Shown: positions 1 to 64,000 of the stretch, piece after piece | How positions within the stretch are numbered: position 1 is the stretch's first letter | How the letters are laid out: the number at the start of each line of letters is the position of its first letter | Made by a program: the position numbers and the translations under genes | Assembly (NCBI GenBank): GCA_015233565.1 | Contig: JADFXM010000043.1 | Span: 44 to 64,043, forward strand | Direction of reading: 5' to 3' | Length of the DNA stretch: 64,000 bases | DNA from: Candidatus Rifleibacteriota bacterium | Lineage (GTDB): Bacteria; Muiribacteriota; Ozemobacteria; Ozemobacterales; Ozemobacteraceae | The notes under the pieces: model-generated | The model's database searches: none | What the model was told of the DNA's origin: nothing | Seen by the model: the letters and a program-made list of their open reading frames with translations, nothing else

Positions 1-126
1 AAAGGGTAGAAGAAAATTTTTGGAAATTTTTTAAGATTGAAATTGATAGGACCTAATCATTTTGGTAATATTGCAAGAACCTCACGTGTTAAAATTGAAA
101 ACGCACATAAATTGTTGAGGTGAAAA

Positions 127-1041
127 ATGTTTAACAAATGGATTAAGGTCTCAAAATTTGCCTATTCTCCGAAAATGTCAATCCTTAGTTGGTTTAACCC
201 AAGCAAAAAGCTCTTTTCCGGTTTGTTTTTATTCCTTTTTTCCTTGACCGGTTTAGCTTATTCCGCCGATTCACTCAACATCCTGACATTCAATATCAGA
301 TTTTACATGGCTTCAGACGGCGAAAACGCGTGGCCCAATCGAAAGCAGATGGTCTTTGACCTGGTTCGATTTCACAAAGCTGATATTATCGGTTTTCAGG
401 AAGTATTACCTGATCAATGGACAGATTTGGAAGCTGAGTTTTCCGAATTCGACTTGTTCGGTTCAGGCCGTGATGATGGTCTTAGAAAGGGTGAAGCAAC
501 TGTTTTGGCGATTAAAAAGGAAAGGTTTTCCATTGTAAAGTCCGGACATTTCTTTCTTTCAGAAACACCTGAAAAAGTTTCCCCTGGATGGGACGCAGCT
601 TTTGCTCGTCCAACTTGTTGGGCTGTAGTACAAGACAAACTGACACAGAAAACCATTCTTTTAATTAATACTCATTTTGATCATGTGGGAACAACTGCAA
701 GAAAAAACAGTGGCAAGCAAATAGCTGATTTTATCAACCATGCAGACAAAAATGTGCAAGTAATTCTTACCGGTGATTTTAATACTACTTTACCTTCCGG
801 AGAGCTGGATGGATTAAAAAAATCAGCTGTAAAACCTGCTCAAGAATTGTTTACTGGAAGGAAATATGGTACAAAATGGTCATTTCAAGGTTTTGGATTA
901 GTGCAGGAAAAAGATCGTCAGTTGATTGATTATGTTTTTTTGTCACCTGATTGGAAAGTTGATCGTATGGGTGTGTTACCTGATAGCTGGAACGGAAAGT
1001 GGCCAAGTGATCATTGTCCGGTTTTAGTTGAAGTAAAATAA
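127..1041 (+). CDS. Endonuclease/exonuclease/phosphatase (EEP) family protein, probably secreted
   Basis: 304-aa ORF. It has EEP-fold motifs (LNILTFNIRF near the N-terminus, GFQEV, a C-terminal SDHCPV) and a hydrophobic signal-like segment (LFLFLFSLTGLAYSA). Confidence 0.8.
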   Translation: MFNKWIKVSKFAYSPKMSILSWFNPSKKLFSGLFLFLFSLTGLAYSADSLNILTFNIRFYMASDGENAWPNRKQMVFDLVRFHKADIIGFQEVLPDQWTDLEAEFSEFDLFGSGRDDGLRKGEATVLAIKKERFSIVKSGHFFLSETPEKVSPGWDAAFARPTCWAVVQDKLTQKTILLINTHFDHVGTTARKNSGKQIADFINHADKNVQVILTGDFNTTLPSGELDGLKKSAVKPAQELFTGRKYGTKWSFQGFGLVQEKDRQLIDYVFLSPDWKVDRMGVLPDSWNGKWPSDHCPVLVEVK

Positions 1042-1165
1042 TTTATTTTAGGGAATATAATTTTTTATATACTTTAACATTGGGAATTTCTAATTTCACC
1101 GGGAAGGGCTTCTACGGCTGTGTTTAAATTATAAAGCCGGTTTAAGAGGACAGAAATCCGAAATT

Positions 1166-1374
1166 CAGACATCCCCAATCTCGGGGATTAAAATTTGGTA
1201 CCATTTTTTCGATTGATGAATTGCCAACTTGCTTTGGAAGAAATCTTCTGATTTATTTTCATGTAAGTTGGTCTCAGGATAAAATCCAACCGAAAAGAAT
1301 TCCAAAATCAGAAAACTACCTTTTAAAGCCCTTTTCCGAGAAAATGCAAACTATCGATACCAGGAATTCCGAAA
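1166..1374. mobile_element. MITE-like ~209-bp dispersed element (family A), copy 1
   Basis: About 93% identical to 18728-18935. The element begins cagacatccc and ends ccaggaattcYgaaa. It sits in the intergenic region between the EEP gene and the kinase operon. The ORF 1221..1403 lies inside it and is probably an artefact. Confidence 0.6.
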
Positions 1375-1716
1375 TTAAAAAAGAAAACAGCGAAAAAGAG
1401 TAAAAATACTTGACTTATAAACCTGCACCAACGGAAGTGCAGAAAATTTGGAAAAAATAATTTTTCGCGAATTTTTCTTGAATTGTATGGTTAATTGCCA
1501 ATGTCAATATGGATTTACTCTTTATTGCTGAAAAGAAAATATCCCACTTGAATAAATTTATTTTAGGGTTTAGAATTTTACTAAGAAAAAAATTCGTTTA
1601 GAGGACAAGATTTTTTGAGGAGAATTTACCCTATCGCTCCTCCAATCCTGATTTTTTTTGGGATTCTTTCGGCAATTTAGAATTTCAGAATTTCTCGTCT
1701 TGCAAAGCGCGGTGGA

Positions 1717-3018
1717 GTGATGGGTTTTATTAAAGAATATGGAAAAAAAAATAGCATCATCATGATAGTTGACGATAATCCGGCTCATGTTCAATTATTG
1801 TCAGCTATTTTACAAGAGGAAGGGTATGAAATTTACCCTGTCCTCAACGGCAAAATAGCCTTAGAAACCGGACAACTTCATCCCCCTGACCTCATATTAC
1901 TGGACATAAACATGTCCGAAATGAATGGTTTTGAAGTTTGCAAGGCATTTAAATCCGATTTGCGTCTGGTTGAGATTCCCATAATTTTTATTTCTGCTGC
2001 AGTTGAAACTGCTGATAAATTAAAAGCTTTTCAAGAGGGTGGCGTGGATTATATAACAGAACCTTTTCAACCGCTGGAAGTCTTAGCCCGTGTAAAAACG
2101 CATCTTTCTTTGGCTAACGCAAAAACAGAATTGCGAGCAAATAACGAAGCGCTTGAAACAATCATGGAAAAACTGAATTTGGCGCAATCGCATCTTATTC
2201 AATCAGAGAAAATGTCCACATTAGGATTATTGACAGCTGGAATAGCACATGAACTAAACAATCCGCTAAACTTCATCAGCGGCAGTGTTCAGGGACTTCG
2301 AAAAACGGTTTCCCCTATAGAAAAATTAATTAAATTATGTGAATTTTTATTACATTCTCCGAATTTGGAAGGAAAAGAAAAACTTCAGGAATGGATTGAG
2401 AAAAATCAACCTGCTGATTTGCTTGAAACGATTAATGAGCTCGTAAAAAACGCTTGTTTTGGCGCCGAACGGGTGTCGGAAATCGTACAAGGGTTACGAA
2501 TCTTTTCCAGACTTGATGAAGCTGAAATAAAAAGAATCGACTTGCATGAAAATATCGATTCTGCTTTACTCCTATTGCGAAATCGGTACAAAGAAATAAT
2601 AAAAATAATTAAGAATTACGGACCTTTTACAACCTGGTTTTGCCAGCCAGGGAAGTTAAACCAAGTTTTCATGAACCTTTTTTCCAATTCCATAGATGCA
2701 ATTTTTAGTAAAAAAGAATTGACGCAGAATGAGAACATTACCATCACTACCAGGATTGAGGAACGAGATAGCTCTCCCTGGGCTATCATTGAAATTTCTG
2801 ACACCGGGATTGGTATGTCAGATAACGTAATAAAGCATCTTTTCCAGCCTTTTTTTACCACCAAAGATGTTGGAAAAGGCGTCGGATTGGGATTAGCAAT
2901 CGCCCATGGAATTATTCTGGATCACCGTGGGACCATAGAAGTAAAAAGCTCTTTAAATAAAGGAAGCTTTTTTCGAATTTTACTTCCCCATAGAGAGTTT
3001 AAGGGTGAGGGAGAATAA
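1717..3018 (+). CDS. Hybrid sensor histidine kinase (N-terminal receiver domain + HisKA + HATPase_c)
   Basis: REC motifs (IMIVDDNP, LILLDINMSEMNG), H-box HELNNPLNFISG, ATP-lid DTGIGM...GLGLAIAHGII. Confidence 0.85.
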   Translation: MMGFIKEYGKKNSIIMIVDDNPAHVQLLSAILQEEGYEIYPVLNGKIALETGQLHPPDLILLDINMSEMNGFEVCKAFKSDLRLVEIPIIFISAAVETADKLKAFQEGGVDYITEPFQPLEVLARVKTHLSLANAKTELRANNEALETIMEKLNLAQSHLIQSEKMSTLGLLTAGIAHELNNPLNFISGSVQGLRKTVSPIEKLIKLCEFLLHSPNLEGKEKLQEWIEKNQPADLLETINELVKNACFGAERVSEIVQGLRIFSRLDEAEIKRIDLHENIDSALLLLRNRYKEIIKIIKNYGPFTTWFCQPGKLNQVFMNLFSNSIDAIFSKKELTQNENITITTRIEERDSSPWAIIEISDTGIGMSDNVIKHLFQPFFTTKDVGKGVGLGLAIAHGIILDHRGTIEVKSSLNKGSFFRILLPHREFKGEGE

Positions 3019-3021
3019 TCA

Positions 3022-5319
3022 ATGAATATAGATCTTTCGGATAAGCCCAAAATCCTGTATATAGATGATGAACGTCCGAATTTGATTGCTTTTAGGGCCA
3101 TGTTAGGCGACACCTACGAAGTTCTCATCGCAACAAACACTGAAGAAGCATATAAAATGCTAAAAGCGCAAAAAATCCCGATCGTATTTTCTGACCAACG
3201 CATGCCAAGCGAAACAGGGGTACAATTCCTTGAGAAAGTCGCAAAGGAATTCCCAGATACAGTAAGGATGCTTTTAACCGGTTATTCCGACATTGATGCA
3301 GTAATTGAAGCGGTCAACCGGGCGCAGATTTTTTTTTACTTTAAAAAACCATGGAAGGAAACTGAAATTCGATTAGTACTTTCACACGCTTTGGATGCCA
3401 TTGAAATACGCCAAAAACTGCATGAAAGCGAAGAACGTTTTCGTCGCATTTTTCAAAACGCCGGGTTTGGGATCGCACATTTAAATCTCGAAGGAATCGT
3501 TTTACTGGCTAATTCTCAATTCCAAAATTTTTTGGGAGTAACAGAATCTGACCTTGTACAAAAACCCATCAGTATTTGGTTTGAACAAATTACTTCCCAT
3601 GAAATGAAGAAACTATTAAACCGAGAAAAAATTCTCCTTTCTTTCGAATCGAAAATCCAGACTTTTTGCTGTACTCGCTGGGGACGACTCACAGTGACAG
3701 TTTCTTTTAACGCAAATGGACATCCTGATTATTTAATAGCTTTGATCGATGATCTCACCGAAAAAAAGCTATATGAAGAAGCATTGTTTGCAGAAAAAGA
3801 GCGTCTACTGGTAACTCTACAAAGTATTGCAGACGGGGTAATAACTGCAGATGAGGGTGGAAATGTAATTCTTATTAACAAAGTCGCTCAGGAGATTACC
3901 GGTTGGATAGGTGAAGAATCAATGGGCCAACCGTTTAGAAAAGTATTTGCGGTTCAGGATGAGATCACGCATCAATCAATTGAAACGCTGGTTGAAGCCG
4001 TTTGGAAGACGGGAAAAGTAGTGGATCTTCCGGATAATTCAATTTTGATCAGACGAACAGATAATGTCCGATTTTATCTTACCGGAAACGGTGCTCCGAT
4101 TCTTACCAAATCGGGGGAAATTATCGGTTTTGTTTTTGCATTTATGGATGTTACAGAAAAACGAAAAATTGAACGGGCATTGCACAATGTTCAGAAAATT
4201 GAGTCCCTTGGAGTACTTGCCGGAGGGATTGCTCACGATTTTAATAATCTGCTTGGTACTATATATGGCAGCATAGAATTGGCGGAATTAAATTGCAAAT
4301 CCAATGACCTCCAGAAAACTGCTGTATATTTATCCCAATCCCTGTCAGTATTTTCACGCGCAAAAGATCTTGTACAACAACTGTTAACTTTTACCAAATT
4401 GGTAGAACCTTCCAAAAAAACTCTATCGCTTATTCCGATTATCAGACAATTTTCGCACCTTGTATTGGTTGGCTCCAATGTCAAGCTGCAATACCGTCTT
4501 CAAGAAGACCTTTGGCCGTGCGAAATTGATGAAAACCAGGTGTGTCAGGTTATTGACAACATCATTCTGAATTCCCGACAAGCGATGGGAAACACTGGCA
4601 CTATAACCATTTCCGCAGAAAATCTATCCGATACTCCATTGGTACCTTTATCGCTTCTCAAGGATAATTACATTCGAGTAACAATTAGTGACACAGGACC
4701 CGGAATACCAAGAGAGAATTTACCCAGGATTTTCGATCCTTTCTTTACTACCAAGAGAGCAGGTTCCGGACTAGGATTGGCGACATCCTTTTCAATTATG
4801 CGAAAACACAAGGGTTTAATAACAGCCGAATCCAAAGAAGGACAGGGCGCAAAATTTCAACTATATTTTCCCGCCTCACAGAGAGAATCTATAATTATTG
4901 ACGATTCTCATTACGAAAAAATTTCTTGCAGCGCAAAAGTCTTGGTTATGGATGATGACGAAAATATTAAAAATGTTTTAAGCGACTTGCTGAAAAATAT
5001 CGGTTGTACCGTTGAAGTTGCCTCAGAGGGAACTACAGCCATTACAAAGTTTAAGGAAAAACTGAACTCTCCTGACCGCTTTAATCTGGTTATTCTTGAT
5101 CTTGCGGTTTTGAACGGAACAGGAGGCAAAGAAACACTCCGGGAATTACGAAAATTAGATTCGTCTATTTTGGCAATAATCTCAAGCGGATATTCAGGTG
5201 AACCTGCAGTTTTGAATCCTTCGAATTTTGGTTTCTCCGCAAGTTTGATTAAGCCATTTCGAAAGCACGAACTTTATAGACTGATCGATTCTCTTTTAAA
5301 CAAGAATTCCTCAAAATAA
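3022..5319 (+). CDS. Hybrid sensor histidine kinase/response regulator (REC-PAS-PAS-HisKA-HATPase-REC)
   Basis: N-terminal REC (ILYIDDERPN), PAS-like repeats, H-box IAHDFNNLLGTIYG, G-boxes DTGPGIP / GSGLGLA, C-terminal REC (VLVMDDDENI ... LVILDLAV). There is a 3-bp gap to the upstream kinase, so the two are probably one operon. Confidence 0.85.
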   Translation: MNIDLSDKPKILYIDDERPNLIAFRAMLGDTYEVLIATNTEEAYKMLKAQKIPIVFSDQRMPSETGVQFLEKVAKEFPDTVRMLLTGYSDIDAVIEAVNRAQIFFYFKKPWKETEIRLVLSHALDAIEIRQKLHESEERFRRIFQNAGFGIAHLNLEGIVLLANSQFQNFLGVTESDLVQKPISIWFEQITSHEMKKLLNREKILLSFESKIQTFCCTRWGRLTVTVSFNANGHPDYLIALIDDLTEKKLYEEALFAEKERLLVTLQSIADGVITADEGGNVILINKVAQEITGWIGEESMGQPFRKVFAVQDEITHQSIETLVEAVWKTGKVVDLPDNSILIRRTDNVRFYLTGNGAPILTKSGEIIGFVFAFMDVTEKRKIERALHNVQKIESLGVLAGGIAHDFNNLLGTIYGSIELAELNCKSNDLQKTAVYLSQSLSVFSRAKDLVQQLLTFTKLVEPSKKTLSLIPIIRQFSHLVLVGSNVKLQYRLQEDLWPCEIDENQVCQVIDNIILNSRQAMGNTGTITISAENLSDTPLVPLSLLKDNYIRVTISDTGPGIPRENLPRIFDPFFTTKRAGSGLGLATSFSIMRKHKGLITAESKEGQGAKFQLYFPASQRESIIIDDSHYEKISCSAKVLVMDDDENIKNVLSDLLKNIGCTVEVASEGTTAITKFKEKLNSPDRFNLVILDLAVLNGTGGKETLRELRKLDSSILAIISSGYSGEPAVLNPSNFGFSASLIKPFRKHELYRLIDSLLNKNSSK

Positions 5320-5601
5320 ACACTATTGATGCTCAATCAACAATCGATTTAAGCTGAATGTCAATGTTCACAATGTTTTGGTACTACTGTTTGAGCTCTT
5401 ATCAAATTGAAGCGCCGACATTTTCGGTGGGGTTAACGAGTTTGTCGAAAAATCCTCTGAAATTCACTTTTTTGTGTACCCATCCATTTTTTCGCTCCCC
5501 CTTCTGGCATCAACAACGAGCCGTTTTGTACCGAATAAAATGTACCGAGATTTTTCGGCTGTTTGACGACAACTATTTTTTACCATTGACGACAATTATT
5601 T

Positions 5602-6501
5602 TTACCGATTTTCCGTGTTTTTGATTTTTCCTAAAAATTTCATACATTTTTCCTCCAAAAATTGATCATTCAGAAAGTCCATAAAAGTTTCTACAGCTGT
5701 AAAAGAATTCCGGGCAGGGTTCCGAATCATGATTATCGACATTTGAAAATCATGAAAAGTCTGAAGAACTCGCAAATTGGGGCCTAGCACAAACTTTGGA
5801 AGGACAGCAAGAGCTAACCCTTTCTCTACTAGAATCTTAAGTAACGCCACCTGATTTACCGGATTCAAAATTTTTATTTTAGGAAATTTTATAAATAGAT
5901 CCGTTTTGGCCTTAAGGGAATCCAATTGCCAGTCTCCAAGAACAAAAAGAGGGAGTTCTTCCATTAGCGATTCAATTTTTTCTTTTCTTTTAACAGGACA
6001 TACTAGGACATTTGGATAAGAAGCTAAAAATTTCTCCTCAAGCTTCTTTGATACCGGACTTCTGGAAACCAATCCAAAATGAGTTTCATTTTCCAATACG
6101 GAAGTCTCAATATCTTTGGTTTCTTTTAGTGAAAACCGAAATTGCACATTGGGAAATTCTCTTGCAAACTTCGAAATCATCTCCGGAAGCAAAAAAAGAA
6201 GGATGCTTTCCAGAATTGCCGGTCGGATTATTCCTTTTAAGCCGGATGAAATCTTAGAAAGGTCATCTCTTGCATCCTCAATAAGGTGAAAAATTCTTTC
6301 ACAATGTATTCGTAGTCTCTCTCCCTCATGAGTCAGAGATATCTTTCTCCCACGTGCGAATAAACAACATTTTAACGAAAATTCAAGATTTTTGATTGCC
6401 TGGCTAAGCGCCGACTGAGTAATGAAAAGGTCTTCCGCAGCCTTGGAAAAGGTACCGGCTTTTGTAATTGCGTAAAAATAATGAAGAAGACGAATTTCCA
6501 T
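5602..6501 (-). CDS. LysR-family transcriptional regulator
   Basis: N-terminal wHTH signature MEIRLLHYFYAITKAGTFSKAAEDLFITQSALSQAIKNLE. About 300 aa. Divergent from the downstream nuclease gene. Confidence 0.85.
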   Translation of the reverse strand: MEIRLLHYFYAITKAGTFSKAAEDLFITQSALSQAIKNLEFSLKCCLFARGRKISLTHEGERLRIHCERIFHLIEDARDDLSKISSGLKGIIRPAILESILLFLLPEMISKFAREFPNVQFRFSLKETKDIETSVLENETHFGLVSRSPVSKKLEEKFLASYPNVLVCPVKRKEKIESLMEELPLFVLGDWQLDSLKAKTDLFIKFPKIKILNPVNQVALLKILVEKGLALAVLPKFVLGPNLRVLQTFHDFQMSIIMIRNPARNSFTAVETFMDFLNDQFLEEKCMKFLGKIKNTENR

Positions 6502-6593
6502 AAGTAATACTTATATTTACCATAATTATTATCAATTTTACAACTACATCTTTTCGCTTTATTATTGAAATAACGAACTGGAAATTCCAAAAA

Positions 6594-7481
6594 ATGAGGA
6601 AAGTTATGAAAATAATGAATCGAAGTTTGCTTAGATCTTTTTTCACCGCCATCGCTTGTGTTATTATCTCCGCCTCTTTATCAACTCCACTTTTTGCCTG
6701 GGGAGGTTTGGGACATAAATTGGTCGCTCGCCTTGCCTTTGAACAAATGACCCCAAAAGCACGGTCCGAAGCCACCAAAATACTCAAAGGTGCCTCTTTA
6801 GAATCTGTTTCGACATGGGCAGACCTGATTAAACGCGATAGGCCTGAAACCGCTTCATTTCATTTCGTCAACTTCATTTCCCAAAACCCTTCTCTTTCGG
6901 ACAACCAAGATGTCACAAATTCTAAAAATGTTGTCAGTGGGATTTACCTGAACAAATCAATTCTTCAAAATGAATCTGCTTCACTGGATGAAAAAAAGGA
7001 AGCCTTGTGTTTCCTGATTCATTTTGTGGGTGATATACATCAACCGCTTCATTGCGCTCCCGACGGCAACTCTGGAGGGAATGACATAAAAGTAAAGTTT
7101 TTTAACGACGAAACCAATCTTCATAAAGTATGGGATTCTGAGCTAATCAAAGCAACCAACGTTTCAGAGGATGATTATTTTCAGGCGTTGAAAAATGACA
7201 CTAAAAATTTTGATCAAAGCAAACTTTCCGGTGAAAATTGCATGGGCTGGGCCATTGAATCGAACAAAATTGCGGTGATGAATGCTTACTCAATTCCATC
7301 CGACAATGTTCTCGAAGAAAGATATTACGAACAAAATATCAAAATCGTTAATCGTCAACTTGTAATAGCCGGAATCCGCCTGGCACAAATGTTGAATCAA
7401 ATCTTCGAAATTTATAAAGACCATGGTACAGATTGCGTAAGTTTACCAGTCATGAATCAGTGCCTCAGTTCTGTTGAATAA
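6594..7481 (+). CDS. S1/P1-type zinc nuclease, secreted
   Basis: Signal peptide; conserved WGxxGH (AWGGLGHKLVA) and HFVGDIHQPLH motifs of the S1/P1 nuclease family. Confidence 0.85.
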   Translation: MRKVMKIMNRSLLRSFFTAIACVIISASLSTPLFAWGGLGHKLVARLAFEQMTPKARSEATKILKGASLESVSTWADLIKRDRPETASFHFVNFISQNPSLSDNQDVTNSKNVVSGIYLNKSILQNESASLDEKKEALCFLIHFVGDIHQPLHCAPDGNSGGNDIKVKFFNDETNLHKVWDSELIKATNVSEDDYFQALKNDTKNFDQSKLSGENCMGWAIESNKIAVMNAYSIPSDNVLEERYYEQNIKIVNRQLVIAGIRLAQMLNQIFEIYKDHGTDCVSLPVMNQCLSSVE

Positions 7482-7771
7482 TAAACACATTCAGAATTCC
7501 AATTCCCGAGGGTATAGTCTTGAGACCATTTTCCCAAAACCTAAAAACGTGAACTCGTATGGATGAGATTTCTGCCTTAACTTTTGGATTATTTGGTCTC
7601 AAAACAAAATTCGGGTTGAAAACTTTTTAATCTCTACGGAATCGGCTTTTGAAGCTGAGCAATCGAAGAAAATGAAGTTTACGACAACAGGAATTCTGAC
7701 ATTACGGAAACACGACTCGATTTAACCGTTTTATCGACAATATTGCACATGAGATCTGAAATTATTACAAA

Positions 7772-9376
7772 CTAACTGTGTGAGGAGGAGCCTTGCCGAT
7801 ACCTCTCAATAAAAGTGGGTGGCTGATGCATAACCTTTCCAAGTCGCCATTTTCTTCTCTCTAAATGGGCCGCAAAAAGAACAATTATTGATAACCATGA
7901 CTCAAGAAGTGTTGGGCTTCCAAAATTTTTTCGGAATCTCTCCTCAACACTTCGGGCTTTTTTCTTGATCTCGTCATTCGGTGAAAATTTGATAAAAGCA
8001 CGTAGTAGTGGCCTCATTTCCTTGGTCAGTCTGATCAAATCCAAGTGTCTATTGTACAAGAATTGATCGTTAACATTCAATGGTCCCGTTTCGACTCCTG
8101 AAATTCGTGATTCAGCGATTCGTAAAAAACTTGGGCCGAGCGTGAGATACTCTTTTTCGAAAGCCGAATCCAGAATTTGCTTGGTTTCATTTCTCGAAAA
8201 AACATTATGCTTAAACCAAATTTTGTCTTGCCCATGCCAATCCATTAAGGTAATTTCATACAATATTTTTTCTTCATTGTGTAATTTTTTAAAAAGTGTG
8301 GTTCCAGGTAGAGGACATAATTCCATGAATTGGATCAAATCTGGTTTCAGTCCTATGACATGGTCGATATCTTCCTGCAGGGATTTCCGATCATGCTTCT
8401 CGAGAAAAAGAATGGCTGAAGCGAGAACTGAGATTCCGTGGCTTTGTAAATTGCCAATTAATTTTTTTAAATCAATTCCCTTGGTTTTCGAATAGATTGG
8501 AATTTTGCTCTCTACTCCAATCCAGATGAAATAAATTCCCAAACCAATCAGAACTTCCAATGGATATCGAGCAACCGCATCCGGAGATGAAAATATGTCC
8601 AGCTTGAAATGCCTGTTATGGCTTCGCATCAGCTCCAAAAGGCGAGATGTCTTTTTTTCATCGGAAAGAAAATTTTCGTCAAAGACAAAAAACTCATCTG
8701 TTTTAAGTTTATCGGAAATATTACACATGGTCTGGAAAATTTCATCAGCACTTTGGAAATAAGAGGAATATCCTTCGAAAAAATGACTTGTACAACAGAA
8801 GTCGCAGCGATTTGAACATCCAACTCCTATTACTAATAAAGCTTTCGGGTTTGGAGAAGGGACACCCAAAATTCTTCTGTAACAGTCAACGGTCATCACT
8901 GGATGAACGATAGGAGAAAATTCCGGCTCGCCAAAATATCTTCTAAGCCATCTGATACCTTCGCCACGGCAAACTGCATCGCAGGGAATAAGTTCCTCAA
9001 TATTTGAAATAGCTACTCCGTGACCACCCAATATGATTTTTGTACCGGGTGATTCTTTTCTGACAAGCATAGCCATGTATTTAGCTTTTTCGAAATTAGG
9101 AACGATGAAAGAAATTCCAACATGGGAATATTTACCGTTTTTCAATTCCTTCAGGAAGTCTTCGAGTCTGGGAAAATCAAGCACTGTCGCAGGTATTTTC
9201 AAATTCTCAGCCAAAAACTTCAATGCAAAGCTTCTTTGATTTGAGCGAAGTGAAAAAATTCCCTGACCGCGCGTAACCTGGTTCTGCATAAGTTCACAGA
9301 CGTTTTCTTTTCGGCCAAACTCGTCATCAACCCCAAATGGTTTAAAAACCGATGTCAATAATAATTTATTGTCCAT
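7772..9376 (-). CDS. B12-binding domain radical SAM protein (class B rSAM, BchE-like superfamily), paralog 1
   Basis: The N-terminal cobalamin-binding-like region is followed by a CxxxCxxC cluster (GCSNRCDFCCT). It is about 55% identical to the adjacent ORF 9546..11120. Confidence 0.8.
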   Translation of the reverse strand: MDNKLLLTSVFKPFGVDDEFGRKENVCELMQNQVTRGQGIFSLRSNQRSFALKFLAENLKIPATVLDFPRLEDFLKELKNGKYSHVGISFIVPNFEKAKYMAMLVRKESPGTKIILGGHGVAISNIEELIPCDAVCRGEGIRWLRRYFGEPEFSPIVHPVMTVDCYRRILGVPSPNPKALLVIGVGCSNRCDFCCTSHFFEGYSSYFQSADEIFQTMCNISDKLKTDEFFVFDENFLSDEKKTSRLLELMRSHNRHFKLDIFSSPDAVARYPLEVLIGLGIYFIWIGVESKIPIYSKTKGIDLKKLIGNLQSHGISVLASAILFLEKHDRKSLQEDIDHVIGLKPDLIQFMELCPLPGTTLFKKLHNEEKILYEITLMDWHGQDKIWFKHNVFSRNETKQILDSAFEKEYLTLGPSFLRIAESRISGVETGPLNVNDQFLYNRHLDLIRLTKEMRPLLRAFIKFSPNDEIKKKARSVEERFRKNFGSPTLLESWLSIIVLFAAHLERRKWRLGKVMHQPPTFIERYRQGSSSHS

Positions 9377-9545
9377 TATTTTCCCTTACCAATTCCATTT
9401 TGGAAATACTGCAGAGTCTCACACATTTTTGGCAATTCACTTTCGGGGGACATTTCACATCCTCAAGCAAATTTTCCTAAAACCCACACGCCTAAATCTA
9501 ACGAAAGAAGAACAGATCATCGCAAAAGCCAACTCAAACTCAGGG

Positions 9546-11120
9546 TCATTGCCGGTATCGATCAATGAAGGTTGGAGGTTGCCTGGCTGGAAGACCTCGT
9601 CGCACACGACCTTCTTCGATCCGGGCAAAACCCTGAACGGCAATTGTAGCCAACACATCTGAAAATTTCATTGGTCCGAATTCCTTTCGATAATCTTCGC
9701 GAAGTGCCCGAGCTTTTGCGGCAATAGATGGGTTCGGTGCAAATTTTTCAAAAGCGTATAACATTGGACGCATTTCTTCGGCATAAAATCGACATTGCTT
9801 CATTCTAGTAGCCAGGGAAGGATCGTTCAGCGCCTTTAAGGTCTTATACCCTTCCAGTTTTGTCCTGGAATAACGAAAAAGACTGGGACCGAGAGTTTGG
9901 TAATCTTTCTGGAAGGCGGACAGAGTAATTTGCTTTGATTCATCAGGAGAAAAAACGGGATGACGGAACCAAATCCGATTCTGCCCGTGCCATTCCAGCA
10001 TGGGAATCTCATTTAAGATTCGACCCTGTTTTGTCAGCTGGTGAAAAAGTATAGTCCCAGGTGCCGGACAAAGCGCTGTAAACTGCGTAAAATCCGGTTC
10101 CAGAGAAATTGTATAATCGATGTCCTCCGGGAGATTTTGGCGATTGTGATGATCGAAGAAAAGGATACTCGAAGCTAATATTGATATTCCATGCCGCCTG
10201 ACTTCTGCAAACAATTGCTTGGCATCAACTCCTTCATTCTTCTTGAAAATCGGAGCCTTTGTCTCAATCCCAACCCAGATAAAATTGGTCCCAAGCCTGA
10301 CCAGGTCTGTAGCTGAAAACCGACTTAAAGCCCGAAGCGACGAAAACATATCAAAACAAAAAAATCGACCGCTTTTCTCCATCAACTCAATCAATTCTCT
10401 CGCCCTGGATTCATCTTCAAGGAAATTTTCATCAAGAAGCCAGAAATCGTTAACACCAAGGGTGTCGGAAACCCTAACCAATGTGTCAAAAAGCTCTTTT
10501 GCGCCTTTCAAATAGCTTTTGTATCCCTGGAAATACTGACTTGTACTACAAAAATTGCAGTGGCTTGCACAACCCACGCCCGGGACTACAACTGCTTTTT
10601 TTGTAAACATCTCGATTCCCATAATTTTTCGCCATACTTCTATTGGAATTGCCGGATGATAAATTGGAGCAGCTGCATCCTCGCCCATTTTCATTCGAAG
10701 CCAGGAGATACCCTCCATTCGGCAGGCCTCATCACAAGGGACAATTTTTTCGATTTCTGAAATCTGAGCACCATGCCCACCAATAAAAATTTTTATCTCT
10801 GGATGCTTATTTCGAATGAACTTGGCCATTACTTCAGCCTTTGAAATAGCCGGAACAATAAAAGAAATTCCGACATGAGTATAGCCCTTCGAAACCTCAT
10901 TTTTGAATTCATCGAAAGTAGGGAAATCCAATACAGTAGTTGGGACTTTGAGATTCTCCGCAAGTAAAGTCAGGCCATAGCTGCGATTATGAGTATGGAT
11001 TGAAAAGATTCCCTGTGAACGTGTAATTGAACTATGCATTTGTTCAAAAGGATTATCTTTTCTATTAAATTCATCATCTACCCCAAATGGCCTGAAAACA
11101 GAGGTCAAAAGAAGTTTCAT
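9546..11120 (-). CDS. B12-binding domain radical SAM protein, paralog 2
   Basis: Motif GCASHCNFCST. The N-terminal region (LLTSVFRPFGVDDEF...) is collinear with paralog 1. Confidence 0.8.
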   Translation of the reverse strand: MKLLLTSVFRPFGVDDEFNRKDNPFEQMHSSITRSQGIFSIHTHNRSYGLTLLAENLKVPTTVLDFPTFDEFKNEVSKGYTHVGISFIVPAISKAEVMAKFIRNKHPEIKIFIGGHGAQISEIEKIVPCDEACRMEGISWLRMKMGEDAAAPIYHPAIPIEVWRKIMGIEMFTKKAVVVPGVGCASHCNFCSTSQYFQGYKSYLKGAKELFDTLVRVSDTLGVNDFWLLDENFLEDESRARELIELMEKSGRFFCFDMFSSLRALSRFSATDLVRLGTNFIWVGIETKAPIFKKNEGVDAKQLFAEVRRHGISILASSILFFDHHNRQNLPEDIDYTISLEPDFTQFTALCPAPGTILFHQLTKQGRILNEIPMLEWHGQNRIWFRHPVFSPDESKQITLSAFQKDYQTLGPSLFRYSRTKLEGYKTLKALNDPSLATRMKQCRFYAEEMRPMLYAFEKFAPNPSIAAKARALREDYRKEFGPMKFSDVLATIAVQGFARIEEGRVRRGLPARQPPTFIDRYRQ

Positions 11121-11238
11121 ATTTTGACTTCCTTAATTGAAGCTACCTTTAATTTTTTTTAACTAATCGGACGCACCACGCAAGTCCAAATGCTTTGAAC
11201 AAAAGCATGGTACACTGATTTCAAATAATGAATCAAAT

Positions 11239-11290
11239 CTAAAAATCGGATAACCGATTTCTTGGTCGCTTCGACTCTGCACAGCGACCG
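11239..11290 (-). terminator. Candidate intrinsic terminator downstream of the giant membrane-protein gene
   Basis: Two hairpins read on the minus strand (ggtcgctgtgcagagtcgaagcgacc, then aatcggttatccgatt) followed by a T-run. Confidence 0.4.
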
Positions 11291-11491
11291 GATTCTATTT
11301 CCTGAGGGACCCGACATTTAACGATTCTTTAACTCCCAAAATAGATTTGCCATGCTTAGGAGCTTGTTACATAATTCCGAATTTACTCAAAGTACAAAGT
11401 ATGAGATTGCCTTTCGAAGCTGCTTTCATAATTTGTTTTTTTGTCGTAAATCATCATTTCTGTTAATTATGCAACAAGCTCTTAGTAATCA

Positions 11492-14400
11492 TTATTGAGG
11501 CTGAGAAGGTGGTGTTACCTCCGGATCTTTCTTATCCTGATCTTCTTTTGCCCTTTCAGTCATCGTCTCTCCGTCCTTTTTGCCTTGAAATAATTCAATT
11601 CCAAAAGACTCTCCGGAAAGAATCAACCAGGCAATTAAAAACAGGAACCCAAGAATTATTCCTTCTGTGGATGAGGCAAGTAATCTTCCAAGGAAAGTGA
11701 GATATCTCCCGAAAACATCCTGTGTCAAATGTAATGCAAAAATCAACAGCAAAAACGGAAAAACTATCAGAAATCCTGAAAAATATTTCCTGTTAAACAA
11801 TTTCATAAAAGCTCTCACAAATAGAAAGCCGATAAACATAGAAAGTCCAAGTAAAACCGGATAAAGCAAATTTTCCCTTGCATAATAGAATTGGATACTT
11901 GGAGCCGCAGAACTACTTGAAATCAATCGCCTTCCGAAAATCATGCGATTAAAAGTCTCAGGAATGATTAAAGTCACCGGGAAAAGCCCTGCTGATTGCC
12001 CCTCGGAATAAGATAAGCTTGAGGTAGAAAGGGGCGAACTTGACGCTTTAGTCGACATCACCTGGCTCATTACATTACTTTGTCTTGCATTTGCCACAGC
12101 GCCTGAATCAACTTTTCCGTATGGGACATTGACTTGTGGAATTTCATCTGCGGAAAATGGGCCGGGACGCTTGATAAAATAGAATTTTTCGGGAGCATGA
12201 ATTTCCCACCTCATTTGACTTATATCAAACGAAAAATTCGGCAGTTGAAGAGTCAAATTTCCAAAACGTTTGAGTGCTTCAAGGGTGGTTTCAAAATTAA
12301 GGCTGACGCAAAATGGAGCAAACTCTTTACTTTGTCGGGGAGATCGAATCAACGGAACATTAATTTCACCGGATTTTCCCAATCCTGGCTTCACAGGCTC
12401 ACAATTTACTTCAGCAGAGATAATCTTAAGGTTGGATGGCATATTTTGAATCAAAAGGAACTGATTATTGTTGTTGCGGACTGTAAGATCAACTCGGGTA
12501 ATTACTTTCCCGTCATCCGTGATCAAAGTTCTTGCATTGGCTCCGTCAATTTGAGCTGTACTAACCGCAACATCCTGATGTTTGGTTATCTTGATCTGAA
12601 ATTTCGGTTCTTTTATGTATTTAAAGGCGTGCAGAATGAACCCGGAATTTTTCTGCTTCAAAGAAACCGGAAGTTCTTCAGGGTCAATTCGGGTTGCCTG
12701 ATCAGCTGCTTCGACACTAATTTCAAAACCCTCGCGACCTTCAAGCGACAAGAAACCTTTTTCCCTCTCTATCGAACCTTCTGGTACAATATTTTTTAGC
12801 GCTGGCAAAGAAATTGGATATTGACCATTTGCCTCAGGAGTGGGAATTTCCATTTCAATCGCCACCGGCAAGACTTGCAACTTCCTGGTCGTCAACATTA
12901 TTTTGAGTTCCTGACCTGTGGAAGTGGGACGCACTTTCCATGAGGATAGATCGGGACAGGTTACTTCAATGACCTCATAGGCGGCCGGCAATTTGAATAC
13001 AAATTCTCCTACAGGTTCAGATTCAATCTGTAGGTTTATGGAATCTGAGATGCCGATAAATCCATCTCCTGTTGTCAAAGAAACTTCATGATCCGCAAAA
13101 ACCTTGGGAATTTGAGGAATTACAGGTTTCACCGGAGCAGCCTGAGTGGCATTTACAAAAATAGGTTGTGGTGCAACAGTCTCAACTTCCTCGACAGCAT
13201 CACGCCATTCCACTTTTAAATTACTGCCGGGTTGTAATGTTGCTGTTACTTTTGTACCATTTGAAATAGAAATGGTCTCAATTCCAATCCCGGAATTGAT
13301 ATCCACTTTCTGGTTTTCTTTATTAATTTGCAAATTCAATTTGATCAACGAAAAAGCTGGAATCGGAATTTCAAAACCTTCCGCCTTGACATTTGGATCG
13401 ATCTTTGAAAATAGATCCTTAGTATAAAGAGCCTCAATTCTGATTTTTCCTTCTTTTTCGGTCCATATTTCGGAATAGTCGCGCATCAGATCATTTGAAA
13501 AATTCTGGCTTTGTGAATTGTCGTAAGCTGCAAGTTGTTGATTGCCGCTATGTCGAACTTGAGCCTGTTGACTAAAGTTATTTTGCAAATTGACCGCAGA
13601 ATTTGAATAACTATTTGATGGACCCTGTTGATCTGTTTGGAAATTCTGTCCATGAATGGATTGAAGCAGATCTTGGTTCAGAACAAAAGATGCTTCTTTG
13701 CCATCAATTAATAGGGATTTCAAACCACTTCCCAAAGCTGGAAATGGAATTTTTTTGAATCCCTTTCCATAAAGTTCTAATTCAAAAACTCCTTTTAATT
13801 CGACCTGTTCACCTTTGATTGTTCCGTCAATACTTCCTGAAACGGCGCCATAGCTAAATGGAGGAATCAAACGTCGCGGGTCGGGTTCAGGAATTCCAAG
13901 GTCTTTAAGGAAATTGAACTGATCGTTACTTAGAAAAACAAGCCCAGACTCGGTTGAAACGCGGTCATTCATTTCTTTGTACAAGAAAAACACATCGGTA
14001 ATCGGCTCCGTTGCAAGACCCAAAGTATTTGAAAAATTGGCACTTTGTGAAACAGAGTTCTGAGAATTTAATCCCTGGGCATTAAGACTTTGGGAACTGG
14101 AATTTTGAGCAAATGCACTAGGGACATTGTCTGAAATTGGCAGGAAAAGAAGCAAAATCACTGTTACAACAGTTACTCCAGTCTTTTTGGAAGTTTTCTG
14201 AATAAAGTAGGAAAGAATTCTGTACAACATTGTCAGCATGATTCCAAAACCAATTCCACTCATAATCGGTTCCTGAATTCCAGGCGCTCTTTCTTCCAAA
14301 ATAATGGATACAATGGCAGTTAAGAAGAAAATCGCGGAACAAATCCATGATCTTTTGTAAATTGCGCAAACTAAAAGAAGTCCGAAAGTAATCAAGCCAA

Positions 14401-17092
14401 TGACAAAAAATCCGAAAGGAATAATCGTTCTGATTGGTGACCAAAAGGCAATTCCAAGGAATTTTGCAGTTTCATTAGGTTGCAATATTCTTTTGTATAC
14501 TGTTGCTGGATAGCCACCTATGGGGAGTTTCATTTCAACAGGAAATGCTCCACGATCTTTCGGAGCAGCGGGCATTTTTGCTGATTTTGCCTTGCCGGCC
14601 AGAATATTTCCTGAGTTTCCTCCGAATGAACTCATTTCCTTTTTCATTTCCATTTCCCTTGCTTTTCTCACCGGAGTTGAATTACTTTCCATTGCCGCAG
14701 CGGCTGGAGCACACGGAGCATCGGCTTGAAGAGAGATTTCATTTTGTGCCATTCCTTCATCTAGGCACTTTCCATCAGAAACCTCGCTCCTTGGCACAGA
14801 ATCATGGTAAACATATGGCTGTGGAGCAGAAAGTTTTGCTCTGGATGTATCAAAGACTCTGTTGATTGATCCTCCCGATGACGTAAATGCCGCCATCACA
14901 ACAAAGACCAAAATAAATGCTAGAAATACCAACCCTAGGGCGTTTTCTCTAATCCAAGAGGGGGAAGCTTCAGGCGCTGGTTTCTCGGAAGTTTTTTTCC
15001 CGAAATAATTTACAAAGTAATAAATACATAATGAAAATAGCAATATTCCAAAGCCAAAAGCGGAAAAAACAAATTCAAATACTACATTTCCAATTATTAT
15101 CGGAATAAATCTGGGAAGGGGCCTGCGAGGATCCATGCTTGATTTTAATGGAAGAATCGAATATCCTTCAGGGCCATACACACTCCAGCAAACTTCAGAA
15201 ATGTTCAAATTAACTTGCGGCAGGAGGAGCGAGAGGGTTTGTATTTTTCCAAGTCTTTTAGAAGGTGTTCGAAAAACTAAACGAAGGTTGAATGATCCCC
15301 CGGAAACATTTTGTCCGTTCTGAGTGTTCAATGGTATAAGATATTTATCTCCACCAGGGCTGACTGCCTTGATTGGAGCTCCATCCCGGGAAACTGAAAT
15401 TATCTGGGACCCAGAAGCTAAATTGATTTCAAGATACTGGCTCCCATTGTTTTTGACAGCAAAGTCTGCGCAATAATAGGCCATTTCGTCCTGTGCAAGA
15501 ACAGTGACTAAATTCATGGAATCAGCAGTGGAAGTGATAACCGGAATATCTGAATGCCTTATGATTTCAAGCAGGAGTTTGAATTGAGTCGGTTCTTGAA
15601 ATCGATATGCCTGCAAAATTGGCCTTGTCGCAAGAGTCTTTACTTCTTCAGGGGCTTCACTAACATCTATTGGGGTGATAAGGGTCTCAGATTTTTCGGA
15701 ATCACCGATTATTTCTTTCTTCTGGATTTCAATTGAGGTTCGTGCCTCAATTCCCAAAAAACCACGTGATCTTTCGGCCCCCAGACACGAGATTACAGGA
15801 GCCTCAACAACACCGCTTACATCCTGCATTTTTGTTTCGCTTACCAAAATAATTTCAATTCGTCCTGAAATTTTGGAATTCAAACGAACTTGAAGATGTG
15901 TGGTTTCCGAAGAAACTTCTGCTGAGAAGCTGTCAAGGCGATCAGATCGGCAGTCAAGAAGAACAGACCCGGATGGAAGTAAAAAATTAAGTGTTCCAAC
16001 CGGAGCACGGGTAATGTTCAAACGAAAAAGAGTGTGATTCCTTATAAATCCTTCCCCGAAAGATACAAGTGAAAATGACTCGGAAAGGATTCTCGGAGGT
16101 TCTGCCGGTTTAGGTGGAGTTAGTATTTGTACATTCTGTTGGGCTTGATTTTGTTGAGCCTGGTTTTGTTTTATCTGTTGGCTCGCAGAAGCGGGGTTTT
16201 CAAGATGTGAAGACTTTGGTTCTTCGGCCACCAGCACTGATGAAATATTTCTAGGAGCCCACCTTAGGGTAAAGCGGTCAGTGGGACCAAGAATACCTGT
16301 TACACGGCTTATCGAAGCTGAAAAATCCTCTGAAGTACAACCTTCGCTGCGGTCAATTTCTCCGATCAGGCCTGATTTGTCTAAGTCTATTCGGAAATTA
16401 TTAATCGGTACTCTCGGAATTTTGAAAGTCAGCTCAGCCTTTTCAATATCGTCTGGCAAAGCAACCTGAAACTGCACTTTCAACAAATGGCTGCCCTTTT
16501 CTTTGACGATCACAAGAAAATCATTCTGCACACCGTTTCTCTTTCGAGATTTCTTTGAATCGGTCCCCTTTTTTTCTACATATTGTCTTTGAAGGGAAAT
16601 AATCTTTTTCCTGGGAGCCTCGTTGTCTTGGATGCCAACAAATGACTCTTGAATGACTCCAATTGGCTTACCATCGAGGATTACTTCGGAAAGGGCCAAA
16701 TCACCGCCAGGAAGTGGAATCGAAACCCATCGTTCGTTTGGAACTTCAAACCTGAATTCGGAGTCGAAAGAAGCTGTCCGATTTTTGATTTTACCGTTGT
16801 ATTCAGCCTTTCCCCAGGTCAAATCGTTAGGGTTGAATGCCAATGGGCTTTGAGGGGCTTTTGCAAGAAAAGAATCCTTTTCTTCCTTCATTTTCTCATA
16901 TATCTCTTTGGGAATTAAAAACCCGGCATTTTTCCCGGATAGTAGAGCATCCAAACTTGAAAAGGGCACATATCGTATCTTTTCATGAATTTTTTGATTT
17001 GAGGTAACTTCACGGTCCTGGCAAAAAATAGCAGGAATTAGTCCGATGGTGAAAAGAAGTACAACAAAGAGAAAAGATTTCCGGTGTGTCAT
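11492..17092 (-). CDS. Giant (1866 aa) signal-peptide-bearing multi-pass membrane protein of unknown function
   Basis: One uninterrupted ORF with an N-terminal signal peptide (FLFVVLLFTIGLIPAIFC). It has three clusters of strongly hydrophobic helices (around residues 640-720, 900-990, 1700-1800). Long beta-rich extracytoplasmic regions are joined by Q/N/S-rich low-complexity linkers (QQIKQNQAQQNQAQQNVQ). No recognisable catalytic motif. Confidence 0.75.
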   Translation of the reverse strand: MTHRKSFLFVVLLFTIGLIPAIFCQDREVTSNQKIHEKIRYVPFSSLDALLSGKNAGFLIPKEIYEKMKEEKDSFLAKAPQSPLAFNPNDLTWGKAEYNGKIKNRTASFDSEFRFEVPNERWVSIPLPGGDLALSEVILDGKPIGVIQESFVGIQDNEAPRKKIISLQRQYVEKKGTDSKKSRKRNGVQNDFLVIVKEKGSHLLKVQFQVALPDDIEKAELTFKIPRVPINNFRIDLDKSGLIGEIDRSEGCTSEDFSASISRVTGILGPTDRFTLRWAPRNISSVLVAEEPKSSHLENPASASQQIKQNQAQQNQAQQNVQILTPPKPAEPPRILSESFSLVSFGEGFIRNHTLFRLNITRAPVGTLNFLLPSGSVLLDCRSDRLDSFSAEVSSETTHLQVRLNSKISGRIEIILVSETKMQDVSGVVEAPVISCLGAERSRGFLGIEARTSIEIQKKEIIGDSEKSETLITPIDVSEAPEEVKTLATRPILQAYRFQEPTQFKLLLEIIRHSDIPVITSTADSMNLVTVLAQDEMAYYCADFAVKNNGSQYLEINLASGSQIISVSRDGAPIKAVSPGGDKYLIPLNTQNGQNVSGGSFNLRLVFRTPSKRLGKIQTLSLLLPQVNLNISEVCWSVYGPEGYSILPLKSSMDPRRPLPRFIPIIIGNVVFEFVFSAFGFGILLFSLCIYYFVNYFGKKTSEKPAPEASPSWIRENALGLVFLAFILVFVVMAAFTSSGGSINRVFDTSRAKLSAPQPYVYHDSVPRSEVSDGKCLDEGMAQNEISLQADAPCAPAAAAMESNSTPVRKAREMEMKKEMSSFGGNSGNILAGKAKSAKMPAAPKDRGAFPVEMKLPIGGYPATVYKRILQPNETAKFLGIAFWSPIRTIIPFGFFVIGLITFGLLLVCAIYKRSWICSAIFFLTAIVSIILEERAPGIQEPIMSGIGFGIMLTMLYRILSYFIQKTSKKTGVTVVTVILLLFLPISDNVPSAFAQNSSSQSLNAQGLNSQNSVSQSANFSNTLGLATEPITDVFFLYKEMNDRVSTESGLVFLSNDQFNFLKDLGIPEPDPRRLIPPFSYGAVSGSIDGTIKGEQVELKGVFELELYGKGFKKIPFPALGSGLKSLLIDGKEASFVLNQDLLQSIHGQNFQTDQQGPSNSYSNSAVNLQNNFSQQAQVRHSGNQQLAAYDNSQSQNFSNDLMRDYSEIWTEKEGKIRIEALYTKDLFSKIDPNVKAEGFEIPIPAFSLIKLNLQINKENQKVDINSGIGIETISISNGTKVTATLQPGSNLKVEWRDAVEEVETVAPQPIFVNATQAAPVKPVIPQIPKVFADHEVSLTTGDGFIGISDSINLQIESEPVGEFVFKLPAAYEVIEVTCPDLSSWKVRPTSTGQELKIMLTTRKLQVLPVAIEMEIPTPEANGQYPISLPALKNIVPEGSIEREKGFLSLEGREGFEISVEAADQATRIDPEELPVSLKQKNSGFILHAFKYIKEPKFQIKITKHQDVAVSTAQIDGANARTLITDDGKVITRVDLTVRNNNNQFLLIQNMPSNLKIISAEVNCEPVKPGLGKSGEINVPLIRSPRQSKEFAPFCVSLNFETTLEALKRFGNLTLQLPNFSFDISQMRWEIHAPEKFYFIKRPGPFSADEIPQVNVPYGKVDSGAVANARQSNVMSQVMSTKASSSPLSTSSLSYSEGQSAGLFPVTLIIPETFNRMIFGRRLISSSSAAPSIQFYYARENLLYPVLLGLSMFIGFLFVRAFMKLFNRKYFSGFLIVFPFLLLIFALHLTQDVFGRYLTFLGRLLASSTEGIILGFLFLIAWLILSGESFGIELFQGKKDGETMTERAKEDQDKKDPEVTPPSQPQ

Positions 17093-18009
17093 TTTATTCC
17101 CCCTGTAAAAATTTCTGATCCACTGTCAAATTTTTTTTCTGCACCCAAAATAATTATTTGCTATGAAAAACTAGAGAAAATTTACGTTTGAACACATTTT
17201 CAAAAGCATCTTTTAAGAAATTGCTCAAATTAATAAGAATTTAAATGGATAGTTTCAAAATTTTTTTTAATATGATGCGATCTTAATCTGAGTCATTGAA
17301 AATGTTCTGCTTCAAACACAAAAAATGGCATCCCTCCTGCGCATAATCACTTTATATTGAAAAGCTCCACTTATTCAATAAAAAAGATTATAGAGCTATT
17401 TGAAACTTAAAACAACCCTCAAATAATACGGAGGTTACTGGTGAGCTATCTTCCTAAAATCCCTGGAAGGATGCTCAATGTTTTTGCGTTTTTGTTCAAT
17501 GTTTATACAATCTTACATTTTGAAAATAACTGATTAGAAACTTTTCTACTGTTGATGCCCTTTTTTATAGATTGGCACTTTTTATGCGAAGCAAAGAAAC
17601 AAAAAATAAATGGAGGTTCTAATGAAAAAAGAACTTGGTGTTATTCTGTTTCTTTTCCCTGTTACTCGTTGGAAATGGCCTGATGGCTTCCAACTATCGG
17701 CCTGATTATACTCAGCAGCACTCTTTTGCGCAGTAGACGGGCCTGTTGTTCTTGCTCTTATTGAACGACTCAGTCTCTTTTACATTTTCAAATTACTCAA
17801 TATGCTGTTTTAAACCCGTAATTTGGAATGTTTATCAAAAGTCTAGCCATCATTTTAATCTATGATGAGAAAAAAAAACAATGATACGTAACAAATGCCA
17901 AGATGACAAAAACCAGAATCGAAAACCAGCATCAAATCAACATCGAATTTGGCAGGATTAGCAAATCTTAGCAATTATGCGTACCGTTGAAAAAAAAAAG
18001 GAAATATTT

Positions 18010-18558
18010 ATGAAAAACTTACTACTATCCGTTTTAATCATGACCAATCTCTTTCTGACTGAAGGTTACTTGTTTGCTGAAGGTAAGTGGCAAGAGCTTA
18101 ATTTAAAGAGCAGTAACATAACCATTAACTTAGATTATCAACTAGAAAACAAACGAACCGACTCCCTTGGCGACCAGGGCGCAGTCCCCGCATACGACAC
18201 CTTTGCAAAGCCTCTTGGGATCAATATCACCGGCAGTGACTTGAGTGCAAAAGATAATGTTTCGGTCGTAATTGTAAACTATGAGCATTCAAGTGGGTAT
18301 AGGCAGGATAAACAACCCGAATATTCTTATTACAAAGTGTTAGACGTTAAAACCATAAATTTGAAGCATGACGAAGTAAGAGCAGGCGGAGGTTTTTGGG
18401 GGCAGATAGATGAATTGCTCGTCAATAGAACCACCAACGATGGCTATGCTATGGGTTACAAGCACTTTGCACAGGAAATAGCAGTAAACGTTAACGGAAA
18501 ATGGTACAAAAACGAACAGACAGGTAATAATATAAAATTTAATCTGTTTAAAAACTAA
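18010..18558 (+). CDS. Small secreted protein, unknown function
   Basis: Signal peptide MKNLLLSVLIMTNLFLTEGYLFA. No recognisable motifs. Confidence 0.5.
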   Translation: MKNLLLSVLIMTNLFLTEGYLFAEGKWQELNLKSSNITINLDYQLENKRTDSLGDQGAVPAYDTFAKPLGINITGSDLSAKDNVSVVIVNYEHSSGYRQDKQPEYSYYKVLDVKTINLKHDEVRAGGGFWGQIDELLVNRTTNDGYAMGYKHFAQEIAVNVNGKWYKNEQTGNNIKFNLFKN

Positions 18559-18641
18559 TTCTAATACCAAGCTGGACGGTTGATTCATGTTAAAAGCGTT
18601 ACAAAACTTGAGTCAACCGTCTTTTTTGTTTCGTTCAAATT

Positions 18642-19006
18642 CCAGACTTCCTGATTCCGAATGACTTTAAATGGCACTTTTTTACCTAGAAAACATTGAA
18701 ATGAAGACAAATTCTTCAACAAAAAGTCAGACATCCCAATCTCGAGGATTTAAATTGGATACCATTTTTTCGATTGATGAATTGCCAACTTGCTTTGGAA
18801 GAAATCTTCTGATTTATTTTCATGTAAGTTGGTCTCAGGATAAAATCCAACCGAAAAGTATTCCAAAATCAGAAAACTACCTCTTGAAGCCCTTTTCCGA
18901 GAAAATGCAAACTATCGATACCAGGAATTCTGAAAGTGCTATTTCATTTTCCGGCAGTAAGTCGTCAAACACTGATCTATTCAAATACGGATCAGGAGAT
19001 CTGAAT
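18642..19006. repeat. Dispersed repeat family B copy, interrupted by a family-A MITE insertion
   Basis: 18642-18727 plus 18936-19006 together match the reverse complement of 63631-63783. The intervening 18728-18935 is the family-A element. Confidence 0.7.
18728..18935. mobile_element. MITE-like ~208-bp element (family A), copy 2, inserted into a family-B repeat
   Basis: Near-identical to 1166-1374. The flanks reconstitute an uninterrupted family-B sequence (caacaaaaagt|gctatttc) as seen at 63.7 kb, with at most a 2-bp 'gt' duplication. Confidence 0.65.
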
Positions 19007-19424
19007 TTTGTGAACAGGTACAATTTTCAGGTTCTAAGTAAACTAGCAGAAACTCCCAATTTTGAAAAAGTGAAAGTCCTTTTGAAAAAACTCCGCCAAA
19101 CCCAGTGGAAAAACCTTTGTTAGGATTTTGGAATTATGCAATAAGCTCAGATAAGCTTTTTTTAGGAAAGTCATTTTCGTCACCGGTTCCTCTTACAGCT
19201 TCACGATTTCTTCCTAAAATTGTGCGCTGTTTACGAAACATATTGGGGGAATTTCTGTTCGACAGCCCGGGGCAACCAACCGAAGATCGATCAGGATTTT
19301 TTCCCTCGTTGCCGTTCAGCAGGACGCCTGGGGAAACCTGTGTCATTGAATATCTCGTTGGATTGCTCTGTATCAATTACGGAATTGCGGTTGTCGCAAT
19401 AAAGAATTAATTTGTGGGAGAAAT

Positions 19425-22400
19425 ATGAACATGAAAGAACCATACCAGCAGCAGAATTTTCCTTTATACGAACCTCGAAACGAACACGACGCGTGCGGAA
19501 TAGGGTTTATTGTTAACATCAATGGAAAACGTTCTCACGATATAGTCACAAAGGGAATCGAGATTCTCATTAATCTCACCCATCGCGGGGCATCTGGTTG
19601 TGATCCTGAAACAGGTGATGGGGCGGGAATAACAATTCAGATTCCCCATAAATTTTTTGCCAAAGAATGCAAAAAAACAGGGATCATTCTTCCTGATGAA
19701 GGCGAGTATGGTATTGGGATGGTATTCCTTCCAGTGACTCAATCTTCAAGGTTGGTCTGTGAAGGAATTATAGAGCGGATCGTGCGAGAAGAAGGATTGA
19801 GCGTTCTTGGATGGAGAGACACGCCTGTTGGAGCAGACGCCATCGGTCGAATTGCACGCGCATCGCAACCTTATATCGAACAGATTTTTATCCGCAGGGC
19901 TGAAGGAATGACGCGAGAAGAATTTGACCGCAAATTGTACGTTGTCCGAAAATGCGTTGAAGTTGAGCTGTACTCGTCGAATATCAAAGAGAAAGATTTT
20001 TTTTACATTCCCTCGCTTTCATCAAGAGTCATTGTTTATAAAGGTTTGCTGCTTGCTCCCCAGATTGCACAATTCTATGTCGATCTTCTAGATCCCGATA
20101 CAGAAAGCCAGCTCTGCCTTGTTCATCAGCGATTTTCCACCAACACTTTGCCGAATTGGCAATTGGCACATCCATTCAGATTCGTAAGCCACAACGGGGA
20201 AATCAACACGATGCGCGGCAATGTAAGCTGGATGTGTGCACGTCAATCCGTTTTAAAGTCAGATCTGTTCGGTGATGATTTCAAAAAATTGATTCCCATT
20301 ATTTCACCGAATGGAAGTGACTCGGCAGCACTCGATAACGCCGTTGAAATGCTGTATCACGCGGGAAGAAGTCTGCCCCACGTTATGGCGATGTTGATCC
20401 CGGAAGCGTGGAACCATGATGTAACAATGTCTCCCGAGAAAAAAGCCTTCTTCGAATATCACGCATCTTTGATGGAACCGTGGGATGGTCCCGCGGCGGT
20501 TGCCTTTACAGACGGAAAAATAATTGGCGCAACATTGGATCGAAACGGACTTCGTCCTGTTCGATACATTGAAACCCACGATGGATTATTGATTATGGCA
20601 TCCGAAGTTGGCGTGTTGCCAATCGAACCAGAACGGGTGAAAGTGAAAGGAAGACTTGAACCTGGAAAAATTCTTTTTGTTGATCTCGAGCAGAAACGGG
20701 TTCTTTTCGATGATGAGATTAAATCACAATTAAGTGCGCTTCAGCCATATGGAGCTTGGATAAAAGAGAATCAGCTAACTTTGGAACAACTTGCAGAACC
20801 CCCGCGCGCGCACATGTTGAGCGAAAAAGATATAGTGCAGCGACAAAGAATGTTCGGCTATAGCGATGAAGATCTGCGAATGATTATTACACCTATGGTG
20901 GTAAACGGAGAAGAAGCGATCGGTTCCATGGGAGCAGATACCCCGTTAGCTTGTTTGTCCGACAAGCCGCAATCCCTGTTCAGCTATTTCAAACAACTGT
21001 TCGCACAGGTAACTAATCCCCCCATCGACCCGATCCGCGAGGAATTTATTATGTCATTGACGAGTTACATCGGCACGGAAAGAAATATCCTCGCGGAAAC
21101 ACCGCTGCATTGCCACACATTGAAATTACAGCATCCGATTCTTTATAATACTGAATTAGAGAAATTGCGTCGCGTTTCACAGGGAGATTTTCTTACTACA
21201 ACTCTTCCGATGTTATTCCGTGTGAATGGCGGGGAGCCAGAGTTGGAACGAGCGCTTGCCGGGCTTTGCCGTCGTTCTTCGCTAGCAATCGAATCGGGCT
21301 ACTCAATTATCATTCTTTCTGATCGTGGTTCAGATGAAGAATACGCGCCAATCCCAAGTTTGCTTGCTTTGACAGCTGTGCACAATCATTTAGTGAGAGA
21401 AAAGACACGAACACAAGTTGCGCTCGTTGTGGAATCTGGTGAACCACGTGAAGTGATGCATTATTGTTTATTGATCGGCTACGGCGCAAGCGCAGTGAAT
21501 CCCTATCTCGCAATTGAAACGATTGAATATCTTGCTAATAAAGGTCGCTTGCCAAAAGATATAGCGACGAAAGATGCGTTGAGGAATTACAAGAAAGCGG
21601 TTGGAAAAGGTTTGCTAAAAGTTTTTTCCAAAATGGGAATTTCTACCCTCCAAAGTTATCGGGGTGCTCAGATCTTTGAGGTGATCGGACTGAATAAAAA
21701 GGTGGTGGAAAAATATTTCCATGGAACCGCCTCCCGAATCGAAGGAATCGGATTGGATGTGCTGGTGGAAGAAGCGAGAAGAAAACACCAATTTGCCTTT
21801 CAACCGCTGCTAGAGGTAGATACTGAACTTGAACTTGGAGGAAATTATCATTTTCGCATCTCGGGTGAAAGGCATCTTATAAATCCCGAGACAGTGATAA
21901 AGTTGCAACAATCCGTTCGCAAGAAAGATTTCAAGACATTCAAAGAATATACTAGTCTTCTTAATGATCAGAACAAAGAGTTTTTCACCCTGCGGGGGCT
22001 GATGGAATTTAAGGAAGGAACAAGAAGTGTTCCTTTGGATGAGGTTGAACCCGTAGAACAGATCGTAAAACGTTTCGTTACAGGCGCGATGTCCTTCGGG
22101 TCGATAAGTAAAGAAGCCCACGAAACGATCGCCATCGCTATGAATCGCATAGGTGGAAAATCGAACACCGGCGAAGGGGGTGAGGACGAAGCGCGTTTCA
22201 GTGCCGATGCGAACGGTGACTTACGTCGAAGTGCAATCAAACAAGTCGCTTCCGGGAGATTTGGCGTAACAACCAACTTTCTTGTGAATGCAGATGAGAT
22301 TCAAATTAAAATGGCTCAAGGCGCTAAACCTGGTGAGGGGGGACAGCTTCCCGGGTTTAAAGTCGACGAAGTGATTGCAAAAACTCGCCACTCCATCGCT

Positions 22401-24002
22401 GGGGTAGGCCTTATTTCTCCTCCGCCACATCATGACATCTATTCCATCGAAGATCTGGGGCAGTTGATTTACGATTTGAAGAATGTGAATCCGACTGCGA
22501 GAATCTCAGTAAAACTGGTTTCAGAAGTTGGTGTCGGAACAGTGGCAGCGGGAGTTGCAAAAGCACACGCGGATATAATTCTCATCAGCGGTGACTGCGG
22601 TGGGACAGGCGCTTCCCCGCTAACATCGATCAAACACGCCGGAATTCCGTGGGAACTCGGTCTTGCAGAAACCCAGCAAACGTTAGTAATGAACGACTTG
22701 CGTAGTCGTGTTAGATTGCAAACAGACGGGAAAATTCAGACAGGTCGCGATGTTGTTGTCGCTGCTTTACTGGGTGCGGAAGAATTTGGTTTTTCAACAG
22801 CACCGCTAATTTCGATGGGATGTTTAATGATGCGCAAATGTCATCTCAATACATGTCCTGTAGGAATTGCAACGCAGAATCCTGAACTGAGAAAAAAATT
22901 CACTGGCACTCCGGAACACGTCATCAATTTCTTTTTCTTTATCGCGAACGAAGTGCGTGAAATCATGGCTAAACTCGGTTTTCGTACAGTCGATGAAATG
23001 ATTGGGCGCGTTGACATTCTGCAACAACGCAAGGATATCGACCATTGGAAGGCTAAAGGGATCGATCTTTCTTCTATTCTTCATCGGCCTACCGTGCCCT
23101 TAAGGATCGGACAACGTTGGATGATTCCTCAAGATCATGGTATTCATGAGGCTCTCGACAATCAAATTATTGAGAAGACAAAAGAGGCTCTTGAGGAGAA
23201 AAAATCGATTGAACTATCGCTTCCAATCAGAAGTGTGCATCGAACTGCCGGTGCATTACTGAGCGGACGCATTGCAAAATCTTATGGTGCAGAAGGATTA
23301 CCGGACAACACAATCAAAATTTATTTCACCGGTTCGGCAGGACAAAGTTTCGGAGCATTTCTTTCAAAGGGCGTTACGTTGACCCTGGAAGGAGATGCAA
23401 ACGATTATGTCGGAAAAGGCCTGTCAGGAGGGAGAATAATCATTTATCCTCCAAAAAATTCCAGCTTTGTTCCGGAGGATAATTCTATAGTTGGTAATGT
23501 TGTTTTATATGGCGCTACAAGCGGTGAAGCGTATTTTTCCGGGAAAGCGGGAGAGCGATTTGCAGTCAGAAATTCAGGAGCAACTGTTGTGGTAGAGTCT
23601 GTCGGCGCAAACGGATGCGAGTATATGACCAACGGGATTGTCGTTGTACTCGGTAAAGCGGGAAAGAATTTTGCGGCTGGAATGTCTGGTGGACATGCTT
23701 TTGTTTTGGATGAAAACGGAGAATTTGATTTAAAAATGTGCAATAAAACCATGGTTGATCTCGAAAGATTAAAGGATGAAGATGAACGCCTAGTTCAAAA
23801 TCTTATAAAGAAACACATAGAACTGACCGGAAGCAAACGCGGACAAAAAATTCTTGATGACTGGAAAGTCTTTGGCGAAAAATTTGTGAAAGTGTTTCCA
23901 CACGATTACAAACGTGTTTTGAATTCTACAAAACAAAAATCAAAAGAGCAAGCAGAAGTCGTGAAAATCAGCGACTCGGTTAAGGAGGTGGCAAATGGGT
24001 AA
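19425..24002 (+). CDS. gltB: Glutamate synthase large subunit
   Basis: 1525 aa. N-terminal amidotransferase domain with Cys1 (HDACGIGF), an FMN/Fe-S central domain, and a C-terminal GXGXG-type domain. The small subunit gene follows immediately. Confidence 0.95.
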
Positions 24003-25419
24003 ACCGACCGGATTTTTAGAATATTCACGTGAAGTTCCGCAACGTCGTCCTGTTTTAGAGCGCTTGGAAGATTGGAATGAGGTTTATATTCCTTTCTCTG
24101 AAGAAAAAGCAAAAACGCAAAGCGCGCGCTGTATGGATTGCGGGATACCCTTCTGTCATACAGGCTGTCCACTTAACAATGTTATTCCACATTGGAATGA
24201 TCTAATTTACAAAGATCGGTGGAAAGAAGCGATTCGGGTTCTGCATTCGACAAATAATTTTCCCGAGTTCACCGGAACTGTTTGCCCTGCACTATGCGAA
24301 TCATCTTGTGTATTGGGAATCAACGAATCGCCGGTGTCCGTTAAAGCCATTGAACGTTCAATCATTGAATATGCTTTTCAGCACGGATGGATAACGCCCG
24401 AATCCCCAAAAAAGCGGACTGAAAAAACTGTTGCAGTGGTCGGTTCAGGACCTTCAGGATTGGCAGCTGCACAACAGTTGAATCGAGCAGGACATCGCGT
24501 AACTGTTTATGAAAAGAATGCTCATATCGGTGGATTGCTCCGATACGGTGTTCCTGATTTCAAATTTGAAAAAAATGTTCTCAATCGCCGTATCGAGCAA
24601 TTGCAGGAAGAAGGAATTGTCTTTATAACCAAGAAAAATGTCGGAGTGGATATTTCCGCACAAGAATTACGTCGTTCCTATGATGCGATCTTGTTATGTG
24701 GTGGTACCGAAGCTTCGCGCGACTTAAAAGTGCCTGGACGAGGATTGAAAGGTATCAATTTCGCTATGGAGTTTCTTCCTCAACAAAATCGCCGTATTGC
24801 CGGGGAAAAAACAGATCCAGAAAAAGATCTTTTTGCCACGGGAAAACGGGTCATAGTAATCGGAGGGGGCGATACGGGGGCGGATTGTCTTGGAACAAGT
24901 CTGCGTCAAAAAGCAGCATCTGTTCATCAATTTGAAATAATGCCGAAGCCGCCTCTTGAGAGAGCACTTTCAACACCGTGGCCGCTCTGGCCGCTTAAAT
25001 TGCGGACCGAGAGTTCACACGAAGAAGGTGGAATTCGTGAGTGGGGGCTTGCGACGACAAAATTTGAAGGCAATGCAAATGGAATTGTTACTAAGCTTCA
25101 CGCAATTCGTGTGGGACCACCGCCGGATTTTCATCCTGTGGCAGGAACGGAATTCTCGCTGGATGCCGATCTGGTAATACTTGCTATGGGCTTCAGTGGC
25201 CCTGCACAAAACGGGTTGCTAGATGAACTTGGTGTTGCTCTTGATACCCCCAGTACGGTTTCAACCGATAAAGAATTTATGAGCACGGTTCCTGGAATTT
25301 TCTCAGCGGGGGATATGCGGCGCGGGCAATCGCTTGTCGTGTGGGCAATCAGCGAAGGCCGCAACGCGGCCCGCTGTATTGATAAGTATTTGATGGGAGC
25401 GTCTAGTTTGCCTTCTTGA
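23995..25419 (+). CDS. gltD: Glutamate synthase small subunit (NADPH-dependent)
   Basis: 474 aa. Fe-S Cys clusters ([15 protein letters not shown]), dinucleotide-binding GxGxxG ([23 protein letters not shown]). Overlaps the gltB stop. Confidence 0.9.
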
Positions 25420-25830
25420 CAGGGATTTGCTTTTTTCACTTCATAGTAGCATGTTCGACTTTGGCTATGTAAAACCTTAATCCGGAAGGAATAATGATTA
25501 AACTGAGAAACAAACTTTTCCAGGAAGATTTTGCGATTCATTGAACCAACTATAAAGATGAAAAATCCTGTCGGGAGACATTCCTGATTGACAAGTTCAA
25601 AACAGAAACATTCTTTGAAACCCAACTAAGTGGAGATCGATGGCATATAATTTGCTTATTATTGTTTTATTCGCATTTATGGGCTGAAATTATTATTTTC
25701 TGCGCAAAATTTGCGCAAAATTTTGCCGGTTTCGTAAGTGCGAAAAGCAAAGAATGGGCAAAAAAGTTACTTTTTTCCATTTACAAGCTTGCCAAAATGG
25801 GTCAAAAACGTTGTCAGTTGAGGAACAATT

Positions 25831-27597
25831 ATGCAATCCAGCTGTTCATTCAGATTTGTGAACAAAAAATTAATCATGAACTTACGGGATCGGGTTTGTG
25901 AGACATCCGAGGAATTGATTTCAAGTGAATTGTTTGTTGAAGTTCTTGAACGTTACGTCAACAAGCTCAGGAGCAAACGGGTTTCACTTCTGAAAATATT
26001 CGGAAAACCTGTTGAAGAAATAGGGAAAGATGACATAAATGAGCTTGTGAAAGTTTTTTGTGTGTTGGTGAAAATGCCAATCAATGCAGTCACAAAACTG
26101 ATTGAAAATTCTGAATGCTTTGCCCGAAATCCCTCGCTTCTACTATCTTTTGTCGACGGTCTGTACAATTTCTGGAGACAATTCGAACGTTTTATAATAT
26201 GTGATTCAACTGGTGACCATCTTCATAAACGTCCATATAGAACATTCAATTCCACGATTGAGTCGCTTACCCACCTTGTACTGCAAACTTATCGAAGTGC
26301 AGGCGAGAATATCAGCGGACAGCACCCGAACATTTATCGCCAGGTTACAGCTGGAGCAGAAGTGGCTGTTATCGCGCTTCCAAGGGAAGTGAAAATTTCC
26401 GGTGGAAGTTATCAACAGCTGAATGCCGTTCCGATGATAAGGCAATTGCTGCTTTATCCGCCCCTACTTTTAAATCCACCGATGAATAAACGCACCGGAA
26501 AATTTGAAAAGGTAGAAAAGAATCCTCTGGAATTGCTTAAAATAAATCCTTCCGAATGGTTGTGCTATCCGGCCAAAGTTGGTATCCAACTGATTCTGGT
26601 ATATATACACCAGAATTTCTTTGAACTCGGATTCTCTTTGTGCAATTTATTCGAACTCGCTGACGACGATTTTTTAAATCGCCCAGTTGACGCCGTATTT
26701 CTTTTCGGGGTTCCGGGAAATGAGCTCGACTCAATGGCTTCGATTCCCACTGTGTTTTTTGATGACCATGAAAAAGGATTGATTTCAGCTGCATGTCCGA
26801 GTAAAGACGAGTTTGGTTATTTTGGTTATTTGAAAAAAATGGTACTGACGCTTCATAATATTAAAGTGATGAAAAACAAAAAAATGCCATATCATGGAGC
26901 AATGATAAATATTACAACCAAAGGAAACAGGTCAAAAACAATTCTTATCATCGGTGATACAGGCGCGGGAAAATCCGAGACCATCGAAGCGCTACGGATA
27001 TTTGGGGATTCACAGATAGAAGAAATCACCATAATTGCTGATGACATGGGATCACTCGACATTACATCTGAGGGAGATGTAGTTGGCTATGGCACAGAAG
27101 TGGGAGCATTTGTGAGACTCGATGATCTTCAGGCAGGTTATGCTTTTGGGCAGCTTGATCGTTCAATAATAATGAATCCCAATCAAACTAACGCCAGAAT
27201 AATCCTTCCGGTAACTACATATGACAAAATCGTAGCAGGATTCAAAGTGGATACCGTTTTATACGCGAACAATTACGAGCAGGTAGATGGGGAGCATCCC
27301 ATAATAGAGCGCCTCCGCACTCCTCAGAACGCTCTTAATGTTTTTCGCAAAGGAACAGCGATGAGCAAAGGGACCACAACTTCAACGGGACTTGTACATA
27401 CTTACTTCGTAAATGTCTTTGGCCCTGTTCAGTATTGTGATTTGCACGATGAAATTGCAAAAACTTACTTTGAAAAATTTTTTGAAAACAACATCTTCGT
27501 CGGACAGTTGCGAACCAGGCTCGGTATCAGTAATTGGGAAAGAAGAGGGCCTGAAGAGGCTGCCAAAGCCCTCCTACTTCAGCTAGCAGAAGCTTAA
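25831..27597 (+). CDS. Hypothetical protein with a C-terminal HPr kinase/phosphorylase-like P-loop domain
   Basis: The segment YHGAMINITTKGNRSKTILIIGDTGAGKSETIEAL...IADDMGSL aligns with the HprK Walker-A region (HG..v...G.GvLItGdSGiGKSEtalEL...ADD). The roughly 350-aa N-terminal part is unassigned. Confidence 0.5.
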   Translation: MQSSCSFRFVNKKLIMNLRDRVCETSEELISSELFVEVLERYVNKLRSKRVSLLKIFGKPVEEIGKDDINELVKVFCVLVKMPINAVTKLIENSECFARNPSLLLSFVDGLYNFWRQFERFIICDSTGDHLHKRPYRTFNSTIESLTHLVLQTYRSAGENISGQHPNIYRQVTAGAEVAVIALPREVKISGGSYQQLNAVPMIRQLLLYPPLLLNPPMNKRTGKFEKVEKNPLELLKINPSEWLCYPAKVGIQLILVYIHQNFFELGFSLCNLFELADDDFLNRPVDAVFLFGVPGNELDSMASIPTVFFDDHEKGLISAACPSKDEFGYFGYLKKMVLTLHNIKVMKNKKMPYHGAMINITTKGNRSKTILIIGDTGAGKSETIEALRIFGDSQIEEITIIADDMGSLDITSEGDVVGYGTEVGAFVRLDDLQAGYAFGQLDRSIIMNPNQTNARIILPVTTYDKIVAGFKVDTVLYANNYEQVDGEHPIIERLRTPQNALNVFRKGTAMSKGTTTSTGLVHTYFVNVFGPVQYCDLHDEIAKTYFEKFFENNIFVGQLRTRLGISNWERRGPEEAAKALLLQLAEA

Positions 27598-27731
27598 GAA
27601 ATACAACCAAAATGCTACTGTGTCTAATTTCCTGACTTCCCGCTAAAAGTTTAACCTACATTTAATGATGGCTTTGTAGAGAATGAGGAATTCCCAAATT
27701 TTGCTAAAGATCGAATAAAAAGGAAAACGCG

Positions 27732-29402
27732 GTGAACGGTTCTCAAACATTGATAAAAGCTCTTGAAAAAAATGGTGTCGAATACATTTTTGGTCTCCCT
27801 GGTGGAGCCATTATCTCTATCTTTGATGCTTTGGTCGAAACGACAATCAAGTTGATTATGGTAAGGCATGAACAAGGGGCAACCCATATGGCTGATGGTT
27901 ATGCACGGGCCTCAGGAAAACCTGGGGTTGTTTTGGTGACCAGCGGCCCAGGGGCTACGAATGCAGTGACCGGTATCATGACGGCCCAGATAGACTCTGT
28001 TCCGATGGTGGTGATTTGTGGACAGACGTCCACTTCGAACTTAGGATTGGATGCCTTTCAGGAGACGGATATTTTCGGCATCACTATGCCGGTTGTGAAG
28101 CACAACTACCTTGTCAATGACCCCGATGATATCCCTCGCATTGTTTCGGAAGCCTTCTATATCGCCAGCACAGGGCGACCCGGGGTAGTTCTCATTGAAA
28201 TTCCTAAGGATGTAAGTTGTTGTGAGTGTCATATCAACGAGAATGCAAAGTTGGATGTAGAAATCCCAGGCTATCGCCTTCCTCCTCCACCCGACGAAAA
28301 AAAAGTGAAAAATTTGGCCAAACTGATTCTGGAAAGCAAAAAGCCCCTTCTGCTCATTGGCCATGGGGCTATTATTTCCGGAGCCCAGGATGAGATCAAA
28401 ACCTTGGCGGAAACGTTGCAGTCTCCCGTTGTCAATACTCTTTTGGGGAAAGGTGGTTTTCCGGAGACTCATCCCTTGTCTTTGGGTATGGCGGGAATGC
28501 ATGGTTCTTATTACGCTAATTATGCCTTGATGAATTGCGACATGATACTTTCCATCGGCTCACGGTGGAACGACAGAGTAAACGGTGATTCTAAGAATTT
28601 CTGCCCTAACGCTAAAAAACTCCATATTGATATTGATCCCGCTGAGATAAATAAAATTGTTTTTCCCGATGGTTTTTGCATTGCTGATGCTAAGGCAGTC
28701 GTGAGAGACCTCATTCCTCAATTAAAGACACTGGATACAAACGATTGGCTCAATGATCTGAGGGTTCAAAGGGAAAATCACCCCCTGATGCCTGCTGAAG
28801 GTGGACTTAATGCGGCTTGCGTTATCCAAGAGTTTTTCAAGCTTTCGAAGGGGAAAGCCATAGTCGCCACTGACGTAGGTCAGCACCAAATGTGGGCGGC
28901 TCAATTTTTTCTCATTGATGAAAAAAACACCTGGTTGTCTTCGGGTGGCGCGGGAACGATGGGTTATGGTTTTCCTGCAGCCATCGGTGCGCAGCTTGCT
29001 TGCCCGGAAAAGACCGTCATTGCCTTTGTGGGAGATGGTGGATTTCAAATGACTTTTGCCGAGCTAGCCACGGCAGCCAACAATAAATTGCCGATAAAGA
29101 TAGTCATCCTCGATAATAAATACTTGGGAATGGTCAGGCAGTGGCAGCAAATTTTCTTTGACAACCGCCTGAGCGGAGTGGAATTGGACGGAAATCCGGA
29201 TTTTGTAAAAATCGGTGAGGCTTACGGCATAAAAGGCTTTCATCTCAAGGAAAGGAAAGACGTTGAGAGTATTTTAAGCCAAGCTCTTCAGTATAAAGAA
29301 GGCCCATGTCTTATACATGCGGAGGTGCTTAGGCAGGAAAATGTCTTTCCGATGATTCCCGCAGGACGCTCAGCCCATCATATAATGATGGAAGAACCTT
29401 GA
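27732..29402 (+). CDS. ilvB: Acetolactate synthase large subunit (biosynthetic)
   Basis: Typical ThDP-enzyme N-terminus ([22 protein letters not shown]) and the GDGGFQM ThDP-binding motif. Followed by a regulatory subunit gene. Confidence 0.9.
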
Positions 29403-29471
29403 TTTTTTGCCTTCTTCAATGGGAGTTTGCAGTTTAATGTGGTTTTTCTAAGTGATGATAGGAGAAAAAAG

Positions 29472-29990
29472 ATGTCTACACCAACACAATATCAAAATTC
29501 CGAAAATTTACACAATTTCAGCCTGATCGTGGCCAATAATCCGGGGGTATTGGTGAGAGTGGCTCTGATCTTTTCTCGAAGGGGGTATAATATCGAATCT
29601 CTTGTGGTATCACCGACCAAGTTACAGAAATTTTCTCGAATGATGATCACAGCCCGTGGAGAGCCTTCTCGTTTTGAACAGATAACGAAACAAATTTCCA
29701 AACTTGTGGATGTCATTGAGGTCGAAGAGCACAACAAAGAAGACATTCTCAAAAAAGAACTCATGTTCGTGAAAGTGGGTACCCAAGAGGATAAAAGAAA
29801 GGAACTTTTTCAGATCGTCAGCGAAAATCACGGAGAGATACTGGACTTTAATTTTCAGTTTACGGTTTTGCAGTTTATCAACAATAAAGACCGCCTTGAT
29901 GGGATTATGAGCAGGCTTGAGGGATTTGAAATCTTTGAAGCAGCACGCAGCGGATGTCTTGCCATGTCGCTCAATCATTCATGCCTTTAG
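29472..29990 (+). CDS. ilvN: Acetolactate synthase small (regulatory, ACT-domain) subunit
   Basis: ACT-domain signature (SLIVANNPGVLVRVALIFSRRGYNIESL). The start was chosen at ATG 29472, preceded by GGAG. The track ORF begins upstream at 29427. Confidence 0.8.
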   Translation: MSTPTQYQNSENLHNFSLIVANNPGVLVRVALIFSRRGYNIESLVVSPTKLQKFSRMMITARGEPSRFEQITKQISKLVDVIEVEEHNKEDILKKELMFVKVGTQEDKRKELFQIVSENHGEILDFNFQFTVLQFINNKDRLDGIMSRLEGFEIFEAARSGCLAMSLNHSCL

Positions 29991-30020
29991 TTCAGAATCA
30001 CAAAAAACAAGGAGAACAAA

Positions 30021-32758
<2,738 letters not shown>

Positions 32759-32766
32759 GAGTTTTT

Positions 32767-32830
32767 GTGAGCGAAAAAAAATGTAATCATCTTTGACACC
32801 TCCCTGCGCGGTGGTGAACAGGCACTGGAA
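32767..32830 (+). pseudogene. leuA: 5' remnant of 2-isopropylmalate synthase gene (leuA), truncated after ~20 codons
   Basis: The translation VIIFDTSLRGGEQALE matches the LeuA N-terminus (E. coli [20 protein letters not shown]). An in-frame GTG start is recovered only if one A is removed from the A8 run at 32774-32781. Similarity ends after EQALE, and a stop follows about 65 codons later. Confidence 0.6.
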
Positions 32831-32997
32831 TTTTGGGCACACCAAAGGATCTATTTCGTAAATCTTTTGGATCAATCGGGCCCAGAAGCTGTGAAAAAAT
32901 ACCAAAAATCGGAAGAAAATCCAAGTGCTAAATGTCACAAACGACTGTTGGCGGGGTTATTCTGTAGTAATGGGTTGACAGCAATTAAGAGTTAAAA

Positions 32998-33036
32998 ATC
33001 CCCATAATCCCAATGAAGGATTGCGGGGATTTTTTC
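32998..33036 (+). terminator. Intrinsic terminator at the end of the ilv operon
   Basis: Imperfect stem-loop atcccc-at-aatcc[caatgaa]ggatt-gc-ggggat followed by tttttcttttt. Confidence 0.6.
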
Positions 33037-33074
33037 TTTTTCTGTTCGCGGTGGGCTAAGTACATACAAGAAAA

Positions 33075-33315
33075 AATATGCTTTAATTCGAAGTTCCAAA
33101 CGTGGTACATTGATAGAGCTCTGATGGAGCAGTGCAAGAAGGTGAAATTCGCGTTAATCAAAAAAGGACCCTGTCCATGTGAACCTTTGGATGTTCTCTT
33201 GAGATCATGATCTTCAAGGCATTACATGGACAGTTTTTTTTGGTGAAAAATAGGCTCAAACAATCATCCTACTTGTGCTTTATGCCATTTTAGACTTGGA
33301 ACTTCGGTTTAATGG
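33075..33315. repeat. ~240-bp repeat (family D), left copy of an inverted pair
   Basis: Its reverse complement is about 90-95% identical to 46488-46730. It contains a 10-bp inverted repeat ctgtccatgt...acatggacag (33171-33233) that encloses the palindrome gatcatgatc, flanked by an A-run and a T-run. Confidence 0.8.
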
Positions 33316-33413
33316 AAAGCTTGTTTTCTGCATCATTTTTTTGAAAGCATACAAGCAAAAAAAAGATTGAGCACAAATTAACTACGCTCAATCCCTCAAA
33401 TTGTGGGGAAATT

Positions 33414-33571
33414 ATACCAATCCCAAAAAATATGTGCATCACCCCAAGAACATTGATTTGATCAAAATGAAGTTGGATCGGTATATTTTCTGTATTTTCC
33501 AAGAAAACACGAAACTTTCATGAAAATAAGAGGCCCTTAGTGGATGGTTGAAGCATTCATTTCCGTCAGAC
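33414..33571. repeat. Dispersed repeat family C copy
   Basis: Direct match of about 85% to 63843-64000, the end of the window. The ORFs 33290..33502(-) and 63737..63922(-) lie in the two copies and are probably non-coding. Confidence 0.7.
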
Positions 33572-34019
33572 CCAACTTCAATTTCCTCAGACCTGAAGCA
33601 CGAATTAGGTCGGATGAGCGAACTAATTTAAATTGGTATTATATATGAAAAACCGCAGTAAATCAATATCTGAATATGTAAAATTGATTTTTATTACTTT
33701 GAAAACAACAAGAAAAAATTTTTTTTGGCTCGGTCAAAGCTATCTGAATTGGCGATGAACACGTTTTCGACAATCCGGTACAATTTCTGTCCAGTTAGAA
33801 AGAATCCGTGTCCCGAAGCTCCTTTTTTCTCCTTCCTAGTTCAACCCTCAGAAACAGTTTTTGGCTTCTTATTATAGAACCGGTTAAATTTCTGGATGTA
33901 AAATGTAAATATATATAATTTACATATTTTTCTTCATTTTTACTCCACAAAATCGATAATTTTTGTGATTTGTTAATTTAATTTTTTATATTTTCATGCA
34001 AGAGCCGAAAATTTACTCT

Positions 34020-34048
34020 TGACATATTTTTACTGAATAGGTTAAATT
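34020..34048 (+). promoter_or_regulatory. Candidate sigma-70-like promoter upstream of amt
   Basis: TTGACA-N17-TTAAAT, about 70 bp upstream of the amt start codon, in an AT-rich leader. Confidence 0.35.
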
Positions 34049-34120
34049 CGCTTGCACTAAATTTTCTATTACAGTTTTGATTTTTTTGTAAGTTTTCAAT
34101 TTTTTTTTCGGGAGAAAGAT

Positions 34121-35338
34121 ATGGCAACAAGCTTTAATTCAGGGGACGCCGCCTGGGTTCTCACGTCTTCAGCTTTAGTTTTATTAATGACACCAGGGTT
34201 ATCGTTTTTCTATGGAGGGATGGTTTCCAAGAAAAATGTAATTTCCACCATGTTTCAAAGTTTTATTTCAATGGGAATCACAAGTTTATTGTGGGTGATA
34301 TTCGGTTTTAGTCTGGCTTTTGGTGACAGTATCGGTGGATTCATTGGAAATCCCACAACTTTTTTCATGTTTAAAGGTGTAGAAGGCATTCCCAATGGTG
34401 CTTTTGCGACAACTATTCCTTTTGCTCTTTTTGCATTGTTTCAATTAAAATTTGCAATCATTACTCCCGCCCTTGTTACAGGTGCGTTCGCAGAAAGAGT
34501 AAAATTCAAAGCTTACATGATATTCATTGTTCTTTTCAGTACCCTGATTTATGCTCCAATCGCTCATTGGACTTGGCACCCTGATGGTTTTTTAAGAAAA
34601 TGGGGTGTCCTTGATTTTGCTGGTGGAACTGTGGTCCACATGTCAGCCGGTATTGCGGCTTTGGTGGCCGCCTGGATTTTTGGTCAAAGAAGTGCTGTTA
34701 TAGAAGATCCCAGCCATAGCCACGAACCGGCAAATATCCCCTATATACTTCTAGGGACCGGTATGCTTTGGTTTGGTTGGTTTGGATTTAATGGCGGTTC
34801 TTCCCTGGCAGCTACCGATGTGGCCGTGACCGCATTTTTAACAACCAATACAGCTTCAGCAGCTGCGATGCTAATGTGGCTTCTGATTGAAGTCCTGAGG
34901 GGAAATCAACCCTCAGCCATGGGGGCTTGCATCGGCGCCGTTGTGGGATTAGTAGCAATTACCCCAGCAGCTGGTTATGTAACTATTGGACACTCAATGA
35001 TCATTGGTGCCATTGCATCTTTTGCAAGTTACTATGCCGTAAAAATAAGCTCTAGAACTAACCTGGATGACACGTTGGATGTTTTTTCATGTCATGGTAT
35101 AGGCGGAATAACAGGAATGATATTAACTGGAATATTTGCAAAAAATGTTGGATTAATTTATGGGGAGTCAAGAACTTTCCTGTATCATCTACTAGCTGTT
35201 ATTATTGTGGGAGTTTACACCTCCGTAATGAGTTATATTTGTTTTAAAATCGTGGATGCTCTTATCCCGCTCCGAGTTAGTAAGGAGGAAGAAGACCAAG
35301 GACTGGATTTATCTCAACATGGTGAAGTTTACGCATAA
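34121..35338 (+). CDS. amt: Ammonium transporter (Amt family)
   Basis: 405 aa, 11-TM. The Amt N-terminus is conserved (DAAWVLTSSALVLLMTPGLSFFYGGMV). No adjacent P-II gene. Confidence 0.95.
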   Translation: MATSFNSGDAAWVLTSSALVLLMTPGLSFFYGGMVSKKNVISTMFQSFISMGITSLLWVIFGFSLAFGDSIGGFIGNPTTFFMFKGVEGIPNGAFATTIPFALFALFQLKFAIITPALVTGAFAERVKFKAYMIFIVLFSTLIYAPIAHWTWHPDGFLRKWGVLDFAGGTVVHMSAGIAALVAAWIFGQRSAVIEDPSHSHEPANIPYILLGTGMLWFGWFGFNGGSSLAATDVAVTAFLTTNTASAAAMLMWLLIEVLRGNQPSAMGACIGAVVGLVAITPAAGYVTIGHSMIIGAIASFASYYAVKISSRTNLDDTLDVFSCHGIGGITGMILTGIFAKNVGLIYGESRTFLYHLLAVIIVGVYTSVMSYICFKIVDALIPLRVSKEEEDQGLDLSQHGEVYA

Positions 35339-35497
35339 CTTTTTATTTTTCTGAATTAATAGTATTTGAGAAGTGGGAAATAGACCGGTGTTCAGGTCCG
35401 GAATCGGAAGGAAAAGTGTGCCGGGGAGCATCTAAGAAAGAATAACCTTCCCGAGTTCAACTGCCCTTCTCCGGGCAATCAGAATCAGAAAACCGTT

Positions 35498-35546
35498 AAA
35501 ATGCAGATGGAGTCGAAGAGCACAGTCTCGACTCCATCTGCATTTT
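35498..35546. terminator. Bidirectional intrinsic terminator between amt (+) and the aro operon (-)
   Basis: Perfect 19-bp stem aaaatgcagatggagtcga / tcgactccatctgcatttt with an 11-nt loop, A-run on one side and T-run on the other. Confidence 0.65.
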
Positions 35547-35717
35547 GGCAAGGGCTCTCCGAAATAACCTCTTAGCATGCTATGAGGCAAATTTCAACAA
35601 AAAAGGACAATACTCATGAAACCCGAGCATCAAGAATGGCTCGGTAAAATGTGGAGAATACTTGATCAAGCAACAGATGTGTCTTTAAAAAACAATAACA
35701 CGTTTGGTTACTAAGAC

Positions 35718-37079
35718 TCACCAACAAAGTTGAAACGCTAGTTCCAACGCCTGGCTGGCGTTCAACCGCGGGTCGCAAAGCGTAACATAATTGCCGGCTG
35801 CAAGGTTCTCCTCGGTGATCTCCTGATCACCCCCCGTGCATTCAACGACATCACGGCCAGTCAGTTCGAAATGCACACCACCGGCGTATGTTCCTTCGCT
35901 CTTGTGAATGTCAAAGAACTTCCGGACTTCGGCGAGTATATTCTTGAACGGCCGGGTCTTGAAGCCATTAGGCGCCACGACCGTATTTCCGTGCATCGGA
36001 TCGCAGCACCAGACGACATTCCGACCTTCACGACGTATGTGTCGAATTAACGTGGGCAAAGCCTTTTCAATCGTTTGATATCCCATTCTGGTTATGATAG
36101 TCAAGCGACCGGGATCGTTATCGGGGTTCAGGATATCGATCAGCTGCAGTAGCTCTTCCGAGGTGATACTGGGGCCGCATTTCAAGCCGATCGGGTTCCC
36201 CACTCCCCTCAGAAACTCCACGTGGGCGCCATCCGGTTGCCGGGTGCGTTCACCGATCCATAACATATGGGCTGAGCAGTCATACCAGTCACCTTCGTAA
36301 CCATGCGCCGGTCGTGCGGTGGTGCTGTCCCTTCGGGTCAATGCCTGTTCGTAATTTAGCAACAACGCTTCGTGCGAGGTATAGTATTCCACGACGCGGA
36401 TTTGGGGACTTGTTTCGGCCGTGATTCCGACCGCAGACATGAAGCCCAAGATCTCGTCCAAGCGGTTCGCGATGCTTTCGTATTGCGTCGACTGCGTGCT
36501 GCGTTTGACGAAATCCAGATTCCAATGATGAACCTTATGAAGATCGGCGTAACCACCATAAGCAAAAGCGCGAAGCAGATTGAGCGTCGAGGCCGCCTGG
36601 GAGTAAGCCCGTAGCATGCGCCCTGGCTCCGCCACGCGGGCGTCGCCATCGAATTCATAACCGTTTATTATATCGCCACGGTAGCTGGGCAAAGTAACGC
36701 CATCGCGGCTCTCGGTATCACCGGACCGTGGTTTCGCGAATTGCCCCGCCATCCGCCCGACTTTCACGACCGGCACCTTCTGCCGGAACATCAGAATTAC
36801 CGCCATCTGTAATAGGACACGAAACGTGTCACGGATGGTATTAGCGTTGAAGTCATCAAAACTTTCCGCACAGTCCCCTCCTTGAAGCAAAAACGCACGA
36901 CCCTGGCAGACCTTCGCCAGTCGCTCCTTAAGCTGTCGTGCTTCTCCGGCGAAAACCAACGGCGGGTACTGCGACAACTTCCGTTCCACGCAAGCTAAAT
37001 CCTTACTATCCGGATAAACGGGCACTTGTTGAATTCTTTTCTTCCGCCAGCTTTCGGGCGTCCAGATGATATTATTCAT
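35718..37079 (-). CDS. aroG: 3-deoxy-D-arabino-heptulosonate 7-phosphate synthase, class II (plant/actinobacterial type)
   Basis: 453 aa with the characteristic class II length and N-terminus (WTPESWRKK...VPVYPD...QGGDCAESF). Last gene of the high-GC operon. Confidence 0.9.
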
Positions 37080-37390
37080 GAAACTTGCTTTCCTTTTTTC
37101 CGGGATTGGCGTTGAATTCTCAAAGACTCAGAATGGATCAGCCGCAGCAATGCACTAACGAAACGCTGGTCGAGCCCTAGGCTCATGGCCCAGTCAGAAC
37201 GGGTCGCAACCACTTCCTCCCATCGCGCCTTTTGAAAAGACCCCAGACTAATGGCTTCTTTCTCAACAATTATCTCATGCACTGCCGAGAAACGATCGGC
37301 CAACGCCCGTAGCAGACGTCGGTCGGCAGCATCCACACGTCTACGAAGCTTGCCAAGTCGAGCCTCTGGTGAAGTAGTCAAAGATCTCAT
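37076..37390 (-). CDS. Chorismate mutase (AroQ-class, monofunctional)
   Basis: 104 aa, all-helical. The segment [19 protein letters not shown] is CM_2-like. Start and stop overlap the neighbouring genes. Confidence 0.7.
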
Positions 37391-38256
37391 CGACGGTTTC
37401 CTCCATCGGGAGTTTGAATACGCGTCAGTATTCTACCTATTTCGTTGGCCTGTTCCATCAGACCGCGTGTCCGCCGCCCTTCCACCAGGCTTTCACGAAA
37501 ATCCTGGAGGTGCTCAATGTATGAGTCCAAGGCGGCTGTCACATTACTTAAATTCTGGCGGAAGATAGGCGCCCACATATCCGGCGAACTTTTGGCCAGA
37601 CGGACGGTAGACTCAAAACCGCCGCTAGCGAGGTCAAAAATAGTCGCGGTGTTTTTTTCCTGGTCCAGTACGGTGTTAGCCAGAACAAAGGAACTAATGT
37701 GCGACAGATGACTGACAAAAGCCACATGTAGATCGTGCGCCATCGAGGTCATGTAGACCAGACGCATTCCCAGCACGGAATACATTTTTTCTACACGCTG
37801 CAAATGCTGGAGGTCACTCGCATCCCGGTTGCAAATCACAGCAACGCGCTGGTCAAAAAGTCCCTGCAAAGCAGCACTGGGCCCGGAGTGTTCCGTTCCT
37901 GCCATTGGATGCGCCGGGACGAATTGGCGTCTTCTGAAATGTCCTTCCACGGACTTGCAGATCAGATCCTTGGTCGAACCCACGTCAGTGACCGTAGCGT
38001 TTCCGGAGGCCAGCTCAAGTACACGGGGGAGGGTTTCGAGAATAGCGTCGACCGGCAACCCCAGTATGATCAGATCCGCAGAAGGCACAGCCGCTTCGAG
38101 CGGCAGAACCTCGTCAACGAGCGAAAGCTCAAGCGCTTTATCGGCATGTTCCCGAGAAACGTCCGAACCCAAAATCCGTCGGGCAAACCCGCGTGCACGC
38201 AGGTCCAATCCAATGGAACCACCGATCAATCCCAAACCAATAATTGCTACTTTCAT
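37387..38256 (-). CDS. tyrA: Prephenate dehydrogenase
   Basis: 289 aa. Rossmann N-terminus MKVAIIGLGLIGGSIGLDL and a TyrA-type catalytic domain. Confidence 0.85.
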   Translation of the reverse strand: MKVAIIGLGLIGGSIGLDLRARGFARRILGSDVSREHADKALELSLVDEVLPLEAAVPSADLIILGLPVDAILETLPRVLELASGNATVTDVGSTKDLICKSVEGHFRRRQFVPAHPMAGTEHSGPSAALQGLFDQRVAVICNRDASDLQHLQRVEKMYSVLGMRLVYMTSMAHDLHVAFVSHLSHISSFVLANTVLDQEKNTATIFDLASGGFESTVRLAKSSPDMWAPIFRQNLSNVTAALDSYIEHLQDFRESLVEGRRTRGLMEQANEIGRILTRIQTPDGGNRR

Positions 38257-38265
38257 ATCAACCTT

Positions 38266-39441
38266 TCAGGCCAACCTTCTCAGGGCTTCGGATAGTCGCT
38301 CGCGAGAAGCACATAACGACGCACGCGCATACCGGATGCCATTCGATCCAAAGACCATGCCAGGCGTGAAAAATATGTGCCGGGACTCCAGCAGCTCGTC
38401 AAAAAAAACTTCGACATCGGGAATCGCTTCTGGCGCACGGGCCCAAACGAAAAGACCCACCTGCTTCCGATCATAGCTGAACCCCAACCGGTCGAAAATC
38501 CGCCAGACCAACTCGCGGCGTTCCTGATAGATCTCATTTCGTGCGCGATGCCAATCATTGTCTGTCGCCAATGCGGCAACCGCACCATGCTGCACGGGGA
38601 GAAACATTCCGGAATCGACGTTGCTTTTCACCCGCAGAGTAGCATCGATCACTTCTTTCTCCGCCAAAAGAAGCCCGACCCGCCAACCGGCCATGTTGAA
38701 GGACTTACTAAGCGAGTTGAGTTCCGCACAAAACGGCGATCCGCCCGCGCATCGTAACAGACTAAGCGGCGAACTTTGGTTCAAAACCAAACCGTATGGA
38801 TTGTCGTTGCAGAGCAAAATACGACGCTTCCAACAGAATTCCGCCAGAGCATGAAAAGCACCTTCCACACCGCTCGCTCCCGTGGGCATATGCGGATAGT
38901 TGATCCACATCAATTTGCACCCTCCGAGATCCTGGCGTTCAAGCTCCTTGATATCCGGCAACCAGGCATTCGCTTCGCTCAAATTGTACCGATGAACCCT
39001 CGCACCCAATAACCGCGCTGCTGAAGAGTAGGCAGGGTAGCCGGGATCGGGTATAAGTACACCATCTCCTGGATTCAGCAACCCCATCGAAAGATAGAAA
39101 ATTCCTTCTTTCGATCCCAGCAGGGGAAGAAGCTGGCTTTCAGGATCGACGGAAACAGAATATGTGCGCTCATACCAATTCGCCATAGCGACACGAAGCT
39201 CCGGAGTCGATCTGTATGATGCATAACCGTGATTATTTCCGCACGCCAGTGACGATGAAGCAGCTTCGACAGCCCGAGGCGGCGGAGGTAAATCAGGACT
39301 TCCGATTCCGATATTTATGACGTCATGACCTTTGGCACGCAGTTGACGGATCAACTCAAGCTTGCGCGAAAAGTAATACTCGGTAACCTCGCTCAACCGA
39401 TCGGCAAATTGGATGCTTACAACCATGGACGATCTCCACAC
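38266..39441 (-). CDS. Class I/II pyridoxal-phosphate aminotransferase (probable aromatic/prephenate aminotransferase)
   Basis: 391 aa. Motifs NYPHMPTG and SKSFNMAGWRVG (the PLP lysine region). Embedded in the Phe/Tyr operon. Confidence 0.8.
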   Translation of the reverse strand: MWRSSMVVSIQFADRLSEVTEYYFSRKLELIRQLRAKGHDVINIGIGSPDLPPPPRAVEAASSSLACGNNHGYASYRSTPELRVAMANWYERTYSVSVDPESQLLPLLGSKEGIFYLSMGLLNPGDGVLIPDPGYPAYSSAARLLGARVHRYNLSEANAWLPDIKELERQDLGGCKLMWINYPHMPTGASGVEGAFHALAEFCWKRRILLCNDNPYGLVLNQSSPLSLLRCAGGSPFCAELNSLSKSFNMAGWRVGLLLAEKEVIDATLRVKSNVDSGMFLPVQHGAVAALATDNDWHRARNEIYQERRELVWRIFDRLGFSYDRKQVGLFVWARAPEAIPDVEVFFDELLESRHIFFTPGMVFGSNGIRYARASLCASRERLSEALRRLA

Positions 39442-40256
39442 CGATATTCTCCGAACTGGACTAAATTCAAAGCCATATCAGGCAACTCAGCCAAAGCCGC
39501 CAAGTATTGCGCACGGTCATTCCATTCAATATCCACATGAAAAGAATACTTATAAGGCTTGCCGAGGACTGGCACCGATTGAATTTTGGTCAGATTGATA
39601 GCGTGACGGCTGAAAATCCCTAGAATCGCGGACAAACTGCCAGGTTCATCAGGGGACTCGAAACACAGGGTAGCCTTGTTCGCGCCCTCGGGAACCAAAT
39701 AATCCTCCCGTCGACAGATAGCCAGAAATCTGGTGTAATTCTGGCGATTTGACTCTATTCCCTCACGCAGAAGTTCAAGGCCATAGGTTTGCGCGGCCAA
39801 CCGACTAGCGATGGCGGCATACCCCCGTAGGCCCTTGTCTCCGATATGTTTCGCGCTTTCTGCGGTGTCCGCGGCTTCCAGGATTTTCATTCCCGGAAAA
39901 CCGGAAAGAAATTCATCGCACTGGGCGAGGGCCATGGGGTGTGATTGTACAAACTTAATCTCGGAAAGCTGTTGTCCGGGTAATGCTAACAGACACATTT
40001 CAATCCGCAAGTAGATCTCCCCGAGAATGCAGAAATCATGATTTTTCAATAAGGAGTAATTAGGAAGAATGCTGCTGGCGATCGAATTTTCGATGGCCAT
40101 CATACAAACATCCACTTCCTTGCGATCCAGAGTAAGACAAAGCGACTTGAAAGACGCGCACTCAACCGGCTCAATTGACTCGGAAAAATAAGCACGTGCC
40201 GCTACATCATGAAAACAGGCTCGAACGCCCTGAATACCAACCTTACAAGACTTCAT
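39417..40256 (-). CDS. pheA: Prephenate dehydratase (PDT + ACT domain)
   Basis: 279 aa. A PDT domain followed by a C-terminal ACT-like region. Its start overlaps the aminotransferase gene. Confidence 0.85.
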
Positions 40257-41359
40257 AAACGCGCACCCCGATTTCTGAGAAAATGATCAGCGATAGTGAT
40301 GGCAGCCATCGCTTCAACGATCGGCACTGCCCGCGGCACCACGCACGAATCATGGCGTCCACGCCCAGGCAGCACCGTAGTTTGCCCTTGCCTATCCAAC
40401 GTTGTCTGTGATTTGAGCAAGGTCGCGACAGGTTTGAAGGCGACCCGAAAATCAATATCCATACCATTGCTAATGCCACCTTGAATACCCCCCGAATGGT
40501 TAGTGCTCGTTTCGGTTCGCTCCCCAACGCGCACAAAAAGATCATTATGCTCGGAACCGCGCAACGACACGCCACTAAAACCCGAGCCATATTCAAACCC
40601 TTTGACGGCATTGATACTCAGCATCGCTTTTCCGAGATCCGCATGCAATTTATCGAAAACCGGATCCCCCAAGCCTACCGGACAACCCCGAATGATGCCG
40701 TTGACAACTCCACCGGTGGTATCACCGTCCTTTTTCAGTGCTTCGATGAATTCTATTATTTTTGCAGCCGTCCCGGGGTCAGGGCATCGCGTAATGTTAG
40801 TCTCTGAGAACGCATCCATAAATTGTTTGTCGGCGAATAACTTATCGGCCAACATCGCATCGTGGGGCATAGATATCCGGCCGACCTGTGAAACATAGGC
40901 TCTAATCGCGACATTGAATTCCCCTAGCAAGAGCTTTGCCACTGCACCTGCGGCAACTCTCGCGGCAGTCTCACGAGCAGAGGAACGCCCACCCCCGAAA
41001 TGATCCCGCACCCCATATTTCTTTTCATAAGTGAAATCCGCGTGCGAAGGCCTATACGCATCGCCATTATGCGAGTAATCATCTGGCCGCTGGTCTTCAT
41101 TAATGATCAGAGCGGTCAGAGGCGTCCCAGTCGTCCGACCTTCAAAAAGTCCGGAAACAAACCGAACCCTATCAAGTTCGTTGCGCGAAGTGGTCAACTT
41201 TGATTGTCCCGGCCGACGGCGATCAAGCTCCGATTGCACGAACCCCAGATCGACCGCCAATCCAGCCGGACAACCGTCGATAACAACTCCAATCAGTTCA
41301 CCATGTGACTCTCCGAAAGTGGTTACTCGAAATAGCTGTCCGAAAGTATTTCCTGCCAT
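40253..41359 (-). CDS. aroC: Chorismate synthase
   Basis: 368 aa. N-terminus [18 protein letters not shown] and other conserved AroC blocks. Confidence 0.95.
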
Positions 41360-41362
41360 TTT

Positions 41363-41812
41363 CTAGTCCTTCTTTTCGAGCAATAACTCAAGAGCGTTCG
41401 CATAGGAAAGCCAGCCCAAACCAGAAATCTGTGCAAGACAAACCGGTGCGATAACTGACACCTGACGGAAACTCTCGCGTTTTTTTATATCACTGAGGTG
41501 AACCTCGATCGTCGGCACCGCAATTGCCGCAACGGCGTCTCTCAGCGCGTAGGAATAATGTGTATACGCACCGGGATTGAATACCACGCCATCGGCCCAC
41601 CGCCGGTTTTTGTGCAAAAGGTCAATCAGCGTGCCCTCGCTGTTAGATTGGTGAATTCTAAGGATGCAACCATGAGATCTGGCATTGGCACGCAGTTTTC
41701 TGTTTATTTCAGCGAGCGTCAAAGTACCATAGACATCGGGTTCACGTTCGCCCAAAAGATTCAAATTTGGACCGTGCAAAATCAAGATACGCCGATCACT
41801 TTCGTTCCTCAT
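41363..41812 (-). CDS. aroQ: 3-dehydroquinate dehydratase, type II
   Basis: 149 aa, with ILILHGPNLNLLGEREP...HQSNSEG. Confidence 0.9.
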   Translation of the reverse strand: MRNESDRRILILHGPNLNLLGEREPDVYGTLTLAEINRKLRANARSHGCILRIHQSNSEGTLIDLLHKNRRWADGVVFNPGAYTHYSYALRDAVAAIAVPTIEVHLSDIKKRESFRQVSVIAPVCLAQISGLGWLSYANALELLLEKKD

Positions 41813-42945
41813 TTTAATCCTCCAATGAGCTTCAGGGCAGATCGAAGATGCCGCCTGTTGATATTACCATCCGTTTTCACGCGCCCTGCCCTTCCGTCCA
41901 AGAGCACAAAATGAAGCTTCCCACCGCGGTTCTTTTTGTCCTTGGACATTATAACATGAAGTTCTTCTAGCGTAATCCCTGCCGGCAGAGCGGGTATTTC
42001 CAACCGCGCGAGGGTCGAATCCAAGTCCATTCTTTTTTTGGAACTCAGCAATCCCCGGACTTCAGAAAGGGCCAAAGCAAAACGCATGCCCCAAATTATC
42101 GCTTCACCGTGCTGGAACATCTTATATTGCGTGATGCTCTCCAGGGCATGGCCGAAGGTGTGGCCAAAATTAAGCACCTCACGAATCCCCAAGCGATCAA
42201 GTTCGTCTTGCGCTACTACACTGCATTTCCATTCAAGCGACCGCTGTATGGCTGGACCGAGCAGCAAAGCATCGCGAGCCAAAAGCCGCTCGAGATTTTT
42301 ATCAAGACTTCGATAAAACGCAGGATCGAATACCAATCCGTATTTCAGTATTTCACCTAAACCGGAGACAATTTCCCGACGCGACAGGGTCGAAAGGAAA
42401 TTCAAATCACAAATCACCCCATCCGGTTGATGAAAGGCGCCAATCAAATTTTTGCCCGAAACATGATTTATTCCAGTTTTGCCACCCACGGCGCTGTCGA
42501 CCTGCGCGAGGAGCGTCGTCGGAACACCGATCCAGGAAATACCGCGCAGATAAGTCGCCGCAACAAAACCGGCCGCGTCTCCGACGGTCCCTCCACCCAG
42601 AGCAAAAAGAACCGAGTGGCGGTCCGCCCCGTGTTTAAGCAGTTCACCATACAAACTATTGATCGAGGAAATTTCCTTGAGGGACTCTCCTGCCTGAACG
42701 GGAATCTCATGCACCTTCCAACCCGCACCCCGCAGCGCTTTTCGCAACGATGACATTGCGTCAATCAGGATCTCGTCATAGACCACAAAAGCCCGAGCCA
42801 GATTGCCAGATCGTCCGTCAACCTTTTTGAACAACTCTATCGCTCCAGCGCCAATAAGGATGTCATAAGATCGGCTCACCGCGGACGCTTTTCCGAAAAA
42901 CTGTTTGACCCGACAGAACGGTGAATGAACAGATTTGAAAATCAT
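41809..42945 (-). CDS. aroB: 3-dehydroquinate synthase
   Basis: 378 aa. NAD-binding GGGTVGD and metal-binding His residues of the DHQS family. Confidence 0.9.
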   Translation of the reverse strand: MIFKSVHSPFCRVKQFFGKASAVSRSYDILIGAGAIELFKKVDGRSGNLARAFVVYDEILIDAMSSLRKALRGAGWKVHEIPVQAGESLKEISSINSLYGELLKHGADRHSVLFALGGGTVGDAAGFVAATYLRGISWIGVPTTLLAQVDSAVGGKTGINHVSGKNLIGAFHQPDGVICDLNFLSTLSRREIVSGLGEILKYGLVFDPAFYRSLDKNLERLLARDALLLGPAIQRSLEWKCSVVAQDELDRLGIREVLNFGHTFGHALESITQYKMFQHGEAIIWGMRFALALSEVRGLLSSKKRMDLDSTLARLEIPALPAGITLEELHVIMSKDKKNRGGKLHFVLLDGRAGRVKTDGNINRRHLRSALKLIGGLK

Positions 42946-44381
42946 GAAAATTCCCCCTCTTCGGTCAAACGAATTATCACAGCCGCTACCGCGTTAGGCT
43001 CAAGATTGTCGGTTTGGACACGATGGGATGCGCGCAGGTAAATCGCCTGCCGTGCTTTTACCAGATTTTCAAGCCTGGAGTCCACCGAAATCTGACCGTC
43101 GGATTTTGCTGGCGACAAAAGCGGCCGAACCTTCAGCTCATTTTCGCTGACCTGGAGCCGTCGGACCAGGGCCGATGTCTTGGCCTCCAGATACACAAGG
43201 ATTCCAGACCTCTCGACAGCTGCCAAGGTTCCGTCAGTCATGAGCGCCCCTCCACCGAGAGCTACAACTGTCCTAGTCCGCGCGGCCGAGTTTAAGACAG
43301 CTTTCTTTTCAAGAACGCGAAAAGCCTGTTCGCCTTGCTGTTCAAAAATCTCGCTAACCGATAACCCACTCTCTGCTTCTACAAGGCAATCCGTGTCGAC
43401 AAAATCCCAGCCAAGACGTTGGGCTAGAATAGAGCCAACGGTGCTCTTGCCGGCTCCCATGGGACCACAAAGAAAAATCGGGGGGGCGAGGGCTCGACGT
43501 AACTCCGGCATGATTGATGGAAGAATTTCTCCTAATGACTCTGAAGTCGAGTTCGTCCAGATTTTCCAACTCTCAATCGCTTGGTGCACCAGCATGTCAA
43601 GACCTGCCACGCAACGAAAGCCAAGATGGCTCGCCAGCGAAAGAAACGGCGTCCGCTCGGGATTGTAAATCAAGTCAAAAGCAAGCGCGTCGGGTTCCGG
43701 TGAAATCCGTGCCAATCCGGAAAAAAACTCTGAGGTTGCGTTAATGTCCCCCTCCATGGCATATCCTCGCATGCCAACAGGTGTGGTGTTAACAACCAAG
43801 CCCACTCGAGTCAAAACGGCGGGCACAACCCCATAAAAGCGCGTCTTGGGAAAAAGAGGGGTAAACGCCGATATCAAAGCCTTGGATCGAGCCTGATCAC
43901 GGTTCAATACAGCCACGGATGCAACGTGACGCCAGCCAAGAGCGTGAAGCACCGCCTTGGCTGCTCCCCCAGCTCCCCAGACAACGACGTTACAATCGTG
44001 AAGCTTTATCTTACGATCATCGAGAACCCTAAGGAAACCGATGTAATCAGTATTATGCCCGATAAGCTTACCGTCCTTCAAATGTACCAAGTTGACGGCG
44101 CCAATCGCTCGGGCCTGAACAATGACTTCGTCCAACTCGGCCAGTATAGCTTCTTTATGGGGCACGGTCACGTTGATGCCGACAAACTCTGGGCAGCATC
44201 GCAGCTCATCGAGATAAGTGCGAAGATCACGGGGCAAAACCTCGACAGCGGAATAAGTGAAATCGCGCATGCCTAGACGTTCGGCCAGAATCAAATGGAG
44301 CACCGGCGAAAGGGAATGAGAAATCGGATTCCCTATTACCGCCCCTTTTAAACCCCCTTTTGTTCCACTCATGGCCGGCAA
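42942..44381 (-). CDS. aroE-aroK: Bifunctional shikimate dehydrogenase / shikimate kinase (AroE-AroK fusion)
   Basis: The N-terminal 270 aa are AroE-like (GVIGNPISHSLSP, NVTVPHK, the VVVWGAGGAAKA Rossmann). The C-terminal roughly 190 aa are AroK-like with Walker A IFLCGPMGAGKSTVG and DTD. It is a single ORF. Confidence 0.85.
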   Translation of the reverse strand: MPAMSGTKGGLKGAVIGNPISHSLSPVLHLILAERLGMRDFTYSAVEVLPRDLRTYLDELRCCPEFVGINVTVPHKEAILAELDEVIVQARAIGAVNLVHLKDGKLIGHNTDYIGFLRVLDDRKIKLHDCNVVVWGAGGAAKAVLHALGWRHVASVAVLNRDQARSKALISAFTPLFPKTRFYGVVPAVLTRVGLVVNTTPVGMRGYAMEGDINATSEFFSGLARISPEPDALAFDLIYNPERTPFLSLASHLGFRCVAGLDMLVHQAIESWKIWTNSTSESLGEILPSIMPELRRALAPPIFLCGPMGAGKSTVGSILAQRLGWDFVDTDCLVEAESGLSVSEIFEQQGEQAFRVLEKKAVLNSAARTRTVVALGGGALMTDGTLAAVERSGILVYLEAKTSALVRRLQVSENELKVRPLLSPAKSDGQISVDSRLENLVKARQAIYLRASHRVQTDNLEPNAVAAVIIRLTEEGEFS

Positions 44382-45667
44382 AGCCTTTCAAGTGTAGCGA
44401 AAAATTCCGGATAGGAAATTCCGACGCATTCTGCGTCATGAATCGTGGTATCCCCTTCTGCCACCAGTCCGGCGATGCTGAAGGCCATCGCGATCCGGTG
44501 ATCATGAAAACTACGAATATCCGTGCCGCGAAGGGACTGCCTACCCGCGAGCGTGAAGCCATCTTTCCGAGTCTCGATGCTGGCACCCATGGCACGAAGA
44601 TTGACAGCAACCGCTTCAATACGGTCACTTTCCTTCACACGCAGCTCTTCGGCACCTTCGACGACGGTCTCGCCGACCGCCTGACTTGCAAGCACCGCAA
44701 GCATAGGCAACTCGTCGATCAGCGCCGGTATCTCGGACACAGTTACGCGAATTCCTTTCAGATTACTAAAACGGGCCTCGATACAACCGACTGGCTCAGG
44801 AACTTCCGATTCAAGCTCGACAACAATATTAGCACCCATTCGCTGCAGGGCACGAATGAATCCGATGCGAGTGAAATTTAATGAGATGTTTTCAAGCCGC
44901 AAATGAGCACCTGGCACTAAACACGCGGCAGCCAGCCAAAACGCTGTGGCAGAGGGATCGCCAGGAACCAGGACTCGATTAGCGACAAGAGTTTGACCAC
45001 CCGTAATGCTTAATTCGCTCGAACTTTCCTGTAGTTTTGCTCCGAAGTGTCGAAGCATTCTTTCCGTGTGATCGCGGCTGTCGATCTGGCCTGTGATACG
45101 AGTCACACCCTCGGCCAATAACCCGGCCAAAAGTACTGCGGTCTTAAGCTGCGCGCTGGCTACAGGAAGCGAATAGTTTATTCCATGCAACTTGGAGCCT
45201 TGAATCGTGAGTGGTGCATAATCATCGGCGGTCAATTCTATCCGCGCACCCATCAAAAGCAAGGGCGCGGCCACCCGACGCATTGGGCGCCTAACCAACG
45301 ATGCGTCACCAGACAAAGTGGCGGTGATATCGCCACCGGCAAGCACGCCCATGAGCGTGCGAATTGTCGTACCTGAGTTCCCACAATCCAGCACACGCAC
45401 GGGCGATGTGAACCCTTTCACACCCAAGCCTTCTACGGTTGTCAAGGTCGTTCCGTCAGATGCGCCGGAGCGAATTATGGAAACACCGAGATCGCCAAGA
45501 CAACGAGCGGTAGATTGGACGTCTCCGCCAGTTAAGATATTAGTGATTTCGGTCCTGCCCTCGGAAAGAGCACCCAGGATGAGCGCCCGATGCGATATGG
45601 ATTTGTCGCCCGGGATATTTGGTTTACCTCTAAAACAAGCAGCCCTGTGCACAATTTGATTGGCCAT
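44369..45667 (-). CDS. aroA: 3-phosphoshikimate 1-carboxyvinyltransferase (EPSP synthase)
   Basis: 432 aa. Motifs GDKSISHR and LDCGNSGTT. First gene of the operon. Confidence 0.9.
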   Translation of the reverse strand: MANQIVHRAACFRGKPNIPGDKSISHRALILGALSEGRTEITNILTGGDVQSTARCLGDLGVSIIRSGASDGTTLTTVEGLGVKGFTSPVRVLDCGNSGTTIRTLMGVLAGGDITATLSGDASLVRRPMRRVAAPLLLMGARIELTADDYAPLTIQGSKLHGINYSLPVASAQLKTAVLLAGLLAEGVTRITGQIDSRDHTERMLRHFGAKLQESSSELSITGGQTLVANRVLVPGDPSATAFWLAAACLVPGAHLRLENISLNFTRIGFIRALQRMGANIVVELESEVPEPVGCIEARFSNLKGIRVTVSEIPALIDELPMLAVLASQAVGETVVEGAEELRVKESDRIEAVAVNLRAMGASIETRKDGFTLAGRQSLRGTDIRSFHDHRIAMAFSIAGLVAEGDTTIHDAECVGISYPEFFATLERLCRP

Positions 45668-45887
45668 ATTATCATATTTAAGCCTGTTTCATAAAATCCA
45701 AAAATGGCTTTTCCTCTTGTAAATTTTTTTCAGAAACGAAGTTCTGATCCAGGTTGAATTGTACCCGCTTATCAAAAACCGATTATGTAACTGTCTCTCA
45801 GACTGTTTTATTCTTCTTTGGATTACTCAAGATGCTTTTTGAAGTTTTGTATTTTCTTCCGAACTTCAACATCATGGCATGCATGAT

Positions 45888-46196
45888 TTACCGTATCGAC
45901 TTCCTCTGGACTTTTGACCTTTGAAGCGCCTGCAAGAAAAGTTTTATTACTGTTTTCGAATCAATCCGCCTTCTTACAAGTGCCAGAGCATCGATTGTGT
46001 CGTCGGCAAATTTGCCAACTCCAAGCCATATCTGGCCTTGTTTTGAAAGAGTTTGTGCCAATCTGGCACGACTCTGACAATTCAATACACTGATGTTACC
46101 GTTGTGAATCCTTTCGTGAGAATGGGTTTTTAATAAATCTTTCCTCAGCCTTTCTCGCATGGCATATAATTTGTTACTTTGCTGATGTTCCTCCAA
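45888..46196 (-). CDS. Hypothetical 102-aa ORF (possibly a gene remnant) upstream of the aro operon
   Basis: ORF only. No motif recognised. It lies in the AT-rich spacer between aroA and the right inverted repeat. Confidence 0.25.
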   Translation of the reverse strand: MEEHQQSNKLYAMRERLRKDLLKTHSHERIHNGNISVLNCQSRARLAQTLSKQGQIWLGVGKFADDTIDALALVRRRIDSKTVIKLFLQALQRSKVQRKSIR

Positions 46197-46487
46197 AAAA
46201 GAATGTATGAATCCTCTCTGGAGGATTTACATTAGATCCAGCGACCGTGCCTGTTTTTGGGGCAATTCTCCCATCGAGGCTAACAGCAGCTTTTAGAGTG
46301 AGCCGAGGTCGTCCATCTTTGTGGAAAGCAGAGTTCCTAGCGGGTCTTTCCATCAGATTAATGCATCAACGCTCACAATCAGCAATAAATCATCGGCTCC
46401 AAATAAATTTTGGTGGATATTATACTTTACTGATGAATGAAATTCTATACTTTTTTAAATTTTTGTCCAGGAGATTTATGATTCCTA

Positions 46488-46730
46488 AACCGAAGTTCCA
46501 AGTCTAAAATGGCATAAAGCACAGGTAGGATGATTGTTTGAACCTATTTTTCCCAAAAAAACCTGTCCATGTAATGCCTTGAAGATCATGATCCAAAGAG
46601 AACATCCAAAGGTTCACATGGACAGGGTCCTTTTTTGATTAACGCGAATTTCTCCTTCTTGCACTGCTCCAATCACAACTCTATCAATGTACCGCGTTCG
46701 GAACTTCGGCTTAAATGCCGCGTTCCTTTT
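46488..46730. repeat. ~240-bp repeat (family D), right copy (inverted relative to 33075-33315)
   Basis: Reverse-complement match to the left copy, including the internal hairpin cctgtccatgt...acatggacagg flanked by A/T runs. Confidence 0.8.
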
Positions 46731-46821
46731 GTAGCTACCCAGAAGATATTGATTTAATAATTATCTGACTATGGAATCAATCTCATAGGTTGTGAAAGCT
46801 GTAATTTGGAAAAGACATTTG

Positions 46822-47559
46822 TTAGGAAACAGGGTTATTTTTTATTCTTTCACGGGCGGTTTCGATCATTGTGTCTAAAGGTGTTAATACTCTGATTCCA
46901 AATTTGTTTTTTACCTCATTATCAAGGACCTGCGCAAATTCAGACAACTCGGGTGATCCACACGCTATCAAGAGCGATTTAGCTCCTTTTTCTGCGCATT
47001 TTTCAACGATAGGCAAAGTATTTTCTGCAAGAAATTGATAATCGGGTTTTGTTTTTTTATTCAGCCATTCGTAAACATCTAAATCCAGGTGTTCTGAGGA
47101 AACCAGATTTCCCTGAAATCCGTACATTTCGACTTGCATTTTGTTGAAATCCATTAATTCGGGAAGATGGGTGTGTAAAATTGAAAATTTTCCGTACAAC
47201 TCGCTTGCCTTTTTATAATTTGCCCAGGCGAGCCCAACTACGGGGAATTTCAGCTCTTTTACGGCTCTCCCAATCGCCGGGTCTCCCCAGCTAGCGACGA
47301 CAGCGGCGCCATACCCTGATTTTTCGGCATCCAGCATTGCATTAAAAAATGGAGATTCATAAAGAGGGCCAAATTTTGCCATGTAGCTTAAATTTATTTC
47401 TTTTACACTCTTAGGAAAAGGGGCTAAATTTGAGTGTTCGAAAACACTTTTAATTTCAACATCGTGGAACCGTTTTAAATAATTTCTTGTATCTTCAAAA
47501 ACATATTCGGTCGGATTACTGTGAGCCAGGAAAAGGATTTTGTTAAAATTCATTTTCAT
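46822..47559 (-). CDS. Hypothetical protein (tentatively Asp/Glu/hydantoin-racemase-like)
   Basis: Start taken at ATGAAAATG with RBS GAGAGGA. Weak resemblance to the racemase superfamily (LLIACGSPEL Cys motif). This assignment is uncertain. Confidence 0.4.
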   Translation of the reverse strand: MKMNFNKILFLAHSNPTEYVFEDTRNYLKRFHDVEIKSVFEHSNLAPFPKSVKEINLSYMAKFGPLYESPFFNAMLDAEKSGYGAAVVASWGDPAIGRAVKELKFPVVGLAWANYKKASELYGKFSILHTHLPELMDFNKMQVEMYGFQGNLVSSEHLDLDVYEWLNKKTKPDYQFLAENTLPIVEKCAEKGAKSLLIACGSPELSEFAQVLDNEVKNKFGIRVLTPLDTMIETARERIKNNPVS

Positions 47560-47953
47560 TTCCTCTCGATTTTTTGCGAATTCGCAGCCGAAAAAAAATA
47601 TAGCAAACCCTTGAAAACTCATGATAGGAATTTGCTTTTTCGCGCATTTATCCTATCATATTCATTTAAATTTTTCAAAAAAAAAATCATTTTTTGAATT
47701 CGGAAAAAATAAAAAATGGGAATGATTTGGTATGCTGAATCGGATTGGGTGGGTACTTTAAAATTTAAAAATTTGGGTATTTTTAGACAGTCTCGTTAGA
47801 ACGGCGGGTTCCCGTTCCCGACATGATGCTGGAGGAACTGCTGAGGCGCTATGGAACAGTTTATTTAGGAAAAGGGCAATTACCGACCGGGCAAGATCAT
47901 AAGAACCAGATTCTTAGGACCATTTCGAGCATAGGCGTCTGCGGAAAAGGTTT

Positions 47954-49225
47954 TTGTTAGCAATATTTGTTGAATATTTGTTCCGGGTCTTGATAATAAG
48001 AAGCAATTTTGATAAAATTGCTTTCACTATTTCAAGTCAAAAGGGATCTTTCGCCCAAAAGATGATAAACCAAACAAGAGAGAAACTAAAAAGTAGTTTA
48101 CTGGATATTGTCGCTCTCAAAGACCCTTCCGTTTTTAAAGACTCGGAAAAATTCGCAAAACTTATGTTGGAAAGAACCAATTTAGGTTTTACACTTGAAT
48201 TTCTTGCGCTTAAATTAGGGTTGAGTGACCTTGTTCCATGGACTCTACGAAAATTCTCAGGGTCCACCCTCATTGCTCAAGGCATTAAAGATCTCGCTGA
48301 AAAACTTGCAAAAAATCACCAACTCCCCCTGGAAATAGCCGTCTGGTCAGTTGAGACGTGGGCCGAAAGCGTTGGGATTCCTTTCTCCCCTTCCCCAGTT
48401 ACTCATCCAAAAACTGTCCCGACAAATAATACCGAAGTTTCATATACAGAACCAACTAGCCGATTAGGTGTGTTATATGGTCTGGACGTGCAAAATTCAA
48501 TTCGCGTTTTTAAAGTCTGGTGGAAAAGCCCTTTACCGCAGGAGACCCAAGACCTTTGCGCCATTTCAGTAAAGAGAGAAACTTCACTCACCAAGCCAAT
48601 TGTGTCATCCAACTCCAAATGCCACACAACTTCCGGCGTAAATTCCATTTCTTCACAGCCTCCTTCACTAGCTTCAAAGAATAATTCCAAACCACAATCG
48701 GAAAAAGAATCCCTTAGATCAATCGACAAAACCACTTATGAAGAAAAACCGAATCCCGCAGCCACCATTCCTGCCAAACAGGGAACCACCGGAGGGAAAA
48801 AAACCTTATTAAGGCCCATAGCAACCCCGAGTTTCAGTCAAGTAGCTGACCAACATTATAATCAGGCATTAGCTCTATTGGAAACTTCGCATGGCAAGTC
48901 AAACATTAAAGAAGTCGTCGCCGAATTTGTGAAAGCCGCAAACGCTGGGCATCTCCTAGCTGAATATCGGATCGGAGAAATTTACCTAAGGGGCTTTTTT
49001 GTACAAGAGAATTTTGATGTCGCCTTTAAATGGTTCGAATCAGCGGCAAAAAAAGGTTATGCCGAAGCCCAATTGGAATTAGGAAGCATGTATCAGTGCG
49101 GCATTGGAATCGAACTTAATCTCACCGAAGCGCACAAATGGTATGAGAAAGCTGCTAATCAGGGGAATCTGGAAGCGAAAAATCTGTTAAGCCAAATGGA
49201 CAACCCCAACGGAGGTAGGTCATGA
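47954..49225 (+). CDS. Sel1-repeat (TPR-like) protein with uncharacterised N-terminal domain
   Basis: The C-terminus carries 3-4 Sel1 repeats (AEYRIGEIYLRGFFVQENFDVAFKWFESAAKKGYAEAQLELGSMYQCGIG...AHKWYEKAANQGNLEAK). First gene of a tightly spaced six-gene operon. Confidence 0.7.
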   Translation: MLAIFVEYLFRVLIIRSNFDKIAFTISSQKGSFAQKMINQTREKLKSSLLDIVALKDPSVFKDSEKFAKLMLERTNLGFTLEFLALKLGLSDLVPWTLRKFSGSTLIAQGIKDLAEKLAKNHQLPLEIAVWSVETWAESVGIPFSPSPVTHPKTVPTNNTEVSYTEPTSRLGVLYGLDVQNSIRVFKVWWKSPLPQETQDLCAISVKRETSLTKPIVSSNSKCHTTSGVNSISSQPPSLASKNNSKPQSEKESLRSIDKTTYEEKPNPAATIPAKQGTTGGKKTLLRPIATPSFSQVADQHYNQALALLETSHGKSNIKEVVAEFVKAANAGHLLAEYRIGEIYLRGFFVQENFDVAFKWFESAAKKGYAEAQLELGSMYQCGIGIELNLTEAHKWYEKAANQGNLEAKNLLSQMDNPNGGRS

Positions 49226-49404
49226 ACCAGGAACAAAACAAAACGATAGTCAATCAATCATTAATATTCTGGTGCGGCATAGTTATAGTTGAGTTGTTTG
49301 TGATCGCCTACTTGATTCAGGCCCCATTGGTTATTCTCGGAAGCTTGCTTTTAATTTGGCCTATTCGCGCAGCCATGAATTGGCCAATGCCACAAACGGA
49401 GTAG
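49222..49404 (+). CDS. Small (60 aa) two-TM membrane protein
   Basis: Overlaps the upstream stop (ATGA) and ends 0 bp before the next start. Two hydrophobic helices. Confidence 0.5.
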   Translation: MNQEQNKTIVNQSLIFWCGIVIVELFVIAYLIQAPLVILGSLLLIWPIRAAMNWPMPQTE

Positions 49405-52158
49405 ATGATGGAGAAAATTGAATGCCTGGTAAACTCCGGAGTCTCCTTTTACACTCCGGAAAATGATTTGCAGTTTCCCGACGCATTATTGTTCAAAACC
49501 TGGACATTTCGTGTCTTACAATCCCCAAAAGGCGCCATTTCTCTTCAATTAGGCGCAACTCCAATCATTGATGCCCTTGCCGAAGGGAAAGACCCCCTGA
49601 TCGACATCGGCCAACTTTCTCTTCGGTTTCAGGATGTTTTAAATATTTGTACAGGGAAATGGCTTCCGCTTCCCTTCTCACGTAAGGGAGCGGAAGAATC
49701 GGTTTCACGAAGCAAAGATTGGGTAAGACTTTTCTTGCACAAACCTCCGTTAAAAAACGATGCAAACATTTTTCGGTATGTACTTGCTTTTGACACGCTC
49801 GTCAATTCAACGGAAACTTCTGATAATCCCGGAAGAGATCTTTTGGGATTTTTCCCCGAAGACGTTGGTCTGCCTTTTGAGTTAAACCCAGGCTCAACCG
49901 GATTCTGGCAGACTCCAACTCTTCTAAACTGGATCAAAAACATTTTCAAGGAAATTCCGGCAGAAGGAGCCGATCCAATGCCTCCGCATATCGGAAGTCT
50001 GGCTGCCTTTATGACGCTGGTTGACGGGCTTAAACAGGCAGATATTATCCCAGAGATAACCTTTTTGAATCCTGAAGGCCAAAACATCGACGCTCATTTA
50101 ATTCTTGATCTGGGAAACAGCCGCGCCTGCGGGATTATCGCCGAACAAGCCCCAGGGCAGGGAGTAAATCTCGATGAATGTTGCAAGCTTGAAATTCGAG
50201 ATTTGAGCGAACCTACTCAAACATACACTGAGCCATTTGATACGTCTTTCAAATTCCGCCCTCCGCTCTTTTTTGATCCGAATCAAGGAGCTCCTCACGC
50301 TGGGGCTGGTTTTTTCTGGCCCAGCCTTCTTCGTCTGGGGCGCGAAGCTGCAAACCTGGAACCCTCGGACGTAGGCGACACTGGTATGTCAAGCCCCAAG
50401 CGATATTTATGGGATAACCAGCAACGACATTTTCCCTGGTATTTCAACCTTCCCGAGGCAAACCTCGGCAAAAAAATAAACGCTCCTTTCCTCAAATTCC
50501 TTGACGAAAATGCTGTTTTTCGCGGAGACAAAGCCCAACCCCCATTTGAACCATGTTATCCACCAAGTTCAATGATGGTTTTTTTGATTCTGGAAGTCCT
50601 GAATCACTGTTATTCTCAAATCAATTCGTTTTCATTTCGAAAATCCCGTGGACATCGTCTTTCAAAACGTGTTTTACGGAATATTGTAATCACCACGCCT
50701 TCAGGTATGTCCGGTCCCGAAAGAGATATTTATCGGGAGCGCGCTCAATCGGCCATTGATCTCTATTTCCATGTGTTTGGCTGGCCGGAGGAAATGAAAC
50801 CCAAAATTCATCTTGAGTTTGATGAAGCCACCGCTGTGCAGCTTACATACCTGTATGGTGAAGTGAAACATCGCTTTTTAGGCAACGCCAAAGAAGTATT
50901 CGAAACACTCGGTCGCGAACGCGCCGCTGAACATGATCTTCGCAAACCCATTTTTCGGCTTGCAAGTATTGACATTGGCGGTGGAACGAGCGATTTGATG
51001 ATTGCCGAGTATAATTCATTGCCAGCTGAACCTTCCGGAGCACGTCAGAAAAAACTATTCTCCGAAGGCTTTTCAATAGCGGGCGATGAGATAGCAAAAC
51101 GCATAATCGAAAAGATAATTATTCGCCGCGTTTTTTCATGGGCGCAACAAAAAAATCAAAGAATTTCCTGGGAAGAATTTCAACTCTTCTTCGGCCCAGG
51201 GCGCGGGGGGCGGGACAAACATTTTATAGACATGAAAGCCGAACTCTGCCGCCAGGTCTGGATTCCAATGGCTCATCGCCACCTTGAATTCGCCGAACTG
51301 GAAACGGATGACACCGATTTGGAATTAGGATTCGATCAATTTTTTTTACGACGCTTGCCCGGCGCCAATGTGCTCGATTTCTTCGCGGAACACCTGAAAA
51401 AGGAATTTGACTGCGACATCACTCTCCCGGAAATTCCCTGGCAACTTTCGAAACGCCAAATCAATACAGTTATTGCCAATGTTATCGAAAATATTCTTCG
51501 AATTTTTTCCGAAGTAATCGCTCAATTTGATTGTGACGCGCTTATTTTGGGAGGAAAACCCTCGTCCTTACCAATCATTCGAGAGATTCTTGTGCGCCTG
51601 ATGCCCGTATCGCCGGAAAAAATCATCAGTTTGAAAGGATACCCGGTTGGAAGCTGGTACCCATTTTCCCAAAAAGGCGGAGGAATCTCCGACCCCAAGA
51701 CCACATGCGTCATGGGAGCCGCGGTCTGGTTGTTTTCAGAAAAACTGCGAAACCTCGACGGGTTGAACTTGATCACTGACCCCGACTCCATACAGGAACG
51801 GAAATGTTTCATTGGAACATTTTCTCCCGAAGATTTGAAAATTGACCAAATGGTCTTTCCCTCCGCTAACGGCGTTGTTGAAACGAATAAATCAGCTCTT
51901 TTGGGAATACGCCGTGTCGATTCAGAAGTTTGTCCAGTCAACCCAATTTGGGAGTTACTTCTTGATCGCGAAAACCTTAAAGGACAAGGTCCCTTCAAAG
52001 TCAAACTCGTACAGGATCCCAAACAGCGTGAGTGTTTGTCAATTGAAGGGCTCGAAGATGAGCGAGGAACGAAAGTTGACTCGCGTTTGGCGAAACTCAG
52101 GCTTCGCACCATGATAGCCGATCAATATTGGCTCGACACTGGTTCTTTCGATTTGTAA
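49405..52158 (+). CDS. Large (917 aa) Hsp70/actin-fold ATPase-domain protein
   Basis: Hsp70-NBD-like motifs in the canonical order: phosphate-1 HLILDLGNSRACGII, connect-1 IVITTPSGMSGPERDIYRERAQ (compare VITVPAYFNDSQRQATKDA), phosphate-2 ASIDIGGGTSDLMIAEY, adenosine DALILGGKPSSLPIIREIL. A roughly 230-aa N-terminal extension is unique. Confidence 0.8.
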   Translation: MMEKIECLVNSGVSFYTPENDLQFPDALLFKTWTFRVLQSPKGAISLQLGATPIIDALAEGKDPLIDIGQLSLRFQDVLNICTGKWLPLPFSRKGAEESVSRSKDWVRLFLHKPPLKNDANIFRYVLAFDTLVNSTETSDNPGRDLLGFFPEDVGLPFELNPGSTGFWQTPTLLNWIKNIFKEIPAEGADPMPPHIGSLAAFMTLVDGLKQADIIPEITFLNPEGQNIDAHLILDLGNSRACGIIAEQAPGQGVNLDECCKLEIRDLSEPTQTYTEPFDTSFKFRPPLFFDPNQGAPHAGAGFFWPSLLRLGREAANLEPSDVGDTGMSSPKRYLWDNQQRHFPWYFNLPEANLGKKINAPFLKFLDENAVFRGDKAQPPFEPCYPPSSMMVFLILEVLNHCYSQINSFSFRKSRGHRLSKRVLRNIVITTPSGMSGPERDIYRERAQSAIDLYFHVFGWPEEMKPKIHLEFDEATAVQLTYLYGEVKHRFLGNAKEVFETLGRERAAEHDLRKPIFRLASIDIGGGTSDLMIAEYNSLPAEPSGARQKKLFSEGFSIAGDEIAKRIIEKIIIRRVFSWAQQKNQRISWEEFQLFFGPGRGGRDKHFIDMKAELCRQVWIPMAHRHLEFAELETDDTDLELGFDQFFLRRLPGANVLDFFAEHLKKEFDCDITLPEIPWQLSKRQINTVIANVIENILRIFSEVIAQFDCDALILGGKPSSLPIIREILVRLMPVSPEKIISLKGYPVGSWYPFSQKGGGISDPKTTCVMGAAVWLFSEKLRNLDGLNLITDPDSIQERKCFIGTFSPEDLKIDQMVFPSANGVVETNKSALLGIRRVDSEVCPVNPIWELLLDRENLKGQGPFKVKLVQDPKQRECLSIEGLEDERGTKVDSRLAKLRLRTMIADQYWLDTGSFDL

Positions 52159-52174
52159 TTTTCAGGAGGGCATC

Positions 52175-52900
52175 ATGAACAAACCTGATGAACTGTTTCC
52201 ATTTCCTCCGTTCCCACTGGAAAAAAAAGAAGGTCCCCCCACCCCCTTGAACCCAGATGAAATAAGGGATCTTCGAACTATTCTTGAATTATTCCGCAGT
52301 GGAAAATTGACAAGCCCCCCTGTCACAGCCCCCCAGGAAAAGGCTGATGTGGACCCTTTCGCCGAACTTCCCACCAATATGAGTCAACCCATCCCGACGA
52401 CCCTGCCTCGTTCTGAGGAATTTGTAATGCGCAGCGCCTTCATGAAATTTCTCGATATCAGAACATCATCATCCCCATTAGAGGATGAAATTCGAAATTC
52501 ATTAAAAGCAATTTGCCAAAACTTGGAAGATCAACACACTTTTGTACAAGCTTTTTGCGCCATAGTTGGAATCTTTCCAATATGTGATTTCTTACGTCAC
52601 AGCACTCCGGAACAAAAAATGTTTTCCCTAAACTCTCTTGGAGACAGGTTTTTTCAAGTAATTAGCGGAATGAGGTTTCCACTGCGAAAGGAACTTGTCA
52701 AAATCATCGGAAAATATCTTTCTGATAGTTCAACGAACTATTCTTTCCTCTCAATGGAAGGAGAGCCTTTCAATAATCAATTTCACGAACGGGTTGATGG
52801 AAGCTCTTCTTCTGGCCGTTCGATCGTTGAAATGCGAGGGTTTGTCGTCACGCGGATAAATTCCGACCAAATTGTACGCCTGGGGCGCGTTCTAACTTGA
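52175..52900 (+). CDS. Hypothetical 241-aa protein (speculatively GrpE-like nucleotide-exchange-factor C-terminus)
   Basis: Tightly coupled in the operon. The C-terminal segment SIVEMRGFVVTRINSDQIVRLGRV loosely follows the GrpE beta-domain pattern (G.VL.I.QKGY.LNGR.IR.A.V.V). Confidence 0.5.
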   Translation: MNKPDELFPFPPFPLEKKEGPPTPLNPDEIRDLRTILELFRSGKLTSPPVTAPQEKADVDPFAELPTNMSQPIPTTLPRSEEFVMRSAFMKFLDIRTSSSPLEDEIRNSLKAICQNLEDQHTFVQAFCAIVGIFPICDFLRHSTPEQKMFSLNSLGDRFFQVISGMRFPLRKELVKIIGKYLSDSSTNYSFLSMEGEPFNNQFHERVDGSSSSGRSIVEMRGFVVTRINSDQIVRLGRVLT

Positions 52901-52913
52901 AAGGCGGGTAACC

Positions 52914-54266
52914 ATGGGAATGATTGCAAAAACCGTTACAAAGGGCTTCCGCCCTTGCATTTTCCGGAACCAGCCTGTTCATCAGTTTTTTGGACACTTG
53001 CAATCTGTAATGCAAGCGCTTTCTCCATCGGGAGAAATGGAACATCTTTTTGCCAAACCAAATGTCATGGGCGGAGACCAGGGTCCAAACTCTGAAATAG
53101 AGTGGACCACTGATTTAAAAGGCGACCCGGTAAGGCTTCATGATCTTCCCACTGCCAAACAACAGCATTTGGTGCAGATTGTGGCCTCCAGTCTTGAGAA
53201 GATAAGAGCATACGCTGAAGCCAGAAAAGGGAAAACCGGGATAGAAAAAGATTACGCCGAGTATCTTGAATCAATTGCCCTTGCGCCGGATTTGAATCAG
53301 ATTTTTTCCATTCAAAACCGCCCAGTAATCATTCATTGGGGTTTTGTGGCAGAGGAATCAGGAAATTTTGGAAAAAAAATGTTTGCCGGCTGGGACGATT
53401 TCATCTCCCAAATCCAACGCAAAACATTGCCTCAAGACTCACCAACACCAGACACATCATTTCTACCACCGGAACCTCCAAAGGTTGAAGACAAAACCGC
53501 AACAGCACAGCTCACCTCTCCCCAAAAACCAGCGTCAGAAAAAGTTGCGCAAAAAAAAGAGCCCCCCTCGGAAAAACCCATCGTTGCTTGTGGTTTAGGC
53601 GATTATCAATGGGTCAAATGGCTAGCGATTGTTCTTGCAGTAGTTATACTTTTACTCTTGCTTTTGCGGCTCCTTCCTCCAATGTCGCCGCGTTCTCAAT
53701 CGCAGCTTCCAGCCCTAAGCAGCAGAAATGACGCCAGCGGTGGATTTTTTGGAAGCGGGGGCGGCGGGGCAAATTTAGGCAGTCCCGGCAATGGTTCTTC
53801 TAAATCGGTTGGCATGCCAGCTCCAGGACAAATTTGTCCGACTTGTGGTGAAACGAAACCCACGTCAAGCCACGGATCAACCCAAGCTAATGCTAACAAT
53901 CCTTCCATCGAAGCGCAATCTTCAATCGCTTCCAGCGAAAGCAAAACCGCAAGTGAATCAGCACAAACAAGTAAAGAGTCACTTGAAACCGAATTCTCAG
54001 TTTCCATCCAAACCATCAGCAATCAGCAGCATGAGCTCCTTTCCGAACCGAAAGACCCCAAAACGTTGTGGGAAATTGTCGATACAAAGGGCAACCCTGT
54101 TATTTCAACAGAAGCCTATTTTAACAATATCCCCAAAAACCATTCCGCCAAGGGCACCTCAGTCACGCTTCACTTACCGCCTCCGGGAAAAGCTTTTGAT
54201 TGCGTGGTTATTGCGAAAAACTCTCGTGGCGATAAAACAAAATACCATTTTGTTTCCAAGGAATAA
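52914..54266 (+). CDS. Single-pass membrane protein with cytoplasmic N-domain, Pro/Ser-rich linker and CPTC zinc-ribbon-like motif
   Basis: One TM helix WVKWLAIVLAVVILLLLLLRLL, a flanking low-complexity PQKPASEKVAQKKEPP region, and CPTCGETKP. Confidence 0.6.
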   Translation: MGMIAKTVTKGFRPCIFRNQPVHQFFGHLQSVMQALSPSGEMEHLFAKPNVMGGDQGPNSEIEWTTDLKGDPVRLHDLPTAKQQHLVQIVASSLEKIRAYAEARKGKTGIEKDYAEYLESIALAPDLNQIFSIQNRPVIIHWGFVAEESGNFGKKMFAGWDDFISQIQRKTLPQDSPTPDTSFLPPEPPKVEDKTATAQLTSPQKPASEKVAQKKEPPSEKPIVACGLGDYQWVKWLAIVLAVVILLLLLLRLLPPMSPRSQSQLPALSSRNDASGGFFGSGGGGANLGSPGNGSSKSVGMPAPGQICPTCGETKPTSSHGSTQANANNPSIEAQSSIASSESKTASESAQTSKESLETEFSVSIQTISNQQHELLSEPKDPKTLWEIVDTKGNPVISTEAYFNNIPKNHSAKGTSVTLHLPPPGKAFDCVVIAKNSRGDKTKYHFVSKE

Positions 54267-54269
54267 AAT

Positions 54270-56834
54270 ATGCAACAACTCCGGCCAGAAGAAGAACAGG
54301 TGGCGAAAACCGCAGAGCGAATGAGTCAGATTGTGTCCCAAAGCTGTGAATGGGCAACCGCATACCTCAAAGATAATCAAATCCGCAAATTCATGGAGAA
54401 AGTCCTTCAGGAAAAACAGATCACCATTCGAAGAATCGGCGAATCAGCTCGCCGCCCGCTCGCTCTTGGGGTTTTCGGAGCAAGTCAATGTGGAAAATCA
54501 TATTTGGTTTCTGAACTAGTGCGCGGAAACGAGCCATCTTTGAGCGTATTTCTAAATCGTTCGGGCCAAAATCCTTGTGCACACGATTACCTTGAAGAGA
54601 TTAACCCCGCCGGAGGCCGTGAAAGTACGGCTGTTGTCACCAGATTTTCTCTTCGTCCTTACCGGGAAATTCCGGGTTGTTCAGCATTATTGCGACTTTT
54701 TTTTACCGTTGATTTGATAAAGATTTTTTTGAATGGTTTTTTCTTCGAGTGCCAGTCTGACTTTTTGCCTACTGCGGAAGATTTGCAAAAAATACGCTTT
54801 TCCTTCAAAGGAGTAGGCCGATGTCGGCCAGGGGAAGGCCTTCTATCTGAAAGCGATGTCTGGGACTTACAAGATTACGCCCGCCGCCATTTCCGCAATC
54901 AGTTTTTGAAAGCTCTTGAAGACATCAATTACTGGGGAATTCTGAACGATGAAATCCGGTTTCTTCCATTCGATCACCAGATATTGTACATCGAATGGTT
55001 ATGGGGAAAATTTCCCGCAATCACAACCCTTTTCCGCAACCTTCAAAAAGCTCTCTCGGGGCTAGGCGGCCAGATTGTCGGAATTTATGAAGAAGCATTA
55101 ATACCCCGTGAAAACAGTATCGTCGATGTTCAACGCCTAAGTCAGCTCGCTTCCCCAGGGAATCGCAAAATGAGCGTTATTTCCGAAAATGGATCGATAG
55201 TTGCCATTGACGCCGCTTTTCTTTGCGCATTGACTAGTGAACTAATACTCAAAGTCCAATCGACCCAGTCGGGCGCCCTTCTTGAAAACATGGACGTTCT
55301 TGATTTTCCCGGCGCGCGAGCACGCGCGCAAGTTTTTGATCAGCGTCATCTTGCAAATGATCATTCAGCTCTGGTCGAAGTCTTTTTGCGGGGAAAAGTA
55401 GCCTATTTGTTCGATCGCTATTCCGATGACCGCGATGTTACCGGTCTGGTTCTCTGCCAGGAAGGCGGCCCACAGGAAGCTAAATCGCTTCCATACATGA
55501 TCAACAAATGGGTCGAGTGGAGCCAGGGCGCTGACACCAAGACCAGGGAGGCAAAAAAACCCTTGCTTTTCCAAGTGTTCACCAAATTTGACATGGACTT
55601 GACCCGAAAAAAGGGAGAAGACCCTCGCGTTCGCTGGGAAAGTCGCTTGAAAACAAATTTTGCGGAGTTCTTTGGTCGCGCCGGAGATTGGGTCGAAAAT
55701 TGGGATGGTTCAAGAGCCTTCCAGAATTGTTTTTGGGTGCGAAATCCAAATGTACAACAAGCCGTTTTCGGCAAAGACCAGACTGGGAAAGAGTTTATTC
55801 GAGATGAATTGCCGCTGGCTGAGTTCAAAGGACAATATCTTGCGAACGAGTTCGTTCGAAGGCATTTTCAAAACCCCGAAGAATCATGGAATATGGCTGC
55901 CACTCCCGGAAATCCAGGAATTCCTTTTCTGGTGGAGAATTTGCGGAAGGCCATAGAGCCACTGACTAAGGTCAGGCAATTAGAAAGCAATCTGAAAAAC
56001 ATTTTGATGGAAGTGAAAACAAACCTTCAGCCCTACCATGTCGGAGAGGACGTTACCCGCGCCAGAACTCTTGCCGAAGAACGCGCCAAAAAACGCCTTG
56101 CCACCCTTGGAAAGGAAATGCCCGTCCGATACTCACTTCCACAAATCATTGACAGAGACCGATTTTCCATTTCCGAAAAAACAAATGGAACGATTTACGA
56201 CTCAGTCATTAACCCAATGATCGAAGAAGATAATCAAAATGTGACTGTCGGCCTAATTCAAAGCCAAACTCCGGTTTTTTCGGATGATATATTTCAAATC
56301 CCCGGAATTTCTTCAGCACCACCTGAGACCGTGAAAAAAAACCAGGCGCCACCTCGTAAAGGTGAATTATTCGCACGCGCAGTGTTAAACCGCTGGCAGG
56401 AACAACTGGTCAATCTCAGCAAAAATGAAAAGTTTCAACAAAAAACCGGCCTCAACGGCGAATGGTTCGCCGAAGTGATTCAAGAGATCATGAAAGGAGC
56501 TTCTCGCCTCCAGCTTGAAACCAGAATCGCCGAGGAAAGCGAGGCTGCTTTAAATTCCCCTAATTCAATGAAATTTCTGCGCAAAACCTCCGCCCGCGTC
56601 GCAGCACTTTTGAATCGCTTTATTTTAGATTTGGGCCTTCCCCGCAAAGAATTTCAACTTCCCACAGGCGCACCCAAAGCCACACTAGCCGCAAACGCCT
56701 ATCCCGGCTTACAAATTTACATACACTGGACAACTTCGATGATCCAGCTTTTCAAAGACAACGTAGCAGTCGCATCAGCAGACGATGAAACCAGCAACCG
56801 GGTCTTATCGCAGATACTGCAAATGGCAATATGA
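54270..56834 (+). CDS. Dynamin-like large GTPase (854 aa)
   Basis: G1 GVFGASQCGKSYLVSEL, G3 DVLDFPGA (the DxPG of dynamins), G4 TKFD, followed by about 400 aa of helical stalk-like sequence. Starts 3 bp after the upstream stop. Confidence 0.8.
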   Translation: MQQLRPEEEQVAKTAERMSQIVSQSCEWATAYLKDNQIRKFMEKVLQEKQITIRRIGESARRPLALGVFGASQCGKSYLVSELVRGNEPSLSVFLNRSGQNPCAHDYLEEINPAGGRESTAVVTRFSLRPYREIPGCSALLRLFFTVDLIKIFLNGFFFECQSDFLPTAEDLQKIRFSFKGVGRCRPGEGLLSESDVWDLQDYARRHFRNQFLKALEDINYWGILNDEIRFLPFDHQILYIEWLWGKFPAITTLFRNLQKALSGLGGQIVGIYEEALIPRENSIVDVQRLSQLASPGNRKMSVISENGSIVAIDAAFLCALTSELILKVQSTQSGALLENMDVLDFPGARARAQVFDQRHLANDHSALVEVFLRGKVAYLFDRYSDDRDVTGLVLCQEGGPQEAKSLPYMINKWVEWSQGADTKTREAKKPLLFQVFTKFDMDLTRKKGEDPRVRWESRLKTNFAEFFGRAGDWVENWDGSRAFQNCFWVRNPNVQQAVFGKDQTGKEFIRDELPLAEFKGQYLANEFVRRHFQNPEESWNMAATPGNPGIPFLVENLRKAIEPLTKVRQLESNLKNILMEVKTNLQPYHVGEDVTRARTLAEERAKKRLATLGKEMPVRYSLPQIIDRDRFSISEKTNGTIYDSVINPMIEEDNQNVTVGLIQSQTPVFSDDIFQIPGISSAPPETVKKNQAPPRKGELFARAVLNRWQEQLVNLSKNEKFQQKTGLNGEWFAEVIQEIMKGASRLQLETRIAEESEAALNSPNSMKFLRKTSARVAALLNRFILDLGLPRKEFQLPTGAPKATLAANAYPGLQIYIHWTTSMIQLFKDNVAVASADDETSNRVLSQILQMAI

Positions 56835-57544
56835 TTACTTATGACTTTCCCAAAATTCGTCTGGAAAACTAACTTCAGAAATAATCTTCAAGATAAAAGA
56901 TAGTAAGAAATGGAAAGTGGGTAAGCTGAAGTCGTTTGAGAAAGACTGAAAAGAGAAGTTTCAGCAAAGGGATTGGCTCTTCACGCTAAATAGCTCGATT
57001 ATGGGAATTCGATCCCCCATGCCAGTGGCTGGCCGATATGACTTCCGTAAACCATCTTCTTCGCCTGATTTTCGAGTTAGTCACAAAGAAACTTTGGACG
57101 ATCTTCTGATCGAGGTTTTGCCTCATTGAGCACCGAAGAGTTAAAAACAAGGAATTATACCAATTATTATTAATCCGTAGGTATGCTTAAATCCTCCAAA
57201 AAAAGATTTTCCAGAAAATCATTGGAAAGCGTTGGACGTTTTTCTGAATATTCAATTTTTTTCAAATAAGGTTGCTTCATCGCCTTTGGCTCCCACCGTT
57301 GTCGGAAAATTTCTTCAGCAGCCAAGAAGATTGAAACCTACGAACTAATTATGAATGGTATTATCTTAAAAAAAAAATTCAAAAACCTCAAGAAAACTTT
57401 TTTCCAAATCAGTGGTATAATTAATTAACCATAAAAAAATTGAGAAACTTGCAAAATAATTGGAATTCTAAAATCGCCTCGGAAAACAAGCCTTTAAACC
57501 CATTTTTGCAGGATGCTCAAAAGAAAATTTGGAGGGATGATTTT

Positions 57545-64000: not shown

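Follow-up and report, generated by a model that had tools for sequence, protein, structure and literature searches.

The analysed DNA, a stretch of 64 kb referred to below as the window, represents a chromosomal contig of a Candidatus Riflebacteria metagenome-assembled genome (locus tag HQM08_21035). In the intergenic region between a hypothetical gene (17977-18558) and gltB (19425-24002), two short repeats are nested in one another: a copy of a dispersed repeat, designated here as B, extends over 18643-19003 and is split by a copy of another repeat, designated as A1 (18728-18932, 205 bp), as found by alignment of the relevant regions read directly. To our knowledge, no mobile elements have been characterised in the candidate phylum Riflebacteria.

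An intact copy of B (151 bp; 63633-63783, minus strand) provides an empty site with which the interrupted copy can be compared. When the region 63631-63783 was used in reverse complement as a blastn query, B positions 1-85 corresponded to 18643-18727 with 100% identity, and positions 81-153 to 18933-19005 with 98.6% identity. A repeat search returned the same two arms, namely 18643-18727 paired with 63699-63783 (85 nt, 100%) and 18933-19005 paired with 63631-63703 (73 nt, 99%). The arms are collinear, and the bases identical to those of the intact copy are 85 of 85 in the left arm and 72 of 73 in the right one. The left arm (18643-18727, plus strand; B positions 1-85) includes the left terminal inverted repeat of B, CAGACTTCCTGATTCCG, and the right arm (18933-19003, plus strand; B positions 81-151) includes the right one, which ends the arm as ...GGATCAGGAGATCTG. 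Between them, on the plus strand, is A1, with the termini CAGACATCCCAATCTCGAGG and CTATCGATACCAGGAATTCTG, which is missing from the intact B. Since the two arms share 5 bp (AAAGT) of the intact copy, the insertion consists of the 205-bp element and a 5-bp target-site duplication; the left AAAGT, which belongs to the B sequence, is at 18723-18727 and is evident from the arm overlap and direct reading, and the right one is at 18933-18937, as seen by direct reading and blastn (both on the plus strand). This comparison of the filled and the empty B site is direct evidence of transposition. The interrupted B is itself flanked, as indicated by direct reading and a scan, by AATTC (18638-18642, plus strand) and AATTT (19004-19008), which agree at four of five positions.

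The intact and the interrupted B differ at only 1 of 151 positions, and therefore the insertion of A1 is recent relative to the divergence of the two B copies. As judged from their sequences, it is recent also on the evolutionary scale, and the host B is of practically the same age as the intact copy. A preliminary description of this DNA had already recognised the nesting at essentially the same coordinates and taken it as a sign of a small, non-autonomous mobile element that transposed recently in this genome. Results of our analysis uphold this view, as the element is short, non-coding and bounded by inverted repeats and target duplications, the copies of the host repeat are almost identical, and the flanks reconstitute B exactly. 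The dimensions had to be revised: the insert had been given as 208 bp (18728-18935) and its duplication as no longer than 2 bp, and the intact B as 63631-63783, which is a real repeat, although its additional bases belong to the duplication of B and not to B proper. The second copy of the inserted element, noted there as about 93% identical and located at 1166-1374, does exist, but it ends at 1371 and is more similar to A1 than was thought. The resemblance of the ends of A and B that had been pointed out is genuine, as CAGAC... is common to both. That only two copies of the inserted element might exist, with flanks not reconstituting B, had been named as a finding that would speak against mobility; three elements of the A type are present, one of which had been overlooked.

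The second A copy, A2 (206 bp; 1166-1371, plus strand), is identical to A1 at 197 of 205 positions (96.1%), with one additional 1-bp indel, and is flanked by perfect duplications AAATT at 1161-1165 and 1372-1376. The overlooked element, C (207 bp; 7492-7698, plus strand), came to light because both ends of A gave weak hits near 7.5-7.7 kb in blastn. Its termini are CAGAATTCC...GGAATTCTG, and perfect duplications ACATT occupy the positions 7487-7491 and 7699-7703. Over their whole lengths C and A, which belong to the same size class and share their termini, can be aligned with 55-56% identity. The interior of C, with the ends trimmed, aligned to A1 with a score of 11, as compared with -31.4 +/- 6.1 for shuffled sequences, none of which in 1000 scored as high. 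By these alignments C is homologous to A also internally, and B has only its ends in common with A and C. Altogether, the 64-kb window contains two copies of A, two of B and one of C, all of them intergenic and together occupying about 1.4% of the contig; a profile of A and C detected no further copies in the window. In blastn, a stretch at 7739-7760, 40 bp downstream of C, was aligned to the right end of B (...GAGATCTG) with a similarity of 82% over 22 nt and an E of about 1; it may be what is left of a further insertion, or a chance match.

The terminal inverted repeats of every one of these elements are imperfect, span about 18-20 bp and contain the core 5'-CAGA-NN-TCC-NNN-T-NN-CG. All ten termini can be aligned to this core and all read CAGA...TCTG, the CAGA-type terminus pair being CAGANNTCC...GGANNTCTG. 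The similarity between the ends fades beyond about 20 bp. A starts with CAGACATCCC and finishes with GGAATTCTG, and B starts with CAGACTTCCTGATTCCG and finishes with CGGATCAGGAGATCTG. Over 14 terminal positions the two ends match as inverted repeats at 11 positions in B and C, and at 8, which is a weak match, in A. The motif CAGANNTCCYGRT, searched for with at most one mismatch, occurs in the window 15 times, as compared with 3.5 +/- 1.8 expected occurrences, and in no shuffled sequence was the number of 15 reached. Nine of the ten ends are the top hits of a terminus profile in the window, and nothing else there is comparable; the tenth, the left end of A2, has a 1-bp insertion. A scan for pairs of CAGA-type ends also singled out 47104-49171 as a possible 2-kb "element", the ends of which match at 12 of 14 positions. 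We rejected it, as both its ends are inside unrelated genes and, at the threshold used, the scan gave 3.6 such pairs per shuffled sequence.

Direct repeats of 5 bp abut the termini of all five elements, and are perfect in the case of four of them and matched at four of five positions in the fifth. The probability of such an identity of two 5-mers at these spacings by chance in the window is 0.0017 for a perfect match and 0.022 for a match of at least four of five. Besides AAATT of A2, ACATT of C, AAAGT of A1, and AATTC/AATTT of the interrupted B, these repeats include ATCTT of the intact B, perfect at 63628-63632 and 63784-63788 (AAGAT in the orientation of the element). Nine of the ten flank copies, read in the element orientation, fit the pattern A-N-N-N-T, the exception being AATTC at the left of the interrupted B, which suggests that the target is AT-rich and loosely palindromic. 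The left flanks differ from element to element (AAATT, ACATT, AATTC, AAAGT, and AAGAT), and at none of the termini is there an abutting TA.

None of our searches indicated a coding function of the elements. An ORF of 150 aa that starts with ATG (18671-19123, plus strand) crosses the left arm of B, A1, and the right arm of B; it has no homologues and no Pfam hit, and is best treated as spurious and created by the repeats. When the open pieces of A, B, and C were all combined in one chimeric query, none of the 5.8 billion protein clusters searched matched it. A frame of 68 codons is open in both A copies, and a coding role for it was considered and rejected: 4.6% of shuffled sequences contain an equal one, C does not have it, and homologues were not found. 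In Rfam, no match to the window reached the gathering threshold, and the only sub-threshold hit, beside the locus, is a chance one.

Prokaryotic MITEs are defined as elements with inverted ends and flanking direct repeats that contain no ORF and are mobilised in trans by a transposase which a full-length relative supplies, and the nesting of such elements in each other is a routine occurrence (PMC3852290). A, B, and C are all below about 500 bp, non-coding, bounded by terminal inverted repeats, and associated with a target duplication of constant 5-bp length. We therefore consider them, with a probability of roughly 0.85, to be classical MITEs of the TIR/TSD type, short and non-coding, that derive from a single insertion-sequence lineage or from lineages closely related to one another. 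Prokaryotic examples include the Correia elements of Neisseria, RUP of Streptococcus pneumoniae, and Nezha of cyanobacteria. The elements described here are like them in size (150-210 bp), in terminal inverted repeats, target-site duplication and the lack of coding capacity, as well as in their intergenic location, the coexistence of several related families within a genome, and mutual insertion; in sequence, they are not similar to anything searched. Correia and RUP are derived from IS630, and their duplication is the TA dinucleotide, in contrast to the 5 bp found here. The origin of A, B, and C from an IS630/Tc1-mariner element was thus rejected on the basis of the duplication length and the lack of TA at the termini. 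The three families were previously uncatalogued, and are of an ordinary element kind that reveals no new kind of mechanism.

The preliminary description had suggested another class, that of IS200/IS605-derived elements such as PATEs, which transpose in single-stranded form by means of a TnpA of the Y1 (HUH) type that recognises subterminal hairpins. PATEs are also small, non-coding and dispersed, and folding speaks for such elements in the case of B, which, as single-stranded DNA, folds better than all 200 of its shuffled versions (z = -3.5) and contains a hairpin close to its right end. A, in contrast, does not fold better than shuffled sequences (z = -1.1), and a search for TnpA(Y1) and TnpB, suggested in that description, indicated that neither is encoded in the window. 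Elements of the IS200/IS605 type have no terminal inverted repeats, generate no target duplication, and use a fixed tetra- or pentanucleotide as the target, on the 3' side of which they insert. While PATEs depend on subterminal hairpins, all five elements of the window have inverted termini and 5-bp duplications, both foreign to IS200/IS605, and their left flanks vary with no fixed motif. The elements are therefore not IS200/605- or PATE-like, and we regard this class assignment as hardly credible. Nor does it seem at all probable, if a shade less remote, that the nesting is an artefact, produced by a chimeric metagenome assembly that joined repeats or by recombination between dispersed repeats. 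The source is a metagenome-assembled genome, and repeats are commonly misassembled. However, neither misassembly nor homologous recombination would place a complete element with both its ends inside another one, or cause a duplication of precisely 5 bp in the host repeat. Moreover, both arms of the host are collinear and in register, and the identical architecture is found at three further elements located at unrelated sites.

The constant 5-bp duplication, common to all the elements, would also be expected of derivatives of a catalogued family, as it is characteristic of Tn3, IS1380/ISEcp1, the IS2 group, IS1202, Tn7, and Tn402. In the case of the Tn3-derived TIMEs the likeness includes also the non-autonomous nature and the inverted repeats at the boundaries, and in the case of ISEcp1/IS1380 the AT-rich targets, as ISEcp1 typically inserts into 5-bp targets rich in A+T. 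The termini are what sets the elements apart. The termini of Tn3 start with GGGG and comprise inverted repeats of about 38 bp, as do those of TIMEs, those of IS1380 start with CC, and those of IS2, IS1202, Tn7, Tn402, and Mu are TG...CA. The ends of the elements studied here are of about 18-20 bp, start with CAGA, and in all ten cases are of the CAGA...TCTG type, unlike any of the termini known for these families; in addition, no transposase of the IS1380 type is encoded in the window. Consequently, we consider the derivation of A, B, and C from the Tn3 group or from another of those 5-bp-duplicating families (IS1380/ISEcp1-like, IS2 group, IS1202, Tn7, or Tn402) as improbable. A somewhat bolder interpretation of the same termini is that A, B, and C form a MITE superfamily, in which the combination of CAGA...TCTG with a 5-bp A-N-N-N-T duplication is outside of the IS families known to us, and that their mobiliser represents an undescribed transposase lineage, currently active in Riflebacteria. 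We treat it as a tentative and rather unlikely possibility. The one point of some novelty would be the identity of the transposase family in which CAGA termini occur together with a duplication of 5 bp.

If the elements are classical MITEs, as we favour, a transposase encoded elsewhere in the genome would bind both ends of an element through the terminal sequence of about 20 bp, acting presumably in trans. It would cut at the CAGA/TCTG boundaries and join the element to a target opened by 5-bp staggered cuts, and the subsequent repair of the gaps would duplicate those 5 bp. The chemistry is presumed to be that of a DDE-type transposase. In the probable order of events, B would have landed first, 85 bp downstream of the hypothetical gene and upstream of gltB, and A would then have landed in AAAGT, at positions 81-85 of B. 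The window can equally well be read as the arrival of the composite at 18.7 kb as a unit or as the entry of A at that place, and either conservative (cut-and-paste) or replicative (copy-and-paste) movement fits it. Both ends of B are undamaged in the 361-bp composite, so the composite could in principle still move.

No transposase domain was detected in the scanned ORFs of at least 90 aa, which include all long non-overlapping ORFs of the window, and no autonomous element with termini of the CAGA type was found in the window. Searches of wider scope were negative as well. A 20-mer taken from the conserved core of A and required to match exactly had no hits in 185,579 species-representative genomes and a single one in the JGI metagenomes, where the 20-mer alone matches, inside an unrelated ORF, which indicates a chance hit. 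A 21-mer of the B end had no hits in viral contigs, and the plasmid and phage collections were negative in blastn with the 361-bp composite. Related DNA is also absent from about 1.1 Mb of other loci, including the gltB loci of the nearest relatives. The nearest gltB proteins are 87% identical to that of the contig, and in their loci ilvN is directly upstream of gltB, with no related repeat DNA. The closest relative of the neighbouring 193-aa protein shows 47% identity, and its locus is not syntenic. Because the gene order around gltB is different in the relatives, a cross-strain comparison of empty sites is not possible with public data.

The comparison of the filled and the empty site within one genome is thus a textbook proof that small non-autonomous transposons have moved recently in an uncultivated representative of Riflebacteria. 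The exact ends, the duplication and the target preference are now defined and can guide a search for the autonomous partner as well as the annotation of the repeats, which, if left unannotated, give rise to spurious ORFs, such as that at 18671-19123. The elements adjoin promoters of metabolic genes (gltB), and may matter for assembly breaks, rearrangements and gene regulation in this lineage.

The gene order in the nearest relatives is ilvB-ilvN-gltB-gltD-ilvC. In the window, the region 17977-32758 comprises the hypothetical gene, the nested MITEs, gltB-gltD, a gene for an unknown 588-aa protein, and ilvB-ilvN-ilvD-ilvC, which places the MITE pair at a synteny breakpoint.

Two more repeats were observed in the window. 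Repeat D, of about 230 bp, occurs at 33082-33311 and 46486-46715 as two copies of 95% identity in inverted orientation, with the inverted ends TTTAA-NN-CGAAGTTCC...GGAACTTCGG-TTTAA. The copies bracket 13.2 kb in which an ammonium transporter gene and a complete operon for aromatic amino acids (shikimate pathway) are located. The G+C content of this operon is 50-53%, as compared with about 40% in the flanks. The segment may be an island that was acquired horizontally, with MITEs on either side. Repeat E, of about 150 bp (33414-33570 and 63843-63990), is present in two copies of 83-85% identity with a 9-bp indel, and has no Rfam match. One of its copies is 100 bp from the first copy of D, and the other is 60 bp from the intact B, near the end of the contig.

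Among the remaining genes of the window, a 1866-aa ORF at 11492-17092 (minus strand) has no Pfam or NCBIfam match. The gene at 58697-61345 (plus strand) encodes a protein of 882 aa with the major vault protein shoulder (PF11978, 1.2e-28) and vault repeat (PF17795, 3.7e-08) domains, which is unusual for a bacterium and has no NCBIfam match. An srfABC-like cluster at 49405-56834 (plus strand) encodes SrfB (PF07520), the product of an unannotated 241-aa ORF, a protein of the SrfA family, and Virul_Fac (SrfC-like).

Follow-up and report, generated by a model that had tools for sequence, protein, structure and literature searches.

The ilvBNDC operon of this uncultured bacterium is followed by a decayed fragment of leuA, a pseudogene remnant that represents ordinary gene decay and involves no new system or mechanism. 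We consider it highly probable that a deletion took leuA from about codon 22 onwards, together with the leu genes that followed it in an ancestral ilv-leu operon, and that the short stub directly after ilvC is the decayed scar of that event; the evidence for the deletion comes from one contig of one metagenome-assembled genome (MAG). Except where a relative's locus is named, positions refer to the window, i.e. the whole stretch of 64,000 nucleotides that was analysed, which makes up practically all of a contig of 64,043 bp.

The intact ilvBNDC part of the operon lies on the plus strand at 27732–32758 and includes ilvB (27732–29402; TIGR00118, 1e-218), ilvN (29427–29990; NF008864, 1e-44), ilvD (30021–31718; TIGR00110, 1e-238) and ilvC (31736–32758; NF004017, 2e-166; protein MBF0546948.1), each a full-length match to an NCBIfam equivalog. 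The ilvC stop codon TAG (32756–32758) is overlapped by a Shine-Dalgarno sequence AGGAG (32757–32761) located 5 nt upstream of a GTG start codon (32767–32769, plus strand); this GTG is 8 bases past the ilvC stop, and five T's separate it from AGGAG. An A8 homopolymer, within which the frame shifts, follows at 32774–32781, all of these features being read directly from the sequence.

Translated as written, the GTG frame yields a 9-codon ORF (VSEKKCNHL-stop, 32767–32796). Resemblance to LeuA is found in the +1 frame, which encodes VIIFDTSLRGGEQALE at 32783–32830 and reads AKKNVIIFDTSLRGGEQALE (also ...KKNVIIFDTSLRGGEQALE) before continuing through 54 unrelated codons to a TAA at 32993–32995. The sequence-only reading of this region had proposed that removing one A from the A8 tract restores the start, and this is correct: with one A taken out, the GTG frame gives VSEKNVIIFDTSLRGGEQALE... 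and stays open for 75 codons, as far as the terminator described below. We therefore describe the leuA 5' remnant (32767–32830, plus strand) as a GTG followed by S-E-K, a +1 frameshift in the A run, and NVIIFDTSLRGGEQALE, corresponding to approximately residues 1–21 of LeuA. In the ancestor the run probably had only seven A's (A7), belonging to the codons GAA-AAA-AAT (E-K-N), and one relative (L087) shows GAAAAAAT at the position equivalent to the A8 run; in view of these two observations, an A7 to A8 insertion is the most economical history.

Homology of the stub to LeuA was assessed with an HMM built from 120 LeuA homologues and searched against all 2,885 stop-to-stop pieces from the six frames of the window. 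The stub piece ranks first (E=6.3e-4, HMM positions 2–20) and the runner-up has an E-value of 2.2, both values being window-wide. The stub is also the best match in the window when relatives' LeuA proteins are used as tblastn queries (E=0.011), and when the frame-corrected peptide is compared with 24,736 Pfam families the sole match is to HMGL-like (E=0.23), which at 11.3 bits is below the cut-off of 29. In the stub the start codon and FDT are 8 residues apart, compared to 6–13 across the 120 LeuA proteins. The stub has the motif variant GEQAL, which is the form found in the relatives' clade, whereas most other sampled LeuA proteins carry GEQSPG; the motif sample was 80 loci with 58–63% identity, recovered by scanning a genome collection with generic back-translated ilvC patterns. 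The FDT..GEQ match could have proved non-homologous in the profile search; it did not, and we accordingly regard the stub as leuA by descent, at the syntenic site directly after ilvC and retaining a ribosome-binding site and a start codon of its own. A leuA stub of about 20 codons had been proposed at this site, and both its HMM span and its syntenic position bear this out, although the identity of 15 of 17 residues given for it was too high: the best value against any of the 120 LeuA proteins is 13/16.

The closest other ilvC among 5.8 billion proteins is no more than 71% identical, so comparison with relatives at the DNA level is impossible and we compared the gene order of their ilv-leu loci instead. 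Five of these loci from three lineages (L082, L083 and L084; L085, from Pseudobacteriovorax; and L087) have the order ilvB-ilvN-ilvC-leuA-leuB-leuC-leuD, with leuA starting 27–53 nt past ilvC. Two others (L081, 10001–12969; L086, 5276–8206) are arranged as ilvBNC-leuCD, with neither leuA and leuB nor a stub, and a gap of 23 nt in L081; at a further locus (L088, 5737–15201) the order is ilvC-ilvD-leuB-leuA-leuCD. Because leuA is directly after ilvC in the nearest relatives, whose ilvC is about 70% identical, the stub sits where leuA belongs, and the comparison with the relatives' ilv-leu regions thus agrees with the identification of the stub. Gene order in these genomes indicates that the ilv-leu operon is the ancestral arrangement in the clade. 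The L088 locus has two further peculiarities, a 729-aa acetolactate synthase ORF ahead of ilvC that is possibly a fusion of the large and small subunits, and a short LeuA-like gene (402 aa) without a LeuA_dimer domain.

The order in the nearest relatives is the same as in the Bacillus subtilis-type ilv-leu operon (ilvB-ilvH/N-ilvC-leuA-leuB-leuC-leuD), and the window keeps ilvB, ilvN, ilvC and the leuA start signals in place. It differs from the B. subtilis type in having ilvD between ilvN and ilvC, and in that nothing is left after leuA codon 21. Upstream of ilvB, no T-box or leader attenuator was recognised by Rfam. The 134-bp gap ahead of ilvB contains a 7-codon ORF, MLLCLIS (27613–27636), with three Leu codons and one Ile codon; no terminator or antiterminator structure was found after it, and in view of the missing attenuator hairpin the ORF is probably a chance occurrence. 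Directly upstream of this gap is a 588-aa ORF (25831–27597) with no NCBIfam match and with weak P-loop-type Pfam matches at residues ~350–420.

Judged by its sequence, the stub is dead on four independent counts, i.e. the frameshift, the changed invariant residues, the loss of homology, and the lack of any other leu sequence in the 64 kb. The frame leading from the start codon is interrupted after 9 codons and similarity is lost after codon 21, and so the stub is both frameshifted and truncated, as it had first been read. The motif FDTSLRGGEQ is recognisable, but with a T to S change and with glycine in place of the metal-ligand aspartate, and the two residues changed are invariant in 34/34 and 120/120 LeuA proteins in two samples. 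The aspartate of this motif is a metal ligand, Asp81 in the M. tuberculosis LeuA (PMC5498780), and the stub thus has neither the invariant threonine nor the metal-ligand aspartate of the N-terminal motif. Identity to LeuA is 13/16 up to codon 21 and is at background level thereafter, placing the end of homology at ~32830, and the HMM alignment likewise ends at residue 21. Membership in LeuA was defined by an HMGL-like barrel (PF00682), HCS_D2 and LeuA_dimer (PF08502); only positions 2–20 are matched, and not the complete HMGL-like TIM barrel of ~260 residues, and the C-terminal LeuA_dimer domain has no match in any frame of 32831–33081 or in the rest of the window. Searches by tblastn and with the LeuA HMM revealed no leuA, leuB, leuC or leuD similarity elsewhere in any frame of the 64 kb, the HMM finding only the stub, and the rest of leuA and leuBCD are missing at this locus as had been claimed.

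An alternative explanation for these features is an assembly artefact, either a chimeric join at ~32830 or a sequencing error in the A8 run, with the real genome having an intact leuA. The contig is of a short-read-style MAG and is a single observation (a cluster of 1) with no second sample, and homopolymers are error-prone with some sequencing technologies. However, both substitutions at residues invariant in 120/120 LeuA proteins are upstream of the breakpoint and are independent of both the join and the A run, and because two invariant residues including the catalytic aspartate are substituted, the gene was dead before any assembly step. There is also no repeat at the junction, the flanks have a tetranucleotide correlation of r=0.96, and the GC3 of amt, the gene beyond the terminator, is like the background (0.34). 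The assembly is not indel-prone, since 13/13 other homopolymers of at least 8 nt, including one in ilvB, leave the full-length ORFs that contain them intact. We therefore regard an artefact as very improbable. Illumina reads and metaSPAdes were used in a plausible source study (PMC7602337), although the link of the MAG to that study is a guess.

The sequence between the end of homology and the terminator is a 165-bp segment (32831–32995, plus strand) without recognisable homology that is open in the stub's frame to the TAA at 32993–32995. It has no Pfam match in any frame, no match to LeuA, LeuB, LeuC or LeuD by tblastn, and no match by blastn or tblastx to any of the relatives' loci that were fetched; Rfam gave no match to the region at E-values up to 1 and none in the whole window at gathering thresholds. 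Past codon 21, Smith-Waterman alignment to LeuA residues 19–100 is not significant relative to shuffles, and the other frames and the reverse strand show no LeuA homology. One stretch within the segment, SAKCHKRLLAGLFCSNGLTAIK (32927–32992), aligns with positions 200–220 of the LeuA HMM at -1.9 bits, where its counterpart in the HxH region of LeuA (SVHCHDDLGL...) is SVHCHDDLGLSVANSIMAIQ, and SAHCHNDLGLATANSLAALQ in PDB 3eeg; a lysine replaces the first histidine. Because 103 of 2000 shuffles score equally well (p ~0.05), we keep this stretch only as a possible LeuA remnant. If it were real, it would imply two deletions within leuA and not one.

The end of homology had been said to be followed by a terminator, and a strong candidate for an intrinsic terminator is indeed present on the plus strand at 32994–33041, with a stem at 32999–33029, an A run upstream, and UUUUUUCUUUUU following the stem. 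The hairpin (inverted repeat I8) has 13-bp arms and a predicted stability of -22.9 kcal/mol (z=-5.24), and none of 200 shuffles is as stable; it is GC-rich and directly precedes the U tract. With its GC-rich hairpin, U tract, upstream A run and location at an operon end it resembles rho-independent terminators, although it is positioned 235 nt past the last intact gene, and not directly after it. The ilvBNDC transcript most likely ends at this predicted terminator (33030–33041), with the stub contained in its 3' tail. A separate, orphan terminator-like hairpin with a 16-pair stem and a T run is located on the minus strand at 33361–33397; the 2.3 kb upstream of it contain no gene on that strand.

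The stub's signals raise the question of whether it has been retained for a function, either as a short ORF translationally coupled to ilvC or as the coding sequence of a 75-aa peptide that would arise when slippage occurs at the A8 run. The Shine-Dalgarno sequence and GTG are intact, the -1-corrected frame is open for all 75 codons up to the terminator, and A8 runs are known slippage sites; as in programmed frameshifting, there is a slippery homopolymer (A8, 32774–32781) at the point of the frame change. The downstream product, however, comprises 17 LeuA residues followed by 54 without a homologue, and is not a functional conserved protein. The A run is moreover accounted for by ordinary E-K-N codons, and a 54-codon open frame at 39% GC is unremarkable. 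The 71-aa peptide is without a homologue among 1.84 billion representative proteins; a TPR-repeat protein is the single phmmer match in that set, its score is a sum over repeats, and we attribute it to chance. A retained function is thus extremely improbable.

Frameshifts in poly(A) tracts of endosymbionts are reportedly rescued by transcriptional slippage (described, it is said, by Tamas et al. in 2008), and the stub resembles these in that an A8 run occurs close to the gene's 5' end and the frame is off by one A. Unlike those cases there is nothing downstream to rescue, since the ORF is cut after 21 LeuA codons and is without the catalytic barrel and the regulatory domain. It is conceivable, but hardly to be expected, that the scar is translated after slippage by polymerase or ribosome as a 75-residue chimera (21 LeuA residues and 54 novel ones), and is a proto-gene arising from a pseudogene. 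A more modest version of this idea is that the scar may reflect a very recent leucine auxotrophy in a lineage that keeps valine and isoleucine synthesis and aromatic synthesis.

Downstream of the terminator is a segment bounded by inverted repeats, and the sequence-only reading had correctly located its start about 250 bp past the stub. The repeats are two copies of a MITE-like element, copy A at 33082–33313 (inverted repeat I2) and copy B at ~46484–46715, the latter inverted relative to the former and 94.6% identical to it. Copy A measures 232 bp and lacks a long ORF, its terminal inverted repeats are CGAAGTTCCAA and TTGGAACTTCG, and TTTAA is present on both sides; copy B is flanked by TTTAA and TTTAG, and there is no transposase in the window. 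The element is MITE-like in its small size (232 bp), terminal inverted repeats (~13–17 nt), lack of an ORF or transposase, presence in at least two copies and TTTAA flanks, but differs from described MITEs in having no family assignment and no parent transposase found in the window, and in that a target-site duplication is unproven. The two copies bracket a 13.2-kb segment containing amt and an aromatic operon, and recombination between them could invert this segment. A second dispersed repeat of ~150 bp (33414–33563 and 63843–63983; 81% identical, same orientation) has one copy between the terminator and amt, where 1.1 kb is free of genes, and the other near the contig end.

The aromatic amino acid supraoperon (35718–45667, minus strand) is complete and has ten genes, including those for class II DAHP synthase, prephenate dehydrogenase, an aminotransferase, prephenate dehydratase, chorismate synthase, dehydroquinase II, dehydroquinate synthase, a fused shikimate dehydrogenase-kinase and EPSP synthase. 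The fusion is a 479-aa ORF (42942–44381, minus strand), with shikimate dehydrogenase as its N-terminal part and shikimate kinase as its C-terminal part. GC3 in the aromatic operon is 0.50–0.62, compared to 0.32–0.44 in the rest of the contig and 0.34 in amt, which is at background. The nearest relatives of the operon's chorismate synthase are in the Bdellovibrionota at 70% identity, and are of the same kind as those of ilvC. Beyond copy B is a 917-aa protein of the SrfB family ('virulence factor SrfB', Pfam E=2e-151; 49405–52158), and the large ORFs after it may form an srfABC-like cluster.

The proximity of the repeat-bounded segment had suggested that the rearrangement that brought it in destroyed the leu genes, but this claim lacks support. 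The leuA breakpoint at ~32830 is 250 bp and the whole terminator upstream of MITE copy A, with unrelated sequence between, and 2.9 kb, including amt of native composition, separate it from the high-GC block; the relatives of the chorismate synthase are moreover like those of ilvC. A causal tie between the loss of the leu genes and the repeat-bounded segment is conceivable but thus not supported, nothing in the sequence pointing to one.

It is unlikely, though less so than an artefact or a retained function, that leuA was split and not deleted, such that an insertion, inversion or translocation at codon 21 left the rest of leuA and leuBCD elsewhere in the genome, either as a fragment or as a functional copy. 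Mobile-element activity is evident next to the stub from both MITE copies (33082 and 46484) and from the repeat at 33414–33563 and 63843–63983, the contig ends 31 kb downstream so that the rest of the genome is unseen, and the order of the leu genes in relatives is fluid (ilvBNC-leuCD in L081 and L086, and shuffled in L088). Against this, neither the two MITE copies nor any other part of the 64 kb contain a leu fragment, and no repeat boundary coincides with the breakpoint. Two short sequences at the second MITE copy and the gap at 45.5–47.1 kb were considered as leu remnants, the pentapeptide RIHTF and CHFRLGTSV, the latter inside the MITE, and were rejected as being at chance level. As weak evidence against a split, no LeuA attributed to this MAG is among the best 120 matches of a profile search of 5.8 billion proteins, a collection from which searches did retrieve both ilvC and aroC of the MAG, although we note that the LeuA search would overlook any LeuA or CimA that is divergent, as well as an unbinned contig.

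For the deletion, which we favour, we infer the following order of events, with a single deletion as the cause of the truncation. The ilv-leu operon of the ancestor would have had its leuA only a few bases past ilvC, and a deletion would have removed leuA from approximately codon 22 onward, plus whatever leu genes came after it. This would have left the leuA ribosome-binding site, start codon and 21 codons joined to unrelated sequence ending in a terminator. Released from selection, the scar would then have gained the A7 to A8 insertion, the T-to-S substitution, and the D-to-G substitution at the metal-ligand aspartate. Today the region would constitute only the untranslated 3' tail of the ilvBNDC mRNA, and the stub makes no enzyme. 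Bacterial pseudogene remnants formed through deletional bias are said to have been described by Mira, Ochman and Moran in 2001, and the stub is like these: only a short piece from the 5' end of a biosynthetic gene is left, it carries a homopolymer frameshift and catalytic substitutions, and small mobile repeats are nearby. Nothing sets it apart from such remnants, and it is notable only in that the adjoining ilv genes stay intact.

NCBI lists the MAG as Candidatus Riflebacteria, yet the nearest named relatives of its ilvC and chorismate synthase, and the LeuA type closest to the stub, are in the Bdellovibrionota/Oligoflexia, those named being Pseudobdellovibrionaceae, Pseudobacteriovorax, Oligoflexus and Bdellovibrionia. 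All of the nearest relatives are only ~70% identical, which makes this a deeply isolated lineage. These observations are of use mainly for annotating the genome and reconstructing its metabolism: the appropriate label for the locus is a leuA pseudogene fragment, and the end of the ilv operon should be placed at the ~33040 terminator. Should leuABCD also be missing from the rest of the genome, the organism would depend on leucine from outside, although it would still synthesise valine, isoleucine and the aromatic amino acids, and such a leucine requirement, if true, would be a small clue to the lifestyle of this uncultured bacterium.

Follow-up and report, generated by a model that had tools for sequence, protein, structure and literature searches.

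A GC-rich ten-gene aromatic amino acid operon, probably acquired by horizontal transfer, and two MITE-like repeats around it in a contig labelled Candidatus Riflebacteria

The question raised by this locus is whether an aromatic amino acid operon of elevated GC content, which lies between two inverted repeats, was acquired by horizontal transfer, and whether the repeats mark the event by which it arrived. The DNA analysed, hereafter the window, is a stretch of 64 kb from a contig that is part of an NCBI metagenome-assembled genome (MAG) with the submitter's label Candidatus Riflebacteria. No marker genes for lineage were found in the 64-kb window, five tested window proteins were singletons at 90% identity among 15 billion proteins, and a search for relatives of the window by synteny found no syntenic relative. 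The evidence leans towards a reading, which we hold to be somewhat probable, in which the operon was acquired by transfer and the repeats are two copies of a MITE-like element that were inserted independently and do not bound the operon.

Gene content and composition of the operon

The first-pass annotation had placed a minus-strand operon at 35718-45667, and a block of ten tightly packed or overlapping genes was found there, forming one translationally coupled operon with the order aroA, aroE-aroK, aroB, aroQ, aroC, pheA, aat, tyrA, CM and class II DAHP synthase. It encodes all seven steps of the shikimate pathway together with chorismate mutase, prephenate dehydratase, prephenate dehydrogenase and an aminotransferase, and NCBIfam matches were obtained for all ten genes, which are as follows.

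44369-45667, minus strand: aroA, EPSP synthase, first operon gene (TIGR01356, 400 bits against a cutoff of 287)
42942-44381, minus strand: aroE-aroK fusion, shikimate dehydrogenase and shikimate kinase (aroE families at residues 11-281, shikimate kinase families at residues 297-474)
41809-42945, minus strand: aroB, 3-dehydroquinate synthase (TIGR01357, 334 bits against a cutoff of 305)
41363-41812, minus strand: aroQ, type II 3-dehydroquinate dehydratase (NF003807, 194 bits against a cutoff of 130)
40253-41359, minus strand: aroC, chorismate synthase (NF003793, 451 bits against a cutoff of 321)
39417-40256, minus strand: pheA, prephenate dehydratase (NF008865, 175 bits, under the cutoff of 219; relatives have PF00800 PDT in the equivalent position)
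38266-39441, minus strand: aat, class I/II aminotransferase (best matches to LL-DAP and aspartate aminotransferase families, all under cutoffs)
37387-38256, minus strand: tyrA, prephenate dehydrogenase (NF006307, 341 bits against a cutoff of 295)
37076-37390, minus strand: CM, chorismate mutase of CM_2 type (CM families match weakly; related loci have PF01817 CM_2 at the syntenic position)
35718-37079, minus strand: class II DAHP synthase, last operon gene (TIGR01358, 685 bits against a cutoff of 615; GC 54.1%, GC3 61.5%)

The aroE-aroK fusion is also present in the operons of relatives, and the substrate of the aminotransferase is presumed, from its conserved place in the operon, to be aromatic amino acids or prephenate.

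The GC content of the operon is 52.4%, which is 10.9 points above that of the rest of the window (41.5%), with per-gene values of 48.6% to 54.1%, a highest 1-kb window of 54.9% and a few 100-bp windows at 57% to 58%. The block had at first been put at 60% to 63% GC in surroundings of 35% to 40% and a genome of about 38%; genes outside the operon in fact range from 35% to 50%, and the anomaly, then taken to be about +22 points, had been overstated about two-fold. The anomaly itself stays significant when windowed GC and codon usage are computed. The GC3 values are 0.47 to 0.62 in the ten aro genes in comparison to 0.32 to 0.48 in 30 other ORFs (Mann-Whitney p = 2e-6), and the third codon positions show the largest shift, 53.6% for the operon versus 35.8% for the background (+18 GC3 points). 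In the codon-position fit, which uses the Muto-Osawa and Lawrence-Ochman regressions, the GC1 of 59.3% and the GC3 of 53.6% of the operon fit a genome of 51% to 53% GC, and the background GC3 fits a genome of about 40% GC. In codon usage, the nearer set for each aro gene is the rest of the aro genes and not the low-GC background, and the reverse holds for amt and every distal gene. GC changes in steps at the outermost codons of the operon: in 100-bp windows it rises from 0.36 to 0.51-0.57 at 35.7 kb and falls from 0.54 to 0.39 at 45.6 kb, in agreement with the abrupt transitions described earlier.

Other clusters of the window also lie above the baseline: glt, ilv and srf have GC contents of 44% to 50% and GC3 values of 0.40 to 0.48, and the ilv genes are roughly equidistant in codon usage between the aro set and the background, with ilvB and ilvC marginally nearer to aro. 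As a separate observation, an unrelated lineage of about 47% GC has counterparts of gltBD with 87% and 81% identity, and its ilv genes are only 34% to 46% identical to the ilv genes beside gltBD in the window.

Between the operon and the repeats, the following features were recorded.

34121-35338, plus strand: amt, ammonium transporter (Pfam Ammonium_transp, E = 4.6e-121)
35503-35541, no strand assigned: strong hairpin GCAGATGGAGTCGA...TCGACTCCATCTGC in the gap where amt and the DAHP synthase gene converge, read directly in the sequence
45668-46484, minus strand: AT-rich region of 817 bp upstream of aroA (GC 33% to 42%)

The amt gene had been described as native-like, and its GC (42.0%), its GC3 (34.0%) and its codon-usage distance (0.248 to the background versus 0.485 to the aro genes) are all those of the background; its best named matches are from Myxococcota and Oligoflexia. 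The hairpin is probably a terminator common to amt and the DAHP synthase gene. The region upstream of aroA contains a 102-aa ORF at 45888-46196 with no family match, and a stretch of broken reading frame in which an N-terminal RibD_C motif is weakly matched (E = 0.055, under the threshold), and it may represent a decayed gene at the junction. The non-coding DNA inside the bracket, about 3.2 kb, is of native composition.

Relatives and origin of the operon

Colinear operons were found in other genomes (loci L001, L003/L004, L005, L009, L012, L014, L017, L019, L020, L032, L091 and L092). The nearest named loci among GTDB species representatives belong to Bacteriovoracaceae, Oligoflexia, Pseudobdellovibrionaceae and Bdellovibrio, with DAHP synthases 67% to 73% identical to that of the window, and no Riflebacteria-labelled locus was among the best 80. 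A donor search suggested at first reading gave relatives, the nearest named ones being Bdellovibrionota, and no close donor, with the closest operons only 60% to 77% identical in protein. The trp/aro operon of the Bdellovibrionota type has the order trpB-trpA-aroA-aroEK-aroB-aroQ-aroC-pheA-aat-tyrA-CM-class II DAHPS (L001, L003, L005, L009, L012 and L017), and the window shares with it the order and orientation of the ten genes, the aroE-aroK fusion, the terminal class II DAHP synthase and the overlapping stop and start codons, with proteins 35% to 77% identical along their whole length. The window lacks the trpB-trpA pair that lies immediately upstream of aroA in L001, L003, L004 and L005: no trp gene occurs in 45668-46484, and what precedes aroA there is a MITE-like copy and 0.8 kb of sequence that is AT-rich and apparently decayed. 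Another difference is that the window contig is labelled Riflebacteria, not Bdellovibrionota. The aromatic supraoperon of Bacillus subtilis, aroFBH-trpEDCFBA-hisC-tyrA-aroE, similarly joins shikimate, Trp, Phe/Tyr and aminotransferase genes in one long transcription unit, but it differs in gene order and in DAHP synthase class and is not known to hold all seven shikimate steps.

To compare the offset of the window with that of other loci, the GC of the operon minus that of its flanks was considered. The offset is 0 to +3 points in ten genomes of 36% to 60% GC, two other loci with the operon reach +7 and +8.5 points over local GC, and the +10.9 points of the window exceeds the value for every one of about 20 loci that have the operon beside a usable flank. 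Because the operon tracks the GC of its flanks elsewhere, the elevated GC is not an intrinsic property of the aro genes. The contigs of the nearest operon relatives (L001, L091, L092, L009 and L012) have 50% to 59% GC. The GC-normalised tetranucleotide correlation between operon and flank was 0.79 in the window in comparison to 0.84 to 0.95 for the operon in other genomes, which is only modestly under the native range and equals that of the GC-elevated gltBD (0.77) and ilv (0.81) genes.

The best-supported reading is probable horizontal transfer of the whole ten-gene operon from a donor of about 50% to 55% GC, because the shift in GC3 and codon usage is confined to the ten genes, the operon elsewhere mostly matches its flanks, and a contig labelled Riflebacteria carries an operon whose nearest named relatives are from Bdellovibrionota. 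As composition and genome comparison suggest, a low-GC genome of about 40% GC would have taken up the operon as one piece, which would have landed between amt and a now-decayed gene and would have retained donor-like GC3 and codon usage after its arrival. The acquisition had been called recent in the first-pass annotation; transfer is the part of that claim which stands best supported, while recency is unproven given the 60% to 77% identity of the closest operons, and the sole argument for it is that the codon-position GC still fits a genome of about 51% to 53% GC. Against transfer is the lack of a close donor: in a concatenated alignment of 1577 columns, the window operon is as far from the Bdellovibrionota operons (60% to 67% identity) as those are from each other (59% to 75%), and its placement had bootstrap support under 50%. 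Also against it, mobility hallmarks were looked for at the operon borders and not found: no integrase or transposase domain was detected in the 64 kb by domain searches, no tRNA is present in the window, and no direct repeats link the operon junctions. The operon resembles classical genomic islands in that a sharply delimited segment with unusual GC and codon usage carries a complete functional module, and it differs from them in these absent hallmarks and in its content, which is core anabolic metabolism and not accessory.

We regard it as unlikely that the operon is native and vertically inherited, with its GC content due to selection (amino acid composition, expression-linked codon bias) or to regional heterogeneity in which anabolic genes are GC-richer. 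The elevated glt, ilv and srf clusters, the tetranucleotide correlation in the range of gltBD and ilv, and the lack of a known close donor and of mobility genes or att-like repeats are all consistent with such a history, but in the ten genomes compared the operon stays within 3 points of its flanks with higher signature correlations, and the shift in the window is greatest at third codon positions and limited exactly to the ten genes, with the adjoining amt fully native. Less likely again, and in our view doubtful, is a larger scenario in which a large Riflebacteria genome of low GC received several independent transfers that built up the whole of 19-46 kb as a mosaic "anabolic island", the complete Bdellovibrionota-type aromatic pathway having crossed phyla and the MITE pair making the amt-aro segment invertible or mobilisable; if true, it would provide a route for moving and re-orienting an entire primary-metabolism pathway via non-autonomous elements.

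Should transfer of the operon be real and cross-phylum, the locus would be a clean example of a full ten-gene primary-metabolism pathway (shikimate plus the Phe/Tyr branches) moving as one operon. It would then be useful for annotating the metabolism of this MAG, since aromatic prototrophy may be acquired and not ancestral, and it would call for caution in composition-based binning.

Anatomy of the inverted repeats

The repeat arms were detected at 33082-33311 and 46486-46715, and end-to-end alignment gave the slightly different limits listed here with the internal features of each copy.

33083-33312, plus strand: left MITE-like copy, intergenic between ilvC and amt (alignment, sharp homology ends)
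33083-33099, plus strand: 5' terminal inverted repeat of the left copy, TTAATTCGAAGTTCCAA (partner at 33296-33312, TTGGAACTTCGGTTTAA)
33171-33233, plus strand: internal hairpin of the left copy (10-bp stem, A6 run at 33160-33165 before it and T8 run at 33234-33241 after it)
46485-46714, minus strand: right MITE-like copy, inverted, between a racemase-like gene and the region upstream of aroA (alignment to the left copy)
46698-46714, minus strand: 5' terminal inverted repeat of the right copy (partner at 46485-46501)
46563-46625, minus strand: internal hairpin of the right copy, the same as that of the left copy

The copies are 230 to 231 bp in size and identical at 216 of 231 positions (93.5%; 93.9% by blastn), with a longest identical run of 57 nt, close to the first estimate of about 240 bp and 90% to 95% identity. 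Homology between them stops sharply at both ends, where the terminal inverted repeats lie. With up to three mismatches, the 17-mer TTGGAACTTCGGTTTAA has four matches in all, one at each end of each copy, against 0.5 expected, and none of 100 shuffles reached four. The hairpin with an internal palindrome between A/T runs, noted at first reading, is present in each copy as a 10-bp stem CTGTCCATGT...ACATGGACAG that encloses GATCATGATC, preceded by an A6 run and followed by a T7-T8 run, an arrangement like that of a bidirectional intrinsic terminator. For the element as a whole the folding energy is -70.4 kcal/mol (z = -3.4), only chance ORFs of at most 70 aa cross it, and Rfam gave no match even at E up to 1.

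In element orientation, the flanks are TTTAA...TTTAA for the left copy and TTTAA...TTTAG for the right copy. The TTAA core is a palindrome and does not differ between the copies; it may therefore be part of the terminal repeat or reflect a target preference, and a target-site duplication is ambiguous for the same reason, both copies having the same flank. The 64-kb window holds two copies and no degenerate ones, no transposase lies within it, and no exact match was found in genome, metagenome and viral contig collections. By their anatomy, and with two copies to judge from, the repeats of about 231 bp look like copies of a non-coding MITE-like transposable element.

Relation of the repeats to the operon

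The repeats had been thought to mark the integration event. They lie 2.4 kb (left) and 0.8 kb (right) outside the compositional edges of the operon and enclose the native amt, so the integration event is not marked by them, and each copy has the anatomy of a MITE that was inserted independently. This independence is deduced from anatomy because there are just two copies; the insertions would most likely have gone into the intergenic DNA that follows ilvC and into that which follows the racemase-like gene.

It is very unlikely that the repeats and all DNA between them are a composite MITE-bounded transposon that brought amt and the aro operon as one unit. Two inverted copies of one element do bracket a cargo of 13.2 kb, and MITE-bounded units that move cargo are documented, such as the 439-bp MITEs that flank a blaPER-1 integron (PMC3934969) and the composite units known as TIME-COMPs (PMC4133298, PMC13367494), which likewise carry multi-kilobase cargo between two copies of one MITE. 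In those units, however, the flanking duplication encloses everything and the DNA carried is of accessory or resistance type, whereas here the cargo is not uniform, with amt and the non-coding DNA native and the operon not, and its compositional boundaries fall inside the repeats by the distances given above. In addition, each copy has its own matching TTTAA/TTTAR flanks, as separate insertions predict, the copies differ at 6.5% of positions, and a transposase is absent from the 64 kb.

Under the favoured reading of a transferred operon beside two independent MITE-like insertions, the locus is an ordinary kind of genome mosaic in which two separate things happen to adjoin, and current understanding is unchanged, since there is ample documentation of operon transfer, of incomplete amelioration and of intergenic MITE pairs. 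The repeats have a single likely effect, which is a possibility and not an observation: homologous recombination between the two copies, at 231 bp and 94% identity, could invert the 13.2-kb amt-aro segment.

That the block is an assembly or binning artefact, with foreign reads stitched in or a mis-join at the repeats, appears highly improbable. The contig does come from a metagenome-assembled genome, and the repeats could confuse a small-k assembler, but the longest identical run of 57 nt means that a large-k assembly would resolve the copies, and an insertion chimera would have to leave the genome and come back to it through two separate false joins. Each junction is in unique sequence, a point already raised against a simple chimera and one that holds; the junctions also fall at gene boundaries and at the probable convergent terminator common to amt and DAHP synthase, and the 94%-identical element copies on both sides tie the flanks to one genome. 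A mis-join at the repeats would leave the GC steps unaccounted for, since the repeat pair encloses both native and foreign DNA.

Scarcely credible, finally, is the idea that the repeat is no mobile element but a regulatory module or functional RNA that was duplicated ahead of amt and ahead of the aro operon, for although the copies share the orientation of the downstream gene (809 and 818 bp before its start codon), fold stably and carry a terminator-like hairpin with a T run, they lie some 800 bp from any start codon behind two spacers that are not homologous (global alignment z = 1.3), differ within the inner hairpin in ways that are not compensatory, lack the Rfam match sought above, and have terminal inverted repeats exactly at the homology boundaries, which is a transposon feature.

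If the repeats are instead MITE-like copies, as we favour, their closest parallels are the hairpin-bearing MITEs of bacteria. The Correia elements of Neisseria are bacterial MITEs with terminator-like hairpins. Bacterial MITEs of this kind have been reviewed (PMC10969869), and the present element is like them in being small (about 230 bp), non-coding and intergenic, with terminal inverted repeats, what may be a short AT-rich flanking repeat, and an internal hairpin with the potential to end or stabilise transcripts. It differs from the described families in having no sequence similarity to any of them, no known parent IS and only two known copies, and it is a candidate for a new family of MITEs in a phylum that is poorly known.

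Composition and boundaries of the aromatic operon

The GC-rich block is an operon of ten minus-strand genes whose stop and start codons overlap or nearly abut. Between them, the ten genes are predicted to encode all steps of the route that starts at erythrose-4-phosphate and PEP and ends in phenylalanine and tyrosine.

Features of the operon region; repeat coordinates are from the end-to-end alignment of the two copies
33083-33312, plus strand: left repeat copy
34121-35338, plus strand: amt, convergent with the 3' end of the operon
35503-35541: strong hairpin shared by amt and the operon 3' end
35718-45667, minus strand: the operon, in the order aroA, aroE-aroK fusion, aroB, aroQ, aroC, prephenate dehydratase, aminotransferase, prephenate dehydrogenase, CM_2 chorismate mutase, class II DAHP synthase
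46485-46714, minus strand: right repeat copy

The first-pass annotation had described a block of ~60% GC (62-63% in sample stretches) set abruptly into a genome of ~38% GC. The results showed that the GC-rich block is real but that its magnitude was overstated, the actual value being 52.4% (48.6-54.1% for the ten genes, with a 1-kb window maximum of 54.9%), and that the rest of the window is lower in GC (41.5%) and not uniform, with genes from 35 to 50%. The abruptness was borne out, as the steps are sharp and coincide exactly with the block's outermost codons, first and last. GC at third codon positions (GC3) was 0.47-0.62 for the ten aro genes versus 0.32-0.48 for the 30 other ORFs (p = 2e-6). 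By a Karlin-type codon-usage distance, each aro gene was closer to the rest of the aro set than it was to the low-GC background, while amt and all distal genes had the opposite pattern; the ilv genes were about equidistant, with ilvB and ilvC marginally closer to the aro set. The pooled codon positions of the operon (GC1 59.3, GC2 44.2, GC3 53.6) fit a genome of ~51-53% GC under the Muto-Osawa and Lawrence-Ochman regressions, and the background GC3 of 35.8 fits a genome of ~40% GC. The composition anomaly of the aro operon is thus real and specific.

The 817 bp upstream of aroA are AT-rich and include a 102-aa ORF without a family match, as well as a frame-broken stretch (46200-46330, minus strand) encoding GRPRLTLKAAVSLDGRIAPKTG, whose weak match to the RibD_C N-terminus (E = 0.055) is below threshold; a gene broken at the junction may have left this stretch behind. 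No direct repeat or att-like sequence joining both operon junctions was found beyond chance 7-9-mers, and a tRNA search of the window gave none.

Relatives and origin of the operon

The NCBI proteins MBF0546948-62 are those of this contig, from a MAG labelled Candidatus Riflebacteria bacterium. All five window proteins tested were singletons at 90% identity among a collection of 15 billion proteins, indicating that no close relative has been sampled. Homologues of the DAHP synthase at 70-75% identity number in the thousands, and the named ones belong to Bdellovibrionota. Among GTDB species representatives, the best DAHP synthase loci were from Bacteriovoracaceae, Oligoflexia, Pseudobdellovibrionaceae and Bdellovibrio (67-73%), followed by Alphaproteobacteria, and the best 80 included no Riflebacteria locus. 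The complete ten-gene order was also found in those Bdellovibrionota loci and in metagenome contigs, where trpB-trpA usually precede the ten genes.

To judge whether high GC is a property of the aro genes themselves, the operons can be compared with their own flanks. Elsewhere the operon exceeds its flank by 0 to +3 GC points in genomes spanning 36-60% GC, with two exceptions (L003, +6.8; L013, +8.5), and each operon correlates with its own flank at 0.84-0.95 in GC-normalised tetranucleotide usage (0.76 for L003). The window operon stands +10.9 GC points above its surroundings, with a correlation of 0.79. Since operon GC elsewhere tracks the flanks, high GC is not intrinsic to these genes and the window is an outlier. 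The aromatic operons of L003/L004 (ENA and NCBI metagenome contigs) and L013 (a Bdellovibrio sp. MAG), at +6.8 and +8.5 above their flanks, may represent further transfers.

The best operons (L091, L092 and L001) had protein identities to the window of 35-77%. For concatenated AroA, AroC, aminotransferase and DAHP synthase (1577 columns), the window was 60-67% identical to Bdellovibrionota-type operons, which are 59-75% identical among themselves. The window operon is a member of the Bdellovibrionota-type aromatic operon family. Neighbor-joining, applied to DAHP synthase by itself and to the four concatenated proteins, gave star-like trees in which the window had no sister group with support (bootstrap below 50% for its placement in the latter), and none of the sampled lineages is the donor. 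The contigs holding the closest operon relatives tend to 50-59% GC, which is consistent with the inferred donor composition. The whole Bdellovibrionota-type operon was likely gained by horizontal acquisition, as had been proposed from composition. The proposed recency is less well founded, with weak signs of amelioration as its sole support.

In two MAGs labelled Elusimicrobia and Elusimicrobiaceae (L021, L022), aat-tyrA-DAHPS(II) was 51-70% identical to that of the window. Its GC matches the flanks (65% and 57%), and in the DAHP synthase tree both loci are nested among Bdellovibrionota sequences. Either these genes, too, crossed between phyla, or the MAGs were wrongly binned or labelled.

The inverted repeats and their relation to the operon

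The inverted repeats of ~240 bp reported at first pass are present (arms 33082-33311 and 46486-46715 by repeat search), and every part of their described anatomy was found, namely the hairpin, the internal palindrome core GATCATGATC and the A and T runs. The two copies are identical at 216 of 231 positions in the end-to-end alignment (6.5% differ). Each copy carries at its ends an inverted repeat of its own of ~17 bp (TTAAnnCGAAGTTCCAA ... TTGGAACTTCGGTTTAA), and the alignment between copies stops where these terminal repeats lie. A scan of the window for the terminal 17-mer, allowing up to 3 mismatches, matched these four ends and nothing else. The element is non-coding, is bordered by TTTAA / TTTAR flanks, and contains an A6-hairpin-T8 module resembling a bidirectional terminator. 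No Rfam family matched the whole window at gathering thresholds or the region 32950-34150 at E up to 1, and no extra or degenerate copies were found in the window or in any fetched locus. Exact-pattern scans gave 0 matches for the repeat core in genome_contigs, metagenome_contigs and viral_contigs, and for the repeat end in metagenome_contigs. The anatomy looks like that of a candidate MITE, with no copies elsewhere by exact scans. A terminator-like hairpin of ilvC itself (AATCCCC...GGGGATTTTTT, 33005-33045) lies just upstream of the left copy, so the hairpin of the candidate MITE is a second, redundant terminator-like structure there.

The suggestion that the repeats mark the integration event was not supported. 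They lie outside the compositional edges, by 2.4 kb on the left and 0.8 kb on the right, they enclose the compositionally native amt, and they have diverged by 6.5%; the transferred DNA therefore does not have its borders at the repeats. A GC block produced by misassembly is unlikely, given that the breakpoints lie in unique sequence, as the first reading had argued, so that two false joins in unique sequence would be needed exactly at the operon boundaries; an inserted chimera would also have to return to one and the same genome, and the 94%-identical element on both sides ties the two flanks together. Nor would a mis-join at the repeats make the GC steps, since they enclose native as well as foreign DNA. 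Homologous recombination at the two copies is a possible route to inversion of the 13.2-kb segment, and the sequence carries no sign that this occurred. The next start codon lies 809 bp from one copy and 818 bp from the other; the two spacers share no homology (z = 1.3), and their near-equal lengths thus look like coincidence. A composite transposon requires cargo with a single uniform history, which was not found, and a site-specific invertible switch was ruled out by the absence of a recombinase nearby. Operons gained by transfer and MITE pairs between genes are both already known.

Other genes of the window

The amt gene was called at 405 aa, compared with 433-492 aa for its homologues, and is not accompanied by a glnK/PII gene. 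The 808 bp before it (33313-34120) are non-coding, with 31.6% GC and short repeats in both direct and inverted orientation; translation may really start further upstream, or a regulatory region may be situated there. The neighbourhood of the best NCBI amt match showed no synteny with the window.

The gltB and gltD genes (19425-25419, plus strand) were 87% and 81% identical in protein, and 75% in DNA, to those of four contigs of ~47% GC labelled Bacteroidota or Bacteriovoracaceae (L087-L090), where they lie in an ilvBN-gltBD-ilvC-leuA-type I DAHP synthase cluster. Synteny with the window is limited to gltBD, and ilvB, ilvN and ilvC are only 34-46% identical, suggesting that gltBD seems to have a transfer history of its own and carries no host-lineage signal.

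An srfABC-like cluster (49405-56834, plus strand), whose 44-47% GC is above the baseline but below the aro operon, encodes SrfB (917 aa, PF07520), a Virul_Fac / SrfC-like protein (854 aa, PF10139), and two ORFs of 241 and 450 aa, both without a family match. A full-length major vault protein homologue of native composition (58697-61345, plus strand; 882 aa; Pfam MVP_shoulder and Vault_3) matched 1353 representative clusters (E up to 0.001), the best matches being full-length at 50-57% identity and several of them named 'major vault protein' by JGI. In the regions 7772-11120 and 11492-17092 (both minus strand), two adjacent B12-binding radical-SAM paralogues of 534 and 524 aa are adjoined by a 1866-aa ORF without a significant Pfam match.

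Follow-up and report, generated by a model that had tools for sequence, protein, structure and literature searches.

A complete phenylalanine/tyrosine operon with an AroE-AroK fusion, probably acquired by a low-GC bacterial genome

The window analysed here, a 64,000-nucleotide stretch of a contig labelled Riflebacteria, contains ten adjoining minus-strand genes (35718-45667) whose Pfam and NCBIfam matches cover all seven shikimate steps and the branch to phenylalanine and tyrosine. We consider it probable that these genes constitute one coupled Phe/Tyr operon belonging to a modular family, and that this trp-less module was most likely transferred from a donor of higher GC content. The operon is ordinary but unusually complete, and its arrangement is not unique. 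For the window alone, the outcome is mostly a clean annotation together with a probable transfer event.

An earlier note on this DNA had described ten consecutive genes encoding a complete shikimate and Phe/Tyr set, and this description is borne out by the open reading frames in Table 1. Each product matches its expected family well above threshold (Pfam, NCBIfam), and eight of the ten genes are at or above curated family cut-offs. The seven shikimate activities are assigned to DAHP synthase, AroB, AroQ, AroE, AroK, AroA, and AroC, and the Phe/Tyr branch to chorismate mutase, prephenate dehydratase, an aminotransferase, and prephenate dehydrogenase. In the proposed pathway, phosphoenolpyruvate and erythrose-4-phosphate would be converted to chorismate via class II DAHP synthase, AroB, type II AroQ, AroE-AroK, AroA, and AroC, and chorismate would yield phenylalanine and tyrosine via the small AroQ-class chorismate mutase, the dehydratase with its ACT domain, TyrA, and the class I aminotransferase. 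These activities are predicted from sequence. The aminotransferase scored below the cut-off of every named NCBIfam equivalog; it is presumed to be an aromatic or prephenate aminotransferase, and its identity to the equivalently placed gene of related operons is 57-64%.

Table 1. Predicted genes of the operon and flanking repeats. Numbered steps are those of the shikimate pathway; paired values are NCBIfam score and curated cut-off.
Feature	Position	Strand	Length	Matches and remarks
aroA, EPSP synthase (step 6)	44369-45667	-	432 aa	First gene; PF00275 (EPSP_synthase) 382 bits; TIGR01356 399.6/287; 58-64% identical to first aro gene of related loci
aroE-aroK fusion (steps 4 and 5)	42942-44372	-	476 aa	Pfam and NCBIfam matches for both domains; TIGR00507 201.3/200.2, barely over cut-off
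aroB, 3-dehydroquinate synthase (step 2)	41809-42945	-	378 aa	PF01761, PF24621; TIGR01357 334.5/305; 4-nt overlap with neighbour
aroQ, type II 3-dehydroquinate dehydratase (step 3)	41363-41812	-	149 aa	PF01220 187 bits; TIGR01088 179.3/169.9
aroC, chorismate synthase (step 7)	40253-41359	-	368 aa	PF01264 445 bits; NF003793 450.7/321; 3-nt gap to aroQ
pheA, prephenate dehydratase with C-terminal ACT	39417-40256	-	279 aa	PF00800 179 bits; PF01842 matched; TRF motif kept; no chorismate mutase domain
Class I PLP aminotransferase	38266-39426	-	386 aa	From ATG at 39426; PF00155 (Aminotran_1_2, class I/II) 186 bits
tyrA, prephenate/arogenate dehydrogenase	37387-38256	-	289 aa	PF02153, PF20463 (PDH_N/PDH_C); NF006307 341/295; GxGxxG and HPMAG motifs kept
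Small AroQ-class chorismate mutase	37076-37390	-	104 aa	PF01817 (CM_2) 57 bits; only one in operon; 4-nt overlap with each neighbour
Class II DAHP synthase (step 1)	35718-37079	-	453 aa	Last gene; TIGR01358 685.5/614.7 (residues 6-451); PF01474 threshold also passed
MITE-like repeat, left copy	33082-33311	+	231 bp	94% identical to reverse complement of 46486-46715
MITE-like repeat, right copy	46486-46715	-		Inverted relative to left copy

The junctions, read from aroA onward, measure -4, -4, -4, +3, -4, -10, +9, -4, and -4 nt, and Shine-Dalgarno-like motifs precede the internal genes. Overlaps of 4-25 bp had been proposed. Seven of the nine junctions do overlap, but the other two are gaps (3 and 9 nt), and the 25-nt overlap between pheA and the aminotransferase gene holds only if the latter starts at a GTG at 39441; a GGAG lies 7 nt ahead of its ATG at 39426. 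Given the shared strand and the narrow range of spacings (-10 to +9 nt), we infer that the ten genes are co-transcribed. Promoter and terminator scans performed near chance: intrinsic-terminator-like sites were listed inside the operon, and a consensus scan gave 21 in the scanned region versus 14.2 ± 3.8 in shuffled sequence. The aroA leader, where the operon starts, is AT-rich and has no Shine-Dalgarno motif. A regulatory leader was considered and rejected, as Rfam returned no T-box or attenuator and the one small leader ORF is rich in neither Phe nor Tyr.

AroE and AroK are encoded by one intact ORF that is collinear with its homologues and free of interruption, and the domain search suggested by the earlier note returned Shikimate_dh_N, SDH_C, Shikimate_DH, and SKI within it. 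The single ORF of that note is thus real, but its 479 residues correspond to the longest reading from a TTG. The start is most likely the ATG at 44372, with which the ORF overlaps aroA by 4 nt (ATGA) and encodes a product identical to the deposited 476-aa protein. Shikimate dehydrogenase occupies residues ~10-280 and shikimate kinase ~297-470, with a helical linker at ~277-294. The AroE domain keeps K73, N94, D109, Q264, and GAGGA, and the AroK domain keeps Walker A (GxxGxGK309), D328, R352, and G373-375; we take these to be catalytic or binding positions, by the roles known from the E. coli and M. tuberculosis enzymes. An alignment of 29 fusion sequences shows no variation at K73, D109, GAGGA, Walker A, DTD, R352, or GGG. 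An AlphaFold2 model reached a pLDDT of 90.6 and a pTM of 0.85. From sequence and model together, the fusion is judged real, with a confidently predicted fold and its presumed catalytic residues kept.

Among the 150 top-ranking protein clusters at 50% identity, ~115 carry both domains in one stretch, and the fusion also occurs in most of the best 120 clusters at 90% identity. A contig scan with peptide patterns that do not match the window's own fusion recovered mostly single-domain AroE and four true fusions (L004, L005, L006, and L036). The fusion is a minority architecture, as the word "uncommon" had implied, but it is not rare. Searches found no solved structure spanning the pair and nothing relevant, structural or biochemical, in the literature. 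The two domains would catalyse consecutive steps in reaction order (dehydroshikimate to shikimate to shikimate-3-phosphate), and joining them would fix the stoichiometry of the two enzymes and may favour hand-over of shikimate by channelling. Being widespread in sequence data, the fusion offers a simple test case for substrate channelling by joined consecutive enzymes.

At the other end of the operon, the best solved relative of the DAHP synthase is 5UXM (PA2843 of Pseudomonas aeruginosa; 640 bits), and the window's enzyme scores 435 bits against Mycobacterium tuberculosis AroG. The class II type had been read as a sign of foreign origin. That argument fails, since a class II enzyme is the conserved last gene wherever this operon family occurs, and the window's copy is 71-73% identical to the last gene of related operons. 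The small chorismate mutase gene lies immediately upstream and is translationally coupled to it. With a profile built from five orthologues, the Bartonella, Thermus, and E. coli mutases were retrieved at E values of 2e-10 to 6e-7; R16, R33, K44, R56, and Q93 are conserved, and a Trp occupies the position of E. coli Glu52.

At least six further contigs, from metagenomes or MAGs (L001, L002, L004, L085, L086, and L172), share this ten-gene set and its order, and shorter variants are found in L173, L084, and L087. Identity to the window is a uniform 55-75% per gene, except that the fusion and the chorismate mutase reach only ~40%, and the junction overlaps are similar. Where relatives are named, their labels read Bdellovibrionota, Bacteriovoracaceae, or Oligoflexia, and by these labels the family appears to reside mainly in Bdellovibrionota MAGs; a literature search on a Bdellovibrionota aromatic operon yielded nothing relevant. 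In five contigs (L001, L002, L004, L085, and L086) trpEGDCFBA lies directly upstream, forming a 17-gene aromatic supraoperon. This trp block is missing from the window, L172, and L173. The reported lack of trp genes in the window holds: tblastn found no trp gene or remnant there (E > 0.26), and the idea of trp pseudogenes upstream of aroA was rejected, the only signal being a weak RibD_C-like fragment. The comparison indicates that the window's operon is no one-off invention; it corresponds to the aro/phe/tyr part of a larger modular family in which trp is often included.

Several measures of composition set the operon apart from its surroundings. GC3 is 0.47-0.62 in the operon and 0.32-0.48 elsewhere in the window, the shift affects all three codon positions, and the GC steps coincide with the operon ends. 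The operon's tetranucleotide usage correlates with that of the remaining window at 0.48, where other segments reach 0.94-0.98, and its dinucleotide difference (delta*) of 87 compares with 22-68. Among the loci examined, only the window's copy contrasts strongly with its flanks; in the seven others, operon GC is within ~0.065 of each flank. These data suggest that this low-GC genome acquired the operon from elsewhere. Foreign origin thus stays plausible, by composition and not by DAHP synthase class. In a tree of star-like shape, a divergence of 38-42% separates the window's copy from each of the others, and no close donor was found; the case for transfer, with its proposed direction and timing, is therefore compositional only.

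The lack of a close donor would also fit a native, vertically inherited operon whose high GC reflects selection on highly expressed or conserved biosynthetic genes. Some GC enrichment is also seen in further conserved metabolic genes of the window (GC3 of 0.44-0.48 for ilvBHDC and 0.41 for gltB), and no integrase, transposase, or tRNA was found at the operon borders. However, the operon's shift far exceeds that of any other conserved gene and extends to all codon positions, its tetranucleotide signature is a clear outlier, and the same operon matches its flanks in other genomes. We consequently regard native origin as unlikely. The host itself is hard to place by its neighbouring genes: the window's gltBD are similar to gltBD from MAGs that carry the labels Bacteroidota and Bacteriovoracaceae, and vertical inheritance in a Bdellovibrionota-like host is phylogenetically possible. 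A protein search gave no match above 69% identity for the adjacent amtB product; metagenome contigs with similar AmtB did not exceed 66% and showed no synteny. Contigs with an 87%-identical GltB were likewise not syntenic, and their ilv genes were only 34-47% identical. Neither comparison showed a pre-insertion (empty) site in close relatives.

Acquisition from a higher-GC donor must also be weighed against misassembly, in which a GC-rich block of another organism was joined in or misplaced across repeat copies. The contig comes from a metagenome-assembled genome, composition changes abruptly, and an inverted pair of 231-bp MITE-like repeats brackets amtB and the operon, the left copy showing terminal inverted repeats and a fold z-score of -3.4. 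Such an artefact would, however, require two independent chimeric joins. The GC steps fall at the operon's gene ends and not at the repeats, and amtB, beside the operon and inside the repeat pair, has native composition. Moreover, both flanks share a genome-specific repeat, found also in other parts of the contig, and are therefore tied to one genome. We judge misassembly very improbable indeed.

The operon's role could also be other than housekeeping: it might be a redundant cassette supplying precursors for a secondary metabolite, comparable to phzC or the trp/aro supraoperon of Nostoc. There is published precedent for aromatic supraoperons that are redundant and were gained laterally (PMC1173090), and a class I-beta DAHP synthase is encoded in MAGs whose gltBD share 81-87% identity with those of the window, a weak hint that a separate native route may be present here. 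Yet the operon's neighbours (amtB, a racemase, a Sel1 protein, and Srf genes) include no biosynthetic-cluster genes, the DAHP synthase has the long form typical of primary metabolism (5UXM) and not the short PhzC-like form (6BMC), and the pathway's end products, Phe and Tyr, are proteinogenic. A precursor-supply role is accordingly quite improbable, and we favour a transferred operon for Phe and Tyr synthesis.

The earlier suggestion of a self-contained cassette fares well in one respect, as the ten-gene block sits in unrelated genomic contexts across loci and behaves as a unit; its transfer is read from composition. More tentatively, the ten-gene block or its 17-gene form could be a mobile cassette for aromatic prototrophy that moves between distant lineages, with the fusion handing shikimate from dehydrogenase to kinase, a proposal we consider possible though rather doubtful. 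If it is true, few known amino-acid pathways would be as complete within a single operon as the 17-gene form, which would make all three aromatics from central metabolites. More generally, an entire pathway of 11 activities can be contained in a single, tightly coupled unit and, it appears, be exchanged in that form. This bears on shifts between auxotrophy and prototrophy in uncultured, possibly predatory or host-associated lineages, and the operon is a compact natural template for pathway engineering.

Parts of this system have counterparts elsewhere. A full-length class II DAHP synthase is likewise present in the M. tuberculosis AroG/AroQ-delta pair and as PA2843. The window's chorismate mutase, in contrast, resembles generic AroQ and not mycobacterial AroQ-delta (MtCM and CgCM, E 0.26-0.27). 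A mycobacterial-type complex was rejected on these grounds, and because the mutase is of the generic type, any complex of these two proteins is speculation. Fused shikimate enzymes are also known from plant DHQ-SDH and from eukaryotic pentafunctional AROM, which includes AroE and AroK; AROM has five domains (AroB-AroA-AroK-AroD-AroE), whereas the window's protein has only two, AroE then AroK. Clostridial fusions of ~404 aa (Pseudoflavonifractor and Mageeibacillus, L006) share this two-domain order and also lie within an aro cluster. They are shorter, ~30-34% identical to the window's fusion, and set in a different gene order (tyrA-aroEK-aroB-aroA-aroC-aroQ-pheA); no class II DAHP synthase was found at the L006 locus.

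At the level of the whole operon, the closest parallels are the aromatic supraoperons, which include aro-trp-hisC-tyrA-aroE of B. subtilis, the Phe/Tyr operons of Enterococcus and Streptococcus, aro with a seven-gene trp operon in Desulfovibrio vulgaris, and trp/aro of Nostoc and Anabaena (PMC1173090). Like these, the window's operon is a co-directional, modular unit to which a trp block may or may not be attached, and lateral transfer has precedent among them (PMC1173090). None of the operons mentioned in the available part of PMC1173090 equals it in content or order. Unlike them, the window's unit covers the entire predicted route to Phe and Tyr, beginning with DAHP synthase, in its own fixed gene order; its DAHP synthase is of class II and its dehydroquinase of type II, and AroE is fused to AroK.

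We found ten successive minus-strand ORFs between 35718 and 45667, each of which was given an unambiguous family from the ORF list with Pfam and NCBIfam. The seven shikimate steps and four Phe/Tyr activities are all encoded, bearing out the earlier note's claim of a complete Phe/Tyr pathway. Since both PheA and TyrA lack a chorismate mutase domain, the small CM_2 protein is the operon's sole chorismate mutase. The aminotransferase scores under all NCBIfam equivalog cut-offs.

Genes of the aro/phe/tyr operon, with the identity of related operons at other loci to the window copy
Gene	Position	Strand	Product or domains	Identity to window
aroA	44369-45667	-	EPSP synthase	58-64%
aroE-aroK	42942-44372	-	shikimate dehydrogenase N-/C-terminal domains + shikimate kinase	38-43%
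aroB	41809-42945	-	3-dehydroquinate synthase	52-58%
aroQ	41363-41812	-	type II dehydroquinase	62-76%
aroC	40253-41359	-	chorismate synthase	65-70%
pheA	39417-40256	-	prephenate dehydratase + ACT	55-63%
aminotransferase	38266-39426	-	class I aminotransferase	57-64%
tyrA	37387-38256	-	prephenate dehydrogenase	54-61%
chorismate mutase	37076-37390	-	104-aa CM_2 protein	36-47%
DAHP synthase	35718-37079	-	class II; TIGR01358 685.5 bits (cut-off 614.7)	71-73% (53% to L084)

From aroA onward, the gene junctions measure -4, -4, -4, +3, -4, -10, +9, -4 and -4 nt, and the internal genes are preceded by Shine-Dalgarno-like motifs. A 479-aa fusion and a 25-nt overlap had been reported; both figures stem from longest-ORF starts. 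Read from the ATG at 44372, the fusion is 476 aa long and identical to the deposited protein, and the aminotransferase ATG at 39426 has a GGAG motif 7 nt upstream. These two ATGs are the likelier starts.

The AroE-AroK reading frame is uninterrupted and both domains were matched in the domain search, confirming a fusion within a single ORF. In an alignment of the window protein with 28 full-length homologues, the AroE domain retains as invariant the Lys/Asp pair (K73 and D109), N94, Q264 and the GAGGA nucleotide-binding loop; the AroK domain retains Walker A, the DTD aspartate, R352 and the GGG shikimate loop. We take these positions to correspond to the catalytic roles assigned in the E. coli and M. 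tuberculosis enzymes. The 29-sequence alignment was used to build an AlphaFold2 model (mean pLDDT 90.6, pTM 0.85). Its linker, at about residues 277-294, is helical, and the model suggests that the two domains adopt a defined arrangement and are not strung loosely together. None of the solved structures searched spans the AroE-AroK pair as it occurs here; AROM alone among them holds both domains, and its order differs from that of the fusion.

Counts among related clusters qualify the view that this architecture is uncommon: it is a minority form but not a rare one. Nearly all of the best 120 clusters at 90% identity have both Pfam domains. At 50% identity, about 115 of the top 150 representatives, as read from the match table, give one collinear match across both, and a few of the 150 have the reverse domain order. 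One group of fusions (440-500 aa, 37-47% identity) has as its named members MAGs labelled Bdellovibrionota or Oligoflexia, and another (~404 aa) occurs in Clostridia. Our literature search turned up no publication describing a bacterial AroE-AroK fusion. The operon points to an uncharacterised yet common enzyme.

The genomic contexts of fusion homologues revealed an identical ten-gene order at L001, L002/L003, L004 (a Bacteriovoracaceae MAG), L085, L086 and L172. Directly upstream in L001, L002, L085 and L086 lies a seven-gene trpEGDCFBA block, giving 17 genes, with a divergent LysR gene ahead of the trp block in the last three; L004 has trpD-C-F-B-A running to the contig end. Trp genes are absent from the locus in the window, as the earlier note stated, and likewise in L172 and L173. 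Shorter variants comprise nine genes without the aminotransferase (L173), aroA-aroEK-aroB-aroQ-aroC-DAHP synthase (L084) and aroA-aroEK-aroB-aroC (L087). L172 (GCA_964395265.1) has an otherwise identical operon in which the pheA call at 5935-6791 is split into a 226-aa and a 57-aa piece, indicating a frameshift or sequencing error.

A tree of nine concatenated proteins (3144 columns) is star-like, with the window copy 38-42% divergent from the others and those 33-41% divergent from each other. This shape and these divergences make the window copy one more deeply diverging lineage within an old family of operons. No close donor was found among the sampled copies.

By composition, the operon is probably foreign to the genome of the window, a contig labelled "Candidatus Riflebacteria". 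Its genes have a GC of 0.49-0.54 and a GC3 of 0.47-0.62, against a GC3 of 0.32-0.48 for all other window genes. The steps in GC, up and then down, coincide with the first and last codons of the operon, and the flanking intergenic DNA has a GC of 0.39-0.42. In tetranucleotide usage the operon correlates with the remainder of the window at 0.48, compared with 0.94-0.98 for all 10-kb segments clear of it, and its dinucleotide difference delta* is 87 versus 22-68. At the seven other loci examined, operon GC lies within about 0.065 of each flank. The class II DAHP synthase, previously offered as a sign of foreign origin, does not serve as one, because operons of this family conserve it as their last gene. 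Among solved structures it comes closest to the Pseudomonas aeruginosa primary-metabolism enzyme (5UXM, 640 bits). We found no mobility genes or tRNA at the operon borders, and no relative with an empty, pre-insertion site among contigs related by amtB or gltB.

At 33082-33311 lies a MITE-like element of 231 bp that has terminal inverted repeats (CGAAGTTCCAA) and contains a hairpin; with an inverted copy at 46486-46715 (94% identity), it brackets amtB and the operon. Given that the GC boundary falls at the operon ends and not at the repeats, that amtB has native composition, and that further short repeat families are scattered through the contig, the pair is not proof of a composite transposon and is read as dispersed repeats that place the two flanks in one genome. 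Another short dispersed repeat, the third, forms an intergenic direct pair (33414-33570 and 63843-63990, ~80% identity). An apparent nested repeat involves 1161-1374, 18643-19005 and 63631-63783: a ~205-bp element at 18723-18935, 95% identical to 1161-1374, lies within a second element, of which 63631-63783 is an uninterrupted copy (98-100% identity). At that copy the two matching segments share 5 nt, a possible target-site duplication. The ORF of 150 aa called at 18671-19123 is probably not a real gene.

On its lower-coordinate side the operon is flanked by gltBD, an unknown gene, ilvBH-ilvD-ilvC and amtB. The gltB and gltD genes (19425-25419) are 81-87% identical to those of L168-L171, MAG contigs labelled Bacteroidota or Bacteriovoracaceae. 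These contigs are non-syntenic with the window, have differently arranged ilv genes of 34-47% identity and carry a class I-beta DAHP synthase within an ilv/leu cluster. Exchange may also have affected gltBD itself. The ilvB-ilvH-ilvD-ilvC operon (27732-32758) has a GC3 of 0.44-0.48, intermediate between native genes and the aro operon, and may therefore be an older acquisition. For amtB (34121-35338, plus strand) no relative exceeds 69% identity; its 405-aa product is N-terminally shorter than 433-470-aa homologues, and no glnK/P-II gene was seen beside it. On the other side are a racemase-family gene, a Sel1-repeat gene and SrfB/SrfC-type genes. A short minus-strand ORF (46174-46353), situated between the operon and the repeat, begins with a weak RibD C-terminal-like match (E 0.03) and may be what remains of a gene. 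The plus-strand region 47954-56834 encodes a Sel1-repeat protein and then SrfB-family and SrfC-family (Virul_Fac) 'virulence factor' genes, with two genes lacking a family match in between, and 58697-61345 (plus strand) encodes an 882-aa bacterial MVP-like protein with Major Vault Protein shoulder and vault-repeat domains. Pfam gave no match for the 1866-aa ORF at 11492-17092 (minus strand) or for those at 9546-11120 and 25831-27597.

The transcription start probably lies within the AT-rich 1.1 kb preceding aroA, where no riboswitch, T-box or convincing leader peptide was found, and translation would be coupled along the operon by overlapping stop and start codons. Its products are predicted to convert PEP and erythrose-4-phosphate to chorismate, and the mutase chorismate to prephenate. 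From there, prephenate dehydratase and TyrA could act first, with transamination after, or transamination to arogenate could come first; the gene set is compatible with both routes and does not tell them apart. Feedback control is expected, from the protein families, at the PheA ACT domain and the class II DAHP synthase. The mutase would be translationally coupled to the DAHP synthase; because profile comparison ruled out the mycobacterial AroQ-delta type, the idea that they form a regulatory complex is speculative. In alignment A3, the operon-family small chorismate mutases retain the active-site Arg, Lys and Gln and have a Trp aligned with Glu52 of the E. coli enzyme.

Overall, the evidence supports well a complete, and probably acquired, Phe/Tyr operon. 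Aromatic supraoperons with attachable trp blocks, some laterally acquired, have long been described (PMC1173090). Among the operons mentioned in the available portion of that source, none has the gene order or completeness of the one in the window, which stands beside them as an example of pathway-scale modularity.

Follow-up and report, generated by a model that had tools for sequence, protein, structure and literature searches.

A Riflebacteria-type operon predicted to encode a SrfABC system with an Hsp70-type ATPase and a dynamin-superfamily GTPase

The srfABC "virulence factor" cluster, described from Salmonella enterica and, as the 'SrfABC toxin', from Xenorhabdus stockiae, is widespread and poorly understood, and its products are covered by the families PF07520 (SrfB), PF10139 (Virul_Fac/SrfC) and NF040486 (SrfA). 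The Xenorhabdus SrfA, SrfB and SrfC proteins co-immunoprecipitate (PMC6950479), and a 2026 preprint predicts SrfA to be bitopic and presents an AF3 model in which SrfA-N is a platform binding SrfB and then SrfC (bioRxiv 10.64898/2026.09.18.752743). The family reaches at least 535 species, some of them represented by environmental and reactor-derived MAGs (Riflebacteria, Competibacteraceae, groundwater genomes), and NCBI annotation already names it in Riflebacteria themselves. Bacterial DLPs such as BDLP, DynA, IniA and LeoA have roles in membrane fusion, fission, repair and vesicle release, and we know of no Hsp70-like ATPase partner for any characterised DLP operon. Neighbourhoods that join a GTPase with HSP70, GrpE and TPR/DnaJ partners, as well as vWA-containing ternary systems, were described by Kaur et al. 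in 2020 (PMC7159879).

Here we analysed the window, a 64,000-nt stretch of DNA from a Candidatus Rifleibacteriota bacterium, and within it six genes that, judging from their sequences, almost certainly form one operon encoding a Riflebacteria-type SrfABC system. The initial annotation had tentatively suggested a likeness to srfABC, which was borne out by near full-length matches to PF07520 and PF10139 together with a SrfA-type N-domain. Its further statement that no characterised bacterial system has this combination does not hold, as srfABC is a named family that NCBI annotates in Riflebacteria and on which some experimental work is published (PMC6950479). Because SrfB is a full-length PF07520 protein and the 450-aa protein has a SrfA-type N-domain, the operon is a rearranged version of the srfABC cluster rather than an unknown combination.

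Layout and recurrence of the operon

Six ORFs on the forward strand (47954-49225, 49222-49404, 49405-52158, 52175-52900, 52914-54266 and 54270-56834) follow one another at junctions of -4, 0, +16, +13 and +3 nt, and the tight packing from which co-transcription had been proposed is upheld (range -4 to +16 nt). The genes run in the order Sel1-peptide-B-X-A-C. The cluster is flanked by shikimate-pathway genes, a racemase and a ComEA-like gene, and its context in the window is housekeeping and not a defence island.

The first gene encodes a Sel1-repeat protein, as initially annotated, with two Sel1 repeats at its C-terminus (Pfam Sel1 E 2.2e-18), preceded by a helical N-domain and a low-complexity linker; no TM was detected. 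Its longest ORF, from TTG 47954, would give 423 aa, and alignment with 12 homologues places the start most likely at ATG 48062 instead (48062-49225, + strand), for a probable product of 387 aa. A consensus scan found a promoter-like site at 47990-48018 (+ strand; TTGATA-17 nt-TAAAAT with a TG extension), inside the mechanical TTG-start ORF and 5' of ATG 48062; since such sites across the region do not exceed shuffle expectation in number, it is a candidate only. The next gene (49222-49404, + strand), which overlaps the end of the Sel1 gene by 4 nt and ends directly before the srfB start, encodes a 60-aa membrane peptide; its hydrophobic residues 8-52 are compatible with the two TM helices first assigned to it. 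The peptide has no match in Pfam, NCBIfam or PADLOC, and 70-90 aa homologues fill the same position in 17 loci.

An independent retrieval with the SrfC profile gave 77 loci, 10 of which contain the same six-gene block. Together with loci fetched through the 241-aa protein, these make about 16 Riflebacteria-type loci with the same gene order and spacing, and with flanks that differ where compared (L001/L005 vs L003). The Sel1 gene upstream of srfB is conserved among the Riflebacteria-type loci, and a Sel1 protein gene adjoins srfC in 51 of all 77 loci retrieved with the SrfC profile. Of the 59 loci with enough upstream sequence, 57 have srfB no more than four genes upstream of srfC, a linkage that persists across phyla, so that the pairing of the two large NTPase genes is conserved across genomes.

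The two NTPases and the SrfA-like protein

SrfB (917 aa; 49405-52158, + strand) matches PF07520 near full length (E 1.7e-151, profile positions 76-991 of 992), with a score far above the gathering score. All four Hsp70-type motifs initially noted are present, namely DLGNSR (235), VITTPS (428), DIGGGTSD (523) and ILGGKPS (714), and their residues are unchanged across 37 SrfB homologues, down to 26-28% identity. The fold was tested by sequence profiles and motifs only; hhalign against DnaK, HscA and YegD gave a significant match limited to lobe II, where SrfB residues 678-776 align with DnaK 297-379 at 90.7% probability (P 1.2e-6). The family-invariant D235, K332, E474, D523 and T528 are collinear with D8, K70, E171, D194 and T199 of DnaK, and SrfB is predicted, as first proposed, to be an Hsp70-type ATPase with a complete catalytic set.

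SrfC (854 aa; 54270-56834, + strand) likewise matches PF10139 near full length and far above the gathering score. The initial assignment to the dynamin superfamily is supported, and within it SrfC falls in the mitofusin/BDLP class. The protein combines a helical hairpin at its N-terminus with a G domain bearing insertions and a helical bundle at its C-terminus, and carries the G motifs GASQCGKS (70), DFPG (345) and TKFD (438), whose residues are unchanged across 32 SrfC homologues, again down to 26-28% identity. SrfC has no obvious hydrophobic paddle, its sole disordered insert (residues 649-693) not being hydrophobic; membrane contact therefore rests entirely on the assumed interaction with SrfA.

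The 450-aa protein (52914-54266, + strand) scores 47.6 bits (E 1.5e-12) against NCBIfam SrfA_fam, below the cutoff of 150. Its Riflebacteria-type family and the proteobacterial SrfA family align by hhalign at 99.1% probability over the N-domain and are united by an iterated HMM; by sequence, we identify it as carrying a SrfA-type N-domain. From N to C terminus it comprises this conserved domain (1-175), a linker, the TM, a Gly-rich segment, a CPTCG knuckle and a beta-rich C-terminal domain of about 85 aa. Of its first description as a single-TM Zn-ribbon protein, the one strong TM (~230-260) stands; the Zn ribbon was rejected because the protein has just one CxxC (CPTCG, residues 308-311).

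Protein X, a probable small partner of SrfB

Between srfB and the SrfA-like gene lies the gene for protein X (241 aa; 52175-52900, + strand), a soluble protein and candidate SrfB cofactor whose AF2 model has pLDDT 72 and pTM 0.65. Its N-terminal ELFPFP motif is invariant; a disordered linker leads into a helical bundle (79-185), and residues 189-240 form a small beta domain at the C-terminus. X belongs to no Pfam, NCBIfam or PADLOC family, and only 53 relatives were found among 1.84 billion representatives. In each of the four distant contexts where the DNA could be read, the X gene directly follows srfB, and X-family genes were found only immediately 3' of srfB, across loci with a GC content of 37-58%. 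It is a small srfB partner gene without earlier description, and its product is most plausibly a soluble partner dedicated to SrfB, tuning its nucleotide cycle or recruiting it.

The initial annotation had proposed a dedicated GrpE-type exchange factor and had made this hinge on a significant GrpE match. None was found by sequence or structure: the similarity failed every standard significance test, Pfam GrpE matched none of 17 protein X members, and the hhalign probability was just 0.8-4%, leaving that assignment not established. An alternative to which we give an even chance is that X is a structural adaptor or regulator, linking for example SrfB to SrfA or SrfC through ELFPFP, with GrpE-like motifs that are convergent or coincidental. 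These negative results favour it, as do the invariant short N-terminal motif, typical of a docking peptide, and the six helices before the beta domain in the AF2 model, more than GrpE is known to have. Against it, the sub-significant X-GrpE alignment is collinear over three signature blocks (FP..LR vs LLPV.D.L.RA, GEPFN.Q.HER vs G.PFDP..H.A and GF.V...VRLG.V vs GY.L..R.RPA.V), reciprocal profile searches rank each family in the top 0.1% of about 10,500 decoys, one distant member gives a weak Pfam GrpE match (E 0.069) where it would be expected, and distant relatives have a long, GrpE-like coiled coil before the domain. Owing to this weak in-register similarity and the strict srfB adjacency, a GrpE-like exchange role survives as a possible, if rather doubtful, hypothesis.

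A possible envelope-remodelling machine and its relatives

Our best explanation, which could go either way, is that the operon encodes a SrfA-anchored Hsp70-like/dynamin-like machine for envelope remodelling, not a secreted toxin. It builds on the homologies, fold assignments, motif conservation and gene linkage computed here, and borrows physical complex formation from published work on proteobacterial homologues. A tentative mechanism, somewhat short of an even chance, can be sketched. In the topology we infer, the SrfA-like protein would be bitopic in the cytoplasmic membrane, its cytoplasmic N-domain serving as docking platform; SrfC would assemble there in a GTP-dependent manner through SrfA, and SrfB would use ATP to remodel, load or disassemble the SrfC assembly. 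The Sel1 protein would act as a TPR-like adaptor and the 60-aa peptide as a small membrane subunit, and the output we infer would be cell-envelope remodelling, e.g. tethering, fission, repair or vesicle formation. The enterobacterial srf operon is tied to the flagellar regulon, a link for which this model gives no account.

An NTPase-based anti-phage or anti-invader system, in which thresholded assembly of SrfC and SrfB would lead to membrane damage or abortive infection, is unlikely. The GTPase-centric neighbourhoods with HSP70, GrpE and TPR partners (PMC7159879) are analogous, yet Srf goes unmentioned there. Proteobacterial srf loci contain vWA, FGE-sulfatase-domain and ABC/FtsX genes, some SrfC proteins carry a TerD fusion, and the module is self-contained, with different flanks in related genomes and IS elements hitting one copy; against this, PADLOC models match none of the six proteins except for a trivial Sel1/TPR match, no recognisable effector domain (nuclease, protease or pore-former) was found in the operon, and the surrounding window is housekeeping in character. 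In Serratia, srfB silencing does change jumbo-phage susceptibility, but the effect is put down to motility and flagella, as the phage is flagellotropic.

Still less probable is export of SrfA, SrfB and SrfC, possibly in membrane vesicles, to enter and kill eukaryotic cells, as proposed for X. stockiae. The only functional papers, which speak against the envelope machine, call SrfABC a cytotoxin: X. stockiae SrfABC lysates or proteins are reported to show cytotoxicity towards insect and mammalian cells, with the three proteins interacting (PMC6950479), and the 2026 preprint argues for vesicle-mediated export (bioRxiv 10.64898/2026.09.18.752743). However, those assays relied on over-expressed protein added to or transfected into cells. 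None of SrfB, SrfC, X and the Sel1 protein begins with a signal peptide-like hydrophobic stretch, SrfA is membrane-anchored, no secretion-system genes adjoin the cluster, each of the two large proteins retains a complete NTPase active site of the housekeeping type that needs cytosolic ATP or GTP, and the breadth of species, environmental and reactor-derived MAGs included, also argues against a toxin. Chance juxtaposition of unrelated genes, with nothing for it beyond its prior, is refuted by the recurrence of the block and the B-C linkage across phyla and is vanishingly improbable.

Compared with the GTPase-centric conflict systems (Kaur, Burroughs, Iyer and Aravind 2020, PMC7159879), the operon similarly combines a TRAFAC-class GTPase, an Hsp70-family ATPase, a possible exchange factor and a TPR-like repeat protein; those systems, by contrast, use GAP1-N2 or DO-GTPases instead of a dynamin-like one and a canonical Hsp70 with GrpE, and their catalogue lacks Srf proteins. 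Relative to DnaK, HscA and YegD, SrfB keeps all eight NBD signature blocks in order, including the K70, E171 and T199 equivalents, whereas it adds an N-terminal domain (~1-225), long insertions and a C-terminal domain, has no detectable substrate-binding domain or Pfam HSP70 match, and is accompanied by no DnaJ-like gene. X, encoded directly after srfB, weakly resembles GrpE in its three in-register blocks, but not at a significant level. SrfC shares only 9-16% identity with bacterial DLPs and mitofusins (BDLP, Campylobacter DLP1/2, SynDLP, IniA, LeoA, DynA; Fzo1/MFN), has no Pfam Dynamin_N match and no evident paddle or TM and, unlike any characterised DLP operon known to us, is always partnered with an Hsp70-like ATPase.

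The srfABC loci of Salmonella and Xenorhabdus differ in their order, A(1-3 copies)-B-C-Sel1, with Sel1 downstream rather than upstream. The Riflebacteria type has X and the 2-TM peptide as two extra genes, its SrfA C-terminal domain is not the lipocalin-like four-Cys one described for proteobacteria, the vWA, FtsX/ABC and FGE-sulfatase genes of proteobacterial loci are absent nearby, and its host is an uncultured, free-living candidate-phylum bacterium. Common to both are full-length SrfB and SrfC far above threshold, a SrfA-type N-domain followed by one TM, and co-directional, tightly linked genes, with a Sel1-repeat protein in the neighbourhood, as in most proteobacterial and Desulfovibrio loci surveyed.

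A six-gene srf operon with two predicted NTPases

The operon at 47954-56834 of the forward strand encodes, all on the same strand, a Sel1-repeat protein (47954-49225), a 60-aa two-TM peptide (49222-49404), the 917-aa protein SrfB (49405-52158), a 241-aa protein that we call X (52175-52900), a 450-aa SrfA-like protein (52914-54266) and the 854-aa protein SrfC (54270-56834). The ORF junctions measure -4, 0, +16, +13 and +3 nt, as tight as one would expect of a single transcription unit and in line with the co-transcription assumed in the initial annotation. The gene order is thus Sel1-peptide-B-X-A-C and not the canonical srfA-srfB-srfC. That annotation had known of no characterised system with this combination of proteins, a claim that did not hold: the srf family is already known and named, and NCBI already annotates homologues from Riflebacteria as 'virulence factor SrfC family protein', so this is not a new kind of system.

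SrfC matches the Pfam family PF10139 (Virul_Fac) well above its gathering score (489.7 bits, cutoff 28.1, E 2.5e-146, profile positions 22-797 of 878). Across 32 SrfC sequences, G70/G75/K76/S77 of the G1 motif, T120, D345/P347/G348 of G3 and T438/D441 of G4 are invariant, and at least 90% of them keep the G4 lysine K439. The G domain and helical bundle of the predicted model resemble solved dynamin-like proteins more than they resemble other GTPases, the closest structures being mitofusins and bacterial dynamins. Searches with sequence alone did not see this relationship: Pfam Dynamin_N was not matched in SrfC, phmmer and hmmsearch against PDB sequences did not reveal a dynamin, and the SrfC profile returned from the PDB just P-loop-level GBP matches with E > 1. 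The invariant G1, G3 and G4 residues, together with the structural likeness of the model, bear out the earlier reading of the 854-aa protein as a dynamin-type GTPase, and we assign SrfC as a predicted dynamin-superfamily GTPase with a mitofusin/BDLP-type fold.

SrfB matches PF07520 over nearly the whole model and far above the gathering score (506.8 bits, cutoff 27.1, E 1.7e-151, profile positions 76-991 of 992), in keeping with the likeness to srfABC clusters suggested in the initial annotation. A look-up of its exact sequence returned no record. We compared a 37-sequence SrfB profile by hhalign with an Hsp70 NBD alignment, a small reference built from the E. coli K-12 proteins DnaK, HscA and YegD. 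This yielded a 90.7% probability and a P of 1.2e-6, the significant match being limited to SrfB 678-776 against DnaK 297-379, which holds the adenosine and connect-2 motifs. A sub-optimal alignment of the connect-1 region, without significance, pairs VITTPS with VITVPA and SSPKRYLWD with AIKRLIGR, in register.

The family-invariant residues of SrfB (37 sequences, 26-68% identical to the query) coincide almost exactly with the Hsp70 signatures. Eight blocks are invariant in the family: DxGNSRxxG (residues 235-243), PKRYLxD (331-337), TxP (430-432), DE (473-474), DxGGGT (523-528), AGD (559-561), DxxxxxGxP (711-719) and DPKTxxxxG (763-771). Within them, D235, K332, T430/P432, E474, D523/T528, G560/D561, G717/P719 and D763-G771 are invariant in the 37 sequences, and the blocks are collinear with DnaK D8, K70, VITVPA, E171, D194/T199, GGEDFD, VGGQTRMP and NPDEAVAIGAA, residues such as D8, K70, E171 and D194/T199 being those that we take to be catalytic from Hsp70 enzymology. 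The phosphate-1, connect-1, phosphate-2, adenosine and connect-2 motifs and the Hsp70 catalytic residues are therefore all found in SrfB in collinear order. Other searches did not bring up Hsp70: PF00012 (HSP70) was not matched at E ≤ 0.1 and Pfam detected no substrate-binding domain, phmmer of SrfB against PDB sequences did not match Hsp70, phmmer and hmmsearch with SrfB and its profile gave no meaningful PDB match, and SrfB fragments searched against Pfam at E ≤ 10 gave solely a weak FtsA match (E 0.13). The collinear invariant motifs and the significant hhalign match over part of lobe II uphold the proposal that the 917-aa protein is an Hsp70-type ATPase, one that by its motifs appears to have retained the full Hsp70 catalytic set.

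The six-gene cluster has a GC content of 45.6% versus 43.2% for the whole window. Upstream of it lie aroA, an aroE-aroK fusion and a racemase gene, downstream a gene for a ComEA-like protein, and elsewhere in the window glutamate synthase and ilv genes; the surroundings are an ordinary chromosomal, housekeeping context. Promoter and terminator scans of the region did not rise above shuffle background, and an Rfam search of the window found no RNA families. Two genes downstream of srfC, an 882-aa MVP-like protein is encoded (58697-61345, forward strand), in which Pfam recognises the shoulder domain of the Major Vault Protein (E 1.2e-28) and a vault repeat (E 3.7e-8). We rejected the MVP-like and ComEA-like genes as members of the system because homologues of them are absent from all of the other 86 srf loci. 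Elsewhere, GC reaches 50-53% at 36001-46000, a stretch that includes shikimate-pathway genes, versus 36-45% over most of the window, and ORFs of 1866 aa (11492-17092, reverse strand), 588 aa (25831-27597) and 524 aa (9546-11120) are without a Pfam family at E ≤ 1e-5.

The SrfA-like anchor and protein X

The 450-aa protein has one strong TM at about residues 230-260, and its conserved domain is N-terminal to it. Against the NCBIfam SrfA_fam model (NF040486) it scores 47.6 bits (E 1.5e-12), below the curated cutoff of 150. By hhalign, the gene cluster of SrfA-like proteins from Riflebacteria-type loci (those with the gene order seen here) matches the N-domain of the proteobacterial SrfA cluster at a probability of 99.1%. 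The 450-aa protein is also joined to proteobacterial SrfA by an HMM iterated on srf loci, and the Riflebacteria-type proteins match this SrfA HMM from position 39 to about 250. Homology to SrfA is thus limited to the N-domain and the TM. After the TM, a Gly-rich segment leads to a single CPTCG knuckle and then to a beta-rich C-terminal domain of ~85 aa, which in the alignment is present in some homologues and absent from others. Since the score lies below the NF040486 cutoff and the homology covers the N-domain and TM alone, and since the C-terminal domain occurs in some homologues alone, we consider this protein not an equivalog but a membrane anchor that carries the SrfA N-domain and an ectodomain specific to its lineage. 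The Zn-ribbon label that it had received was rejected, since a zinc ribbon requires two CxxC/CxxH knuckles and the cysteines (residues 15, 226, 308, 311 and 430) form a single CPTC, kept in most homologues but not all.

The Sel1-repeat protein carries two Sel1 repeats at its C-terminus (Pfam 66.5 bits, cutoff 30.7, E 2.2e-18, best at residues 370-405), and alignment with its homologues indicates that its real start is most likely the ATG at 48062. Fragments covering SrfA-N, SrfA-C and the Sel1-protein N-domain gave no Pfam matches at E ≤ 10. None of the soluble proteins (SrfB, SrfC, X and the Sel1 protein) has a signal-peptide-like N-terminus.

Protein X is identical to the NCBI protein of locus HQM08_21155 from a Candidatus Riflebacteria MAG, and no family was found for it in Pfam, NCBIfam or PADLOC. 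Together with the two-TM peptide it is present in only 16-17 of the 86 srf loci, and just 53 relatives of X turned up when 1.84 billion representative proteins were searched with its profile. When X and the two-TM peptide were compared by hhalign with the 40 neighbour-gene clusters from the 86 loci, neither showed relatives outside its own cluster; we therefore rejected the idea that X is a diverged SrfA paralogue. The weaker relatives of X are proteins of 240-440 aa in which a long coiled coil precedes the X C-terminal domain. In all four distant cases with DNA (loci L090, L091, L092 and L093, GC 37 to 58%), the X gene directly follows srfB and precedes srfC or a SrfA-like gene. Being always immediately after srfB in these loci, X is a dedicated, srfB-adjacent component of one srf subtype. 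Its AF2 model (pLDDT 72, pTM 0.65) comprises a disordered N-terminal region, a helical bundle at 79-185 and a small beta domain at 189-240. An ELFPFP motif (X residues 6-11, window 52175-52210), invariant in 17 of 17 close homologues and followed by a disordered linker, looks like a short docking peptide.

X had been proposed, from a loose resemblance of its C-terminus, to be a GrpE-type exchange factor for the Hsp70-like ATPase. By the standard set with that proposal, a significant GrpE hit, it fails: Pfam GrpE (PF01025) was matched neither by X at E ≤ 0.1, nor by its C-terminal 92 aa at E ≤ 10, nor by any of 17 X family members at E ≤ 10. Phmmer and hmmsearch with X and its profile gave no meaningful matches to PDB sequences, and the X model does not match solved GrpE in structure, GrpE not being found among its 47 Foldseek PDB matches, none of which lay below E 1.7. 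Against a GrpE reference checked against PDB 1DKG, hhalign probabilities were just 0.2-4%, and against a single E. coli GrpE seven residues were aligned, no match of note. In a single pre-specified comparison with the GrpE alignment, P was 0.07 with 17 X sequences and 0.01 with 65; the homologue set for the GrpE template, nearly all from Geobacillus and Enterobacteriaceae, improved its profile little. Both of these alignments are collinear and place three conserved X blocks on three GrpE signature blocks, namely gvFPixxxLR on LLPVxDxLxRA, GEPFNxQxHER on GxPFDPxxHxA, and GFxVxxxxxxxVRLGxVLT on GYxLxxRxxRPAxVxV. In reciprocal hmmsearch among about 10,500 decoys, GrpE sequences rank 8, 11 and 20 of 10,490 with the X profile, while X members take places 5-7 of about 10,550 when a GrpE profile is the query; every one of these has E > 1. 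The distant X relative P0298 has a weak match to Pfam GrpE (E 0.069, 13.3 bits, cutoff 25.8) that falls in the correct region, and in distant relatives a GrpE-like coiled coil precedes the domain. The likeness is a real lead from sequence comparison, unproven by normal standards, and that X is GrpE in homology or function seems to us possible and rather doubtful. X is the obvious handle on the regulation of SrfB, the putative Hsp70-like ATPase.

Conservation of srf loci

A SrfC profile scan of one genome per species found at least 535 stretches encoding a SrfC relative, of which the best 80 loci were kept; 77 of these hold a substantial SrfC. Among these best 80 of at least 535, SrfB is encoded within four genes upstream of srfC on the same strand in 57 of the 59 loci with more than 4.5 kb of upstream sequence, a SrfA-type gene lies nearby in 47 of the 77, and a Sel1-repeat protein adjoins srfC in 51 of the 77 (42 just downstream, 9 upstream as here). 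The linkage of srfB and srfC is thus conserved across phyla, which speaks against a chance juxtaposition of the pair. The Sel1-peptide-B-X-A-C order also recurs, between differing flanks, in contigs of relatives fetched through X homologues.

In Proteobacteria and Desulfovibrio, the genes are usually laid out as SrfA (one to three paralogues)-SrfB-SrfC-TM/Sel1 protein. There, srfC is followed by a gene for a TM and Sel1-repeat protein of ~375 aa (loci L021-L086, e.g. L039:12300-17800), often with a ~667-aa vWA protein, an FtsX-type permease with ABC ATPase and an FGE-sulfatase-domain protein next; some SrfA paralogues before srfB are without the SrfA-N domain. A 2026 preprint also reports vWA, Lol-like ABC and SUMF1 neighbours of srf, and does not mention Sel1, Hsp70 or dynamin (bioRxiv 10.64898/2026.09.18.752743). 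Near Riflebacteria-type clusters, vWA, ABC and FGE genes were not found in the loci surveyed.

Several variants were observed along the way. A TerD domain (PF02342) stands at the C-terminus of many SrfC homologues, mostly from Competibacteraceae (P0092, P0102, P0113, P0115, P0126, P0130, P0132, P0135 and P0137); SrfC and SrfB domains are fused in one protein, P0084; and the SrfC homologues P0097 and P0116 are annotated 'type III effector HopL1'. In L092 (9380-12827), the SrfA-like gene after srfB-X is split by an IS with a DDE_Tnp_1 transposase, its 347-aa downstream piece holds two SrfA-N-like repeats, and a second IS of the ISL3 family lies upstream of the cluster. Directly upstream of srfB, the srfB-X-srfC variant L093 (1136-4058) encodes two further proteins, one a small P-loop GTPase-like protein of 401 aa (GLPSSGKT ... 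DMAGED ... NKWD) and the other a 574-aa TM protein with a coiled coil.

Models of srf function

What is established for the operon is two NTPases with active sites intact as judged from sequence, a membrane anchor, a repeat adaptor and a small peptide of the membrane. The dynamin-like proteins (DLPs) of bacteria serve to tether, fuse, divide and repair membranes and to release vesicles. In Xenorhabdus, the three Srf proteins are recovered together by co-immunoprecipitation, as a heteromeric complex that is cytotoxic (PMC6950479), and in an AF3 model SrfA-N is a platform binding SrfB and then SrfC, with SrfA bitopic (bioRxiv 10.64898/2026.09.18.752743). From the intact NTPases, the anchor, the lack of signal peptides and the cross-phylum linkage, together with this literature and the DLP background, we tentatively favour an SrfA-anchored two-NTPase machine for envelope remodelling, at somewhat short of an even chance. 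SrfA would anchor the machine at the membrane, and GTP would drive SrfC to assemble there; SrfB, under the control of X in the srfB-X subtype, would use ATP to load, remodel or recycle the SrfC assembly, and the output would be envelope remodelling.

The main rival, that srf is a conflict system, draws on a thematic parallel with the GTPase, HSP70, GrpE and TPR neighbourhoods and vWA ternary systems described by Kaur et al. 2020 (PMC7159879), on the vWA and FGE neighbours of srf in proteobacteria, on the TerD fusions and on the IS-disrupted copies. However, no effector domain was found in the operon, the context of the cluster is housekeeping, and PADLOC 2.0 gave no match except a marginal, TPR-type one of the Sel1 protein to PtuA (E 9.6e-4), so that we hold this rival to be unlikely, if the most serious one. 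A secreted toxin is a weak reading for this organism and these proteins, and we deem it improbable. The enterobacterial srf operon tracks the flagellar regulon, a link for which none of the envelope, conflict and toxin models accounts.

The envelope-remodelling machine can be put in a bolder form, in which SrfABC is no toxin but an unrecognised class of envelope machine, with an Hsp70-type ATPase and a mitofusin-like GTPase on a dedicated anchor, and the srfB-X subtype adds a highly diverged GrpE-like exchange factor. We regard this full version as a long shot; if it is true, the srfB-X subtype of Riflebacteria and a few other lineages would be a complete, self-contained chaperone-dynamin module, a pairing that to our knowledge is otherwise met only in eukaryotic membrane traffic.

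In hundreds of species, genes of the srfABC type bear the annotation "virulence factors", and a mechanistic model was not found in the literature searched. The predicted Hsp70 catalytic set of SrfB and mitofusin-like model of SrfC provide a concrete, testable framework, in which two NTPases would be coupled on a membrane anchor; they also argue that it may be misleading to label SrfABC a toxin or an effector. The Riflebacteria-type variant distinguishes core parts (B, C, the SrfA N-domain and the Sel1 protein) from exchangeable ones (gene order, the SrfA ectodomain and the vWA/ABC/FGE neighbours). New relative to the literature that we found are the B-X-A-C architecture, the X family as a srfB-linked component, the two-TM peptide, the generality of the Sel1 partner, and the explicit Hsp70-catalytic and mitofusin/BDLP-fold assignments; our search of the open literature found neither B-X-A-C, nor X, nor these two assignments.

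Among known loci, E. coli K-12 carries yegD-yegI-pphC-yegL (L089, 2147674-2153128), which encode an Hsp70, a kinase, a phosphatase and a vWA protein. Like the proteobacterial srf loci, the yegD locus links an Hsp70-family ATPase to a vWA protein.
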